A stretch of 64,000 nt of DNA from an uncultured bacterium (GTDB lineage Bacteria > Oederibacteriota > JAAXVQ01 > JAUVAV01), in assembly GCA_963710755.1 (NCBI GenBank), contig CAVQBK010000001.1, forward strand, positions 304,277 to 368,276, written 5' to 3'. Positions 1 to 64,000 of the stretch are shown here, piece by piece. The translations under genes and the position numbers were made by a program. The notes below the pieces were generated by a model. It did no database searches. It saw only the letters and a list, made by a program, of their open reading frames with translations, and was not told the DNA's origin. How positions within the stretch are numbered: position 1 is the first letter of the stretch; every line of letters starts with the position of its first letter.

Positions 1-1289
1 CGTTGTTTACAAAAGGGGCAAAATCCCTTGTGGCGGTTATCAAAAGTAACGGGCCGGCCACAATGGGGGCAGCAGGAATGATCTTCCACCACTACACACT
101 CATAATGATCGGTCGAGGTATCCAAAAGCTGCCAGAGCAGATAAATAATGCTCAGGGCAAAAGCCGTAATCACAATGGCACGCAACATGGCAAAAAGTAC
201 ATTGCCGACTTTGGATTCAGTTAAAAAGAACTGCATTTCCGGGAAATGGTTGCCCAACAACCCCACCGTAGTGATCAACCCCACGACCACCGCCACGGTG
301 ATCACGCCCCGGTCCACCCAAAGGTTAAATTGGCGATAAAGCAGTACAAAAGTCAGTACCACACCTAAATAATAAAGAATAATTTCCCAATAAAACAATT
401 GACTGCGGATGTAATATTTCCAAAAAGACCCGTCTTTTTCTTCTTGTTCCAGCAAATGATCTATCATCGGCTGATCAACCTTGGCCCCGGCCCGGCGAAG
501 GGTTCTGCTTACGCCATGATAATCGGCATTATCCTTTTCGTTAAATAATTCCTGAAGTGGATCCCGCAGGCGCAATTCCGACTTTTGATTGCGCCCTGCC
601 AAGGCAAAACGCAAAGCGGTTCGGCCCTCACGATCGGCCGCTTCCACTTGGGCGCCTGCTGCAATCAGCCCTTCGGTCATAATCAACGACCCTTTTTGAG
701 CAGCAACCATTAAAGGCGTCATGAAGCTTTTATTCCGTACATTAACATTTATATTATAGACTAACAGAACACTCACGGCTTGGGTCAAGGGGCGCTCCAC
801 CGCTTCGATCAAAAGCTTATCCAATTTGGGGTAATCACTTTGTAAGGGAACCGCCCCACTGGCTATCAAAGTTAGCGCTGTATCAATATCATTCCAAGCC
901 AAGGCAAAATGCATTAGATCACCGCCGCGCCTAGGTCTGTATTGCAAACCCTTGCCCGCTTTAATCAAATAATAAGCCTGTTCGTATTGCCCTTTTTTCA
1001 CAGCATAGTCCAAGGCTTCAAGGCCTTCATGGTCTTTTTGTTGGACATTTATACCCATTGCAATGAGTTTTTTTAAGACTGTAGGATAATTGTATTGAGC
1101 GCAAAACATGAGCAACGTGCGGCCTTGCGAATCGGTTTGATGGATGTCCCCGCCATGTTCAAGATGGCGGAGGACTTTTTCCCACTGATTGTTAATAGCA
1201 AGTTGCCATTCCGGACCAGGCTTGGCGTGTAAAAGAAGAGGGAAAAAAAATACGGTTGAAATTAAAATTATTCCGAATCGTTTTTTCAT
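1..1289 (-). CDS. Ankyrin-repeat membrane protein with signal peptide, about 3 TM helices and C-terminal zinc ribbon (3' end runs off the window; absent from the ORF track)
   Basis: Manual translation from ATG 1289: MKKRFGIILISTVFFFPLLLHA. Ankyrin motifs DSQGRTLLMFCA, SFMTPLMVAAQKG, DREGRTALRFA; hydrophobic helices; then CPHCG...CPFCK. Confidence 0.85.
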   Translation of the reverse strand, partial: MKKRFGIILISTVFFFPLLLHAKPGPEWQLAINNQWEKVLRHLEHGGDIHQTDSQGRTLLMFCAQYNYPTVLKKLIAMGINVQQKDHEGLEALDYAVKKGQYEQAYYLIKAGKGLQYRPRRGGDLMHFALAWNDIDTALTLIASGAVPLQSDYPKLDKLLIEAVERPLTQAVSVLLVYNINVNVRNKSFMTPLMVAAQKGSLIMTEGLIAAGAQVEAADREGRTALRFALAGRNQKSELRLRDPLQELFNEKDNADYHGVSRTLRRAGAKVDQPMIDHLLEQEEKDGSFWKYYIRSQLFYWEIILYYLGVVLTFVLLYRQFNLWVDRGVITVAVVVGLITTVGLLGNHFPEMQFFLTESKVGNVLFAMLRAIVITAFALSIIYLLWQLLDTSTDHYECVVVEDHSCCPHCGRPVTFDNRHKGFCPFCKQ

Positions 1290-1471
1290 GCTCTGCCTTC
1301 ATTCAAGATATTTATCAAAGTATATCACAAAGCCGAATAAGGGATCATCAAATTCCCTTCGGCCAGCCGCGGGTCTGCTCTACAAATCCGATAGAATTTG
1401 ATAAGAAAAGAATCCATCAACATTTTCCCGTTTCACTTTTCAAGGGAACTGCCCCCGGGGATGAAAGGATT

Positions 1472-2614
1472 CTATTTTTGCACATGGTCTACCACCCGGT
1501 CCATGCGCATGGTCAGCAGCCAGTGTTGAAAACCCGCGTGATTCAGGGGATTATCGACAAACCCGAACAAATGACTTTCGCAGCAGCAATCGGATGATCC
1601 AAAACGTTTAATCTGCCATTGGCTCATAGCCTTCACACCCTCAGCCAAGAAACATTCCAAGTCGTCACTGCTGCGTATGGCCAGTGCATCGACCACCTCC
1701 ACCTTGGCGCGAAAATAATCGATATGCCAATGGAAACGTTTGCGCAAGCGTTTGTGCCGTTCTACTCTGCTGGTGAGATTGACGCGGGCCGACCCCACAT
1801 AAATATAATACCCCGGCGGGAAATCGATTTTGCCCAGTGCGCTGATCTCAATTTGCTGGTGGTGTTTGTTTTTTAAAATCAGCAGATAGGCACCTTTGTC
1901 CTGAGCTTCCTTTCCTATTACGCCCCAAGGAATAATGATGTGTTTAGGGACTAAATCAAAGGTCAAGTCTTGTTGCCATTTAACTGCAACTGCTTTGGTT
2001 TCAATTCTATCTTTTACTTTTATCAAGGTCTGCGCAAAGGCCAGATCCGTATGGTAATCAGGCAGGAAAAAATCAGGCTGAGGATGATGGATGATAAAAA
2101 GAACACCGCCTTGGTTGTGGCGGTCATGCAAATCTGCCAAGGCCAGGAGATGCTGCTTGCCCCTGGTGGTAATGGCATCAGGAAACATGGCTACCTTGCC
2201 GCTTACCAGCGTGCAGGATTTAACTTCCAAATAATAATGCTTTGCCCCTTGGTCCAGCAAAAAATCAAACCGATGATGTCCCAGAGCGGCTTCCCTTTTG
2301 ATTATAGTCGCATCTTCCAAACCCGGTATTTTTTTATGGTTTAACAGCCATTGCGCCACATCATTGGTTCTGTGGGTATGGAGCATTACCGGCACGTTCT
2401 CTTTTTCAACCGCCACCAGCACATAAGGTTGCTTGGCTTCCGGTTTGCTGGACGGCTGCAGGTATACCACTGCTCCTGGTAAAAACAACTCTTTAAGACG
2501 TCCGGGATTGGGCATATAGGCTGCTACTATTTTTCTGTTTAATTGACACTCTACAATAAAACGGTTTGGTCTTCGGTAATAGACTGCTTTGATGAGGTGA
2601 TGGAATAGTTGCAT
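1472..2614 (-). CDS. sfsA: DNA/RNA nuclease SfsA fused to a C-terminal DUF123/GIY-YIG nuclease domain
   Basis: SfsA motifs RPNRF, MPNPGRLKEL, RFDFLL, EVKSCTL, FPDAITTRGKQHL; C-terminal GYYIYVGSA, HWHIDY, FGSSDC..SHLF typical of DUF123. Confidence 0.92.
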   Translation of the reverse strand: MQLFHHLIKAVYYRRPNRFIVECQLNRKIVAAYMPNPGRLKELFLPGAVVYLQPSSKPEAKQPYVLVAVEKENVPVMLHTHRTNDVAQWLLNHKKIPGLEDATIIKREAALGHHRFDFLLDQGAKHYYLEVKSCTLVSGKVAMFPDAITTRGKQHLLALADLHDRHNQGGVLFIIHHPQPDFFLPDYHTDLAFAQTLIKVKDRIETKAVAVKWQQDLTFDLVPKHIIIPWGVIGKEAQDKGAYLLILKNKHHQQIEISALGKIDFPPGYYIYVGSARVNLTSRVERHKRLRKRFHWHIDYFRAKVEVVDALAIRSSDDLECFLAEGVKAMSQWQIKRFGSSDCCCESHLFGFVDNPLNHAGFQHWLLTMRMDRVVDHVQK

Positions 2615-2750
2615 GGCTCTGCCTTCGGCGGAATGGATAATAAACCGGTTGAATCAGATTATTTTTTCATTGTATTTAATAATATTAGAGTGTTTATTTA
2701 AAGTCATTTATCTTGTTTGCGATTATGTTAAATCTCGATCCCAATCCCCC

Positions 2751-5700
2751 CTAAGCCGCACTTTGCAAGGACAGCTTGACCGGTTTGGGCTTGGCTGGCT
2801 GGTGGTCTGGGATTACACTTGGTGGCAAGTTTAGGAACCGGCGCAATGCGTTGTACCTGGCTAACCATGATATCCTGCCCAAATTGGAACCAGTCGTGCT
2901 CAAGCGAGACCAGGTTCGGAATAATACCTCAAAAGTGTCGGTCGACATCAACAGGCGCTCTCTTACTTTGGGCGAGGCGTTGCCGGAAGCTAACAGTGCG
3001 GCTTTTTGTTCTTCCAAGGTTTCCAGAAGCAGCAGCAACAAACGACTGCTTCCCTGTGCCGGGTTTTGGACAAAATTACAATATGCTTTACGCGCTTGCG
3101 ACCCCGCTTCGTTCATAGTCTTGGCTAATTCAGAATCTGACACCCCATGCAACTTCGCAACCAAATAAGCCATTGGCCGGCGCTTCATCATCTGAGTCCT
3201 CCATATTGTAGCCAAGGTCTGAGGCAACAAGTTACTCATGGCCAACTGAATACGAATCCAGACCTTTTGTGCTAGCGCCGCTGTCTCCAGCCTCGAATCC
3301 GAACCGCTCTGCACTATTACAATCGGTTCAAAAGCATGTTTGAAAGCCTCTCTGGCTTGGCGCCGTACGACCAGCTCAAAGAGGGTTTTATTTAATGCTG
3401 ACGGCCTTTTTCCAGGCCACAAACGGAGAGGCACCCCAATGATAAGACGGCCATTACCATCAAATCTGTAGCTTCCCCAGGGCCTGTTGCTGGGGGTAGG
3501 TAATGGTTCCACATGCACTTGACCGCTCTTAAATTTCAAAGCAGACCAATCATCACTTAAAATCAGCGAGGCTTTTTCAAGATCGTTTATAGCTGCAGTA
3601 CCCTGCCGGTTTTCCAAAGGCAGAATCATATAAAGACCCACCAGCTGCCATCCGGTCCATAAGAGCGGTCTCGTAATCACCCGCAGCACTTCCCAGACAC
3701 CACTACCGTCTTCCATCCGGTTCAGCCACTTCACCAACCATGGCCCAGATCCTGTGAGTGATTGACCGCTAAGATCCTTAATACTTTTGTCCTGCTCCAT
3801 TTTTTGGGATAAGCGACGCTCTTGGGGCTTCCAAGTCCGGCTTGCGGCGCGCTCCACACGAATAGCCATCAGTTCTTCCGTCAGCTCATCCCACCATGAT
3901 TTTAATCCTGTCCACCATGGCGGCTGCATGGCGATCACGGTCACCTTGTTCCTCTCTTCCATCCTGCTGAGATGATAAAATTCATGAGCTAATAGGGATA
4001 TCCTTTGACCTTGCGATAAATTGGTAAAATGACGCGGCAGGCTCAAACTTAAGGCGCCGTTTTGTTGCACCACATGGGCCAGACTGCCGCCCCAAAGGAC
4101 TAACTTCCACCAGGATAAATTGGTGGTTTTTAATGCCACCTGGCTAAGGATAGAGGGATAAAGATCACTTTCTCCATTGATCCATTGATTCCAGGCCGGC
4201 CATCCCGGAATAGTAAGTCCAGCTTGCTTCATGTCCCTTAAATCAGCATAAAAATCATCCCGACCATAGGGGGTAATACCTTGCTTAAACAAAGTCACAA
4301 GCAGAGGTAAGCGCATCAGGAAATAACCGACAGGCACCACGGAAACCAAAGTTCCCAGCCCCCGGCCCGTGTCTATCCCGGAAAGGAGCAAAATCGCGTC
4401 TATCAAGATGCCCATTGACGCCACAGCGCCAATCATGGACATGCGCCGTTTACTTTTCTTTTTCGAAGACTTGGCTTGCTTTGCAGAAGACCTGACCTTT
4501 TCTTTTCCTTCATCCCAAATAACGGTATAGGGCATGGTCGGCAAGAGATCCTCTAATTCTTTTTCCTTTTCCTCTTGGAATAATACTTCCACGCCGGGAT
4601 ATTTTCCCCTCAGGTCCTGGCGGTCGGCAAATAGATGATGTACCACTGCACCAAGCGCCGGAACTTTGTTTAAATTGGAATTTATATAAATAATAGTTTT
4701 TGGGAAAGTTGGGATGCTGTTGAAAAACTTTTCCATTTTTTTCATGAGATTCCTGACCGCTGAATCGCTTCCAAAAACGATGATGTTCATGCACCGGTAA
4801 ATATCATCAACCACGATATTGTCTTCATTCAAACCATCTTTAAGTGATGCAAAACTTCCGGCAATGGCAACTAAGTCCACTCCCTTTTTCAGGGTTGATC
4901 TATTTCTGCTGATAAATGTCCTTATCCTTCCCAAAAGAACGTCTCTATCAAGAGCTTTCGCGGCAGGATAAAGCTGGTTTATGTCACTTACCACTAACTC
5001 CTCAACAGCCACATCCTGCTCAACCAGCTCTGCAAGCAACATCATTATTTTATTAATCAATTCTCCTGCAGTCTCCTTTGATTCTCCTGTCCCCCCCTTT
5101 ATTTCATACTGGCCAAAAACAAGCCGGGGCAATTGCTTAAGGACGTCTTTTTGCTCCGTAAGTCTTTTATAAAACAGATTGGAATCATCCGTTCCTCCAG
5201 TAACCAGCATCCCAATAGTATCTTTTTCCAAATTCGGCAAATCAATTTTACTAATTGGACCCTTGGCCATATCAGCCTTTCCGTAATTACCAATAAGATT
5301 AACGGCAATCGGAAGTCCCTCAGCAGCATTGGCCACTAGGTTATGTAAGAGGTGCATCATGGCTTTAAAACGTTTATAATCCTTTATTTTTTGTTGGTCC
5401 GGCCCGGGTGCGGGCATTTCCGATTTTTTCACGACCCGAATGGTAACGTCCGTTTTTTTCGGTTGCGTTTCTTCTAATGCTGGCTTAGTCCGTTTTTCCG
5501 ACATTTCCAGATGTCTTATGGTCACCTCTTGCTGTTCTTCAATAAAATCAATAATGTTCTGTCCCAGGTCGCCGAGAGGTTCAAATTGATCTTTGTACCG
5601 GGTTATATCTTCGTCATTGGCCACGGCCCGGTCCACGGTGGATTTTACTTTCACCTTAATATCAGCCTTGATGGAGCTTTGGAAATCTTCGAAATCCCAT

Positions 5701-6506
5701 TTTTCCCAAAGTTGGGCCATGGCCGGCCAATCAGGCATAGGCTTTTGCAATTCTTCCTCGACCAAAGCTACCAACCGGTTTTGGATGCTTTTCAAAACCA
5801 GTAAAAATTTAATAGTCGTTCCCCTTTGGTCCGACCCTACCAAGCCCTGCTGCTGCAGTTTATCAGCCGCTACCTTCAAATGATGAGGATGGTGATTAAG
5901 AATAATCAGCGCTATTTCCAAGGCACCCCCAATGGCCGGCAATTCGGCTATGGTTTCTGATAAAGATTTGGCTTGTGATAACTCATTGTAATGCTGAACA
6001 AGATCACCAAGCGGCAGTTGTTGAACAGACGGCTTTGAAGAAAGGGGTTGATCGGCCAGGGATAATCCATGGTCCCGAATAAAAGCTTCACCTTGATCCC
6101 CAGTCAACAGGTGATCGTCCTTATAAACCGAAGGCAACTGCTGGTCAAAAAAGTTCTGCATTCTAGATGTATCATTTTTTGATAAAAAATCGCCCAGAAT
6201 AACTTCTTTGGCATCAGCGCTGTAGGCTAAATATAAGCGGTAAGGGCCAACGCGGTAATGTAAATGTTGGTAAGTATGGTGACCGACCTTATAAAAAGCA
6301 CCAGTAGTTCCGCTGGGCATTATTCCCAGCTGGTCATATTCAGCAATCCGAAGAATAATCTTTTGTATTCTTTTCCATTGCTCGTCAGTAATATTTTTAG
6401 TGCTGCTTACAAAATTGGAAGTTACCGACTGCTTTAAACCGGTGGTTCCTGTTACGCTTGTCATGGCATCCTTATCAAGCATGCCGGCGAAGAAGCCTAT
6501 GCCCAT
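2751..6506 (-). CDS. Giant protein C-terminal fragment: RelE/ParE-like domain, helical and alpha/beta regions, TM pair, HExxH zincin-like domain, LQSAA end
   Basis: HYRVGPYRLYLAYS...VILGDF resembles RelE YRLRVGDYRVIY; ISLLAHEFYHL followed by EELMA. Confidence 0.7.
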   Translation of the reverse strand: MGIGFFAGMLDKDAMTSVTGTTGLKQSVTSNFVSSTKNITDEQWKRIQKIILRIAEYDQLGIMPSGTTGAFYKVGHHTYQHLHYRVGPYRLYLAYSADAKEVILGDFLSKNDTSRMQNFFDQQLPSVYKDDHLLTGDQGEAFIRDHGLSLADQPLSSKPSVQQLPLGDLVQHYNELSQAKSLSETIAELPAIGGALEIALIILNHHPHHLKVAADKLQQQGLVGSDQRGTTIKFLLVLKSIQNRLVALVEEELQKPMPDWPAMAQLWEKWDFEDFQSSIKADIKVKVKSTVDRAVANDEDITRYKDQFEPLGDLGQNIIDFIEEQQEVTIRHLEMSEKRTKPALEETQPKKTDVTIRVVKKSEMPAPGPDQQKIKDYKRFKAMMHLLHNLVANAAEGLPIAVNLIGNYGKADMAKGPISKIDLPNLEKDTIGMLVTGGTDDSNLFYKRLTEQKDVLKQLPRLVFGQYEIKGGTGESKETAGELINKIMMLLAELVEQDVAVEELVVSDINQLYPAAKALDRDVLLGRIRTFISRNRSTLKKGVDLVAIAGSFASLKDGLNEDNIVVDDIYRCMNIIVFGSDSAVRNLMKKMEKFFNSIPTFPKTIIYINSNLNKVPALGAVVHHLFADRQDLRGKYPGVEVLFQEEKEKELEDLLPTMPYTVIWDEGKEKVRSSAKQAKSSKKKSKRRMSMIGAVASMGILIDAILLLSGIDTGRGLGTLVSVVPVGYFLMRLPLLVTLFKQGITPYGRDDFYADLRDMKQAGLTIPGWPAWNQWINGESDLYPSILSQVALKTTNLSWWKLVLWGGSLAHVVQQNGALSLSLPRHFTNLSQGQRISLLAHEFYHLSRMEERNKVTVIAMQPPWWTGLKSWWDELTEELMAIRVERAASRTWKPQERRLSQKMEQDKSIKDLSGQSLTGSGPWLVKWLNRMEDGSGVWEVLRVITRPLLWTGWQLVGLYMILPLENRQGTAAINDLEKASLILSDDWSALKFKSGQVHVEPLPTPSNRPWGSYRFDGNGRLIIGVPLRLWPGKRPSALNKTLFELVVRRQAREAFKHAFEPIVIVQSGSDSRLETAALAQKVWIRIQLAMSNLLPQTLATIWRTQMMKRRPMAYLVAKLHGVSDSELAKTMNEAGSQARKAYCNFVQNPAQGSSRLLLLLLETLEEQKAALLASGNASPKVRERLLMSTDTFEVLFRTWSRLSTTGSNLGRISWLARYNALRRFLNLPPSVIPDHQPAKPKPVKLSLQSAA

Positions 6507-9500
6507 AACGGTATTGATCAGCTCGGTTAAATGGTGCGGATGCTGTCCCGAGCCCGGCGGCCAAGGCGGTTTCCGGCTGAAAGATAAGTTTAAGAATCAC
6601 CCCGCGATGAAAGCCCGGCCCCCAAGATCCATGTCCAAAGAGGCTGTATGCCTTCTTCCATCATAAGTGGGGAAAGCAGTTCCTTCAATTGCCAACTCAA
6701 AGCCTCACGATCCATTTTTAAACCATATTTCTTTGATAAGAGTACAATGAATCGGGAACATTCCTTTCTGTCCAACACATCTAATAATGCCATGATAAGC
6801 CTTCACCAACTCATCCAGGCGAATGCACGCCCGGTCTAATCATCTCATCATGAAACATATACGACTCGGCCTCCTCTTCTCCCAAGAACAGCGTTAAAAA
6901 GGAGCGCCGCAAGTTTGGTTGCAATGTTTCCAAAGACATCCTTACCGGGGCAATCAAGGGGCAATTGCTCAAATCGATCAAAATAGCTCTTAACGGTGTC
7001 TTCCAAATCCGCAATGGAGGTTTTATTCACCAAGGATTGCAGTATACGGCTTATGTCCTCAATAGTTTCTAATTTCTGATAATTTAATAGTTCCACTACC
7101 ATCTTCAGATCAACATTTTGATCAAGCATACTTTGAAGAATGTTATCGCGATTTTTCCCAGGAATATTTTTGGTTGCTGCATATGGCGGCGATCAGCCAG
7201 TTTATGTCTCTTCTGGTTTTGGTCAAAGATTTTACAAGTGATTCATTTTTTATCTTCACAGGTTCAAGCAACTTTAAAATCTCTTCCAATTCATCAGTGG
7301 GATAGGTGCTTTTAAGGAAAGCTTGCATGATTGCATCATTGGAGATCTGGTCATGATGTTTACGGTAGAATTTATAATTTGTATTGGCACCCCGATCGCC
7401 TTTAACAAAAGTTTTAACCATGGCCGGGGTCAAGTTATTACTTTCAGGATCTTGTATTAGACGGATTAATAGGCTTATTCCTCTCGCCAGCTCAGGCAAA
7501 CTAAGCTGTTCTTTGACCTCTTGAGGCCAATTTCTCAGCCACACCGGCGGTTCCGATAAGGTGATGGCTTGCATGATGGTTCTGCTGACCACACGTTCTA
7601 CATCATTGGTGCGGGTAATTATTCCGCTGAACACCATCGCCAAGTCACTCCATGACAAAGCAACTCCAGGTATTTTCCCAGAGCGATCCAAATGATTTAA
7701 AGAAGCCCCAAGCCGCGTTAGGGCAAGCTTCACGGGCTGCTCTCCCACCAGGTTCGCCTTTGCCAACTCGGATACCACGGTACTCAGTCTGTCACGAAAA
7801 CGATTAACTTTGGCCAGCCTCTGGAATGATCTTAATCGCATACTTAACGCTCGACTGTTGGCTTTCAGCTTCCAGTCTATGCTTCATTTCCAGAAGATCT
7901 TGGTTCGATAAACTCGATCCCAATATCTGAGCCCGCTCATTAACCCCCGCCCAGTGCTTGGCCACCCACCTTACCACCTCTTTCAGACCTTCAATTTCCC
8001 GGCGACCACTGATGGTTTCCGCCACTGCCGTGGCCTGAATAACAATATCTTCCTTCTTAAGATTGTTAAAAACCGCAACATAGTCTTCTAATTCTGCTGC
8101 CGGCCGGTCACTGCGGAGCAAAGAGGCCACCGCCCGGCCATTAATCAACGATAAATGGTTGCCCTTGTTTAAAAAAGCCCAAAGGCCAAGATTTTCTTTG
8201 AATCGTCTGATGTAACTGTACCGATATTGCGGGTCAATCATATTCTTTATATCACTTTGATTAAAAAACAGGGGATGGTCGGGTTGGCTGATATGTTCAA
8301 GCAGCAAGGGAAACAGTGTTTCCCAATTGCGATGAACCAAGGGAATGGATTTAAGTTCTTCCATAAAAGCATGGCTCTGCAGCCAATGTTGATCATCCAG
8401 GGTCTTAATCATTGCACTTATATCAGAAGGCAAATTCAGTCCCTGCCAGGATACGCTACTTTCATTGTCGGATTTGGTAATGGTCAGCTGTTGCACTTCC
8501 TCCCTAGTCATTGAAAAAACCGTCATCAACAGGGTCTGACTGGAAGGTGTCAAAGCTTTAAACCATTTCAGCAATTCATCATAATCTTCCAAATTGTTTT
8601 CAGCAGTAGGCGGCTTGCCAAGCGTCATCGAAGGAGGTCCTCGCCGTCTGGTGAAAAAACGTCGAAGCTTTTCTTTAACATTCTGACTCATACCTAGCGC
8701 CAGCAGCCGCGAAAAATCATCAACGCTCCAATTCTCACCCAAGACTAATAGTTGCCGAATCTCTTTTAATCCAACCGAGCGTTTGATGATCCGTTCCACC
8801 AGTCCCGGTTGGTCTTTTATATGCAGTTGATAGACCAGGTCCAAAATAGCTTCCAAACGCCGGTCACTCCCGTTTTGCATAGCCACGCATTCGCCAATGT
8901 TGGTCGGGGGCATGTCCAAAGCCAGCAGACGTTCATACAAATCCAACAGCACCGGCAAAGGTCGTGGGTTCACAATGAGCAGACGCATAAGATTGTAGGA
9001 CGGGCTTTCCTTTTTATATGTTGTATCACTGACCAACTGCCGCAGTTCTGCCGCTGTCTTGGTGGTGTCCACTGCTGCTTCCAATATACTACGTTCTAGC
9101 GGCAGATTTTTCTCCTTGAGGTAGTGGTAAATAATTTCCAGATGATCGCGATGATTTAAAAACTTATGGATTCTGGTACCTTCGAAACTTTTTTCAACTT
9201 CCCCTGGCTCCCGCCACTGTTCTTTTTCATGATCTGCCCCGGTTGGTGCTAACGCCTGTATAATGATATGAATGAAGGCCGCGTCACTGCCGCGACGTAA
9301 GGTCTCTCTCTCTTCAGTGACATATTTGTAAAACTCAAATCGATTTTTTTGCACCGTCTGAACAGTTTGCTGTTTGATACGTGTTTTTGAATCGGTCCCT
9401 TGGATTTTCGCAATACTTTTGTCAAATCTTTCATTTTGATGTTGTTCCTTGTACAATATTTCTTTAAGTGATCTCAATCGTTCTTGCAGTTCCCTTTTCA

Positions 9501-12500
9501 GAACCTCTCTAAGTCTAAGCGCTTCCTGATTGGACATCATATCAGACTTTTCCAATTGGCCCACCAAGTTCATCAAACGTTTATCCAATTGTTCGTCTTG
9601 AGTAAAAGTTTGCTTTTCGATAATGGCGCCCAGCTTCATGCGTAGGTCGTTTCTATTGACAATACGGAGATGCTCCTTCCCTAATAACCTTTCCTTGATA
9701 GCTGTATTGGACAGCTGACTGCCTAAAATATCGTCATAGGCACCTTGCGCGTAGCCTTTTTGCTTCAAGCCAGACAAGATCGCTTCCAGACCCTGCACAG
9801 GTCTTGCCCGCTCAAATAGGCGGGTAATTAGAGAAGGTGACAACTTATACTTATCTTCATCAGTTTCTTGGTTGTAATTTCCAATGACCTCGGCATAACC
9901 TTCGACATCTTTCAAGGTCATTTTCTTCTTAAAGACAGCAACAGCCGCGTTGGGCGTTATTTGTGGCTCACGGCCAATGGGTTCCCATAGGTTTAAATGC
10001 TCCACAAAATAAGCCCATCCTTGCCGCCGAATGGACTCCAGTTGATTCGGTTCAAAAAATAGCTGGGATTCATTTGGCCTGGTCAGCTTCGTGAGGATAA
10101 GATCAAACACTTTCACTTCCGTATGATCCACAGCAGGCAGGTTATTGATAGCTTTAGCAACCCGGCCTTTGTCCAACCAACCCATCCGGGCCAGCTGATC
10201 AACCACTGGTTCCCAGTTCGACCCTTCACCGTCAACAAGGATGGGCTCATGCGAGTTATCTCCTGACCGACCGCCTTGGTGTTGCTCCATCATCATCTGA
10301 ACCGGCCATTGCCAGTGCAGCCAAGGCCCGCCGATAGTCATGCCCTTAGCACCGGCAGGCCAAAGGATCTCCACGGGCCACTGCCAACGCAGCTTAAAGG
10401 TTGGAAAATTAAAGCGGGAGGATAATGGCTTGAAGAAAGAACTGTAGGTGTCTTTTTCAATCAGCTTGTAGACGTAGACCCAAATGGAACCCCAGCCTGG
10501 CCGGCCCTTCAGCTGTTGGTCCAAACTCTGCAATCGCAGCCCTTCATGGACAACAATGGTCGGTAGCAGCAGGCCTTCCCTAAGCCGATTAAACCAGCGG
10601 TTAGTCCGAGCGCGCCACCAGCCAAGGCGCCAAAAATACCACCTTGCGGCCTTGAGACCACGCTGTCCGGGCCAGCCGGTACCAGGCCATGGTTGAATCA
10701 AGATTGACTTCATCAGCCCCGGCCTGCACCAGGGGCTGGTTGAACGCCTCAGTAAGCTTTGGATCCTGCGGGGCCCTGTCCAGATGAAGCCATCGCGCCT
10801 GAATCACCAAACCCAGGGCAATGGCCGTTTGTACTCCATAGACCATTAATGACAAACCACTGACCCCGCTTATGAGGAGCATGGTGAAAATCCATTGCAG
10901 GCCTTGACCATGGAGTACCAAGGAAAGGCTCGATCCCAGCATTAAGCCACTTAGCATAACTGCCATAAAGCCCTGAAGAAGATTGAAATCGCCTTTTTTG
11001 CCCCGCTTGTCAGTAGGTTTGAAGCCAATGGCCTTCCACGGGTTCAGCTTTGCAACCCATTGGCTTGTCATTTCAAGTAACTGTATAAAACGTTTGGCCC
11101 AATGGGTGGCTTTTTTCTGCCCATAGGCTTTTCTTGCAATAGCCAGGGCGGAAATAAGAAAGGTCGTGGATATGAGTCCGGTCAACGTCAAAGGTCCTGC
11201 GCCGGGTTTGACGCCAACCCCTTCCTCCCATTTATCGTAATAAGTCCCAAAAGCGACCTTTTTCCGCGGTAAACCGAAGATATCCACCGCCGGGAATTCA
11301 GGTTGCAGACTTTCAGGCTGCTTGTTTTGCCCGAAACGTGGTTCCAGGTACTCCATGTCCGCATGACTGCCAAAGAAAACCATTTGCCTGGCTACCAGGG
11401 TCCAATCGATCAAACCAAGCGTTTGTTTCACAAATGTCTCATGGCCTGGTCCCAAATAATTGTTAAAGTAAATCTCAAAGCTTTTACGCATCAGATTGGT
11501 TAAGCCCGAAAAACTCTCCGGCTCATTCCAATTCATGTTTCGCCATTTCAATGGATTTTGATTATGCCATTTGATAATCGCCAGAGTCACGACTAAAAAA
11601 TAACGGCTAAAAAATTCCAGTAGGTAAAAATTGGTTTCATTTTCGGCAAAATAGGTGTGAATGAAATCGATGTTTTTGCCCAACAGACCTAAATTTTGCA
11701 TAATCATCGCCATAGGCATAAGCCACTTTAAATCACGAACCATACCTTTCCCGCTCAAATTGATGGCCCAAATGGATTTCTCCCAATGCAGGCCACCGGT
11801 GGTATAACGGAACTTGTCACTGTGGCCGCGTTGGGCAATCCCATAGGTTGCCACAAAAGGTCTGTTGGTTCTCAAATTATGGAAAAGATCGGCCAAGGTA
11901 ATATGGATTTCATCATTGGCTGCCAGATCACCCAATTGACCAAAGGCTTGATAGACGGCATCGAAGAGTTGTTGTTCATTTTGGATATAGGGATAATGCA
12001 TGTATTCAGCGTATTGGGAATGGGGTTCAATTTTTTTAACCACAGCCACCAGCCGTTCCTGTTCTTCGGCCAAATCAAAAGGATGTCCCATAGAGGCCGC
12101 AAAGGTCTGTCTTTGCCCAACCAGTTCCCTGATGGATAAGGCTTGAGGCGAGCCATCAATAGTCTGTAACTCATTCATAGTAATTTTAAATAAAAATCGG
12201 TCTTGTGTTGGCGAAGATTTGACCTCAACCGGACGGGGACAACCCAGCCGGGCAAATTTGACAGCTTTGTCCAGCAGTTGCTGGCATTCAAAAACGAGTA
12301 AGCGGGGATTTTCTCCCTTTTTCAATATTTTTACATCCAGCCCCGACCCGTCTTCACTTTGAAAAATCAGACGTCGCCCCAAAACCGAAATCAGTTTCAG
12401 TGGTTGTTGAACACCGCACTTCTCCAACAACACCTTGCGGTTTAACTCGGGCAAAGAAGATAAATCCAAGGAATAGTCCAGGTTGAGATGCGGGGGCGCC

Positions 12501-15500
12501 GGTTTATAAGACACTTCCGGAACAACGTCCAAAATATACTCCGCCAACTGCAGGGAATGATTGAGCGCTTGGCCGTATATGTCAAATTCAAAATTTTCCA
12601 GGGTTGGTTCTTCTTTTAAAAGTGCCCAGAAAAGTTGGTCTTTTTCCCGTCCGGCCATGGTAATCATATTCTTAATGATGGTGCCTGGAGGTTGGTAGTC
12701 TTTTACAGCTTTTGCATTTTTCTCCAATCGGGCACGAAGGATGGAGAAAACAACCGCGGCGGCCACTGGATCCGCAATGCGTTGACTCAATGTTTTAAAC
12801 CGATCGATTAGCCGAGTGATCCGTTTTTCAATAACCTCGGGCTCGCCATTTGTGAAAACACTCACCGGCAAGGCCAGGTACGTTCTCAGCACAGCCACAG
12901 CACGGGAGGGCGATACGGCCTTTAAAACGTCGATAAACCGCCTGATCTCAACATGTAAATTCTCAATGCCATAATATTGGGCCCTTATCCCCCGTTCATC
13001 GACAAACTCCCTAATAATCTGAATTATGGCATAAAGACTTTCAAAGCCTTTGATTTTACTGATTAAAATTAATTGGTTTAATAATTCATCAGGATCATAA
13101 CCCGGGACTTGGTCCCCTTTCTTGCTGATGGCAAGCAGCTGTTTTAAGGCAGGTTCAATCAGCCGGGGCCGCAGCGCGGCTTGCAAAGTCTTCCATTGGC
13201 GCAAGTGTCTCATGGCCTTGGCCATTGTTAAATTTTGTTGCTCAGGATCGAGAGATCCCGGCTGGGTTAGGGTCCACCGGGCAAGCCAGTTCAGCCAGGT
13301 TTGTACCATCTCCGGTGAGGCCGGCAGGTTAAGGATTAATGTTAAAATCCGATTTTCCAATTTGATTTTTAAAAGAGGATTCGCATCGGGAAAGGTTTGT
13401 AAATATTTTTGGACCGCACTGTAAATATCCGTTTGGTTTTGAGGATAATTCTTTTCGAGGTTGTAGTATATCAGGATTCTTTGAATACTCATTATCAGGT
13501 ATTGATAGGTTTGGGGACGGATTAATTTTTCCAAATATACACCGGCTATGCGCCCAATAGCTGGTTTTAATGGTGGTTGCAGCCGCAGCCCTTCGTGGAC
13601 AACAATGATCGGTAGCAGCAGGCCTTCCCTAAGCCGATTAAACCAGCGGTTAGTTGAGCGAGCCATCAGCCATGGTGCCAGGGATACCACCTTGCGGTCT
13701 TGGGACCATGTGGTCCGTGCCAGCCGGTACCAGGGCATGGTCGAATCAAGATTGACTTCATCCGCGCCGGCCTGTACCAGGGCTTGGTTGAACGCTTCCG
13801 TTAAAACCGGATCCTGTTGAGCCTGGTCAAGGTTAAGCGCTTGTGCCCAAAGCAGCAGACCAAGGGCTACCATCAGCTGGCCAGCCAGCACCGCCACCGC
13901 CAAGGTGCTCATACCAGCCAAGCCAAGGCCGAGCAGTACCCCTAGCCATTGGTGGCTGGTTAAGTAAAATTGAAGTCCGCCTGCCAGAAGCACGCCGCCT
14001 GCCGCGACAGCCAAGGCATTTTGCCAAAGGGAATAAGGGCGGCTGACCTGAGGAGCTTGCTTCGGGAATGTTCTTTAAATACTGCTCAAATTGGCCCTCA
14101 CCTTTTAAAACATCGAGCATGATCATCAGACTAGGTTTAAGGATTTTTTGCCGGTCAGAAAGGCTGTGTTTCAAATGAGTGATCCAGATTTCTTGATACC
14201 CTGCTTCCAAGGCACTGACCTCGATCTCCTGGTCACGAATAGCTTCAAAGGGGTCAAGCTGTTTGTCCAGCTCCATTTTATCAAGGTATTCAGCTTTGAG
14301 CAGCCCTTGACCATAGCCGGTGTTCTTTAATAATGTTGAAAACTGCTTCACCGCCTCTGTCATGAGTTCCATTGCTTGTCTAGGATGACGCCCATGACGC
14401 ATCTTGGCTAGACGTTGCAACTCCATGATCTTCGTCAGACTTTCCTCAACTTCCGGCGTTATTAAATCAGACCGCATGGGTGATAGGAACAGCTTGGTAT
14501 TCAGGAAATCAAGGGTAAAGTCAAGCACTCCAAACGTCGTATTCGGATAACGGTAATCATTGAGTAGCGAGCCGAAATTAAAAAGCAGCGGCCAGCCGTC
14601 CACAAAAAAGTAGCGCCATAAATAGGGCTGGTTCATCTTCATAAAAATCTGAGCAATGAAAATATTGTTGAAAGCTTCTGCCATATTAATGCCGTACAGC
14701 TCAACCTTTTCCGCCGGGCAATGATCAGGCAGCTCACTGTCCTTGATGGTTCTGTAATTGACCACTCTGGCCATCACATAATCTTGCCGGTGAAGTTGAA
14801 TTTTACTCATGGGGCCGATATTGGTTTTTTTCCATTGTTCGAACACTTTAGGCGGTATCTCACTTATCGGGGTCATATTGGCCATAGAATGCAGTAGATT
14901 ATAGGTAAAACGGGTTAATTTAGAAGGTACCCTGAGGATAAGCCAGTTCTCATTTTTATAGGAGATGAGATGAGCCCGCAAATGCTTTTCCATACGCTCA
15001 TAGTAATTCAGATAATTTTCAAAATAGTGAATTCTTCCGGAAAAAGGATTGATCATGGCCGGTTCGGATTGTTTGACACCCTCGATAAACCGGCCCGCAT
15101 ATTCGCCCAGGCCTTCACCTAAATCAGCTTGTAAAAAGGCTAAAATCGCGGTCTTTATCAACTCTTTCCTGGCCTGATGAGCCTTGGCGTCTTTGCTCTG
15201 TTGGCTACCTTTCGTCCCGGTCATCATCATCACCGGTGACATCGGATCATCCGCCACTTCAAAGTCCATTCCTGCAGGAATAGCTAAAGGCTGCTCTTGA
15301 TAAAGGCCATTTTTCAACGTGTTAACCATTGCTTCCCAGAAGCGCCAAGGCGCCCAAAAAACCTTTAAAAGCCATCCTTTAATGGTATTTCCCCAACCCC
15401 TCCACGGCAGGCCGGACAGCCAACGATTGAGATCACGGCCACGGTGTAGCAGGAATGTCAGAACCAAATAGACGGCAATAAGCCTCACCAGGGGTGAGGT

Positions 15501-17303
15501 ATCCAGAGCGTGTCCGCGCCAAGCAGCCAAACGTTGGGTTACAGCCTCAATGTATTCGGGAGCGACCAGCACGATAGGGTGGCTGCCAATGGTCATGGCG
15601 ACATCCAGTCTTTCTTCCTGTTTAACCAGACCGGACACGGCTTTGGGGCCAATTACGGCCAGGGCGGCCTTGGCCCCCAAGCGAATCGGCACCGTCATGG
15701 TGTGGTCTTTATAAACTTTAATGTTACTCCATCCGATTTGGATATCCCGGGCCTGACCGGCATAGCCGGCCAAGAGTTTTTTCACCACTGCATTCAAATG
15801 ATAAATGACTTTATTTTGCATATGGGCATAAGCTATGGTTCTTACCTTAAACAACAACACCAATAAACGTTTAAAAGATCTTTCCCTCACCGTTAGGCCG
15901 GACTCGTCCGGTATTTTAGTCGGGTCCTGACTCTTGGGGAGATAGGATTGGAGGGCAAACTTGCGCTGCTCCTGGCTGAGCCATTGCTCCAGGGCGGTGG
16001 GCTTGCTGGTCAAAAGACTGAAATAGGGATTAAGCACATCCTGCTTGGTCAAACGCGGTTTCAAAGCCAGGTAGGACAAGCCCTTTTCTTTCAGGGCCTT
16101 CAGTACGCCGTCCGTATGATAACCACCGGTGATCAAGAGGGCGATGCCCTGCTTCTGCTCTTGCATGGCTGCAATAGTGTTATCCACAAACGCCCGGCTG
16201 CGCGCCTCAGCCCCTTGATAAAACGTTTTGGCCTCCTTCAGGTAATCATCAAGGCGATAAAGATCAGGTGACAGGATCTGAGTCTGAGTACTTGCTTCTT
16301 TGCCTTGATGGCGGTTGATGAAGTCCATAAAGGTTTGCACGTTAAATAGGTCATGGCCGGTGCGAAATAGCGCCACTTCCTCCGGTGTGGCCGATATATT
16401 CAATAACTTTTCAATAAGGGTAAGACGGCCCAGCTGTTCGTCGAGAAACCGTTCTTCCGGACGGCTATAATACTTTTCCCGTATTAATTGTTCCAGGCGA
16501 TCCATTTCCCCGAAGAGGGCTTCAGGATCCGCCTTTTGGTCATGAGCACCATGGCCCCGGTAAGCCTCGAAATTGGGAAAAGCCTTGAGGCTCAACTTTA
16601 ATTTCCGGGCCAAGCGAGACAGAAACACCGCATACGCGGACAGGGGCACACGTCCGAGTCGGAATTTTTCAAACTGGGCATCAACCTGATGTAAACGTTT
16701 GGAATAGATCGTTGGTTTTAAATTGTTCAGAGCGTCGCGCAAATCATAACAATACCCCAGGGCTTCATGGCTGAGAAGCATGTCCACGGACTTTTTATTT
16801 TCAGCGTAAAGGCGGGCGTCTTCGATGCCTTCCAAGCGTATGGGATTTTTGCCCGTGGCCGCGCAATATTCAGCGCCTGTTAACTTTCCTTGCTTCACAA
16901 AATAATCACTGACTTCTTTGCGGATTTTTTCCAGAGGAAAACTTCTGATCTCAGTGGGATTAATAGGCTGGCTGCTGCCCTCCACCGCCACCAATTTCAG
17001 TTGTTGTTCCTGACTTAACCGTGCGATAAGCTTGGCAATATTCATCTGGACTTCGTAATTACAGTGAAGGTCCTGCAGCTGAATAACCACGGGACCCGTG
17101 CCTTGATGAAAAGATTGAACAGTGGCCAGACGCGACGGGATATGGACAAGCCGGTTATTAAACATCACTGTCCCTTGTCCTGTCATTAAAGCGGAACTGT
17201 CAAAAGACCAACTGACCACCGGTAAAAGAAAACTGAGACAAACCAAATGAGTGACAACTTTGATAGGCCAACTGTGCTTTTTAATAATCAAAGATGAAAT
17301 CAT
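2751..17303 (-). CDS. Single giant multidomain protein gene (about 4,850 aa) broken by at least 7 apparent frameshifts; paralog of 17535..24071
   Basis: Seven or more overlapping or abutting same-strand ORFs, none with an obvious RBS except the first. The break at 10606 is shown by an internal repeat: the upstream copy reads through as ARSTNRWFNRL, while this copy has one extra C. Shares the N-terminal domain and LQSA(A) end with the intact neighbour. Confidence 0.75.
6590..7841 (-). CDS. Giant protein fragments 4-6 (ORFs 7143..7841, 6848..7129, 6590..6793), helical
   Basis: Frames can be joined by single-base indels, e.g. an A5 run near 7155 and a G3 run near 6882 on the coding strand. Confidence 0.55.
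7804..10713 (-). CDS. Giant protein fragment 3: end of second repeat linker, then long alpha-helical region of unknown function
   Basis: True reading begins at TNRWFNRLREGLLLP, continuing the repeat that is interrupted at 10606. Confidence 0.7.
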   Translation of the reverse strand: MKSILIQPWPGTGWPGQRGLKAARWYFWRLGWWRARTNRWFNRLREGLLLPTIVVHEGLRLQSLDQQLKGRPGWGSIWVYVYKLIEKDTYSSFFKPLSSRFNFPTFKLRWQWPVEILWPAGAKGMTIGGPWLHWQWPVQMMMEQHQGGRSGDNSHEPILVDGEGSNWEPVVDQLARMGWLDKGRVAKAINNLPAVDHTEVKVFDLILTKLTRPNESQLFFEPNQLESIRRQGWAYFVEHLNLWEPIGREPQITPNAAVAVFKKKMTLKDVEGYAEVIGNYNQETDEDKYKLSPSLITRLFERARPVQGLEAILSGLKQKGYAQGAYDDILGSQLSNTAIKERLLGKEHLRIVNRNDLRMKLGAIIEKQTFTQDEQLDKRLMNLVGQLEKSDMMSNQEALRLREVLKRELQERLRSLKEILYKEQHQNERFDKSIAKIQGTDSKTRIKQQTVQTVQKNRFEFYKYVTEERETLRRGSDAAFIHIIIQALAPTGADHEKEQWREPGEVEKSFEGTRIHKFLNHRDHLEIIYHYLKEKNLPLERSILEAAVDTTKTAAELRQLVSDTTYKKESPSYNLMRLLIVNPRPLPVLLDLYERLLALDMPPTNIGECVAMQNGSDRRLEAILDLVYQLHIKDQPGLVERIIKRSVGLKEIRQLLVLGENWSVDDFSRLLALGMSQNVKEKLRRFFTRRRGPPSMTLGKPPTAENNLEDYDELLKWFKALTPSSQTLLMTVFSMTREEVQQLTITKSDNESSVSWQGLNLPSDISAMIKTLDDQHWLQSHAFMEELKSIPLVHRNWETLFPLLLEHISQPDHPLFFNQSDIKNMIDPQYRYSYIRRFKENLGLWAFLNKGNHLSLINGRAVASLLRSDRPAAELEDYVAVFNNLKKEDIVIQATAVAETISGRREIEGLKEVVRWVAKHWAGVNERAQILGSSLSNQDLLEMKHRLEAESQQSSVKYAIKIIPEAGQS
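10529..13832 (-). repeat. Intragenic direct repeat of about 255 bp, two copies (10529..10783 and 13578..13832), bracketing the SidJ-like module
   Basis: Both encode DPxLTEAFNQxLVQAGADEVNLDSTMxWYRLARTxWSQxRKVVxLAPWLxARSTNRWFNRLREGLLLPxIVVHEGLRLQ, each preceded by two TM helices. Confidence 0.9.
10601..14014 (-). CDS. Giant protein fragment 2: TM/repeat linker, helical region and SidJ-like pseudokinase domain (about 11170..12400)
   Basis: Motifs GRRLIF, DVKILKKGE, YAEYMH, LADLFHN, INL..G..RDL, RYFLVVTL, RQMVFF in the same order as recalled Legionella SidJ motifs. Confidence 0.7.
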   Translation of the reverse strand: MAVAAGGVLLAGGLQFYLTSHQWLGVLLGLGLAGMSTLAVAVLAGQLMVALGLLLWAQALNLDQAQQDPVLTEAFNQALVQAGADEVNLDSTMPWYRLARTTWSQDRKVVSLAPWLMARSTNRWFNRLREGLLLPIIVVHEGLRLQPPLKPAIGRIAGVYLEKLIRPQTYQYLIMSIQRILIYYNLEKNYPQNQTDIYSAVQKYLQTFPDANPLLKIKLENRILTLILNLPASPEMVQTWLNWLARWTLTQPGSLDPEQQNLTMAKAMRHLRQWKTLQAALRPRLIEPALKQLLAISKKGDQVPGYDPDELLNQLILISKIKGFESLYAIIQIIREFVDERGIRAQYYGIENLHVEIRRFIDVLKAVSPSRAVAVLRTYLALPVSVFTNGEPEVIEKRITRLIDRFKTLSQRIADPVAAAVVFSILRARLEKNAKAVKDYQPPGTIIKNMITMAGREKDQLFWALLKEEPTLENFEFDIYGQALNHSLQLAEYILDVVPEVSYKPAPPHLNLDYSLDLSSLPELNRKVLLEKCGVQQPLKLISVLGRRLIFQSEDGSGLDVKILKKGENPRLLVFECQQLLDKAVKFARLGCPRPVEVKSSPTQDRFLFKITMNELQTIDGSPQALSIRELVGQRQTFAASMGHPFDLAEEQERLVAVVKKIEPHSQYAEYMHYPYIQNEQQLFDAVYQAFGQLGDLAANDEIHITLADLFHNLRTNRPFVATYGIAQRGHSDKFRYTTGGLHWEKSIWAINLSGKGMVRDLKWLMPMAMIMQNLGLLGKNIDFIHTYFAENETNFYLLEFFSRYFLVVTLAIIKWHNQNPLKWRNMNWNEPESFSGLTNLMRKSFEIYFNNYLGPGHETFVKQTLGLIDWTLVARQMVFFGSHADMEYLEPRFGQNKQPESLQPEFPAVDIFGLPRKKVAFGTYYDKWEEGVGVKPGAGPLTLTGLISTTFLISALAIARKAYGQKKATHWAKRFIQLLEMTSQWVAKLNPWKAIGFKPTDKRGKKGDFNLLQGFMAVMLSGLMLGSSLSLVLHGQGLQWIFTMLLISGVSGLSLMVYGVQTAIALGLVIQARWLHLDRAPQDPKLTEAFNQPLVQAGADEVNLDSTMAWYRLARTAWSQGRKVVFLAPWLVARSD
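13833..17303 (-). CDS. Giant protein fragment 1: signal peptide, conserved N-terminal domain (QDLHCNYEVQ...VEGS...TGGYHT...NPYF) and first cargo region
   Basis: First ~450 aa align motif by motif with 17535..24071; the tail after ~14050 reads as out of frame. Confidence 0.8.
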   Translation of the reverse strand: MISSLIIKKHSWPIKVVTHLVCLSFLLPVVSWSFDSSALMTGQGTVMFNNRLVHIPSRLATVQSFHQGTGPVVIQLQDLHCNYEVQMNIAKLIARLSQEQQLKLVAVEGSSQPINPTEIRSFPLEKIRKEVSDYFVKQGKLTGAEYCAATGKNPIRLEGIEDARLYAENKKSVDMLLSHEALGYCYDLRDALNNLKPTIYSKRLHQVDAQFEKFRLGRVPLSAYAVFLSRLARKLKLSLKAFPNFEAYRGHGAHDQKADPEALFGEMDRLEQLIREKYYSRPEERFLDEQLGRLTLIEKLLNISATPEEVALFRTGHDLFNVQTFMDFINRHQGKEASTQTQILSPDLYRLDDYLKEAKTFYQGAEARSRAFVDNTIAAMQEQKQGIALLITGGYHTDGVLKALKEKGLSYLALKPRLTKQDVLNPYFSLLTSKPTALEQWLSQEQRKFALQSYLPKSQDPTKIPDESGLTVRERSFKRLLVLLFKVRTIAYAHMQNKVIYHLNAVVKKLLAGYAGQARDIQIGWSNIKVYKDHTMTVPIRLGAKAALAVIGPKAVSGLVKQEERLDVAMTIGSHPIVLVAPEYIEAVTQRLAAWRGHALDTSPLVRLIAVYLVLTFLLHRGRDLNRWLSGLPWRGWGNTIKGWLLKVFWAPWRFWEAMVNTLKNGLYQEQPLAIPAGMDFEVADDPMSPVMMMTGTKGSQQSKDAKAHQARKELIKTAILAFLQADLGEGLGEYAGRFIEGVKQSEPAMINPFSGRIHYFENYLNYYERMEKHLRAHLISYKNENWLILRVPSKLTRFTYNLLHSMANMTPISEIPPKVFEQWKKTNIGPMSKIQLHRQDYVMARVVNYRTIKDSELPDHCPAEKVELYGINMAEAFNNIFIAQIFMKMNQPYLWRYFFVDGWPLLFNFGSLLNDYRYPNTTFGVLDFTLDFLNTKLFLSPMRSDLITPEVEESLTKIMELQRLAKMRHGRHPRQAMELMTEAVKQFSTLLKNTGYGQGLLKAEYLDKMELDKQLDPFEAIRDQEIEVSALEAGYQEIWITHLKHSLSDRQKILKPSLMIMLDVLKGEGQFEQYLKNIPEASSSGQPPLFPLAKCLGCRGRRRASGRRTSILLNQPPMARGTARPWLGWYEHLGGGGAGWPADGSPWSAALGTSA

Positions 17304-17534
17304 CGGACCGCCTATGTCTGAGATTTGAAACAGATAAATGAGATTAGATTAAATCTATTATAGCAAAGCAGTAGTTGATCGCAAATGTGAGGACAGGCTT
17401 TTAGGAAAATTATCAAATTTAAAAATCAGTACGTTTCAATTTAAAGCTTACTGTTTGGTTTTTATGGGTATTGTTAAAACACCCAGCCTGAATCACTATA
17501 TTTTAATATCTTTATTTTATAAGGATATTATCGC

Positions 17535-20500
17535 TTATGCCGATTGGAGTAGCGAATGAACCCCCGGACGAAGACGTTTTTGGGGTTTTTGCTTGGAATC
17601 GAAAAGCTTCTTAAGCAGCGGCTCTATACCCCATATCGGCAGAGGGTGTTGATGACGATCGTGTAGGCGGCGCGGAAACCAACGTTTGAATAACGATTGC
17701 TCTTGGGCAAATTCCAGACTGATTGTTTCCATTCTTCGTGTGTAATAGTCATAGGTCATAGCCACGGCCAGCATGGCGCGGCCCTGCCAAGTCAGCAATC
17801 CTCGACGGTTAAAACAAGCTGCTGGTAGAATCACTTCCATTTTTTTAGAGGCACCGTCATAAGTGACTACCCACTGGTGTGCCATGACTCTATGAGCATA
17901 GTCAACCAACGTCATTCCTGGAACGATGTGAAAAGATAGAAGCACCTGCTTATCCAGCAAACTAATCAAAAGAGCCGGTTCTTGGAGAGCATGGGTTACA
18001 AACAACCGACCTAATTGGTCCATCGTTGTATCGCTCATTGTACTTGCTCTCAGATGGTCCCGCCTGTGCAGGCTTGTAATCAGGACAAGACCATACAAGA
18101 AAATTTTCAGCATTAAGACTTTCAGCCAAAGAGGCAGTGGAATTGACAGGGGCAGCATCGTCTGATTAACCTGATGGTCACGTATAACCTTGTCCAAAGG
18201 CAACGTTAACGTTTTTTGGGCTATGCTCTCTTTTCCTTGTTTTACAATGATATTCTGATCATAATTAGCCCGGGCATGCGCTACTCCGCTGGTTTTGATA
18301 ACCGGCCAGGCCACTAAACCCAGCAATCCGGCCATGATCCATGATCCCAAAATACCACTGGCCGAAAGTGCGCCGAGACCGGCGGTTATCACCATTGGCA
18401 GGAGCAATGAGGTTCTTGCAGCCGTCCAGGAAGGTCTTAGCATGAATAAAAGGCGTTGCAATGGCTTCATACCGTTGGGTCCGCGCCATGCCTTATACTC
18501 ATGTTGGGCAACATCAGCAACCAACACGCCGCCAAAGACATGGGCGCCAAGAAAGACTGCAAAAAGCAAGGCAGCCGGCCCTAATAGCGATAGGATCAGA
18601 GCCGTCCAACCCTGTGCTTGGCCATGGCCAAGCACAGCCAATATCTGGAAAAGAAGATAGACCGTACTGGCCACCCATCCTTCCGCGCGCCCCGTGGTCA
18701 CAGGGTCCCAGCCTAAGGTTGCCCCCAGTTTCCCTATGGCGCCAGGCACGCCATTCAGCGCTGTTCCATCAGGCAAGATTACAGATCCATTGGTATAGGT
18801 CATCACCATGGTTAGCGGCAAGCGTTGAAACCAGGCATTGTAATGGTCGTAGTAATGGACAATCTTTTGATTCCATTGTTTAAGTTCGTTAAAAAAAGCC
18901 TTTAACTCATTTTGTTTATCAGGATCCGCCTGCCAATGATGAAGAATCTGATTAAATAAAAGATGGAAATCCCCTTTATCAAATTCATTGTAATAACTGT
19001 CTTGGTTCTGCATGCCCACAAACCAATGGATTACAAAATCAGCCAATGTTTTTCCATTTAGCTGATTCAATATCTCATAGCGCTTGTCCTTATCCACCAC
19101 CTGGCTCACGGCAGCAGGTATAATGGCCTTGTGTTGGTTGATCAAGTCGAATATTTGGTTGCGGGTCAGGCGTGAAAAATCAAGGTCCGTTTTTTCAATC
19201 CAAACTGCCAGAAGATGGGGGTCTGTTCGGCCCAGTTGGGTCAAGGTGTTTTTATACAAATTATGATTAAAGGGAAATCTTAAAATCCACCTGAATAATT
19301 TAGGATTAATGTCCGCAATCAAGGTCAGCAAATACACAAATTGGTCATGGGGCAGCTGCCCATAGACGTCCTGCATCATGTTACGAATATTGCCCAGTAA
19401 TATCCGCTCATCGGCCTTGAGATTTAAAATAGCAGGACCTTCCGTCAGCACGGTAAGCGCCGTGGTTAAAAGGAGGATATATTTTTGCTGAACCAACTCC
19501 GGATGGACCAGTCTGATCTTGCGTAATAAGGTTTTCAATGGCAGGGATAAGTCTTTTTCGGTTCCCTCTTTCTGCCCAATCCAAGCCTTGATGATTTTGC
19601 TCAGATGGGCCGCTTCTTCCAAATGCTTGGCCTGCAATTTATGACGCCACTGTTTAATTGTTCGTGTCCAAACCATGGTCTCCTTTTGATGCCCCAAGAG
19701 ACCTGAATAAGGCAACACAGGAATGTTATCTCCATGGTAAACGCGGCCGGTGTTGCCGTCGACCGTGATGGGATCATCAAAGGACAAGCGCCTGTTTTCA
19801 GGCCCCAACAGCGCGTACGATTTTAGGCCATAACCCTGAATCTTCATTTGCGCCACGCCGGTAACCACCGGTTCAAAGCGGCGGGCCTGGCGTTTAAGCG
19901 CAGCACCGTGAGAATAAACATTGCCATAGGCCTCGATCACACCTTGGCATAGAGGATGGCGGATCAGGTCTTCATCACCGGCATTGGTTTGGCGTACCAC
20001 CAATATAATGGGCTCTTGCTTGGTAATTAAAGCTTGGGCCTGTTGACGGTTAAAAGCCGTTCGGCCACTAGCCACTCCGGGAGCGCAAGCCAGCCCATTA
20101 GCCAGCAAGTCGTTGCGGGCCTTGGGTTCATCCACCCAGGGCGCCTTCAGGGCATCCTCAAACCAAGCCAGCTCTCCCAGGGATATTTCGCGCATAATTT
20201 CCTGATCGCTTTTCAACCTTTCTTGTTTCATTTGCAGCAGACTGCGGATACGTGCCAGGGGGTAAAGCAGCCTGTCGGCACTGCGCAATTGCACCGCCGC
20301 CAGCCGGCCTGCTTCAATGGTGAATTCCATGTCCAAACAAGTACGATAATGTTTTTCCATCCTGTTTTTTAACCGTTCCAATTCTCTATAAACGTGCGGC
20401 AGACGCTCGGCCAGGCTTACCAGGCCATTGGCGGTCACTGCTCCGGAAACAATATCCTCACCCACAGCGCCCCAGGAAAAGACACCCCACATGCCCTTCT

Positions 20501-23500
20501 CACCGGTAATGGGATGGCGCGAATAAAGCACGCCCGATCCGGACTTGCGCTGATCAAGGGGCTTATAGCCATCCCTGTCACCAAACACCATCTCCTGGAT
20601 AATAACGGCCGTGCCTGTATCAGCCAGGCTGGATTGCTCCCTGTACTCCCGCATGGGTTTGCCATCCCAAGACGCTGCGACAGCTTTAATGGCTTCATGC
20701 ATCTGTTCATTAATATCCTCAGGATAAGCCAGATGAAGCCCCCTCAACCGTTTCCGGTATAATCTGACTAATTTTCGCCAATCCTGAGCTTCAAGGTCCC
20801 CCGGCTGGCGTCCGGCAAGCACTTCTGTGTAGAGAGGGTCAAATTCCTGTGGTTTAACATTGTGCACTTTGACGCCGTACTCCCTGATGCCTCTGGCATA
20901 GGCCTGCCAGGCAAAACGGGGATCAGTGGCCTTGGCCAAGGCTTTCACCCTCCGTTGATTAAGACCGAGGTAGGTTACGGTCTTCATTTTACCTGGTGCT
21001 GAGTCAGGCGCACCGGAACGTACTGAGATCAAGAGTGGAACCCCTTTTCCAGAACGCCACCGCTTATGGGACATGGTTTCCAGCCGCTTCATGGCCTTTT
21101 CCAAATTCATGATCATATTCGTATAAAATCCTTTATTTTCAATCGCTTTATTGGCTACGCCGACAGGAATAACAAATCCTATTGGTACAGGTCCGTTTAA
21201 TTTGGCCATTTCAGATAAATTGGCACCTTTGGCGCTCAGTATGTCGCGCATTCCCATATCGCCATCAGCATAACCAGGATAGAAAAAATAAAAGGGCACA
21301 TCACTTTTGTGAGATCCTACGCTAGGAGTATCAGCGGCCTTGCTAAGCATTAAATGATCATGATGTTGCCTGGGAGGCGGACTCCCCATCGCCATGACTC
21401 CATTGGTCAATAGCCTCCATGGCCCGGGAAGAAAGGCCAAAGTTAAAACCGCCAGCAAAGCTATAATGAAAGTTATATTTTGCCGAAAAAGCAATGGACC
21501 TTGGGCCCAAATAGCCGGCCATGAATCATGCCAATGATAAAACAAAATGCCGCCTATAACCGTTGCGGCCAACCACCAATAGGGGTTTCTTTTAGTGTCT
21601 GCCCGGTTGACGTTGGCATGCATCCATCCGCTGACAATGTCGATGACCGCGCCGGACAGAAAAGCCTGTTTAATCTTCCGCCAGTCCCCTTTGCCGATGT
21701 CCTCGGTGATCTCCCTGCCATGATCCTTAGGCTGGAACAGGCGATTGATGATGTGTTTACTAAGCAGTTCCACCATGCGCTTACGCGAGGTTGTTCCGTC
21801 AACGGGATCGGGAAAAGTGCCGCCATAACGCAGCTTAAGGAAAAAGTTAAAATCGGTCATGAGCAAAACTTTGTTCTGATACGCAGGATGAAGGTTTAGA
21901 AGCTTCTTTTTGATTTCCGGGCTGGCCACGACAATCAGATCGCTCTTTTTTAATACTTCGCTGGTTATTGGTCTGCTTCTAAAAGCTATGAGACTTTCTT
22001 TATCAATAGGTACATGTGCTTCACGTATAACTGCCAAATAGTGTTGGTCAATAGATAGGTCATACGTTGCCGACTTTACATACCATCCCCCGGAAGTTAC
22101 AGTGACATTGCTCTTCCCCTGGAGATTAATCTGATATTGAGCAAGGAGTTCCGCCAAAGCGCTACGGTTGCGGTTGGTAAGGCAAACAAAACAGAGATTG
22201 ACCTCCTCATCAATTGCAATGGCATTGGCAATGCGATCAATCAAAGGCTGTTTGGGAACAAAAAGTGAATCCACACCACTTTTGAATACCCTTGCCGGTG
22301 TAAAAAGGAATGCCTTTATCTTCGTCCCCCAATCCTCGTTTAATTTTGAACCCAGCTGCTTTACCAGGGCCTTGACTTGGTATTCATTATCAACGTGCGC
22401 GATTATCCAGTGTGGCAGGATATCGGCTTGGAATAAATTTTCCGGCATCGCAAATTCCGCACTACCGTGATTTCGGGGCATGACCACAACCTCTTTGGAC
22501 ACGCCGGCTACCATGGCCTGGCCAATGCTCATCCACTGCGCGCACCGGGCTTGCTGTTTTTGCTGCGCTGTCCATGGCCGAGGCTGACTATACTCGTCTT
22601 GGTTTTGGCTCAAAAATCGGTCCAAGGCTTCAGTCTTGTGTTTAGAATGATCTTTTACCCAAAATCCCAATGGTTTTAAAATCGCCTGTACCCTTCCCAT
22701 AAACGCGGGTTGCTCAAAAATGCTGCGCAGGGCCATTTTGGTCTGGTGTTTTTGAAACAAGGCTTCCAGAGGCGTTGGCCGGCCTTGCAGCAATTGGAAA
22801 TAAGGATTAAGGCGGTCATGTTTGGTGAGGCCCGGGGTGATTAAAACCGTGCTGATCCCTTTCTGACGCAGCGCTTCCAGGACAGCAGCTGTATGATAGC
22901 CGCCGCCAATCAAAATCGCCCTTGGTTGGCCGGTGGCACTCATTTTTTTCAGCAAATGCTCCACAAAGGCCGTACTGCGCCGGTCGGCCAGAAGGTAGAA
23001 TTGCCGGGCATGTCCCAGGGCCTGATTCAGGCTGGTGACGGCCAAGGTCAGATCAGTATCCTCTATGGTTATCCTATGATCATTGGCCATGCGTTTAAGA
23101 TCCTGGTACAGGAAGGCGGCGTTGTATTGGCTATGTTGGCGAAAGGTTAGAAGTTCGGAAGGCGTAGCGGAAATAGCGGTTATTTTTTCGACCAGCTCAA
23201 GCCAGCGTTCACCTTGAAGGATGCGTTTTTCCTCTTCCTTGGTGGCCAGCCGGTCCGCCAGGATGTTTTCCATCCCGGCCATGTCTTGAAAAAGACGGTC
23301 AGGGTCAACGTCCGAAGGATGTTGTTCATACTGTTCCAGGTCCATATAAGCGTCCAAGGCCAACCCCAGGCGCCGGGCTTGAGCTAAAAGCGAACGGCCA
23401 TAATCAGGCAGGGGCAAATGCCCCTCCCTGTATTGCCGTTTTAAACGGGCCAGGGCTTGGAGGTTAGGGTTATAAACATAAGGCTCAAGGGTTTCCAGGG

Positions 23501-24071
23501 CAGTTCTGAAATCCGCCAGGCAACCAAGATTTTCATTGTTGACGATGTCCTTAATCTGCGTCTGGCTGGCCTGAAAAAGGCCGGGATCATCAATGCCCTC
23601 CAATTGAAGCGGACTGTCATTGCGAATTGAGGCCAACTCAGCACCTGTCATCCGGCCCTGGCGTAAAAGAAATTCACTGACCTCTTCTTTAAGCTCCGCT
23701 AAGGGGAAACGTTGAATAATGCCGGTGTCAATTGGCGCAAAGGCACCTTCTTGGCCTACCAGTTTCAAATGATAATGACGGGCCAAATGGCCGATGATGG
23801 CGGCAATGTTTTTCTGCACTTCATAGTTGCAATGGAGATCTTCAATGTAAAAAACGGTTTTCGGTCCTGCAGGCACCAATCGGCGTATGGTGCCAAGTTG
23901 TTTGGGAAGGTGCAAGGGCCGGCCCTGAACCAGAAAGGTTCCCGACTGGGAAAGATTGGCCGTGGAATCAAAGGCCCAACTAAAAGCAGGCCAAAGCATG
24001 CTTACGGTCATGAGCAGGCTAAGTAATTTAAAATAAGGAGGGCGTTGGTATGGATTGCGTCTGGTGGTCAT
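17535..24071 (-). CDS. Giant multidomain membrane protein (about 2,180 aa): conserved N-terminal DLHCNYEVQ domain, LMW protein-tyrosine phosphatase, PPDK-like ATP-grasp and phospho-His domains, TM segments
   Basis: FVCLTNRNRS (CX5RS) and FPDP; KGANLSEM, ISVRSGA, IIQEMVFG, GEDIVSG, DMEFTIE, YSHGAAL. Start taken at the ATG downstream of AAGGA (ORF track starts at 24113). Confidence 0.88.
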   Translation of the reverse strand: MTTRRNPYQRPPYFKLLSLLMTVSMLWPAFSWAFDSTANLSQSGTFLVQGRPLHLPKQLGTIRRLVPAGPKTVFYIEDLHCNYEVQKNIAAIIGHLARHYHLKLVGQEGAFAPIDTGIIQRFPLAELKEEVSEFLLRQGRMTGAELASIRNDSPLQLEGIDDPGLFQASQTQIKDIVNNENLGCLADFRTALETLEPYVYNPNLQALARLKRQYREGHLPLPDYGRSLLAQARRLGLALDAYMDLEQYEQHPSDVDPDRLFQDMAGMENILADRLATKEEEKRILQGERWLELVEKITAISATPSELLTFRQHSQYNAAFLYQDLKRMANDHRITIEDTDLTLAVTSLNQALGHARQFYLLADRRSTAFVEHLLKKMSATGQPRAILIGGGYHTAAVLEALRQKGISTVLITPGLTKHDRLNPYFQLLQGRPTPLEALFQKHQTKMALRSIFEQPAFMGRVQAILKPLGFWVKDHSKHKTEALDRFLSQNQDEYSQPRPWTAQQKQQARCAQWMSIGQAMVAGVSKEVVVMPRNHGSAEFAMPENLFQADILPHWIIAHVDNEYQVKALVKQLGSKLNEDWGTKIKAFLFTPARVFKSGVDSLFVPKQPLIDRIANAIAIDEEVNLCFVCLTNRNRSALAELLAQYQINLQGKSNVTVTSGGWYVKSATYDLSIDQHYLAVIREAHVPIDKESLIAFRSRPITSEVLKKSDLIVVASPEIKKKLLNLHPAYQNKVLLMTDFNFFLKLRYGGTFPDPVDGTTSRKRMVELLSKHIINRLFQPKDHGREITEDIGKGDWRKIKQAFLSGAVIDIVSGWMHANVNRADTKRNPYWWLAATVIGGILFYHWHDSWPAIWAQGPLLFRQNITFIIALLAVLTLAFLPGPWRLLTNGVMAMGSPPPRQHHDHLMLSKAADTPSVGSHKSDVPFYFFYPGYADGDMGMRDILSAKGANLSEMAKLNGPVPIGFVIPVGVANKAIENKGFYTNMIMNLEKAMKRLETMSHKRWRSGKGVPLLISVRSGAPDSAPGKMKTVTYLGLNQRRVKALAKATDPRFAWQAYARGIREYGVKVHNVKPQEFDPLYTEVLAGRQPGDLEAQDWRKLVRLYRKRLRGLHLAYPEDINEQMHEAIKAVAASWDGKPMREYREQSSLADTGTAVIIQEMVFGDRDGYKPLDQRKSGSGVLYSRHPITGEKGMWGVFSWGAVGEDIVSGAVTANGLVSLAERLPHVYRELERLKNRMEKHYRTCLDMEFTIEAGRLAAVQLRSADRLLYPLARIRSLLQMKQERLKSDQEIMREISLGELAWFEDALKAPWVDEPKARNDLLANGLACAPGVASGRTAFNRQQAQALITKQEPIILVVRQTNAGDEDLIRHPLCQGVIEAYGNVYSHGAALKRQARRFEPVVTGVAQMKIQGYGLKSYALLGPENRRLSFDDPITVDGNTGRVYHGDNIPVLPYSGLLGHQKETMVWTRTIKQWRHKLQAKHLEEAAHLSKIIKAWIGQKEGTEKDLSLPLKTLLRKIRLVHPELVQQKYILLLTTALTVLTEGPAILNLKADERILLGNIRNMMQDVYGQLPHDQFVYLLTLIADINPKLFRWILRFPFNHNLYKNTLTQLGRTDPHLLAVWIEKTDLDFSRLTRNQIFDLINQHKAIIPAAVSQVVDKDKRYEILNQLNGKTLADFVIHWFVGMQNQDSYYNEFDKGDFHLLFNQILHHWQADPDKQNELKAFFNELKQWNQKIVHYYDHYNAWFQRLPLTMVMTYTNGSVILPDGTALNGVPGAIGKLGATLGWDPVTTGRAEGWVASTVYLLFQILAVLGHGQAQGWTALILSLLGPAALLFAVFLGAHVFGGVLVADVAQHEYKAWRGPNGMKPLQRLLFMLRPSWTAARTSLLLPMVITAGLGALSASGILGSWIMAGLLGLVAWPVIKTSGVAHARANYDQNIIVKQGKESIAQKTLTLPLDKVIRDHQVNQTMLPLSIPLPLWLKVLMLKIFLYGLVLITSLHRRDHLRASTMSDTTMDQLGRLFVTHALQEPALLISLLDKQVLLSFHIVPGMTLVDYAHRVMAHQWVVTYDGASKKMEVILPAACFNRRGLLTWQGRAMLAVAMTYDYYTRRMETISLEFAQEQSLFKRWFPRRLHDRHQHPLPIWGIEPLLKKLFDSKQKPQKRLRPGVHSLLQSA

Positions 24072-24241
24072 GGGCATGATTCCTTGCAGAGAGTGAACTC
24101 CGCTGCAAATCATATCAGAAAAAAGAGGCTCGCGATAAATATCCTCTATTTAATAACCAATTTTGCAATTCTTACGCCAGCTGTTTTTAATGATGCAACA
24201 GTTAAGGTTTTATTTTTTTATGGTTTATCGGGTATTGGTAC

Positions 24242-25099
24242 TCACTGGTATTGGCTCAGAATAGCCGCCACTGCCTTCTCGTCCACTTCTTGGTCGACCA
24301 GCGGTTGCTTTTGCAAAACCGGCCAGTGTTCCTCATAGGCCGGCCGGTTGTTTTTGTAAAGAATGCCTAAGGGAATACGATCGCCCCATTCATAGGCTTT
24401 GTCCAAAGCAGCGTGGAAGTCAGTGGGATCATAGTTGGGATCTTCATTCAGATCATAGACACGCTGCTGGTACCAGGCATGGGTATTGACTTTATTGAAA
24501 GACACGCAAGGCTGGAGAACATCAATCAAGGCAAATCCCCGATGGGTTATACCTTGTTGGATCACATCCGCCAATTTATCACCGGCACCAGTAAAAGAAC
24601 GGGCCACAAAGTTACATCCTTGACTGATTGCTAAAGCTAATGGATTCATAGGATAATTAATTACGCCATTTGGTTGAACCTTGGTTTTTATACCCAAGTC
24701 CGATGTGGGTGAGGCCTGGCCTTTGGTGAGTCCATAAATGCGATTATCCATCACCAGCAACGTCAGATTGAGGTTGCGACGCAAGGCGTGAATAAAGTGG
24801 TTACCCCCTTCGCCATACATATCGCCATCGCCGCCAACCGCCACCACGGTCAGCTCATGATTGGCAATCTTGGCCCCCGTGGCTGCCGGCAAGCCGCGGC
24901 CATGGAGACCGTTGAACACATTGGCCTTGAGGTAATGAGGCATCTTGGCGGCTTGGCCGATGCCGGAGCACACCATCACTTGCCACGGCTCCAGCCCAAG
25001 GCCGACCAGTGCTTTTTTAAGGGCCGTGAGCATGCCGTAATCTCCACAGCCGGGACACCAGGCTGGAACAATACTTTTATAATCAGCAACACTTGCCAT
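24242..25099 (-). CDS. korB: 2-oxoacid:ferredoxin oxidoreductase beta subunit
   Basis: WCPGCGDYG, SGIGQ, GLHGR, GGDGD, YGLTKGQASPT, LQPCVSFN. Confidence 0.95.
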   Translation of the reverse strand: MASVADYKSIVPAWCPGCGDYGMLTALKKALVGLGLEPWQVMVCSGIGQAAKMPHYLKANVFNGLHGRGLPAATGAKIANHELTVVAVGGDGDMYGEGGNHFIHALRRNLNLTLLVMDNRIYGLTKGQASPTSDLGIKTKVQPNGVINYPMNPLALAISQGCNFVARSFTGAGDKLADVIQQGITHRGFALIDVLQPCVSFNKVNTHAWYQQRVYDLNEDPNYDPTDFHAALDKAYEWGDRIPLGILYKNNRPAYEEHWPVLQKQPLVDQEVDEKAVAAILSQYQ

Positions 25100-25143
25100 G
25101 ATCTTGCCTCCTTGGTAGTAATTCTATGTAATTATACTTCAAG

Positions 25144-25672
25144 GTACCCCTCACCTAACCTCTCCCCGGATTTCCGGGGAGAGGGATAATAATAAATATT
25201 TGAGGAATAAAACTAAAAAACATCTCCTCTCCCCGTTATAACGGGGAGAGGCTAAGTGAGAGGACCAGCTTCATTCATTCTTTAATTGTTAACTTTCCCC
25301 ACTCCCCGTATTGCCGGGGATAGGAGATTTTATTTATTTTTATATCTTTTCTTCATCCCTCTCCCCGTTATAACGGGGAGAGGCTAGGTGAGGGGACCAG
25401 CTTCATTCATTCTTTAATTGTTAACTTTCCCCACTCCCCGTATTGCCGGGGATAGGAGATTTTATTTATTTTTATATCTTTTCTTCATCCCTCTCCTACA
25501 CTGCTCCCCGTTATAACGGGGAGAGGCTAAGTGAGAGGACCAGCTTCATTCATTCTTTAATTGTTAACTTTCCCCACTCCCCGTATTGCCGGGGATAGGA
25601 GATTTTATTTATTTTATATCTTTTCTTCATCCCTCTCCCCGGAAATCCGGGGAGAGGTTAGGTGAGGGGTAC
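25144..25672. repeat. MITE/REPIN-like element with perfect 44-bp terminal inverted repeats enclosing three ~132-bp tandem units, between korA and korB
   Basis: 25144..25187 GTACCCCTCACCTAACCTCTCCCCGGATTTCCGGGGAGAGGGAT is the exact reverse complement of 25629..25672; internal palindrome CTCCCCGTTATAACGGGGAG occurs three times. Confidence 0.9.
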
Positions 25673-25766
25673 AGCTTTGCTTATTATTTCAAACCTTTTT
25701 ATCTGCTCCCGTTTCAATGGGAATTATCCTAACAACACAGGTAGCATTAAGCACGACGCGAGGCGA

Positions 25767-27488
25767 TCATTCATTTTTTTCCAATATCCCTTTGATCTCC
25801 CTCTTCACTTCATCGCAAAGAAAAGGCCTGCCGTCATATCGCAGGATCAGATGATTAATGCAGATAGACGTGGTGCCGCGCAACACATGTGCGAACTGGC
25901 CGGTGGCATTGCCTTCCACCATGATCAGGGTTTGATAGCTGGCCAGCACACCGCTGACTTCCACCTCATTGAGCGGCCAGCATTGTTTGAAATAAATCAG
26001 ACTCACCGGCACACCTTCCTGCTGCAGCATCTCCACGGCCTCACGGCAAGGCCCATAAGATGAACCCCAGCAGATTACCCCAATTTGATCGTCCTGGCCG
26101 ATGACTTCAGGCATGAGCATGTCCTGCTGCAGTCCTTGCAGTTTCTTCAGACGCTTGTCATTCATCTGAATGCGCACATCCAGATCTTCCGTGAGGTGCC
26201 CATCCTCAGTATGTTCATCACTGTCAATAATCACCACACCCTCTCCCTTGCCTGGAAAAGCACGGGGCGAGATGCCGTCTTCGGTCAATTGATAGCGCTG
26301 ATAATCTGCATTTGGCTTGACCAGCTTACCGCGGTCTATGCCAATTTTATTTGGATCAAAAGGTTTTACGTTATTATACCAATCGGCGAGATACTGATCG
26401 GTTAGGACAAACACGGGAATTTGGTATTGGTCCGCTAAATTAAAGGCATGCATGGTCAGCTCAAAGCAATCCTGATGATTACCCGGCGTGAGTACGGCTT
26501 TGGGAAATTCGCCATGCCCTGCATAAATAACAAATTCCAAATCACCCTGTTCGGTCCTGGTGGGCAATCCGGTGGCCGGCCCAGGCCGCTGGGCATTGAC
26601 AATCACTGCCGGGCTTTCGGTCATGCCGGCCAGGCTGATGGCTTCCACCATCAAGGCCAGACCACCACCGGAAGTTCCGGTCATGGCACGCACCCCGCTG
26701 CTGGCGGCACCGAGCACCATGTTCAAAGCCGCAATCTCATCCTCCGCTTGTTCCACCACCAATTGGGCTTCCTCCATGTGATGGGCCATGGTATCCATCA
26801 CACTCGTGCCGGGCGTCATAGGATAGGCGGAATAAAATTTACATCCTGCGGCAATGGCGCCGAGTCCAATGGCCTGGTTGCCATGAAGCACCATGCTCTT
26901 GCCCCCGTTCTGCGGCACCGGAGCTCGGTAACGGCCATGCCAAGGGCCCTGGCCCACAAAATTATAGCCGGCGTCAAAGGCAGCTTTATTCTCATCAATA
27001 ATGGCCTGGCCCTTTTTGGCCAGTGTTTTGGCAAACAGGTTTTTAATCGGCTCCACCGGGCAATCAAGCATATTGGCCAGTACACCCAAATAAAGGCTGT
27101 TGGCCAGGACTTCCAAATCTTTGGCCGGTGCATAGAGGGCGCCCACTTCCAAAGCCAAGGCCTGGGCACAGATGTTCTCAGCCTTAATTCTTTCCTGATC
27201 GTAAATAATCATACCGTTGGCGCTCATGTCCTGGCAATGCTCACTGAGCGTGAGTTTATCAAGAGCAATGAGAATATCAATGCCGGAACGCATGCTATGG
27301 ATGGGATGGGAAGCCAGACGGATCTGAAATAAATTATGACCCCCGCGAATGCGGGATTGGTAGGACTGCAAGGTGGAGACATAATAGCCCATACCCAGCA
27401 AAGCTTGCGTCAGGGTTTGGCCCAGGGTCTGCATGCCCTGACCCGCTTCTCCGCCAATGGTCATGACAATATCATAGGAATCAGGCAT
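25767..27488 (-). CDS. korA: 2-oxoacid:ferredoxin oxidoreductase alpha subunit (gamma-alpha fused type)
   Basis: GGEAGQG, YQSRIRGGH, AYPMTP, EQAEDEIAA, TSGGG, QRPGPATGLPTRTEQGDL; GAGGAG RBS before ATG 27488. Confidence 0.95.
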   Translation of the reverse strand: MPDSYDIVMTIGGEAGQGMQTLGQTLTQALLGMGYYVSTLQSYQSRIRGGHNLFQIRLASHPIHSMRSGIDILIALDKLTLSEHCQDMSANGMIIYDQERIKAENICAQALALEVGALYAPAKDLEVLANSLYLGVLANMLDCPVEPIKNLFAKTLAKKGQAIIDENKAAFDAGYNFVGQGPWHGRYRAPVPQNGGKSMVLHGNQAIGLGAIAAGCKFYSAYPMTPGTSVMDTMAHHMEEAQLVVEQAEDEIAALNMVLGAASSGVRAMTGTSGGGLALMVEAISLAGMTESPAVIVNAQRPGPATGLPTRTEQGDLEFVIYAGHGEFPKAVLTPGNHQDCFELTMHAFNLADQYQIPVFVLTDQYLADWYNNVKPFDPNKIGIDRGKLVKPNADYQRYQLTEDGISPRAFPGKGEGVVIIDSDEHTEDGHLTEDLDVRIQMNDKRLKKLQGLQQDMLMPEVIGQDDQIGVICWGSSYGPCREAVEMLQQEGVPVSLIYFKQCWPLNEVEVSGVLASYQTLIMVEGNATGQFAHVLRGTTSICINHLILRYDGRPFLCDEVKREIKGILEKNE

Positions 27489-27593
27489 AAGAACTCCTCG
27501 CTTGTGGTTGGAATAATGGAAAAACAATTTGCAGGATTATAATGGAAATAATGGAGATGTGGAAGGTATTTTATGTGTTCTCTTTAAATTGAT

Positions 27594-28191
27594 GGCCCCC
27601 TCACCTAGCCTCCCATAGTGCCCGTTTAAGGGTGTCCCCGTGAAGATAGGAAGAGAAGAATTTCTTCTAAAATATTCCTCTCCCCCGATTATCGGGGAGA
27701 CCCTTAAGGCGGACATCTCGGAAGATGAGTGATAGGTCCATTTTTTATTCATTTTAGTTTCTTTCATTTAGTCCCTCTCCCCGGATTGCCGGGGAGACCC
27801 TTAAGGCGGACATCTCGGAAGATGAATGATAGGTCCATTTTTTATTCATTTTAGTTTCTTTCATTTAGTCCCTCTCCCCGGATTGCCGGGGAGACCCTTA
27901 AGGCGGACATCTCGGAAGATGAATGATAGGTCCATTTTTTATTCATTTTAGTTTCTTTCATTTAGTCCCTCTCCCCGGATTGCCGGGGAGACCCTTAAGG
28001 CGGACATCTCGGAAGATGAGTGATAGGTCCATTTTTTATTCATTTTAGTTTCTTTCATTTAGTCCCTCTCCCCGGATTGCCGGGGAGACCCTTAAGGCGG
28101 ACATCTCGGAAGATGAGTGATAGGTCCATTTTATTTTATTTTATTTAGTCCCTCTCCCCGGATTGCCGGGGAGAGGCTAGGTGAGGGGTCC
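27594..28191. repeat. Array of five near-identical 97-bp units of the same hairpin family, bounded by inverted CCCCTCACCTAGCCTC ends
   Basis: GGGGAGACCC recurs at 27694, 27791, 27888, 27985 and 28082; hairpin CTCCCCGGATTGCCGGGGAG; no unique spacers. Confidence 0.92.
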
Positions 28192-28493
28192 AAAAATTAA
28201 TTTCTCTCTTAGTACTTTGGTGCCTTCGCGGTGGATTTTCTTGCATAGGCCCCGCCTCCCTGTACTCACATTTTGAAAAGCTTTATTTAGAGGTAGATTC
28301 ATAGCTGTCCAAGTTACAAAAAAACTAAAAAACGTACCTTTAAAACAAAGACTTTATCCCCAGATGACGTAGATGACACAGCTATTATCTGTAGAATAAA
28401 TACGAAATCATAACTTGAACAACATGGTTTTGAAATCTGCGAAAATCTGCGGATCATTGTTTTTAATTTGGACACATATGAGGTAGATTATTT

Positions 28494-31400
28494 TCAAAAA
28501 CTAATATTACAACTGAGCACCACATCGGTGAGCACACTGTCCGGATCGCGGGTAAGGGTGTGTTCTCCTCTCAGTTGCAGGGCCAGCATTTTAACCACCT
28601 GGGCATTGAGCGTAAGGGTATAGGATTCCTGATGAGTACTCACCTGCCCCCATGATTTGGCCAGTTTGGCTGCAGCTTCGAGATTAAAGGACGCCCAGCG
28701 CATGGTCAGCCCCAGGCCCGGGCTGGCCGTATAAATCACATCTTCCGTCTGCCGCAGGTTGCGGTTGATATCCAACAGCCCGCTGGCATAACTGGACAGC
28801 CATTGGCTCAGTTTATAAGTTACTTTAAGCTCGCCATGGTCACTCCTGGTCAGGAAGGACCCGTAATTATTCAACTGGTCAATAGTCTCAATAGCCTGGG
28901 TGCTGCTGGAAATAGGATAGGCCGTGCGGGTGAGAGCTTCCGGGCTGGAGCCGTATTGTTCCTTGATGGTCACATTGGCTTTGGCATCCAGGCGCCACGC
29001 ATCAGCCGGCGAGGACCGCAAGTCTGCTTCCAGGGCCCTGACCCGGCCATGGCTGGTATCATAAGCACTGTCAGCGGGGTTATAATTGCTCTTTTGGGAT
29101 TCCTCATAGCGCACCCCCACACTGCCTGATAAATGGCTGGACAAAGCCATATTAAGCTTGTACGTGCCCGTGCCTGTCTGCTGTTCACTCTGGAGCTTCA
29201 CCGGCACATCGCTTAAATCCATCATGGTGTTATGATCTTTGCGGGCTTCCAATTCATGGCTGAGTGCGGAGCCCATGGCCCATTTAAGCTGGGCCACATC
29301 CTGCTCGCTTTGATTCACCGGCCGTCCGTCAGCAGCCGTCACGGACCAGCGCCAGTTGGGCATGATGGTCATTACCAAGACCGGCCATGGCCGCAAGTCC
29401 AGTTGGCCGGCTGCGGTTTGAATAGCCACAGCCTGGGACGTGGCCCCGATTAATTGGTCCAACGTCTCCCAGGTGTAATTGCCGGTCAGTTGGGTCTGAT
29501 CAACCGGTGCCAATTTGACTTTACTGTTCAGGGTTCGGGTGGACCCGTAGGCCTCATCCCAGACCCAGCGGTTGTCCACGGACCATTGATAACGGTCACT
29601 GGGTGTCCAGGCGCCGGTCAGCACCAGCGATTGGGTTTGATAGGGTCCTTGGGCGGAGGTGGAATTGGCATCGGGCGCGACCACGGCCACATCATAGAGA
29701 CCGTTCACATTAAGCCAGCTCAGGTTTTTCGATCCCAAAGCCAGCGAGAGTTTGCGTGATTGGGCCCCTGGCCGGTCGGAAAGCTGACCTTCCCTCAGTT
29801 CTGTTTCCGCCTGTAACGTGGCATCCCAAAAGGCTTGGCCATAACCCACGGTGCCGGTATGCCTTCTGGTGGTGTAATCTTTTAGCAGCTCAGGGTCCAC
29901 ATTATGATCGTACAATTGGTAATAAAGATAGGTCAAGCGGGGCCATTGCCTAAAGGCAGCCTCAGCTTTGGCACTGCCCTGGATCGTGGTTTCCCGGTGC
30001 TGATCAAGTACCACATCTTTAAAATCCCAATCGCCGGCCAGGTTCATGGCAGGACCTAATTTCATGTCCACCTGGCCGCCGTATAACAGTTGATCCTGAC
30101 CTTGATCAAGACCGCCGATCATGCGGTACTCAGGCGTGGCGCGCTCGTAATGACCTTTAATCCTGGCCGGTCCGACGGTGGACTCAACCGTGCTTTTGAT
30201 GATTTGGCCCAAATGAATGTCCTCGGGCCCGGCCAGCAAATAGCGGCTGAGCGCCCAATCAAGGGTGGCCTTGCCCCAGGCCGGCGGCGCCCATTGCAAA
30301 GCTGAACTTAGCACCAGGTGACGGTAAGCATTGGGCGTATTGCTTGTGTTGTCCGACGGCTGCCCATGATCATAAGCTGCGGCAGCAGCCACCATCAGGC
30401 TGCTAACAGGCTTGATCCAACCTCTCGCCGCAGCCAGGGTTCCATTTAGTGCGGATTGCTTGCTTTCGTAGAGCACTTCCACTTGGGTCACATCATCAAT
30501 CACCCTGGATAAAAAAGTAATGCTGCCGGAAAAGTAATCCATGCGGTAATCAGTACCCTTGACCATCACTTGTTTGTCCACCCGCACCTGCTCGGAGCCT
30601 TCCACCACCTGGCTGTTTTTCAAATAATAGGGGCCTTGGGTGCGGTTGCCAAAGAAGCGTTCATAATGAGGCGTGCCCCGCCCGGCGCCTGCCAACAGGG
30701 TCAAGCCCCATTGGTCCAGGTTGAGGTCAAGACGGCCCCCGGTTAATTGGCGATTGTCCAGTACCAAGGTGGATTCAGGCAGAGAGGCATTGAAGTCTCC
30801 CACAAAGAGTGTCCCTTTTTCATGAGTGAAGAGCAGGCTGTACTTCTCTTCCAGCGATTGGTCGGACTGGTAAAATTGACCTTTGACCTTGATGCTGTCA
30901 TTGAGTTTTCCATTGATGGTAAGGTCCAGCGACTCCTGCCGGTTATACCCTTCGCTGTAATATTGGCCGCTCCTGTTTCCCTGGCTGTGACGGTAGCGAA
31001 AGGTGATATTTTTCCGTCCCTTGATCTCTAAAGCCGTGGCCTCTGCACTATTAGGCTCTGATTCCTGCATTGGCGTGATCAAGCCCTGCTCTTCAAAATC
31101 AGCAAAAGCCGTTATGCTTGAAGATTGAACTTCTTTTTCAGGGCTGATCAGGACCTTAATGGCCGCCCCTTTTTCTGATTCTTCCCGGATTTTTTGAATG
31201 GCATCAGCATCTTGCACATTTTTCAGGCGTTCGAGCACCTCCGGGCTGGGGATGGTCAGTTTAACGCCCGGATAGATCAAATCAGGGTTTTGGATAAAGT
31301 TATACTTTAACATTTCAGGCCACAGAAAAGGGTCATGCAAGGCCCATTTGGCGATATCCCACAAGGTGTCACCAGGTCTAATGGTATAGCTGTAGAGCAC

Positions 31401-31550
31401 TTTTTCCTCTGTTCTGCCAATCAGCGTAGTACCTTGAGCCTCAAGTAATTCATTAGTGCCTGGTGATGATTTTTCCCATGCAAAACAAGCGGAATAAATG
31501 GTGACACACTTTATGAACACTAAAATAACGAGGATAAAAAGACGCTTCAT
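28494..31550 (-). CDS. LysM-domain large outer-membrane beta-barrel protein, SprA/translocon-like
   Basis: Signal peptide; LysM (YTIRPGDTLWDIA...IQNPDLIYPG); GSEQVRVD..KGTDYRMDYFSGSITF resembles an SprA-type motif; long amphipathic beta region ending in F. Confidence 0.7.
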   Translation of the reverse strand: MKRLFILVILVFIKCVTIYSACFAWEKSSPGTNELLEAQGTTLIGRTEEKVLYSYTIRPGDTLWDIAKWALHDPFLWPEMLKYNFIQNPDLIYPGVKLTIPSPEVLERLKNVQDADAIQKIREESEKGAAIKVLISPEKEVQSSSITAFADFEEQGLITPMQESEPNSAEATALEIKGRKNITFRYRHSQGNRSGQYYSEGYNRQESLDLTINGKLNDSIKVKGQFYQSDQSLEEKYSLLFTHEKGTLFVGDFNASLPESTLVLDNRQLTGGRLDLNLDQWGLTLLAGAGRGTPHYERFFGNRTQGPYYLKNSQVVEGSEQVRVDKQVMVKGTDYRMDYFSGSITFLSRVIDDVTQVEVLYESKQSALNGTLAAARGWIKPVSSLMVAAAAAYDHGQPSDNTSNTPNAYRHLVLSSALQWAPPAWGKATLDWALSRYLLAGPEDIHLGQIIKSTVESTVGPARIKGHYERATPEYRMIGGLDQGQDQLLYGGQVDMKLGPAMNLAGDWDFKDVVLDQHRETTIQGSAKAEAAFRQWPRLTYLYYQLYDHNVDPELLKDYTTRRHTGTVGYGQAFWDATLQAETELREGQLSDRPGAQSRKLSLALGSKNLSWLNVNGLYDVAVVAPDANSTSAQGPYQTQSLVLTGAWTPSDRYQWSVDNRWVWDEAYGSTRTLNSKVKLAPVDQTQLTGNYTWETLDQLIGATSQAVAIQTAAGQLDLRPWPVLVMTIMPNWRWSVTAADGRPVNQSEQDVAQLKWAMGSALSHELEARKDHNTMMDLSDVPVKLQSEQQTGTGTYKLNMALSSHLSGSVGVRYEESQKSNYNPADSAYDTSHGRVRALEADLRSSPADAWRLDAKANVTIKEQYGSSPEALTRTAYPISSSTQAIETIDQLNNYGSFLTRSDHGELKVTYKLSQWLSSYASGLLDINRNLRQTEDVIYTASPGLGLTMRWASFNLEAAAKLAKSWGQVSTHQESYTLTLNAQVVKMLALQLRGEHTLTRDPDSVLTDVVLSCNISF

Positions 31551-31553
31551 GAA

Positions 31554-32498
31554 CTACTTTAAGCCCGTTAACTGTAATTGATAAAGAATAACGCGATGGT
31601 GGCCTGAATCCACAACCGCCATCAGACCTTTAGAATCCACTTTAACATCTGTAGGGGCCTTCATGGCAGGTGCGGAAAGGGTGCGAATCAACTGCCCATT
31701 TTTATGATAAAAGCCAATCTGGTCTTTTCCTTGATCACAAACAATAATAATTTTCTGTTTATACAAGGTTATTCCCGAAGGCATAGCCATCTCTTGTTCA
31801 CTGCCAAATTGGGAAACAAAATCACCTTCCTTGGTCATGATTTGAATGCGATGGTTGCCTTGATCGGAGATAATTAGCTGTCCAAAACCATCATCAGCCA
31901 CATCAACCGGATGGCGCAGGAAGCCTGGACCAAGGCCAAAACTCCCGATATGAATGATTGGTTTATCAAAACTGTCAAAACCGCAGACGCGATCGTTCTG
32001 CGCATCCGCAATCCAGCGTTGATTAAAGTCATCCACCATTATACCCATCGGTATATTGAACTGATTTTTATCATTGCCCAGGCTTCCAAAGCTACTCAGG
32101 TAATCACCGCGCCAATTGAAGCGCTCTATGCGCTGGTTGCCTGTGTCCGTTACCAGAACCGATCCATTGGCCAGCGCAATGCCTGTGGGCTGGTTGAACT
32201 GACCTTTGCCCTGGCCAAAGGTGCCGAACTGGAAGCGGAAGTCACCGTCTTTGCTGAACACCTGCACCCGCTGGTTGCCTGAATCGGTCACATAGATCAA
32301 GCCCTGTTCCCCATCACCCATGGCCACCCCCTGGGGATTAAGAAATTGTCCGGTTAAGGCCCCGGCCCGTCCGAAGATGGTTTTAACCACCGCGGTGATG
32401 GTCACCTGGCTTGGTTCTGATGAAGGCTTGACGTCCGGTAAAGTGCAAGAGGTTAATAAGCCTGAGATTATGATGAGGATCGTTAATGTGTTCTTCAT
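31554..32498 (-). CDS. NHL-repeat beta-propeller lipoprotein
   Basis: Lipobox LLTSC; repeated GQFxxPxGIA...VTDxGNxRI units. Confidence 0.9.
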   Translation of the reverse strand: MKNTLTILIIISGLLTSCTLPDVKPSSEPSQVTITAVVKTIFGRAGALTGQFLNPQGVAMGDGEQGLIYVTDSGNQRVQVFSKDGDFRFQFGTFGQGKGQFNQPTGIALANGSVLVTDTGNQRIERFNWRGDYLSSFGSLGNDKNQFNIPMGIMVDDFNQRWIADAQNDRVCGFDSFDKPIIHIGSFGLGPGFLRHPVDVADDGFGQLIISDQGNHRIQIMTKEGDFVSQFGSEQEMAMPSGITLYKQKIIIVCDQGKDQIGFYHKNGQLIRTLSAPAMKAPTDVKVDSKGLMAVVDSGHHRVILYQLQLTGLK

Positions 32499-32502
32499 GG
32501 CA

Positions 32503-32889
32503 TCACCTTTTTATTGTTGTTCCCGTGGCGCCCAGAGGGTATCCATAGGAGGCTGGGTGAGGGGTCCCCAAATGTTCTTTAATCCTTACCAGCATCCCTT
32601 CCGGATTTGTCAGCACATCATTATTCCAAAACCGTATGACCTTATAACCTAGTGATTCCAATAACTGAGTTCTTTGACGATCAAACCCGATCTGAAGTGC
32701 ATGTTGTCCACCGTCCAATTCAACCATCAGTTTCTTGTCAGCACAATAGAAGTCCACTATATAATTTCCGATGCAATGCTGCCGGCGGAATTTGCAGCCA
32801 ATTACTTGCCGGTCTCTTAATCGCTCCCAAAGCATTTTTTCAGTTTCAGTCATGTTCTGGCGAAGATGCTTGGAATGATTGTTATTCAT
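32503..32889 (-). CDS. DUF559 (Vsr-like) endonuclease, copy 1
   Basis: LRQNMTETEKMLW, FRRQH.IG.YIVDFYC, VELDGGQH, GYKVIRFWNN; C-terminus reads into a hairpin repeat (GTPHP). Confidence 0.93.
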   Translation of the reverse strand: MNNNHSKHLRQNMTETEKMLWERLRDRQVIGCKFRRQHCIGNYIVDFYCADKKLMVELDGGQHALQIGFDRQRTQLLESLGYKVIRFWNNDVLTNPEGMLVRIKEHLGTPHPASYGYPLGATGTTIKR

Positions 32890-32893
32890 TAAA

Positions 32894-33025
32894 GGTCCCC
32901 TCACCTAACCTCTCCCCGGCAATCCGGGGAGAGGAATAAATTATTATGGATAAATTATTTGAGATAAAAATTAAATAAAATCTCCTCTCCCTGATCCAGG
33001 GAGAGGATGAAGGTGAGGGATCCCT
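32894..33025. repeat. 132-bp hairpin doublet (REPIN-like); identical copies at 34198..34329 and 34907..35038
   Basis: GGTCCCCTCACCTAACCTCTCCCCGGCAATCCGGGGAGAGG, AT-rich spacer, CCTCTCCCTGATCCAGGGAGAGGATGAAGGTGAGGGATCCCT. Confidence 0.92.
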
Positions 33026-33033
33026 TTATATCC

Positions 33034-33933
33034 CTAAAACCCCAACCCCACGGTCACCCGGTTGGCTGTATCCAAAGACGCCTGGGTATCCGCCCCATAA
33101 TCAAGACTGACCTGATTCCAACTCAACCCCACCCCCACCGTCAGCGCGTCCCCACTCCATCCCATGCGGATGGTAAGGGGTTTAAGTCCATAGTAAGCCA
33201 GGCCAACCTGGCCTTGGCCAAAGGACGCGTCCTCCACGGTCTGGCTTTGCGTTAAATAAATCATGGTTCGCATCTCAGCCCAGTCATAACTCGCGCCGAC
33301 GTTGACCAGCGCTTTACCCAGATTTTCCCGGTAGGGGTTGTGCCAAGCCAGCCATTGCCGGTTGAGATGAAGCAAGACAACAGCCAAATGCCATCGCGGT
33401 GTCAAACCGGCGATCATGCCCACATTGGCATCCACACCCCAGGCATAATCCTCACCCACCTTGAGATGAAAAACCTGGCCTTTGAGCCCCACCATAAGAT
33501 GATCGGAAAGCATGAGGCCATAGCCAAGGTTAAAGCCGGAATCAATGCGGAGTTCATAAGCCCTTTCAAAAGCTTGTTCATTGGTGGTGGGATCAATGAT
33601 GGGAACACCGCGACTGTCAAACAGCAGGCGTTCATAGGGTTCATTTTGGATGATTAATTGATCAAGCCCCAGGCCAAAAAGGCCCAGAGGGGTATGGAAG
33701 GCCGCCGTAAGCTGGTAGCCATAACGGTCATAACCGAGCCTTGCCTGGCTCAGTTCCAGACGGGTTTGGGAACCAGCCTCCAAACCGGCGGGATTGAGGG
33801 ACCACGAGCCGTCCGTGAGATCAGCAGTGCCCAAGGCTACGTCCCGCGCGTTGAGATCGAATTGTTGGATATTCTCGGCAGCGCCTAATAAGGGCAGGAG
33901 GATGATCAGCGTTATAAGGAAAGGTTTATTCAT
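33034..33933 (-). CDS. PorV/PorQ-like (UPF0164) outer-membrane beta-barrel
   Basis: Signal peptide; ARDVALG...NPAGL N-terminal motif; IRMGW...GVGL...LDYG...RVTVGLGF C-terminus. Confidence 0.75.
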   Translation of the reverse strand: MNKPFLITLIILLPLLGAAENIQQFDLNARDVALGTADLTDGSWSLNPAGLEAGSQTRLELSQARLGYDRYGYQLTAAFHTPLGLFGLGLDQLIIQNEPYERLLFDSRGVPIIDPTTNEQAFERAYELRIDSGFNLGYGLMLSDHLMVGLKGQVFHLKVGEDYAWGVDANVGMIAGLTPRWHLAVVLLHLNRQWLAWHNPYRENLGKALVNVGASYDWAEMRTMIYLTQSQTVEDASFGQGQVGLAYYGLKPLTIRMGWSGDALTVGVGLSWNQVSLDYGADTQASLDTANRVTVGLGF

Positions 33934-33943
33934 TTAAATTAGT

Positions 33944-35038
33944 GGACCCCTCACCCAGCCTCTCCCCATATAACTGGGGAGAGGGGATATTATTCGTTTT
34001 AAATCTTTTCACTCCTCTCCCCACCACCTCAAGCAGAGGAATTAAGTATTCTCATTCACTCAGTTTGCAGTCCAAATGTCCCTCTCCTCATATTGAGACG
34101 GTGTCTCAACGCTTATTAATCCCTTCTCCCCTCAGATGAGGGGAGAAGGTGCAGGATGAGGGGTTACAATAGTGTTTGTATTAAAGCCTTTTTATTAGGT
34201 CCCCTCACCTAACCTCTCCCCGGCAATCCGGGGAGAGGAATAAATTATTATGGATAAATTATTTGAGATAAAAATTAAATAAAATCTCCTCTCCCTGATC
34301 CAGGGAGAGGATGAAGGTGAGGGATCCCTAAATGTTCCCTAATCTTTAACAGTACCCCTTCCAAATTTGCCAACACCTCATTATTCCAAAACCGTATAAC
34401 CTTATAACCTTGCAATTCCAGATATTTCGTCCTTTGATTATCATACCCGGTCTGACTCGCATGCTGACCGCCGTCCAATTCTATAATCAGGTTTTTGTCA
34501 GCACAATAGAAGTCCACCACATAATTTCCGATGCAATGCTGCCGCCGAAACTTACAGCCAATTACTTGTCTGTCTCTTAACCGATACCAAAGCACCTTTT
34601 CAGTATCAGTCATGTTCTGGCGAAGGTGTTTGGAATGATTGTTATTCATTAAAGGTCCCCTCACCTAACCTCTCCCCATATAACTGGGGAGAGGGGATAT
34701 TATTCGTTTTAATCTTTTCACTCCTCTCCCCACCACCTCAGGCAGAGGAATTAAGTATTCTCATTCACTCAGTTTGCAGTCCAAATGTCCCTCTCCTCAT
34801 ATTGAGACGGTGTCGCAACGCTTATTAATCCCTTCTCCCCTCAGATGAGGGGAGAAGGTGCAGGATGAGGGGTTACAATAGTGTTTGTATTAAAGCCTTT
34901 TTATTAGGTCCCCTCACCTAACCTCTCCCCGGCAATCCGGGGAGAGGAATAAATTATTATGGATAAATTATTTGAGATAAAAATTAAATAAAATCTCCTC
35001 TCCCTGATCCAGGGAGAGGATGAAGGTGAGGGATCCCT
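33944..35038. repeat. About 385-bp direct repeats (33944..34329 and 34654..35038) built of hairpin units and flanking DUF559 copy 2
   Basis: Two blocks differing at only a few positions, each ending in the 132-bp doublet. Confidence 0.92.
34275..34649 (-). CDS. DUF559 (Vsr-like) endonuclease, copy 2
   Basis: Paralog of 32503..32889; the C-terminal PHLHPLPGSGRG is encoded by the hairpin repeat. Confidence 0.93.
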   Translation of the reverse strand: MNNNHSKHLRQNMTDTEKVLWYRLRDRQVIGCKFRRQHCIGNYVVDFYCADKNLIIELDGGQHASQTGYDNQRTKYLELQGYKVIRFWNNEVLANLEGVLLKIREHLGIPHLHPLPGSGRGDFI

Positions 35039-35188
35039 CATTATTTTTTTATTTCCCCTTTTTCCCCGGAATAAACCGCCACACTTCCTTGGTAAAGCAA
35101 TCGCCCGGGCAACACTGCTTCCACCCTTGACCGCCTTGACCTGCAGGCTGTGCGGCACGGGGCACCCATCCCATGTACGGTGACATGA

Positions 35189-38100
35189 TTATTCAGATTC
35201 AGGCGCTTCCGTGCCCTGCCATGTGGCCGTGTTGACACCCGCATGACCGCTGATCCCGGTCAAATGGTAAACCACCATGCCATTGTTATCCATAATGGTC
35301 AGCTCCACCGTGGCCGCCTGGGTCAGCTCATAGGTGATGACCGCCGTGCTGGTGGCATCATCCTTGAAAGGATCAGGGTTAATGGCCAGGCTGATGATTT
35401 TCAAGTCCGGTGTGGCCGTGGGTTGAGGCGTGCTGGTGGCTGTTGGTTGCGGCGTGGCCGTGGACTCTGGCGTGGCCGTGGCTTTGGGTTTGGGCTGATG
35501 GCGGTGGTCACCTTTCTCCAATAAGGTCAGGTTGACCTGGCGAACGCTGCTCTGGCCGTCATCATGGGCAATGGCTTTGATGACGTAATCCCCGGGATTG
35601 ACCAGTTGGCCGTATTGATTACGCAGATTCCAGGTCTGGCTCTGAATCAGACCCGTGCTCTGCACATAAGTCACGCCAAAATCGCGAATACGGTCGCCCT
35701 CGCGGCTCAGCACCAAAAGCTGCACATAGGCCGCCCTGGTGACCATGTATTGAATCAGCGTACTGTGACCTTCCTCCGCCGTAAGTAGCGACGGCTGGGC
35801 GGTCAGGCCCAGGATCTCCAGCTCAGCCGCCGGGGTGGCCGTGGGCCTCGGGGTCAGCACCTCGCCGGAAGCCTTGGCATATTGGAATTTCTCAATCCGT
35901 TGATTACCCTGATCCGCCACATAGACCACGATGTCTTGGGCATTAATGGCGCCCTGGCCGGTTGACCCCTGGGGCTTGACATCACTCACGCCTTTAAAGG
36001 CCAGACCCTGGGGCCGGTCAAACTCACCCTGGCCGGCGCCAAAACTGCCCAGGCCGGCAATCAGGTTGCCATAAGGCCCGAAGACCTGAATCCTGTGCCG
36101 TGACTGCTCACTGATCCAGAAATTACCGAGCGGCCCGGCCGTAATATGGGCGGGTTTGAAGTCATGGTGGCTGCCGCGGTAGCTGTAGAGCTTATGGCCC
36201 TTCATGTCAATTTTATCCACTTTATGCGCCAGGCTTTGGACCAAATCAAGGAAGGCCGTGGTCTGGTCTTGGACCGTGATCTCCCCGGCTGCCAGGTCCA
36301 CATAACCGTTGCCCTGGGGATGACCGATCAGTTGCGGTTGATCATGGTCATCGAGGCGGTAGATCACGCCCTGTTCATCAAGCACATAAATCCGGCCGTC
36401 CGGGCCGGTGGTCACGCTTACTGGTGCCCAATCAAAGGCCTTGCCCAGCTGGCCTTGCAGCATGAGCTTGGTTTTGGCTTTGAAGCCCGGGCCGTCAATA
36501 GTGGCGAGCCATCGGCCGTCCAGGTCAAAGAGCTGCAGTCTGCGGTTGTCCTTGTCCACCACCACCAGACGGTTTTGGCTGTCAATGGTCAGATGGGTAG
36601 GCTCTTGGAATTCCCCTTCCCGCTTACCGTGTTCGCCAAAGTTAAAGAGATAATGATCAAGATTGCTGTATTTGTTAATCCGGTTGGCCTGCTTGTCGCT
36701 TACAAAGAGGCTGCCGTATTGATCAATGGCCGCATCAAAAGGCGCCTGCAAGGCCTCGGGCTGGCCGCTGTTATTGAGCTCGCCCACATAAGTCCACTGG
36801 CCCTTGGTCACGGTCAGTTGGTGCTTGGCCTGGTGGCCATCCTTGTAAACCACGGTCAGCATAAGCTCCACCGGGCCGTCAGGGCAAGACCGGCTATCCC
36901 AGACCCCGATGAGACCAACATCGTGAGCCAGATGGTGGCCTTGGTTGATGATAATCGCGTCCGTAGATCCCACCGGCCGGTAAGCCACGGTATAGGATTT
37001 CACTTTCTGCCGATGGTTTTCGCTGAGCAACCCTATGATGTGCACATAGCCATTGACTAAACTGCCCTGGCAAGGCGACAGAATGGCGCATTGCCCGTGA
37101 TCTTCATTGGTTTCAGTGGCTGTAGGCGTGGCGGTCCAGGTGGGGCTTGGCTTCACCACGGCCGCGGCGCCAACTAGATGGTCTACAACAAAACTTCCGT
37201 ATGAAATATCGAAAGAACCATCCAGATAATATACCGTGAGCCAAAGATTACAATGCATTTGGTTTTGCAGTGACGAAATGTCCAAAGATCCCAAAATATT
37301 ATTATCCACTTGCATAGAAGATGACCTAATATTAATGGGATTAGACTCATTACTGGTTGCATAAGACAAAGTATAGTAGTCAAATTGCTTGCCATTACCG
37401 TCCAGGGCATTTCCAAGAATATCCAGCATCGATCCACTGACATGGTCGCCAAGCGGGTAAGTGATTTTCGAATTGGTCATTAATGAAGCAACAGGCAAGG
37501 GATCGCCCATGACCAGATTATCAATGTAGAAATCCCCTGATCCAACCTGGCCTGGTTGAGGAAAAATCAACACTTCTGCGATACGCGCGGGATCGCAATT
37601 GCCCCAATTGATGGAACTATAATCCCAACTCAGGGGTTGCCAATCCACGAGGCTGTTGGCCTGGAGATCCATTTCTCCTGATTCATTTCCATTAATGTCT
37701 TTAAATTTGAATTTCAGGGTAATTTCGCCCAGCACTTGAAGGGATAATTTATTCCTTAATGTAAAATTGGTATTGTCACCCTGGGATTCAGAAAGCACGG
37801 CTGATATGTAGCTCCATTCATTACCAGCAGTTTTATTGAAGGTCACATGCAATGCGGTCGATGCATTACCGCTTATATCATCTTTCATACTTAACATATA
37901 AATATCCTGACCACCTGCGAACCAATAAGCATCTGCAACGCCATCCTGATCTTCTTTGCTGTGGTCATTATCAAACTGATCAATAATTAGGGGTACTGCT
38001 GCGGTGGGCGTGGCAGTCGGTGTCATGGTTCTTGTATGAGTTGAAGTGGGCGTGGCCGAGGGGCTTGGAGAGGGTGTCATAGTGCTTGTTGGTGAGGCGG

Positions 38101-41100
38101 TCCATGTGGGCGACGCTGTGACGGTTGCTGTAGGAGTTATTGAGGGCGTTGCCGTAGGAGATGCTGTTGGAGTTGACGTAAACGTCGCTGTTATTGTAGC
38201 TGTGGGCGTTATGGTCGGGGTTGGTGTATAGGTTGTCGGGACGGGCAGTGGATCGCCAAGCTTTAAATTATCAATATAAAATGAACCGGAACCGGTCTGG
38301 TCCGAATCGATCAGGAAGTCAATTTCCGATATCCGCCCGCGGTCCACCCGGCGCCAATCCAAATGGCTCAAATCAATACTTACAGCATGCCATCCATTGG
38401 AACCGGCCACATCTTGAGGTGCAGTTTCGTAGCTCTCATTCCCCAAATCATCGCGGAATTTAACCTTAACCGTATAAGTGCCTATAGTTTGGAAAGACAA
38501 CACATTGTCATAACGGAAATCATGGCGGTTATCGTCTTTATCCAAACCGGTTAAGCGCAATTCCGGATATTCTTCTCCCGGATTTTTAGTGTAATCCACT
38601 TTCAAAAGAGGGCTTAGATTACCATCAATATGGTCGGCCATGGTTAATGTATAAACCTGAGCTTGGTCTTCATTGCACCACAACCCATCAGGCCCTTCAC
38701 TGAAATCTGTGTATAAGCAGTCCTGTTCAAAGTCGTCAATAACGGCCAAGCTGGGTGTACCGACCGGTGTGGGAATAGGCGTAGCTACAGGTAAAGGCAA
38801 CGCATTCCCTAATTTTATATTATCCAGATAAAAAGTGCCTTTTCCCAAGTTTCCAGGTTCTACAAAAAAGATAACTTCCTTAATTTGACTGCGGTCCACC
38901 GATTTCCAATCCAGATATTGCAGATCCACATCCGCGTAACCCCATTGATAAGGAGAATAAACGTGCAATACATCGGAATCAGCGCTTTCCTGGCCGGCAC
39001 TATCCTTGAACTTGACAACCAGATCCACATTGCCCAGTATATGAATGCTTAATTTCATGTCTTGGCTGAAGTTATGGATATTATCCGATTTATTCAGATC
39101 AGTCAGACTAAAATAGGTCCACCGATCTTCTTCATTTTTTTTGTCATAATCCACTTCGACCGCACATCCATTGTTGCCACACAAATTGGTCTTAATGGAT
39201 AGCGTGTAAGCGCCGTTTTCAGGCTGGAACCAGTAACCGTCCCTGGAATTTGTTCCATCCTGGAGGGACCCGTCATTGTCCAAATCATCAATAATAAGAT
39301 TGGTTGGCTGCGGCGCCGTCACGGGGTCGGGCAAAGGCACGGCACTGCCCAATTTGAAATTGTCCAGATAAAACCTGCCTTTGGCTATGGTGCCGGGGGC
39401 TGCAAACACAATGATCTCTTTAATGGCGCCGCGATTGGCGTTTTTCCAGTCCATGCCATCCAAATCAAGGGTCACATTTTGCCATTGGTTGCTATTGCTA
39501 TTATGAAAGATGGGCGAGTCTCCTGTTTCCCGGCCATAAGTATCTTTAAACTTAACCAGCAGATCAACCTGGCCCAATACGTGAAAGGTAAGGCTGTGAT
39601 CAACCCTCAAGTCGCTTATATTCCCTTCATGATCGAGGCGGCCCAAACTAAGGTAAGCCCATTGATCGGTGATGAGTTTTTCATAGGTAACTTTAATGGC
39701 GGTGGATGCATTATTGGCAATATTGGTTGCGGTGTAAAAGTGGTAGACATCGCCATTGGACCCGCTCCACAAGGCGTCTGCTTGATCCGCGGCATCCTGG
39801 ATGGAAGCATCATTTTCCAAATTATCAATAACAGCTTCACTAGGATCGCGGTTGAGCGTTTCGGGGGTAATTCCCACATCAGTTGGGTGCACCACCACCT
39901 GATTGCCGGCTTTGTCAGTGGCGCTTATGCTGCAAGGGTACGTCCCCACCTTCATGGGAAATCCCTTGTTATCAAGGCCTTTCCAGGTCAAGGCATAATG
40001 GCCGCAAGGCTGGCCGGAGAACACCCATTTTCGCTGGTCAAAGCTCCCGGCATCGCCGATCAGCACTTCCACATCAGCCTGTTCGGAAAGGTCGTAACTG
40101 ATCACAGCTTGATCATCCACGCCGTCGCCATTGGGCGAGATACGGCTGGGCGTGATGGACATACGGCTGATCACGGGCGCGGTGGTATCCAGCACTACGG
40201 TTACAGCCCGGCTCGGGCTGCTTTGTTCCAGATTGCTGCCATAGCGCCTGGTGGCCACGGCCGTCAGCTGGTTAACACCTTCGACCAGGCCCACCTCGAG
40301 TTCAAAATGACCCTTTTCATCTGCTTGGGCCATCCCGGCCGAAGCCCCATTAACCCGGATTTCAACTGTTGCGCCGGCCTCGCTGGTACCGCTTACGGAA
40401 AGCCGGGTCTGATTGGTTTGCTCCGGCAGCGTATCCAAAACCGGCGCTTCAATTTTGGCCACAACCATGTATTCGGAAAAATGCGTGATGGGACAATCAA
40501 TCGCCGTAATGGTCACAGGCTCGGCATCGCTGGAAAGCTCTGTCCTGGGCGCCGGAATATCAAGCGATTCCAAGGTGCCGTCGGGTTTGAGGTAATAAAC
40601 ACCCAAAAGTCCGGGATCAATGCCCTGCATTTCCTCGGGCAGCATACGCACCGATAACCAGGCAGGATTTTGAGGATCAAAAGCAAGGCCATCGGGCTGC
40701 AATTTGTAAATCGATCCGATGGGCATGGGCTTATTGGGATCTGCGGTTATCGTATTGCTCATTGGATCAACTGCAGAAAGCGAGATAACAGGATCAGAAG
40801 GATTGTCTGGATCATAAGCCAATGATCCTGCCGGCACTTTAATATACGCTTTATTGCACGAAGCAGAGACATAGGACACGGAAGACGCGGCGGTCAGTAC
40901 TTTGGTCCCAATGGTAACCGTTCGCGTAGCTTCGATTGGTCCGGCGGCGTCTATGACCAACAATTTGATTTCATAGATTCCATTCAAATCGGTTACATCC
41001 CAATAACCTAAACCATCTTCTATACTTTTGGGTGTGGTGTAAACTTGATTGATTGGCTTCCAAGCTGTCTCTCCAGATTTTCGATAATATAAACTGTAAT

Positions 41101-44100
41101 TGATAAAGCCTTCCCCAGACGAGCTGGTTTTGCCACGGATTTCAACAAACCGTCGGGGGGCGCTGTTTTTATTTAACTTGATTCCAAAATTATCATTAAG
41201 ATCCCAAGCATTGGAGATAGCCGGATCCGGATTGATATCAAGATTGGCATTATAAGATAGCCGCTTATCGGTCGTGAAATCCCTGTTCGCGCCTTGATAT
41301 TGTCCGGGATAAGCATAATCTACATGCCAGCCTTTATCCGGATCATCCGCTTTGACCACAACATAGGGATTATCTTGGGCAGGCTGACCCGATGATTTCC
41401 AGAAAGTATATTTACGTTTGATATTATCCGCGGCGCTCATATCCACGTCTGGATAATAATCCGAAAAAGTAATTGACGGTGTGTGCGTGATAAAATTACT
41501 GTAAGACATATTGCTGTTAAACTCAACCAAGCTTTGCCCAAAAGATTGCCCGCTGTTGGTTAAAGCGCTGTCATCGGATGTTGACCATTCCTCACGACTA
41601 GTGACATCCGTGGTGACAATGGCCTGATCCCCCTGGAAATCAACTTGCATATGGGGATTACTGCTGCTTGCCGTGTATTTGGGATCCGAAAAACCTGCAA
41701 AATCAGGATCCCCTGGCGTAGTAAAACGAGCGGTTAAATTGCCGCTTTTTACTTGCTTGCCATGATAAATTTCCCGATCAGTGCTCTGCCAATGATCTGG
41801 ATTATTTAAATCTAAGGTAAAAGTTGATGACCATGGATTAGTTGGCGGAATATAGCGGTTCTCGGCCACTAATGTACCTGAAAAGGTGTTCCCATTTTGA
41901 ACCAGATTTTTAATAGTGGTTACAATGTCAGGATTATTGTCAAAATCGTTACTGCCGGGGTAATAAGTGTCAGGTTCAGCGTAAATAAATAATGGATGAA
42001 GTATTGTTCCACCGTGATTCGGTTGCAAAATAAGATTAAATGCAATTTCTTCAGTTTGAAAGGGGCGTACTGTTGTTGTGCCTTGTTTAATAACTTCAAC
42101 GCCGCTAACAGTTCCCTTTACATACCAAGTAAATTTAACTTCATCCGGTTCCATCGGAAACCAGTTTCTTGCCAATGTACCATCAAAATAGTATAAAAAT
42201 CGATAGACAAAAGCACTGGCAGAAAAACCGTCCCTTCTCGGATGTACATCTAATCCAAATCGCCCGTCACGATTATCCTCTGTAACATTTATTTTGTTTT
42301 CCATTCCAGCTATACATTTTCCGACAGCTAAAAGGTCCGGCATATCAACTTTATATATGGCCGGCATTTCATCAAAGACTACATTAAAATCCACATCACA
42401 ATATACCCATTTAGTATCCCTAAAAATATAATTATCATTACCCAACCCGGTATTGCAATTGCTGTTGGAGTGATCATGATGAATACTTCCTTTCCAACTA
42501 GTACTATAGCGTTGACCTTCATTTTCACCATCGCCGCGATGGCCAAACTTATATCCAGATAATGTTACTTCCTCTTTGGCCCTTGCTTTAATAGTATAAT
42601 TTATCCCAAGATTACTGTCACTCAAATCATTAAGTTGCCCATGCACCGTCACATTGATGCCGCCAGTTTGCGGCGAATGATAATAACCTTCGGCTGTTGC
42701 ATTCCAGTTGACCAATGTATTTCCGGTTGTATTGGCATTGTCAACCGGAGCTGTAATAACCGCAGTATGGCCTGCGCCAGATGATGCGGTAATCAGCAGT
42801 GGCGCGACCGCTTCATCTTGGCTCTGGTCATCCGTGGCAGTCGCTTTCATTCTCCACTGATAGAAGCCTTCAGTTGACCTTGTCCATGTGGTCGTTTGCA
42901 GGGTGTTTCCAGATATTGGATTGGTGATGGATAAGGTATCAACAACCGCATTGGCGGTGTTGACCAGTTCCAGGACAACATTAGATTCCTTGGAAACCAT
43001 ATAAGAGATGGACATCGTGGTGCCTGGAGGCACACAATTGGGTTCCACTCTAAAATCTTTGATGGCGACGGGCTGAGCAAGGGTTTGTGTAATTTCAAAA
43101 TCAACCTGCTGTTTACCCAGTCCCATATGATCATCATCCCTGGCGATCATTTCCAGGCGATAACTGCCACTGGGCGCATAATCCGTGCCGAGCGTATTTT
43201 TGCCATCCCAGGTCGTGGCAATATTGCCTGTCTTTTCAAACCAACGGTGGTGATACACCACTGGTCCATAATCATTGGCAGCCAGATTATCCATTCGATA
43301 AATATTCAATGTCACTGAGCATAATTTTCCATTATCCTGGGTTAAATCAGCATTGATGTTCATATATGCATTTTGAAAATCAATATTAAAGACATGGCCC
43401 GCAACCGGTGCAACCACAGCCACGGCAGGCGAGGTCGTATCTATCATTTTATTGATCACAACTTCCTTATAATCAAAGCTGCTATGCCCCGACTTATCTT
43501 TTGTCACCAACATTAGCGTATAATCAGCGCCGTCGGTTAAGGCCGAAGTATTCCAATCACCAAGAACACTATTCACCACGGCCCTTTCACTGCAGTTACT
43601 TGCAGGATAGAGGCTATCTTGGGCGTTTTGATTTACAGGAGGCACGGGTACTGGATGCCAGATCGTGGTGTCCGGATTCAAGGGATTATTTTGAAGATTA
43701 CTGAAATCCACGTTTTTCCCTTCTCTGTACCATAAATAATAATTATCAAAATCGCTCGGATCATCAATTCCAGGATCAAGTGCCGTGCCCGTGACAATCA
43801 CCGTATTACCCACTGTTTGGACTGCCGCTGGATAAGTTATTTTGGCTGGAACTTGATTCTTAATGACGGTCACTGTCCTGAAACTGGTATTACCCACTGA
43901 ATCAGTACTGGTCAGCCGGACTTCATAAATCCCGTCACTCACATAGACATCACCAGAAGACTTGCCGTCCCAAGTAAAATGACCGCTCAATCCTTGGGTA
44001 TTGTCCGAATAAGTTCTCACAACTTGGTTCAGGGTATTGCGGATATCCAGCTCAACATCCGCTGCTTGTGCCAACTCATAGGATATGGTTGCAGTATCCC

Positions 44101-46471
44101 TATTACCATCTTGATTCTCCGGCGTGAAAAGTTGATTGTCGACCATCAGACTGGTAATTTCCGCGGGGGTGCGGTCAATGGTGAAATCAGGAATAGTTTG
44201 ATCCAAGGTAATGTTTCCGGCGCTGTCCTTTACGGTAAAGGTGCCGCTATAGTCACCGTCAGGCATGTATTCACCCAGGGCGTCTTTTCCATCCCATGCC
44301 ATCGCCAAGGTGGTATTGCTACCGGGCGTAACGGTCATGGTTTTTGTAACCGTGATGGTATTGCCTATGCCATCAAAGCGAGCAGTGACGACCACCTCCC
44401 GGCAATAGTTTTCTAAAGTATCAAAACTCAAATTCATGCTGCTGTCACTACTGGTAAATGTATCCGGATATGCTCCGGACGAACTTCGGATGGTTATATT
44501 ACTGATTTGCGGCGAGCTAAAATCAACAAACAGATCATAACTTGCCGAGCCTGTCTGATAGGCTTGATCCACGGCCTGAATATTAAATGTATACGCGCCT
44601 TCCAGCAAATCACCTCCCCAGAGGACGCTGTTTTGACTGCTGGTTGGAAAGTAATCCTGTGCCGGCCATGATCGCACAATCTCACCTTTGTCATTGGTGA
44701 TATTCATGGTCAGGTTATTAATGAAATCCGATGCTTCATCCACTCTGTAAGTGATGTTCACCTGGTCCTTATAGCCATCTCCATCCGGGAAAAAGGATTT
44801 TGATCAAAGGCAATATTAAAAACAGGCGGATTTTTATCTATGGTAAATTGATGAAGCCTCTCCGGAGGACCTTCTGTTCCTATGCTTTCCGGATGGGTGA
44901 CACGGTTACCGGTCACATCAGTTGCTTCCAAATAATACTTAACAATGGTGCCTTCCGGTAAATTCGGGGATATCGGCCAAAAAATTGAATTCATCGCCAT
45001 ATATTTCTGGCGCATCATTTCTATACATACTTATTGAATTCCAATTGCTCCCATCGTCTGTTGAATAATACAACTTTCGCGTGTTTTCCTGCCACCATTG
45101 CGTCCAATCACCCTGGTCATCACTATCAGGATACGGCGCGTCCAGATCAAGAATGTATGATTTCACTTTATACGGACCGGTTGCCTGAAAAGGCGCGAGC
45201 GGTGTAAAATCGATGAAAGGCTGGTAGGTAATGGTATCAAATCGATACCCAGGCAAACTTGCCAAGTTTTTGAAACTCATAAGGGGAATGTCACTGTTAA
45301 GATAATTCTTGGGTGCGCCGAATATGATGTGATTTTCAGTAGTTGTGCTGGCCATGATGTCCGCATTAGAATCAATATTGGACTTGCTGATAAAAATATC
45401 ATGCACAATATTTTCCGACCAATTACCGGCTCTGTCCCTGGCTTTGGCGATAATCTGGTATTCCCCGGAATACTCGACTGTATTCAAATCCCATTGCACG
45501 GCGTATTCCGGCAACTCCATTGGCACCTGGTCATTGGCGTAATAGAAAATGATATTGCCGGCGCTATCACGCACAGGATTGCCGTTCGCATCCTGATAGG
45601 TATAGACCTTGCCGATCAAACTATCATTACCCGCTTTGTCCCTAAGCCAAAACTCCACCTTATAAATCCCCGATCCGTTTTCACCATCCGTGGCCGTGGC
45701 GCGCAGGGTATAGTTGGTGTTTTCGGTTAACGATATGAATTCATTATTGGTAGGAGAGGTGATCACAGCCTCAGGTTTTGCAGTTGTTGGATAACCTTCA
45801 GAATCAATTAACCGCATTCTAGTATCAGCGGTTTGTATATGCCATTGACTATAGGGGAAAAATATCCAAAATTCAAAAAAGCCTCCCACAAGCCCTATAT
45901 GTGACAATTCTGCATCTACCCACTTGTTGGTTCCCCAAAAACCGCAACCGTCATCTGCCAGAAGTAAACAACGGCCCGGTCCATTGGGTGTCACATCATA
46001 ACCTGCAACTTCATAAGCCTTCTCGACCAGACCAGCGCAATTCCATCGATCCATTCCTTTTTGTTCTGGATAGGGATTCATGATATTGTAATAATCAGTA
46101 TAATTTTTACCTAACTGATCATATGCAAATTTACATATCCTTTTTCTGCTGATTGAAGGTAATAGTCCCCTAATGGTGTACGCACCATGATAGGTAATGC
46201 CACTTTCATTATAATCCACTTTGTATAAATGATTTAAACCCTTTTTATCGTCATGAAATCCCGGCGGCCCCGCTTCAATTGCCCAATCATGTCCATCTTC
46301 ATCAGCACCTATAAACAGCATGGCATGTCCGGGCTGAAATGCTCCGTAAAAATCAGCCATGCCCCACATATTCCCGCCTGATGTATACATAATATCACTA
46401 ACTTCTTTTCCAGAGACACTTGTGGTGCAAAGAGTTAAGAATATAACAAAAGCTACTTGTTTAATATTCAT
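35189..46471 (-). CDS. Giant secreted protein (about 3,760 aa, two compensating indels): permuted papain-like NlpC/P60 amidase, Ig/FlgD-Ig repeats, ZU5-like HFS module, four CBM-like domains, Thr/Pro linker, NHL propeller, C-terminal FlgD-Ig
   Basis: ORFs 44939..46600, 44758..45018 and 35189..44761 join on removing one C near 44968 (DIPNLPEG) and adding one C near 44788 (restores FSPDGDG). [23 protein letters not shown]; WDGK repeats; four FYxDN.K/V.G repeats. Start MNIKQVAF at 46471. Confidence 0.85.
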
Positions 46472-46472
46472 A

Positions 46473-47189
46473 CTACTCACTTTTTTTAAATTCCTTCTTG
46501 AAATAATTAATTGTTTTATGAACTTCTTGACTTTTATCATTTTCAAATTGCCTATAAAACTCCATTGCTTCACTTTGTTTGGTATTTTTATTGTCTGCAT
46601 ATAACCCTACTACGACGATTATATGCTCTCTAAGTATTTCACTAGGTATTGAGGCAGGATCGATAGTTGACAGGTATTCGAAAAAATGATCTCCAAGCGC
46701 CGCAAGTAGACGTGAAATGATCTCGCCTTCAAAATTATAATATTGCTTCCGCTCATAGGCCAACCTGAGATCAGCTAGAAGCATTTCAAAATAGTGCTGT
46801 ATTTTTTTATCCGATATGTTTTTAAACAACAACGATTTATCTACCTCTTGCTTTTGCATAACTTCCAAAGCTATAAGACCTAAAAGCCTGCGCCGGAAAT
46901 TATTTTCTCGTAAATATTTTTCAAACTGTGTTTTTTTCATTTTTTTGAATTTCATGAATTCTTTTATAATATCCTGTTGAAATTGTACGACGTCATGATC
47001 TTCTTTTTTGATTTTTATCAAGAGCAATCCTTTGGATAATTCTTTTTTTTCAAACAGATAATCTTTTTCGCTATTATTGTCTACTGTGCTTATGTTCTTA
47101 TTCTTTCCCGAATTACTCATCCCCATAACCGGATTGAGGATCATGGTCAATAGCACCATCAATTTGATCACTCTGCTTATCTTCTTCAT
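46473..47189 (-). CDS. Secreted alpha-helical (HEAT-like) protein, candidate immunity/partner of the downstream amidase
   Basis: Signal peptide; homologous to 47556..48293 (LADLRLAYERKQYY vs IIDLHWAVNRQTYW); stop 1 nt before the giant gene start. Confidence 0.7.
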   Translation of the reverse strand: MKKISRVIKLMVLLTMILNPVMGMSNSGKNKNISTVDNNSEKDYLFEKKELSKGLLLIKIKKEDHDVVQFQQDIIKEFMKFKKMKKTQFEKYLRENNFRRRLLGLIALEVMQKQEVDKSLLFKNISDKKIQHYFEMLLADLRLAYERKQYYNFEGEIISRLLAALGDHFFEYLSTIDPASIPSEILREHIIVVVGLYADNKNTKQSEAMEFYRQFENDKSQEVHKTINYFKKEFKKSE

Positions 47190-47279
47190 ATTTTCATCTC
47201 TCTTTCCTCAAGGTTTCCACCTTGCTTATCTCGATTTTCGTTGGAATAAATATTAAAATATTAAATCAAAAAACCAACG

Positions 47280-47555
47280 TCACGCCTGCATAGGCATTAA
47301 TGGTATTATAGGACCGGCCTCAATTACCCATTCATCTCCATTTTCATCGGCACCTAAATAAATCATGGTGTGGCCGGGATATTTCATTGCCGCATATACA
47401 TCGGACCACCCCCACATCATGCTATAAGTCAGGTCTAAAGCACCCCCGAATAAATCAGGCCCTCCTTTCTGGTACATTAAATCACCCACTTCTTTTGCGG
47501 CAGCGGCATAGGAAAATGATATTAGACAAATAAATATCAATGCTAATTTTTTCAT
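47280..47555 (-). pseudogene. Truncated N-terminus of a second permuted papain-like amidase protein, joined to a remnant of a beta-barrel gene
   Basis: KEVGDLMY..GG...PGHTMIYLGADENGDEWVIEAGP matches the 46471 N-terminus but stops before the catalytic Cys; 47266..47308 encodes NTINAYAGVTLVF* in another frame. Confidence 0.82.
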
Positions 47556-48293
47556 TTAATTTTCCTCAGCTGGTAATTTTTGTAATATTTCGTTGGCTAT
47601 TTTTCTCACATCAATATTGCTGCTTTGTGATAGTGGTTTAATAATTTTCGCAACTCGTTCGGCATATTGTTTTTTTGAGTCTGCAATACTTTCCAGGGCC
47701 CACATTAAATTTGGTTTCAAATCATCATCTTTATACTTTTCCAAGCTGTGGGTTTCAAAGTAACTCACCAATTGGCCATCAAGAGCTTCAAATATTGCTA
47801 ATAATAACTGCCTTGCAATATCCCAATATGTTTGTCTGTTAACAGCCCAATGTAAATCTATGATTAATTTATCAATTGCTTGGTCCCATCCTTTTTCACT
47901 ATCGTGAGCTAATGTAATCGTGTTCTTTTCTTTCCAATTTGTACGAACATTGTAATAAAAATAGGCCAGGACTCTTTCTTGATAATTTTTAGAACTAATT
48001 TTCTTCTTTAATTGCTCCGGCTTCAGTTTGAGCATTTTTTTTTGTTTTTCCCAGGCATCAGTTCTATTAGTAAGACCGTTCACGATTTGAGGATCTGCTT
48101 TTAGGTCAGTTTGGTTATTAGGAAGTGCTTCAAATATCAACCCTCTGGTGCCCACTATCTCAATCTTGCCATCTTTATTAACAACAAAATCTTGTTGTTT
48201 GTTACTTTTATCAACATTTTTGCCCATGGCAATGGCAAAATTACATATTCCAAGCATGATGATCAAACCAACCACCCCAATTAGCCTTTTCAT
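47556..48293 (-). CDS. Secreted alpha-helical (HEAT-like) protein, candidate immunity/partner
   Basis: Signal peptide; ends NIDVRKIANEIL; stop directly abuts the ATG of the truncated amidase. Confidence 0.7.
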   Translation of the reverse strand: MKRLIGVVGLIIMLGICNFAIAMGKNVDKSNKQQDFVVNKDGKIEIVGTRGLIFEALPNNQTDLKADPQIVNGLTNRTDAWEKQKKMLKLKPEQLKKKISSKNYQERVLAYFYYNVRTNWKEKNTITLAHDSEKGWDQAIDKLIIDLHWAVNRQTYWDIARQLLLAIFEALDGQLVSYFETHSLEKYKDDDLKPNLMWALESIADSKKQYAERVAKIIKPLSQSSNIDVRKIANEILQKLPAEEN

Positions 48294-48326
48294 TTTCGAT
48301 TCTCTCTTTCTTTAAGATTTATTAAA

Positions 48327-50282
48327 TTAAAATATCAACTTCACCCCTGCATAGGCATCAATGGTATTAAATGGATCATTGGAAATATTGTAAGACAATG
48401 GCTGCAATTCCTCGATCTTGCGGATATATTGATCATGCCTGAATAAAAGTTCAACACTGAAAGCTTTACCAAGATATATTCCCGCGCCTAGATTGATTTG
48501 ATTTTGAAGGTCTTGTTTTTTGTAATTGTAACCATCATTATTCATGTCAAAAGGGTAATCTTTGACATACAAGGCATACCCGCCCCGAATGGCGAGCATG
48601 GGAATAAGCCAAATTTCGATGCCTGCCTTAATCGTTTTGGCAGTGTACTTTGCACTGGCATCCCATTGATAATAATTGTAAGAAGGATCGTTATATATCT
48701 CATGATAGGCTACTTGGGCCCATTCGTACTGTAAAGCTACATTAATTTTTCTATTCCAGAATTCTCCGCCTAGGCCTATCTGCAAAGGTGATGTACTAAT
48801 GCTTTTATTGAAGTTACCATCGGATGAGATGATTTGCTGAACGCTCAACTCATCCCGCAACGAATAACTTATCCCTGCCAACAAGGTTGTGGACTCATTT
48901 ATATCAACCATTGCTTTTATGCCCGGCATCAATTTGTACTCATTGGTTTTGCGGTATCCCGGAATGTCGTTTTTTTCAATAACAATTCCACTTAAGGAAT
49001 AAGCCCAGGCTTTTGAATAATCCATTATAAATTCACTTTTCCGATCAATTTGTCTGGTCTTGTAATCAAATAAAATACCGGCGGTAATAGACTTGTTCCA
49101 ATCCCAAATTAACTCCGCACTGGTTTTAAAGGGTTTGATAACGAATTCATTCGATTCATGGGTCCACCAGGTATCTTCCTGAAAAGTCAGGCCATAATCT
49201 CCAAATGGTTCCTCCCCGTCATCATATCCTGATGCCAGGCTTGCCGGCCTTGGTTTTTCCTGATCAGAACCAATCGAAAAACCCATCGTCAAAGTATTAA
49301 GATGATTAATGACATTGGATTGATACGACGTGGATAGGCTCCAGGCAACATTGGCGCCCTCTGCTTTTAAGCCAATAGCAGAATCTCCGCCATAAAGATC
49401 GTTTTTTCCAAACAATCGTGAATACCCTAGTTCTCCTCCCCAAGCCAAACCCACCTTGGATTGGTAAGCCATTCCTACTTTGGCACCCAGGATGTAATTG
49501 TAAAATTCATAGTCTTCATAACGCGGATGTATACGAAACATATCTGCTTGGGGTTCCACTTTCAATACCAAACGATCATTTAACCATAAGATAATTTCAG
49601 AATCTTGACCTTGCGGATGCCCCAGCAAAAATCCTGTTCCCTCAACCTGTCTTGAATAAATGTTGACCGAATTATTCCAGTTATCATACAGTGGCAATAT
49701 ATCAAAAGCCTTATTATTCCAGCCGCTTATACCGATTTCCATGTAGCTTTCTCTTGGTTCAAACATGATCCCGGAAAAATTGTGATGATTAAATACTGAT
49801 AGTTCAGTACTTCGGTCATTTATGGCCAAATTGGCATCAGCCATGGCCATAACACGCGCTCGTGATCTAATGCCATAACGGGTACTATTGTTTGATGATG
49901 AAGCTTGATGAATTTCCCCTTCGACGTCCGAATCCTGTTGTTCGTGAAACTGGTTAGGGTCATCTTCGAATTCGCTAGCCAGTTTGGCCTCATCTCCCAA
50001 AACATATTCTATTTTATATTTTTGACGTATATCAGCTTTACTGATGTCAATAACTTCGCCTTCTTCCGGCCTGATCTTGGCCATCGTAGAAAACAAACTT
50101 GCCGGCATTAAATATTGCGTTCGCGAAGGTCCCTGGTAAAAAAATATATAGTCCTCTGTTGTATTGTCCTTGTCGATTTTTATATTTACTATTACCGCGC
50201 CGGAATGAAGCACAATAAAATCAGCATAACTTAACCCCGATATCAAAAATACGACGCCTAATAAAATCCAGAACTTTTTCAC
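48327..50282 (-). CDS. Outer-membrane beta-barrel protein with small N-terminal domain
   Basis: GTG at 50282 with GGAGG RBS (VKKFWILLGVVFLISGLSYA); amphipathic strands, AIRGGY, terminal YAGVKLIF. Confidence 0.75.
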   Translation of the reverse strand: MKKFWILLGVVFLISGLSYADFIVLHSGAVIVNIKIDKDNTTEDYIFFYQGPSRTQYLMPASLFSTMAKIRPEEGEVIDISKADIRQKYKIEYVLGDEAKLASEFEDDPNQFHEQQDSDVEGEIHQASSSNNSTRYGIRSRARVMAMADANLAINDRSTELSVFNHHNFSGIMFEPRESYMEIGISGWNNKAFDILPLYDNWNNSVNIYSRQVEGTGFLLGHPQGQDSEIILWLNDRLVLKVEPQADMFRIHPRYEDYEFYNYILGAKVGMAYQSKVGLAWGGELGYSRLFGKNDLYGGDSAIGLKAEGANVAWSLSTSYQSNVINHLNTLTMGFSIGSDQEKPRPASLASGYDDGEEPFGDYGLTFQEDTWWTHESNEFVIKPFKTSAELIWDWNKSITAGILFDYKTRQIDRKSEFIMDYSKAWAYSLSGIVIEKNDIPGYRKTNEYKLMPGIKAMVDINESTTLLAGISYSLRDELSVQQIISSDGNFNKSISTSPLQIGLGGEFWNRKINVALQYEWAQVAYHEIYNDPSYNYYQWDASAKYTAKTIKAGIEIWLIPMLAIRGGYALYVKDYPFDMNNDGYNYKKQDLQNQINLGAGIYLGKAFSVELLFRHDQYIRKIEELQPLSYNISNDPFNTIDAYAGVKLIF

Positions 50283-50301
50283 GATTTCCCTCCGGTATTT
50301 T

Positions 50302-53300
50302 TTATTCCTTATCATCCAATTCCAACATGTGTCCAATTTCATGCCCAAGAATATAGGCCTCATAGACATCAAGGTTTTTTATTCCTCTGGTCTGCGTATA
50401 AACCCGACCTGCCCCCATATTTATCGTGTGGCGGTCAAACACATATAATCCCGGCGGTGTTTGAATATAAATACCTCCGAAACTTGTTTTTGGATTTTCG
50501 CCATTTGGTAAATTAACGACTTTTGTCCAACCAGGAGCAAAAATAACATGGATGATATCGAGATCCTGGTCGTTGTTATTATACGTATAGGTTCCTTGGT
50601 TTGAGGAAAGATAACTGGTCAAATTGTTGTAGCTGATATTAGGCGCTAAGGCGATCGTTTCATTCAGATTTATCTGATTGCTTTGCGGCGATGGCGCCCA
50701 GTGTGCTTTAATCCCCGCTTTCATTAACAATTCCTTGGCTTTATCCTTAGTCTCGGTACTAGGCTCATAATTGTAGCTGCTGGTGCTGACCCAATCGATC
50801 TCAACACATAAGTCAGCAAAGGCCGGGTTAAGTTCCGGGAAATAGCTCTGCAGCTCATATTCTTCTTTATTGGTTAATCCGTCCCCCTTTTCAGTTCGTC
50901 TTGACGGCGAATTATATAATATGTCCAAATCACATTGGGCATCGTTTACATTCAAGTTGCATCCTGCCTCAGCGGTCCATTGAGGCCAGTCTTTCCAGTA
51001 TTTATATTCCCATCCATCCGGCAGGCCATCGCCATCACTATCAACTTGGGCATTATAGCCGCTCTCGCCAGGGATATAAGGCATAAACTCATGACAATCA
51101 AAAACATCTTCATTGCTGTTAAGATTGTATGTTTCAATTGTTTTATAGCCATTCTTTTCAATTTTCATTTTATAAATTCCGGTCAACGGCATGGCATTGG
51201 TTGATACAATAGCATCCACTAAAAAAGGCACCGAACTGGTTTGAATACTAATGGTTTGCGTAAAACCAGAAATTGTCAACATGGTATCAGTGCCAATTTG
51301 CGGCGGGGTGGTGACCTGGGCGCTGATTTGTTTTCTGGGAATAGTCACAGTGATCATATCGGACAAGTAAAATCGCCTTCCATCACCCGGAGGTATGGTC
51401 AATTTATTACCCGAGCTGTCGGTTAATTCCAGTTTCAAATAATAAGTTCCATTGTTAACCAACTTCTTCATTTGTTGCTGTATTATCGCGCCGCAAAAAT
51501 CAACTGTTTTAACGGTATTGATGTCCACAAATATATTATCATTGATCAGACCATATTCCGTTCCAAGACTGTCGGCTAATGACAATCTTCCCGTGCATGC
51601 CTCATTACAGCTGAAAGTAAGCCCAATAACATCTTCCAACTTATTGATGGCGTTGCGATCCAATTGGGGCGATATAATTTCCGGAGGGGTAATGTCTTTT
51701 TGAATAAAATCATCCCAGAAAGTTTGGCCGGCCAAGGGTGTTGAACCATAATTATGATCAAATTCGCCCGGCTCATCGGGCATGTAAATAGAAATGCCGT
51801 GCGCCTTGCTCAAATTTCCATTTACACTGCTTTTCCAAAATCCAATCACCGCATTGCCGAATGAAGCAATCATATCATTAACATAATTAACATGGCCAGT
51901 TAAGTACGAGGACAAATCATAAAGATCGGCATAATCGCGATCCAACAGGCTGCCGATGGATTGATTGCTTCTATGCACCGATACTTTAGCGTTGTTAATC
52001 TGGGGGTACTTGACGGAATAGACATTGTACTGATTTATTTCATTGGCAAAGTTTTTAAAAGAATTAAACAAGGACGAATTGAGATTAATAACCGTAACAG
52101 AGGCATTTGGCACATTGCCGTATTGTCCGCTGAACACATTAATAAACTGGCCGGCAAATCCTCCCGGATTGGTCAAATTGGATTTGAGGGAATTTAAAAG
52201 AGCATGATAATCAAATCCCGTTGCCGGCATGACCTCCTGGGTGGCAACCAGGTAATCCGCATTATTCCCGATGGCGGCAATGGTTTCCATATTCCCAAGT
52301 AAACTGGTGTCCAATGAAATAATATCAATTTTTTGGGATATCCCGTCCAAGGCGGTTTTTAATCCGGCCAAATCCATCTGCTGGCCGGAATCGGTTAGTA
52401 CCAGCCGCCCATTGGAAGAACCGTCGGCATCACCTATGATACCCATCCAATAATGATCTGAAGGATACCTTGTTATAAAATAATTAACGAAATTAGCCAA
52501 CCTGTCCGGGGCAGCCATGTTCACTTCAGTTACCCATGGCACTTCAATGACATTACCCTTTTCCACGTGATAAACCTTACTGTCATTGCTGCCAGTCCCA
52601 TCATACAGTACAAAAATATCCATATTTGAATCGTCCGTGACCGCGCTTTGTAGTTCCAGCACGTTATTCCACACCTCTGCCGACTTCGAATTGTCACCAG
52701 CCGCATAGAATAAGCAAGTCCATCTTTTCTTATATAAAACCTGGACTGATTTATTATCAATCGAGTGATCATCCCGTGCGGAAATATTTAGATTATTATT
52801 TCCTCTCATCAGGTTCCAAGAATAATTTATATTATACGTAAAGCTGTCAGGTTGATATGTGCGATCATTGTTATCATTTTGTTCATCATCGAATACGACC
52901 TCTTTTATATCAGAATAACCGGCGTCATTGATTGACCCTGTGATATTTACTTTATTGGTGTATACCGTATTCGAATAGGTATTGAGCGTAATGATCGGCG
53001 GTGGATCATAGGTGACAGTTAATGTCGGCGAGGTTGTGCTGTAACCGGCATAATCATAGGCAATTGATTTTAGTGTGTTTGAACCAATATCCAAGCTGAG
53101 ATTATAGCTGAAATCCCCGCCACCCTCATAGAAAATGATCGAGGTTATAAATCCATTGTTTCGATATATATTGAGATAACTGATTCCGGAAGATGTGTCA
53201 CTCGCCATCCCTTGATAGGCGATGATCTGAGAATTAACAACTGCATTATTGGATGGGGATGAAATTGTCAAGGAAGGCGCATTCAGATCAACGCCTACCA

Positions 53301-53838
53301 CGTCTGCATCATCGTTGGTATTGCCTGCATTGTCCTCGGCTTGCAGAAAATAACCATAATCACCTTCCGGAAGATTTTGATTCAACGCCCCGGTGGGTGT
53401 CTTTTGCATAATAACGGTCCCGTTTCTCGAAAGCCTGACATCTTTCAAGCCCGACTCCGCATCTGAAGCGCTCCATGAAACATTAAAATCTTTTTTTTGC
53501 CAATAATCTGGCGGCAAAGTCAAAGAGACACTTGGCGGTGTTTGCTCAACAGTGGGCGTGAAAGTAGCAGTATTTGTTGGCGTAGGCGTAATGGTCGGGG
53601 TATATGTATTAGTTGGTGTGAGCGTAAATGTATACGTGGGGGTATTTGTCGGCGGCACGGGAGTTGCTGTTGCATCGGCAGCAAAACCAGACTTGAAAAA
53701 GACAATCTGACAGCAAACAAGCAAAACAAATGTTCTTGATATAATCTGCCGGCACACTTTCCGGCGAATTTGCCTTGTATTAATATTTAAACCACAAATG
53801 CCAAATAATAACTTTTTCATCATTATTTTTCCCCTCAC
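50302..53838 (-). CDS. Secreted multidomain protein: Thr/Pro linker, Ig-like domains, degenerate clostripain (C11) domain, DxDGDG Ca-binding motif, terminal HExxH
   Basis: KRWTCLFYAAGDN, EVNMAAP..L..F, YPSDHY, ADYLVATQE, YADLYD, HGISIYMP; VDSDGDGLPDGWE; GHEIGHMLEL. Confidence 0.8.
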   Translation of the reverse strand: MRGKIMMKKLLFGICGLNINTRQIRRKVCRQIISRTFVLLVCCQIVFFKSGFAADATATPVPPTNTPTYTFTLTPTNTYTPTITPTPTNTATFTPTVEQTPPSVSLTLPPDYWQKKDFNVSWSASDAESGLKDVRLSRNGTVIMQKTPTGALNQNLPEGDYGYFLQAEDNAGNTNDDADVVGVDLNAPSLTISSPSNNAVVNSQIIAYQGMASDTSSGISYLNIYRNNGFITSIIFYEGGGDFSYNLSLDIGSNTLKSIAYDYAGYSTTSPTLTVTYDPPPIITLNTYSNTVYTNKVNITGSINDAGYSDIKEVVFDDEQNDNNDRTYQPDSFTYNINYSWNLMRGNNNLNISARDDHSIDNKSVQVLYKKRWTCLFYAAGDNSKSAEVWNNVLELQSAVTDDSNMDIFVLYDGTGSNDSKVYHVEKGNVIEVPWVTEVNMAAPDRLANFVNYFITRYPSDHYWMGIIGDADGSSNGRLVLTDSGQQMDLAGLKTALDGISQKIDIISLDTSLLGNMETIAAIGNNADYLVATQEVMPATGFDYHALLNSLKSNLTNPGGFAGQFINVFSGQYGNVPNASVTVINLNSSLFNSFKNFANEINQYNVYSVKYPQINNAKVSVHRSNQSIGSLLDRDYADLYDLSSYLTGHVNYVNDMIASFGNAVIGFWKSSVNGNLSKAHGISIYMPDEPGEFDHNYGSTPLAGQTFWDDFIQKDITPPEIISPQLDRNAINKLEDVIGLTFSCNEACTGRLSLADSLGTEYGLINDNIFVDINTVKTVDFCGAIIQQQMKKLVNNGTYYLKLELTDSSGNKLTIPPGDGRRFYLSDMITVTIPRKQISAQVTTPPQIGTDTMLTISGFTQTISIQTSSVPFLVDAIVSTNAMPLTGIYKMKIEKNGYKTIETYNLNSNEDVFDCHEFMPYIPGESGYNAQVDSDGDGLPDGWEYKYWKDWPQWTAEAGCNLNVNDAQCDLDILYNSPSRRTEKGDGLTNKEEYELQSYFPELNPAFADLCVEIDWVSTSSYNYEPSTETKDKAKELLMKAGIKAHWAPSPQSNQINLNETIALAPNISYNNLTSYLSSNQGTYTYNNNDQDLDIIHVIFAPGWTKVVNLPNGENPKTSFGGIYIQTPPGLYVFDRHTINMGAGRVYTQTRGIKNLDVYEAYILGHEIGHMLELDDKE

Positions 53839-54157
53839 CCCTGTAACGTTTTCTCTTTTTTTCGATTATTTAGTTTCTCAAGCCGCTTGAGTCCAAGCAT
53901 GGAATTATTGTGCCATCATCCCATGCAGGAAAGTCTGTCCTGATTTCCCTCAAATCTCAACCATCTATAAAATAAATTTCCGATTCATGTTTACGCTCCT
54001 TGACGTATTAGATTAGTGCACACGTCATACTAATCTTTTCCCTAAGACACAAAAACTGATCGATACCATTCAAAATCAAAAATCGATGCAGCAAGATACC
54101 ATTTTTCAATTTAAAAATATATCACGATCCAACCTTTTTATATCGTAATCCGACCAT

Positions 54158-55425
54158 TTATTCATTTTTTTCAAGATTTTCATGTTTTTTAATGTACTGT
54201 TTAGGGGTTTGGTGGTAATGCTTCTTAAATACGTAACAAAAGTGAGCCGCGCTGCCGAAACCACATTGCAGGGCAACCGTGGTAAGGGGGTAATGATGGT
54301 TCCGCAGCAGATTTTGGGCGCTTTTCAGCCTGTACTGCGTAATGTAGTCCGTCACCGACATGCCTGTTTGCTTCCGAAAAAGCTGCGTCAGATGCGTATT
54401 GGACATGGCGGTATGTTGGGCCAGATCCTTGATGGTGATTTTCCGGGAATAATTCAGCTGAATATAGCGGACGGCTCTATTGATTCTTTGTACGGCTTTT
54501 ACTTTCTTACTCCCCTGTTCTTCCCAGTCATGCTCGCCTCGTTTGGCCATGGCATGTCTGAAAATAATGATTTCCTTTTCCCCCATTTCCATAATGGACT
54601 TCTCCAGCATCTTCCGGAGGAGAACATCCGTTTGTTGGCCCTCGTCTCGCGGGCATTCCGCTTCCAGGCAGCAATAAGGCGCATTGTACAGGCCGCCTTT
54701 TTTGAACAACAATACCCCCTCATATTTGACATCCTTTATAATCCTGGCCGCCGGAACGGGCTTATCCAATAATGGATGGGAAAAAACCATTTTCTCAGCC
54801 AGAGGTTGATGATTAAGGTATATCCAATGCTCATCTTCCGAATATTCCCAGTGAAAATCGGCATACACTTTCTTGATCATGGTTTTAAGATTGGCGCTGC
54901 AACATAATTCCCTGGTTTTACCATCCTTCAATTTGCGGTGAGTAAGAAGGGCATCTGTTATTCCGCGTACAAAATGACAGAACGTGCCCTTGGTAACTTG
55001 CAGGTAGTAGGGGTACGGCGTCATCTTGATTAAAACCTCAGTCTTGGATGTAAAAATAACTTTTACCGGCATGGCATGATGGCAGGTATTGCCGAGAAGC
55101 TCCATGCTTGCCAGTGCGGCGCGGAAAGGCATTTTTTGCAAATAGTACTTGTAGGGGGTAACATTATCGGACAAAAAAGTTTTGGCCACGTGATAGAACA
55201 CGCCAGGTGTGATCAACTTCGGCGCCTGTCTGAACAAATAGCTGAGATAATGATCGAAATCATAAACATTGAGCCAATACTGGCTAAGCGGATGGATGCC
55301 GGCCATGTCACTGAACAACTGCATGATTCCCGGCACGGGCATGGCCATTTTCTTCTGAAAATAGCCGGCAATGGCTTCCACGACGTGCTGGTGCATGCAG
55401 GGTATCTGCTTGAGCTCATCATTTG
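54158..55425 (-). CDS. AraC-family transcriptional regulator with V4R-like sensory region, probably 5'-truncated by IS66
   Basis: C-terminal double HTH (YIQLNYSRKITIKDLAQ...FRKQTG...CGF.SAAHF...TPKQY); the frame stays open upstream of Met 55396 up to the IS end. Confidence 0.85.
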
Positions 55426-55505
55426 GTAAGCGTAAAAAATAGCACAGATTTTCATTAGAAATTAATAGTGCAAAAATGCCTCATCACAATCGAGGAGGCA
55501 TCAAA

Positions 55506-55820
55506 ATGCATGAAATCAGACGTAGACAAAAGTATCAGTTTTGGAAAAAGCATCACGAGCTATGGCAAGCAAGTGGTATGACCCAGAGTGAGTATTGCCG
55601 GCATCATCATCTGACCTTTAAGACCTTCAATAATTGGATACACAAAACCCAAGCCCCGCAAACCGGGCTGATTAAATTCATGCCAATTGAAGCACCAGCT
55701 TCAACAGCATCACTCGAGATCAAAGTTGGTGATCAAATTAGCATCAAGTTAGAATCCGGCTTTAACAAAAAGTTGTTCCAGGAAATTATTAAAGCTCTTG
55801 GTGAAAGCAAATGTTCATAG
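55506..55820 (+). CDS. tnpA: IS66 accessory protein TnpA
   Basis: W...WQASGMTQSEYCRHH HTH; GAGGAGG RBS. Confidence 0.88.
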   Translation: MHEIRRRQKYQFWKKHHELWQASGMTQSEYCRHHHLTFKTFNNWIHKTQAPQTGLIKFMPIEAPASTASLEIKVGDQISIKLESGFNKKLFQEIIKALGESKCS

Positions 55821-56158
55821 AGTGGTCCAAGGTTTCCATTATCATCAAGCCGGGTGCCACTGATATGCGAAAGCATATTAATGGTTTATCGGCTATTGCT
55901 CAAAGTGAACTGGACAAGAATATTTTCAATGGTCAACTATTTATGTTTTGTAGTAAGACGCGTAAGCAGCTCAAAATATTATATTGGGATCGCAATGGAT
56001 TTTGTTTGTGGTGCAAACGTTTGGAAAAAGATAGGTTTCCCTGGCCCGATGAACCGTCGACAGGCTGGACAATCAGTACTGAACAATTACGAATGTTACT
56101 GGATGGTGTTGATTTCTTTCATACTCATCAACGATTAAATTATTCTCATGTCATGTAA
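55811..56158 (+). CDS. tnpB: IS66 accessory protein TnpB
   Basis: TDMRK.INGL, LKILYWDRNGFCLWCKRLEK.RF.WP. Confidence 0.95.
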   Translation: MFIEWSKVSIIIKPGATDMRKHINGLSAIAQSELDKNIFNGQLFMFCSKTRKQLKILYWDRNGFCLWCKRLEKDRFPWPDEPSTGWTISTEQLRMLLDGVDFFHTHQRLNYSHVM

Positions 56159-56202
56159 AAAAAGATTAGGTAGAGGTAAGGTAAATATGTTATATAAAAA
56201 GC

Positions 56203-57801
56203 ATGACAACAATTCAAACCCCTCTACCTGATCAACCTTCTAAACTCAAATCCATTATCAATGAACTGATCCTGCAAAAAGAAGATTTAGCCCATGTCAT
56301 CAAAGTAGAACAATCCCATAATAATGTACTCAAAGAAGAAATCAAATTGTTAAAGGATCGTTTGTTTGGCAAGAAAAGTGAAGTACTACGCAAGCTTGAA
56401 ATTGAGCAAGGCGATTTGTTTAATGAAGCTGAGTCTGAGGCGAGTGAAGCCGAACAGCCTGTCTTGGGTGAAATTAAAGTGCCGGCCTACAGCAGAAAAA
56501 AACCAGGGCGCAAACCTTTGCCCGATGATTTGCCACGCGAAGAAATCATTCATGACTTAACCGAAGAAGAAAAACATTGTTGTCATTGTCATAAAGCCTT
56601 ACCTGCCATGGGAGCAGATACCAGCGAAGAGTTAACCATCATACCGGAGCAAGTAAAAGTCATTCGGCATATCCGCAAGAAATACGGTGCCTGTGACTGC
56701 GACGGCACTTTCCAGGAAGAAAACCATGGTGTTAAAATAGCAGCCATGCCTGCACGAATGATTCCAGGAAGTATTGTGAGTCCCAGCTTGCTGGCTTATA
56801 CCATTACTGCCAAATATCAGGACGGGCTGCCCTTTTACCGGCAGAGCAAACAATTTGAAAGACGTGGAATAGACTTGCCAAGAGCAACCTTATGCAACTG
56901 GGCACTTAAGGCTGCGGAAAAATGTGCGCCAATGATTGAATTACTGAATGAAAAAATCAAAGCAAGCCCTTTATTACAAATAGACGAGACCAAAGTTCAG
57001 GTATTGCATGAATTCGACCGAGCAGCCAGCACACAAAGTTATATGTGGGTAAGAAGAGGTCATGCTAAAGGCAAGTTCATTGTCTTGTATCATTATTCGA
57101 CAACTCGATCAAAAGAAACAGCTCAAGCATTGCTCAAGGACTATCGAGGTTATTTGCAAAGTGATGACTATGGCGGCTACGATGAAGTAGGGAGACAAGA
57201 AGGTGTGATTCACGTTGGTTGTATGGCCCATGCCAGAAGAAAATTCATCGAGGCAAAAAAAGTCAGTAGTAATCAACCGGGACTGGCGGATGAAGCCTTA
57301 CGTTACATCCGTGAACTCTATCAGATTGAAAAAGAACTAAGGATCAAGCTGAAAGAGAAAAAGTTTTCCACCGATGAATTTGTTCGCAAGAGAAAAGATC
57401 GTGCCGGACCAATCATGTCAGTTTATCATCGCTGGTTGAAGAAACAGAAGAAAGACGTTCCACCGCAATGCAAGTTAGGCCAGGCGATCAACTATAGTTT
57501 AAATAATTGGATCAAACTAGAGCGTTATCTGGAAGCTGATTATTTAACGCCTGATAATAATCTGGTAGAAAATGCTATCCGCCCGTTTGTCATAGGTCGA
57601 AAGAATTGGTTATTCAGTAATACACCAAGAGGTGCACATGCCAGCGCTTGTTTGTATTCCATCGTTGAAACTGCTAAAGCTAATGGTTTGGAGCCTTATC
57701 ATTATTTGAATTATTTATTCACCCATTTGCCTGCTGCTAAAGATCGTGAAGAGGTTATAGCGTTATTACCGACCAAAGCAACTCTTCAAGATATAAAATA
57801 A
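56203..57801 (+). CDS. tnpC: IS66 DDE transposase TnpC
   Basis: LFGKKSE, LPFYRQ, IDET, GCMAHARRKF, DNN.VENAIRPFVIGRKNWLF, ETAKANGLEP. Confidence 0.97.
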   Translation: MTTIQTPLPDQPSKLKSIINELILQKEDLAHVIKVEQSHNNVLKEEIKLLKDRLFGKKSEVLRKLEIEQGDLFNEAESEASEAEQPVLGEIKVPAYSRKKPGRKPLPDDLPREEIIHDLTEEEKHCCHCHKALPAMGADTSEELTIIPEQVKVIRHIRKKYGACDCDGTFQEENHGVKIAAMPARMIPGSIVSPSLLAYTITAKYQDGLPFYRQSKQFERRGIDLPRATLCNWALKAAEKCAPMIELLNEKIKASPLLQIDETKVQVLHEFDRAASTQSYMWVRRGHAKGKFIVLYHYSTTRSKETAQALLKDYRGYLQSDDYGGYDEVGRQEGVIHVGCMAHARRKFIEAKKVSSNQPGLADEALRYIRELYQIEKELRIKLKEKKFSTDEFVRKRKDRAGPIMSVYHRWLKKQKKDVPPQCKLGQAINYSLNNWIKLERYLEADYLTPDNNLVENAIRPFVIGRKNWLFSNTPRGAHASACLYSIVETAKANGLEPYHYLNYLFTHLPAAKDREEVIALLPTKATLQDIK

Positions 57802-57881
57802 TCCCCTCACCCAGCCTCTCCCAAGAGGAGAGGAGTTCAGTACGTGGTAACATTTCAGAATGTGATTGTTTTGACGCTTAC

Positions 57882-58601
57882 GCTTGGTCTATTAACAATG
57901 GCAACATGTTTTATTGTGGGAAAATAGACATCACCAGGTTCTAAGCAATCTGGTCTTTGGCCATAGAAATATTGGGCATGATATTGATGAAGCAAATAAG
58001 CGAACAAACTTAGCTCGTTATCATACAAGCCAACTGTACGTGGCCTGGTATTGACAATGACAGACCAATCATTATTGTTTTTTGTTTGGGAATAGACAAC
58101 ATTCAATGTATACGGAGGATTGCAAGGCAATATTGAGGTAATATAGGGATCACTTGGATTATGGTCGTTGGAACCTTGTCCAAATACCAAGCCCCCATAA
58201 TCACGTAAGGTATGGTTTGTATTACCCTCTCCCACATATGATATGGCTCTATTATAACCACGTATATCTGCTCGAAGTCCTCCGGCAATTAAACATTGAG
58301 AAACAAAGTGGGCGCAATCTGTATAATATTTTGTTGCAGTTGCTGAAACAGGGCGAACGTAGTGGTTGTAATAGCGGGAATGATCATAAATCCCTGGTTC
58401 TGCTATATTATCTATTCCATTGTTGGTATTATGCCAAGTATTATAAATTTTCCATTTGTTTTGATTTTCTAAACTTGTTTGCCCCCACCATTCATCAGCA
58501 TAATCAATAGCGTCGTCAACCTTATAGGCGGCAGATATATTAACATTGATTAAAGCAAGCAAAGCCAATAATAAGCTAATTACAAATCTTTGACTTCTCA
58601 T
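57882..58601 (-). pseudogene. Secreted putative amidase-domain (Amidase_6, papain-like) protein, 3'-truncated by IS66
   Basis: Signal peptide; AIDYADEW, DCAHFVSQCLIAGG, LEPGDV...HVAIV; ORF 57855..58601 ends inside the IS terminal repeat. Confidence 0.8.
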
Positions 58602-58635
58602 GGAAATATTGCCTCCTACAAGCCGCCTTTATCTC

Positions 58636-59550
58636 CTACTTCATTCTCTTTTTTATTCTTTTTATTTTCATGGCTGCAATTTTTCGTACATCTGCATTGC
58701 CCGATTCCTCGGCTTTTTCCAATATTTCAAATAATTTTTTATCCATGGTGCTCATACCGGCCAGATTGGAAATAATATATTTTGCTGTAATCTGATTAAT
58801 ATCCTTACGCAAGACAGTATCTTCAAGCAGATGGTAATATGGTGCCAGACTGCTTCTATAGGTGGCATAACACATTAAGACAGCATAACTTTTTATATAA
58901 TCATTTTTAGATTTATCATTCCGCAATTGTTCTAAATAATGCTTGGCTTTTTCTTTGTCCTTCATCCGGCTAAACGGATCAAAAAAATCTACCAGTGTAT
59001 TTTCCTCGTTCATCTTTTCAATAACATCTAAAGAATATTTAAAGCCTTCTTCTTCAAATCCAAGATCTATCAATTTCGAAGCAGCTAATCCCCTGATAAA
59101 CAAATCCTCATCTGTTTCCGCGATTTTCTTGTATCCTTTTGCGATTATATCTTTGTATCTAGAGTTAGAAAGGGCATCCATTAAATCTTTTTTAGCCACC
59201 CATGATTTCTGTATTTCTATTTGATCCACTACTTCTTTAACCTCTTCTTCAGTAGGATTCATACCCATGAATTCAAAGACTGCGTCACGTTTGTCCTGAT
59301 TATTTTCATCGATTGCCCATCCTTCTTCTGATTCAGGTTGGCTCTTTATTATGGCCAATAAAAGTTTTCTTTTTTCTTCAACAGTTTTTGCTGCCTCTAC
59401 ATCCATAAAGGTATACCGCTTATTTAGTTGAGCGCTTGCTTCTCCGGTTCCTGATGCACCGCTCGTTGTCTCTGTTTTTCCTATTCCGCCAACCAAAATC
59501 ATCACAAAAATGCTTAGCATTAGAATTAACAATTTTTTTTTCGACATCAT
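58636..59550 (-). CDS. Secreted HEAT-like helical protein, candidate immunity/partner of the amidase
   Basis: Signal peptide; DEDLFIRGLAASKL; ends NADVRKIA like 47556..48293. Confidence 0.7.
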   Translation of the reverse strand: MMSKKKLLILMLSIFVMILVGGIGKTETTSGASGTGEASAQLNKRYTFMDVEAAKTVEEKRKLLLAIIKSQPESEEGWAIDENNQDKRDAVFEFMGMNPTEEEVKEVVDQIEIQKSWVAKKDLMDALSNSRYKDIIAKGYKKIAETDEDLFIRGLAASKLIDLGFEEEGFKYSLDVIEKMNEENTLVDFFDPFSRMKDKEKAKHYLEQLRNDKSKNDYIKSYAVLMCYATYRSSLAPYYHLLEDTVLRKDINQITAKYIISNLAGMSTMDKKLFEILEKAEESGNADVRKIAAMKIKRIKKRMK

Positions 59551-59769
59551 CGTCTCCTCTTTTCATCCCTGTGCCGCTTGGGGCATTGTTTTTTTCGACT
59601 CCTTTAAATCACTATTACATTTGACTGGAAAGTTTATTTTTTATTCTCTTTTTTTTATTTTTTTTATATTTTTTACTACTCAGAAAGGATGGAAATATTG
59701 GTGAGATGTGATGTAAATCGTTATACTCCAACGATTCCAAGCTATTCTTCGAACCTAAAACGCTTGCTT

Positions 59770-60369
59770 AACCACGAATTACACGAATTTCACGAATTAC
59801 ACGAATTTCACGAATTTCACGAATTAAATGCTTTAACTTAAAATGTGCTTTGAACTTATCTTGAAAATTTGCGCAATTTGCGTAATTTGCGGTTAAAACT
59901 TCTTTCATTATGTTTTTCATTCACCCTTAAAGTATTCTTTTAAATTCGTGCAATTCGTGTAATTCGTGGTTAAAACTTCTTTCATTATGTTTTTCATTCA
60001 CCCTTAAAGAATTCTTTTAAATTCGTGCAATTCGTGTAATTCGTGGTTAAAACTTCTTTCATTATGTTTTTCATTCACCCTTAAAGTATTCTTTTAAATT
60101 CGAGCAATTCGTGTAATTCGTGGTTAAAACTTCTTTCATTATGTTTTTCATTCACCCTTAAAGTATTCTTTTAAATTCGTGCAATTCGTGTAATTCGTGG
60201 TTAAAACTTCTTTCATTATGTTTTTCATTCACCCTTAAAGTATTCTTTTAAATTCGTGCAATTCGTGTAATTCGTGGTTAAAACTTCTTTCATTATGTTT
60301 TTCATTCACCCTTAAAGTATTCTTTTAAATTCGTGCAATTCGTGTAATTCGTGGTTAAAACTTCTTTCA
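59770..60369. repeat. 77-bp tandem array (six full units from 59891 plus a partial) preceded by inverted 9-bp CACGAATTx repeats
   Basis: GGTTAAAACTTC recurs at 59891, 59968, 60045, 60122, 60199, 60276 and 60353; AACCACGAATTACACGAATT at 59771 is the reverse complement of each unit end. Confidence 0.95.
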
Positions 60370-62099
60370 TCTTGTAATAGCAATCTTTTTAAGCTTGTAT
60401 GTCTTCCCCTCCGCCGTTATACGTACCAAGTATATCCCTGCTGCCACATCCTCACTCTTCCATTCAATCCTCTGATCTCCTGCACTCCCGAATTGATCGG
60501 CAATCGTCGCCACCAACTCACCCTTGATATTGTAAACTTCCACTTTCACCATGCCAGGTTGATCCAATTGAATCATCAGATTAACTTTGCCCTGGGCAGG
60601 GTTAGGATAGGCGAGGATTTCATCAGTTTTTGTTTTAAAGACATAAGTCGTGGTAGGACTGACGGTCGGTGTAACCGTCACGGTTGGTGAGTGGGTACTG
60701 GTCGGCGTGATAGTGGCCGTTGGGGTCACTGTCGGGCTTGCGGTACTGGTGGGGGTTACCGTGGGTGTAGGTGTGTAAGTCGGCGTTATGGTGTAAGTAG
60801 CACTAATGGTAGGTGTAGGAGATACTGTGCTGGTTTCGGTGATAGTAGGCGTGTTGGTTGGAGTTGGCGGGATGAATTCTTTGCAGTACACCCGCGCCGG
60901 TATGTGCAGAAAAGCATCCTGCTCCCACCAGACGACAAAGGGGTGATTGTTGACTATTTCCATTCTAGGGCGGGTAGCATTGATGGTATCGTCGACATTT
61001 AAAGGCCCGTCAGCCAGTTTCCACCCGCTGCCGTCATTGTATTTCACATAGATCAAAGTGCGGTTAAAGTTGGTTACTTCGGACCAAACGACATATTGAA
61101 TGCCATTGCTGTCGAGCTTGATGCCCCCTGCATATGAATTTCCGTCATTTTTAATATTGAGAGGTTGATCATCCTTTATCCAAGAACTATTATCGTAATA
61201 GCCGGTGAATATGTGATAATAATAATTATTTTCTTTCTCGTTCCAAACTACATAAGGACTATCGTTATAAACAAAAATACTGGGACCGTCAGCTCTTTCA
61301 TTGATGTTAATGTTTAATGGCCCACCTATTTGCTTCCATTCAATTCCATCTAAATATTTAACATAACAAATTCCTTCATTATAAACAAGCGGCCGGACTT
61401 CATCAAAAACTACATATGGAATACCTAAATATATATATATATATTCAGTCTTAGACGCTTTTGCTGGGTCTACATTTAAATCGGAGCCAACTTGCTCCCA
61501 TATGCCGCCATTATATTTTTTAACTTTCAATCTATAATGACCACTTCCTGAGTCTTCATTATAAGCCACATAGGGCACTGAATTGTCCATGGCGATCATC
61601 GGATACCAGCCTTCCGCATCCGGATTATCATTCAAACTCCCGCCAACCGCCTGCCACGCTCCTGTTTCATACTTTTTCACATAGACATTTAAACTGTTAC
61701 CATTACTCTCTGCCCAAGCAACATAGGGTATGCCATTGTAAGCCGCTATTGAAGGGAACGTCACATCATGAGCAGCACTATTATTCAAACTCCCGCCCAA
61801 CTGATACCAATCAATGCCATCGTAATATTTCACATACACCTGCCGGTTGCCCGATGCATTTTCTTCACACCAGGTTACATACAGATAATCAGTGGTGGGG
61901 TCCACCGCGATGTCCGGGTAATAAGCATTCTTGTTGGGATCCACATTGAAAGTCCCACCGGTCTGGAGCCAGACCGCATGGGACAAAGATGTGAATGAAA
62001 GGAAAACCAGGAATAATAAAGAGAAAATACGGATAGGAATGGATAGAAAAGCCGGAAAGGCCCTGATATTGGTGGTGTGGTATAAAAGTTTTGATTCAA
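60367..62099 (-). CDS. Secreted beta-propeller-like repeat protein with Thr/Pro linker and T9SS type-A-like C-terminal domain (likely indel in the signal-peptide region)
   Basis: Repeats W..VGGSLN...PYVAW.E; AYPNP...VYNIKGELV...AGIYLVRI. Hydrophobic in-frame leader upstream of 61986 has no start codon; GAGGGG RBS precedes TTG 62099. Confidence 0.82.
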
Positions 62100-62271
62100 A
62101 ATTATTCCCCTCTATTCGGCCCCAAGAGCCTTATCCCTCTCGTTCCCCCGGCCAGTCACAACGATTCAAAGTATAGCACATTAATTGATGACCCACAAAT
62201 TCCCGGGTAAGTTTTTTTGTAAATATTTTGGGGAGGTAAACCCCATAGTACTTCACTTTCACAACAAATAA

Positions 62272-62315
62272 TCCTCTCTCCCCATATTGTTGGGGAGAGA
62301 TTGAGTGAGGGGTCC
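62272..62315. repeat. Single hairpin of the CCCCTCAC family between the duplicated genes
   Basis: CTCTCCCCATATTGTTGGGGAGAG followed by ATTGAGTGAGGGGTCC. Confidence 0.75.
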
Positions 62316-62344
62316 TAGCCACTATCAGTTTTACACATTTACCT

Positions 62345-62530
62345 AACCACGAATTACACGAATTGCACGAATTAAATGCTTTAACTTAAAATATGCTTTG
62401 AACTTATCTTGAAAATTTGCGCAATTTGCGTATTTTACGGTTAAAACTTCTTTCATTATGTTTTTCATTCACCCTTAAAGTATTCTTTTAAATTCGTGCA
62501 ATTCGTGTAATTCGTGGTTAAAACTTCTTT
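62345..62530. repeat. Second copy of the CACGAATT inverted-repeat element with only one 77-bp unit
   Basis: Near-identical to 59770..59967. Confidence 0.88.
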
Positions 62531-64000
62531 CATCTTGTAATAGCAATCTTTTTAAGCTTGTATGTCTTCCCCTCCGCCGTTATACGTACCAAGTATATCC
62601 CTGCTGCCACATCCTCACTCTTCCATTCAATCCTCTGATCTCCTGCACTCCCGAATTGATCGGCAATCGTCGCCACCAACTCACCCTTGATATTGTAAAC
62701 TTCCACCTTCACCATGCCAGGTTGATCCAATTGAATCATCAGATTAACTTTGCCCTGAGCAGGGTTAGGATAGGCGAGGATTTCATCAGTTTTTGTTTTA
62801 AATACATAAGTCGTGGTAGGACTGACGGTCGGGGTAACCGTCACGGTTGGTGAGTGGGTACTGGTCGGCGTGATGGTGGCCGTCGGGGTCACCGTCGGGC
62901 TTGCGGTACTGGTCGGCGTCACTGTGGGTGTAGGCGTGTAGGTGGGCGTTATGGTGTAGGTGGCACTAATGGTCGGTGTAGGAGATACTGTGCTGGTTTC
63001 GGTGATAGTAGGCGTGTTGGTTGGAGTTGGCGGGATGAATTCTTTGCAGTACACCCTTGCCGGGATGTGCAGAAAAGCATCCTGCTCCCACCAGACGACA
63101 AAGGGGTGATTGTTGACTATTTCCATTCTTGGGTCAGCCTAGCATTGATGGTATCGTCGACATTTAAGGGACCATCGGCCAGTTTCCACCCACTGCCATC
63201 ATTGTATTTCACATAGACTCAAAGTGCGGTTATAGTTGGTTACTTCGGACCAAACGACATATTGAATGCCATTGCTGTCGAGCTTGATGCCCCCTGAATA
63301 GGAATTTCCGTCAGTTTTAATATTGAGAGGTTGATTATCTGTGATCCACGAACCATTATAATAGGCGGTAAAAACTTGATAGTAATATCTATTTTCTGTT
63401 TCACTCCAAAGCACATAAGGAATATTGTTATAAACAAACATACAGGGACCGTCAGCGCTTTCGTTAGTATTAATATTTAATGATCCACCTATTGTTTCCA
63501 GTCATTCCCATCTAAATATTTGACATAAGAAACTCCTTCATTATAAGCAAGGGGACGAACTTCATCAAAAGCTACATATGGAACACCTAAATATATATTT
63601 ATATATTGAACAGAAGAAGCTTTTGCTGGGTCTACATTTAAATCAGAGCCAACTTGCTCCCATATCCCGCCATTATATTTTTTAACTTTCAATCTATAAT
63701 GACCGCTTCCTGAGTCTTCATTATAAGCCACATAGGGCACTGAATTGTCCATGGCGATCATCGGATACCAGCCTTCCGCATCCGGATTATCATTCAAACT
63801 CCCGCCAACCGCCTGCCACGCTCCTGTTTCATACTTTTTCACATAGACATTTAAACTGTTACCATTACTCTCTGCCCAAGCAACATAGGGTATGCCATTG
63901 TAAGCCGCTATTGAAGGGAACGTCACATCATGAGCAGCACTATTATTCAAACTCCCGCCCAACTGATACCAATCAATGCCATCGTAATATTTCACATACA
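62530..64000 (-). CDS. Tandem paralog of 60367..62099 (5' end outside the window), split by three small indels
   Basis: ORFs 63489..63995, 63199..63441 and 62530..63126 align colinearly with the intact copy; one base missing near 63492, one extra near 63218, two extra near 63135. Confidence 0.85.

Follow-up and report, generated by a model that had tools for sequence, protein, structure and literature searches.

A SidJ-family kinase-fold domain without the donor-glutamate arginine, carried as a cassette of a giant protein in an uncultured bacterium

Introduction

To our knowledge, no kinase-fold protein glutamylase other than SidJ has a known mechanism. The locus described here raises the question of whether a domain found inside a giant protein of an uncultured soil bacterium is a true member of the same family, and whether it could perform the same reaction. 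SidJ itself (Legionella pneumophila; structures 6K4K, 6OQQ, 6PLM, 6S5T, 7MIR, 7MIS, 7PPO and 7PQE) is a calmodulin-dependent protein glutamylase, and the role of its relatives outside Legionella has been raised as a question in the available text of two studies (PMC6858067; 10.1101/2021.04.13.439722). The window, i.e., the whole stretch of 64,000 nucleotides that was analyzed, had been given a sequence-only reading that proposed a SidJ-like module with possibly altered chemistry, used as one cassette of a polyprotein.

Homology and fold of the domain

Profile and fold matches delimit the domain as follows.

11135..12520, minus strand: SidJ-family kinase-fold domain, amino acids 499-960 of ORF B (10601..14014)

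The translation of this ORF (10601..14014, minus strand; P0001, 1137 aa) contains all eight strings on which the proposal had been built, in the order claimed, among them GRRLIF (residues 546-551), DVKILKKGE (560-568) and LADLFHN (707-713); residues 750-765 read AINLSGKGMVRDLKWL. The span proposed at first, 11170-12400, corresponds to residues 539-949 and holds well, the domain envelope being slightly wider (499-960). Of the SidJ motifs given in that reading, GRTLLF, YFTYLH, LADIFHT, WQKAVEYVNL, ADLGD, EYLLVIQL and RQTQFW agree with the PDB chain; the one given as ending in KRGE was one letter off (the chain has VAVKVQKKGE).

The resemblance of the window domain to SidJ is far above chance. 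We found 39 proteins at E ≤ 1e-3 among 1.84 billion (best 3.6e-32), one of them being the window's own protein and three being repeat artefacts that were dropped. A profile made of the window domain and 25 relatives (A1) matched SidJ at E 7.6e-59 over chain residues 324-751 when compared with the 177,635 sequences of the PDB, where the best match other than SidJ had an E of 0.002. With a narrower profile, the window domain plus its 8 nearest relatives (A2), SidJ was still found at E 1.2e-15, and one relative (P0032) matches SidJ at E 7.3e-27.

The AlphaFold (AF2) model of the domain (pLDDT 80.7, pTM 0.84) gave the same picture. Foldseek returned SidJ with E values from 9e-12 to 5e-10 and TMq of 0.55-0.62; there were 15 chains at E ≤ 1e-3, the 12 listed being all SidJ and the remaining 3 extra chains of those entries, and the first match beyond SidJ was Haspin at E 4e-2. 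By VIA, 10 SidJ entries aligned at Z 21.8-23.0 with 370-383 residues over SidJ 325-754 (rmsd 3.7-4.4 Å, 16-18% identity), and the next fold was again Haspin, the best ordinary kinase, at Z 9.8. These matches place the model in the SidJ-type kinase-like fold, which is defined by an N-lobe sheet with the alpha-C helix, a helical C-lobe and a large insertion in the catalytic loop. The refuting outcome, no significant profile or structural match, was thus not what we obtained, and it is practically certain that ORF B contains, at amino acids 499-960, a genuine kinase-fold domain of the SidJ family.

Single-sequence searches returned little. With phmmer the whole of ORF B had just 4 unrelated matches in the PDB (E 0.19-1.4), Pfam and NCBIfam gave nothing meaningful for ORFs A, B and C, with no Pkinase match in Pfam, and a word-indexed homologue search with residues 500-960 returned the window's own protein alone. 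No second copy of the domain was found by tblastn against its own genome.

Architecture of the giant gene

The domain is part of a very large gene, which two frame changes divide into three overlapping open frames in this assembly, with the following parts.

7804..17303, minus strand: whole giant gene, ~9.5 kb, ~3,170 codons if one reading
13833..17303, minus strand: ORF C, the N-terminal piece (ORF list)
10601..14014, minus strand: ORF B, the middle piece (ORF list)
7804..10713, minus strand: ORF A, the last piece (969 aa), with the second half of linker copy 2 followed by helical regions (BLASTP)
15894..17303, minus strand: head domain, ORF C amino acids 1-470, with a hydrophobic anchor at amino acids 14-32 and then a family-wide domain
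14051..14053, minus strand: first frame change, from the frame of C to that of B
13505..13963, minus strand: hydrophobic segments and linker module copy 1, B amino acids 18-170 (hydropathy scan)
12521..13504, minus strand: helical region ahead of the kinase-like domain, B amino acids 171-498, without a Pfam match
10601..11134, minus strand: hydrophobic segments (B amino acids 1016-1034 and 1042-1060) and first half of linker copy 2 (hydropathy scan)
10605..10607, minus strand: second frame change, from B to A, inside linker copy 2

Homology runs on from C into B across the first frame change. The N-terminus of ORF C is 38-41% identical to those of P0003, P0004, P0007 and P0020, in which a SidJ-like domain lies downstream of such an N-terminus in a single chain. 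A 203-nt soil-metagenome contig lacks a letter at 14052, so that in it frames C and B are in register (it is a single contig, of depth 2.5, with 9 other differences from the window). At the second junction the evidence comes from the linker: copy 1 is in one frame, and the module of copy 2 continues in A. Public contigs span 10 of the 30 bins of 10400-14200, ~10606 falling outside this coverage. As to programmed frameshifting, neither a slippery site nor a long homopolymer was seen by eye at either junction. The frame changes could be assembly errors; the genome has 101 pairs of overlapping long open frames among 1,428 frames, a count in which assembly error and mutation are not told apart. 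Since the three pieces are each open over 969-1156 codons, with no in-frame stops, and a natural variant exists without the first frame change, the gene is intact, or was so until recently.

The two linker copies share 57% and 56% identity, and copy 1 resembles a 12,551-aa protein of another genome of the same family (G007) at two places (36% to amino acids 736-858 and 42% to amino acids 10725-10783). The hydrophobic segments were called with a crude Kyte-Doolittle window, which does not predict topology. [quoted passage not shown] A ~200-aa unit occurs twice in ORF A; by BLASTP, P0004 also has it in repeated form, and it is found in the G007 giant protein as well. As had been proposed, the domain is a cassette of a giant protein; hydrophobic segments lie between the several domains of that protein, for which cleavage, and with it the label "polyprotein", would be hypothetical.

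The head domain has 44 relatives at E ≤ 1e-3. The gene is one of a family of 29 paralogues in the window's genome, with a common head and differing cargo, and there are 43 matches in a genome of the same genus (G001); named relatives are found in Candidatus Firestonebacteria, FCPU426 and Omnitrophota. Its AF2 model (pLDDT 80.3) gave VIA Z values of 9.5 for HopBA1, 8.8 for EreC, 8.3 for ChaN and 8.2/7.8 for BcR135, and EreC was also the best Foldseek match (E 2.3e-3). A profile of the head domain had 0 matches in the PDB, and a fold assignment based on the model should be taken as modest.

Active-site residues

We have examined, over the family alignment, the positions that correspond to the residues of SidJ with a known role. 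All the codons marked below were checked in the DNA.

12374-12376, minus strand: Arg547, aligned with SidJ R352 (codon checked)
12329..12331, minus strand: Lys562, aligned with SidJ K367, the Lys that binds the ATP phosphates (codon checked)
12287-12289, minus strand: Glu576, aligned with SidJ E381 (codon checked)
11879..11881, minus strand: His712, aligned with SidJ H492, the His of the migrated pocket
11855-11857, minus strand: Phe720, aligned with SidJ Y506
11792..11794, minus strand: Gly741, at the position of SidJ R522, the donor-glutamate Arg
11723..11761, minus strand: metal-binding segment with Asn752 (N534), Asp761 (D542) and Trp764 (D545 position) (codons checked)
11198..11200, minus strand: Ala939, at the position of SidJ N733, a contact of the acyl-adenylate

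The kinase-cleft set (R352, K367, E381, N534 and D542) and the pocket His (H492) all have their equivalents in the window domain, which bears out the claim that the Arg (R547), Lys (K562), Asn (N752), Asp (D761) and His (H712) have been retained. These are among the most constant columns of the family: K and R are present in 41/41 aligned domains, E in 41/42, the N534 column has N in 42/43, and H and D (D542) are found in 43/43. According to the available text of PMC6858067, SidJ loses its activity with K367A, D542A or H492A, is severely impaired by N534A, and is affected little or not at all by D545A, E381A or D489A.

The glutamylase set is different. The donor Arg is absent: the Arg of "LGRID" had been read as replaced, and the alignment places Gly741 there, in a column with Arg in 39/43 family domains, the other exceptions being cassette 1 of the G007 protein (Q), P0003 (H) and P0013 (C). 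No R or K is found between residues 737 and 745 of ORF B, and two basic residues, Arg736 and Lys734, are located just upstream of Gly741. N733 is lost as well (N in 34/39 aligned domains, the window being the sole Ala). Phe at the Y506 position is a conservative change (Y in 36 domains, F in 5, V in 1 and A in 1). The loop between H492 and Y506 is shorter in the window domain, and the R500 column is gapped there, so that its alignment is ambiguous. According to the parts available of a preprint (10.1101/2021.04.13.439722), R522 positions the donor glutamate and SidJ R522A still adenylates but has lost glutamylation, and the acyl-adenylate is held by R500, N733, H492 and Y506.

Judged from the sequence, the changes that matter are R522 to Gly, N733 to Ala and the shortened H492-Y506 loop. 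The sequence-only reading had caught the first and missed the other two. It had also pointed to the second Asp of "DLGD", which is indeed replaced (Trp764); this says little, because the column varies (E 24, H 5, D 4, Y 4, W 2 and four others 1 each; n = 43) and D545A is mild in SidJ. Overall, the window domain keeps 28/39 of the columns that are conserved at ≥ 80%, the second lowest among 42 domains, and cassettes 3 and 4 of the G007 protein keep 39/39. The model is of low confidence in two loops (pLDDT < 50 at model residues 228-241 and 426-442), which hold the R522 and N733 positions.

Distribution and comparison with known systems

SidJ-like cassettes were found in one family of the phylum alone (4/99 genomes). 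The G007 giant protein, a single open frame of 12,551 aa, holds five of them in tandem, and in Pfam it has one sub-threshold match (MarR_2) and none reaching the family cut-off. Its cassette 1 is degenerate (R522 to Q, N534 to G) within the intact frame. In the tree the window domain falls in a clade of giant-protein cassettes of the same family with support 0.995; the node uniting it with G007 cassette 1 as sisters has a support of 0.64, and we do not claim this relation. The cassette belongs to a lineage-specific expansion in giant proteins of one bacterial family. The nearest SidJ-like subfamily beyond that family includes proteins from Omnitrophota MAGs. The genome of the same genus (G001) has no match to ORF B, and the ORF C orthologue of that genome is cut off by the end of a contig. 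The public records of the examples looked up read "hypothetical protein". In the ESM Atlas, unnamed clusters were seen at 0.91.

With SidJ, the window domain shares the kinase-like fold with the SidJ-type insertion in the catalytic loop and the equivalents of R352, K367, E381, H492, N534 and D542. Unlike SidJ, it has Gly for R522, Ala for N733, Phe for Y506, Trp for D545 and the shorter H492-Y506 loop; the match stops at SidJ 751-754, with no counterpart of the N-terminal and base domains or of the C-terminal calmodulin-binding domain; and it sits inside a giant protein of an uncultured soil bacterium, a protein that has hydrophobic segments. A strict IQ pattern was not found in C, B or A, and in B the domain is followed by hydrophobic segments. 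PF12252 (SidE_PDE) had 0 matches in the window's genome (98% complete), and likewise none in 14 control genomes.

Use of the family outside Legionella, part of the original proposal, is true here and was already published (Sulpizio 2019; Osinski 2021 preprint). SidJ homologues have been described in Elusimicrobia, Desulfovibrio hydrothermalis and Waddlia (PMC6858067), and in "taxonomically diverse groups including archaea and viruses", without IQ motif or SidE (10.1101/2021.04.13.439722). Like them, the window domain has no IQ motif and no SidE-interacting N-terminal domain, and keeps the kinase-like site residues. Giant-protein cassettes, tandem arrays and loss of R522 are not described for the published homologues in the available text of these sources, whose supplements may list such cases; neither this architecture nor the altered pocket was found in print. 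SdjA, the Legionella paralogue of SidJ with the SidJ-family kinase fold (PMC8546864; also PMC12599244), is a translocated effector described as glutamylase and deglutamylase (PMC8546864, in the text available); it shares the fold with the window domain, the two being set side by side by description. SelO, an AMPylating pseudokinase (PMC12599244, in part), is an analogy of action only, a kinase fold that moves AMP rather than phosphate; it is a different family and is absent from the fold and profile matches of the window domain.

The giant protein also recalls the Archaeovorins of Omnitrophota, giant multi-enzyme membrane proteins (10.1101/2023.11.21.568195; 10.64898/2026.06.07.730766). As in these, long chains have many hydrophobic (TM-like) segments that tile or separate unrelated domains (hydropathy scan of C, B, D and relatives), and Archaeovorin cargo types (PPDK, phosphoglucomutase, radical SAM and GNAT) are also carried by the head-domain family here. 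Unlike Archaeovorins, the gene has ~3,170 codons versus above 10,000-30,000, and no SecA_DEAD or other Pfam domain. "SidJ" appears 0 times in the main text of the Archaeovorin preprints (10.1101/2023.11.21.568195; 10.64898/2026.06.07.730766).

What the domain may do

Going by its residues, the module probably catalyses either another reaction or nothing at all. We propose that it is an adenylating or re-purposed relative of SidJ, a cargo cassette of a membrane-anchored giant protein and no SidJ-type glutamylase, a reading on which our judgement is evenly divided. Read as one chain, the protein of ~3,170 aa consists of the head domain, modules of hydrophobic segments plus linker, helical regions and the SidJ-like cassette. 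The cleft (R547, K562, E576, N752 and D761) together with His712 would still bind ATP and metal, and at most AMP would be transferred to a carboxylate, on the domain itself or on a Glu of a protein. The second half-reaction of SidJ, attack of free glutamate (R522) on the acyl-adenylate (R500, N733 and Y506), would not be conserved, because Gly741, Ala939 and the shortened loop replace the residues that it needs; it is for this reason that the domain would not be a glutamylase of the SidJ type. The analysis establishes homology, fold, residue correspondences, architecture and distribution; ATP binding, adenylation and the loss of glutamyl transfer we infer from the phenotype of SidJ R522A. In SidJ the migrated pocket is needed for adenylation too (in the published text available, adenylation is lost with H492A, and glutamylation drops markedly when R500, N733 or Y506 is changed to Ala), so the remodelled pocket may abolish all catalysis. 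Altered chemistry is what we infer, an outcome roughly as probable as a loss of activity.

That second outcome leads to the strongest alternative, which we take as a serious, lesser possibility: the cassette would be a decayed, non-catalytic copy and a scaffold at most, whether as a pseudo-enzyme or because the gene has become a pseudogene in this strain. The two frame changes, the low number of conserved columns, the only Ala of the family at N733 and a place among the 4/43 domains without the R522 Arg are consistent with it. Besides, dead cassettes seem to be tolerated, as indicated by the degenerate cassette 1 in the intact frame of G007, and the genome of the same genus has no match to ORF B, although the orthologue of the giant gene there meets a contig end. 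Yet six invariant or nearly invariant residues (R, K, E, H, N and D) have all been kept, pieces of 969-1156 codons have no in-frame stops, and the contig of a related strain does without the first frame change, which like the second could be an error of assembly.

It is improbable that the domain is a full SidJ-type glutamylase, or that it ligates some other amino acid, with the donor placed by other residues. Arg736 and Lys734, in the loop upstream of Gly741, could compensate for the missing Arg, the cleft and its His are intact, and Phe at Y506 is a mild substitution found in 5/43 domains. Against this stand the conservation of the R522 Arg and the loss of glutamylation in SidJ R522A (in the text available), to which the loss of N733 and the shorter loop are added. 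A domain unrelated to SidJ, alike by chance motifs or an ordinary Hanks-type kinase, would fit the blindness of single-sequence phmmer, Pfam and NCBIfam, but we count it as already refuted and of negligible probability given the profile E values of 7.6e-59 and 1.2e-15, the Z of 23 for SidJ versus 9.8 for the canonical kinase and the lack of a Pkinase match in Pfam.

Taken with its relatives, the locus is informative in several ways. Uncultured bacteria have recruited the SidJ fold into giant membrane proteins as a cassette that can be repeated, and it is the only recognisable domain in such proteins (in that of G007 no Pfam match reached the cut-off). For the function of giant "dark" proteins this is a concrete starting point. 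Natural variants that keep the ATP cleft without the donor-glutamate Arg mirror the separation-of-function mutant R522A and allow the two-site model of SidJ catalysis to be tested on natural proteins. More speculatively, and we are rather doubtful of it, arrays of the SidJ fold may be ATP-driven activators of carboxylates in the giant, nearly unannotated membrane proteins of one family of an uncultured phylum, the window cassette being an adenylation-only variant or one with a new nucleophile. If true, the modules, in arrays of up to five per 12,551-aa chain, would work in cis or target partner proteins that belong to the cell's own envelope or to a prey interface, the missing donor Arg and adenylate-holding Asn would make the window cassette a natural variant among them, and the SidJ fold would have a new enzymatic output, apart from calmodulin and ubiquitin ligases.

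A SidJ-family domain in ORF B

ORF B (P0001), an open frame at 10601..14014 (minus strand) with 1137 codons, is the central piece of a giant gene and contains a SidJ-family kinase-fold domain. The motif strings listed by the sequence-only reading are all present in the translation, in the order claimed; its span for the module, 11170-12400 (residues 539-949), lies within the domain, but the actual envelope is wider:

11135-12520, minus strand: SidJ-family kinase-fold domain, ORF B residues 499-960 (domain envelope)

At the single-sequence level, Pfam and NCBIfam gave nothing meaningful, phmmer against the PDB gave four matches, all unrelated (E >= 0.19) and SidJ not among them, and the single match of a word-indexed search across 5.8 billion proteins was the window's own. 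Scanned exhaustively with HMMER, 1.84 billion representatives yielded 39 proteins at E <= 1e-3, one of them again the window's own, the best at 3.6e-32 with 27% identity. P0017, P0023 and P0034 were discarded as relatives, having matched through short repeated stretches only. One relative, P0032, picked out SidJ chains from the PDB (E 7.3e-27). Profile A1 (window domain and 25 relatives) matched SidJ residues 324-751 at 7.6e-59, the top non-SidJ row being 0.002, and profile A2 (window domain with the 8 relatives closest to it, which have a short loop) matched SidJ at 1.2e-15. Searching Foldseek with the AlphaFold2 model from A1 (pLDDT 80.7, pTM 0.84) we obtained 15 chains at E <= 1e-3; the 12 listed were all SidJ (9e-12 to 5e-10), and Haspin came next at 4e-2. 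VIA-align superposed 370-383 residues on SidJ 325-754 in 10 SidJ entries (Z 21.8-23.0, rmsd 3.7-4.4 A), again followed by Haspin (9.8). The reading had staked its proposal on a significant profile or structural match to SidJ; both were found, and the domain is therefore of the SidJ family, a solid fold assignment. Compared with Legionella SidJ, the match of the window domain stops at SidJ residue 751-754.

Residues of the two reaction sites

We compared 43 family domain instances, from 35 proteins, the five cassettes (single SidJ-like domains of a giant protein) of the same-family genome G007 and the window, with SidJ numbering counted on the alignment of A1 with the PDB.

SidJ positions in the window domain and in the family
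R352: window R547; R in 41/41 aligned domains
K367: window K562; K in 41/41 aligned
E381: window E576; E in 41/42
H492: window H712; H in 43/43
N534: window N752; N in 42/43
D542: window D761; D in 43/43
R522: window Gly741; R in 39/43
N733: window Ala939; N in 34/39 aligned, the window being the sole Ala
Y506: window Phe720; Y 36, F 5, V 1, A 1
D545: window Trp764; variable (E 24, H 5, D 4, Y 4, W 2, four others 1 each)
R500: no confident window equivalent; H492-Y506 loop shorter, also in the window's subfamily

The kinase-site Arg, Lys, Asn and Asp and the His that had been thought kept are indeed in place (R547, K562, N752, D761, H712), and the two losses proposed, the Arg of 'LGRID' and the second Asp of 'DLGD', correspond to Gly741 and Trp764.

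SidJ has a kinase-like cleft lined by R352, K367, E381, N534, D542 and D545 (PMC6858067; 10.1101/2021.04.13.439722). Activity is abolished by K367A, D542A and H492A and severely impaired by N534A, with little or no effect of D545A, E381A and D489A (PMC6858067). The acyl-adenylate is held by R500, N733, H492 and Y506, and R522 positions the donor glutamate; R522A retains adenylation and loses glutamylation (10.1101/2021.04.13.439722). Set against these phenotypes, the residue map shows the site of the first half-reaction retained in the window domain and key residues of the second missing. We infer, with about even confidence, a domain that binds ATP and at most adenylates, SidJ-type glutamyl transfer having been lost. 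The main rival, which we consider possible if rather doubtful, is a catalytically dead copy: the window domain retains 28 of the 39 columns of >= 80% conservation, the second lowest among 42 domains, and may be defective. A compensated glutamylase, less likely than a dead copy, is improbable. Arg736 and Lys734 lie near Gly741 at the R522 position, and the loops with the R522 and N733 positions have low confidence in the AlphaFold2 model; both points temper the preferred reading of an adenylating domain.

One giant gene in three pieces

13833..17303, minus strand: ORF C, overlapping ORF B in a different frame
7804..10713, minus strand: ORF A, overlapping ORF B in a different frame
13505-13963 and 10400-10780, minus strand: module of hydrophobic segments and linker, two copies within the gene

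ORFs C, B and A, translated separately and unjoined, are, on four observations, a single gene of ~9.5 kb with two frame changes in this assembly, which may be mutations or assembly errors. A repeated module of ~150 residues (hydrophobic segments and a conserved linker) lies in a single frame at the start of B, and its second copy starts at the end of B and continues in A's frame, with the switch at ~10,605-10,607. Near 14,052 the end of C likewise passes into B's frame. A soil-metagenome contig of 203 nt is one letter shorter exactly at 14052, and in it C and B share a frame (one contig of depth 2.5 with 9 other differences, covering the first junction only). Finally, over its first ~450 residues C shares 38-41% identity with the N-termini of P0003, P0004, P0007 and P0020, and 40% with the N-terminus of the giant protein of G007; these proteins all carry SidJ-like domains downstream in the same chain.

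The module, which seems to be a spacer between cargo domains, also occurs in the G007:C1 giant ORF (aa 736-858 and 10725-10783). The soil contig differs from window 13879-14082 at 9 letters and one indel, and four other contigs of 151 nt from that run match the window letter for letter; the sample therefore appears to contain two or more strains or relatives. Two further pairs of long ORFs overlap on the minus strand, 48327-50372 / 50302-53838 (71 nt) and 44939-46600 / 46473-47189 (128 nt), and may be frame changes in long genes or mere upstream extensions. Large overlapping pairs occur elsewhere in the genome, e.g., C13:366376-383045.

A head domain shared by many long genes

15894-17303, minus strand: head domain of ORF C, ~450 aa, behind an N-terminal hydrophobic anchor
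17535..24113, minus strand: ORF D, 2192 aa, with the same head, adjoining the giant gene
22614-24113, minus strand: second copy of the head domain, in ORF D

The head domain of ORF C has 44 relatives at E <= 1e-3, in proteins of 635-2023 aa; the named taxa are Candidatus Firestonebacteria, FCPU426 and Omnitrophota MAGs, and the cargo Pfams include radical SAM, alpha-amylase, phosphoglucomutase, UDP-glucose pyrophosphorylase and PPDK with peptidase M50. It stands at the head of 29 long genes of the window's genome (two in the window and 27 further places), with cargo varying from gene to gene and a SidJ-like domain in one of the 29. The same-genus genome has 43 matches. ORF D carries four hydrophobic segments, a low-molecular-weight phosphotyrosine phosphatase and a PPDK-like ATP-grasp region with PEP-utilizer mobile domain. 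The head-domain model (pLDDT 80.3) has a modest fold likeness to the HopBA1 / EreC (erythromycin esterase) / ChaN / BcR135 group (Z 7.8-9.5).

Other genes of the window

A 3190-aa protein of another kind (35189-44761, minus strand) has FlgD_ig/CHU_C-like, Big_6 and NHL/Vgb_lyase-like beta-propeller repeats. There are also a 314-aa NHL-repeat protein (31554-32498) and a LysM protein (28494-31550). A 2-oxoacid:ferredoxin oxidoreductase, with its beta and alpha subunits at 24242-25099 and 25767-27527 (minus strand), suggests that the organism lives anaerobically; the alpha subunit shares 89% identity with one from a 15-kb MAG contig, on which an ORF C orthologue (70-72% identity) is found as well.

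Distribution and relation to known SidJ proteins

SidJ-like domains were found in 4 of 99 species genomes of the phylum, the window's own included: 3 of 10 other members of its family have one, and none of the 88 genomes across the other 22 families. G007 has an uninterrupted open frame of 12,551 aa (G007:C1:375288-412943), in which no Pfam family reaches its cut-off; it has about 22 hydrophobic segments and five tandem cassettes:

G007 cassettes 1-5: aa 1334-1795, 2243-2703, 3122-3585, 3939-4397, 5148-5605

In cassette 1, Gln stands in place of R522 and Gly in place of N534. A FastTree tree built from 42 domains groups the window domain with same-family giant-protein cassettes (support 0.995), and among the members of the next subfamily are Omnitrophota MAG proteins recorded as 'hypothetical protein'.

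SidJ homologues beyond Legionella, without IQ motif and SidE, are already published (PMC6858067; 10.1101/2021.04.13.439722), and among the papers matched by our full-text search only these two treat homologues from other organisms in their main text, to which supplements may add. A strict IQ pattern is absent from C, B and A; SidE_PDE had no match in the window's genome, yet control genomes were likewise silent. The full-text search found no paper with SidJ alongside Firestonebacteria or Omnitroph*, and neither of the two preprints on Omnitrophota giant multi-enzyme proteins (10.1101/2023.11.21.568195; 10.64898/2026.06.07.730766), whose supplements could differ, mentions 'SidJ' in its main text. 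Judged from the sequence, the cassette has the SidJ fold with a remodelled second site and sits in a novel architecture; it is the context that is new.
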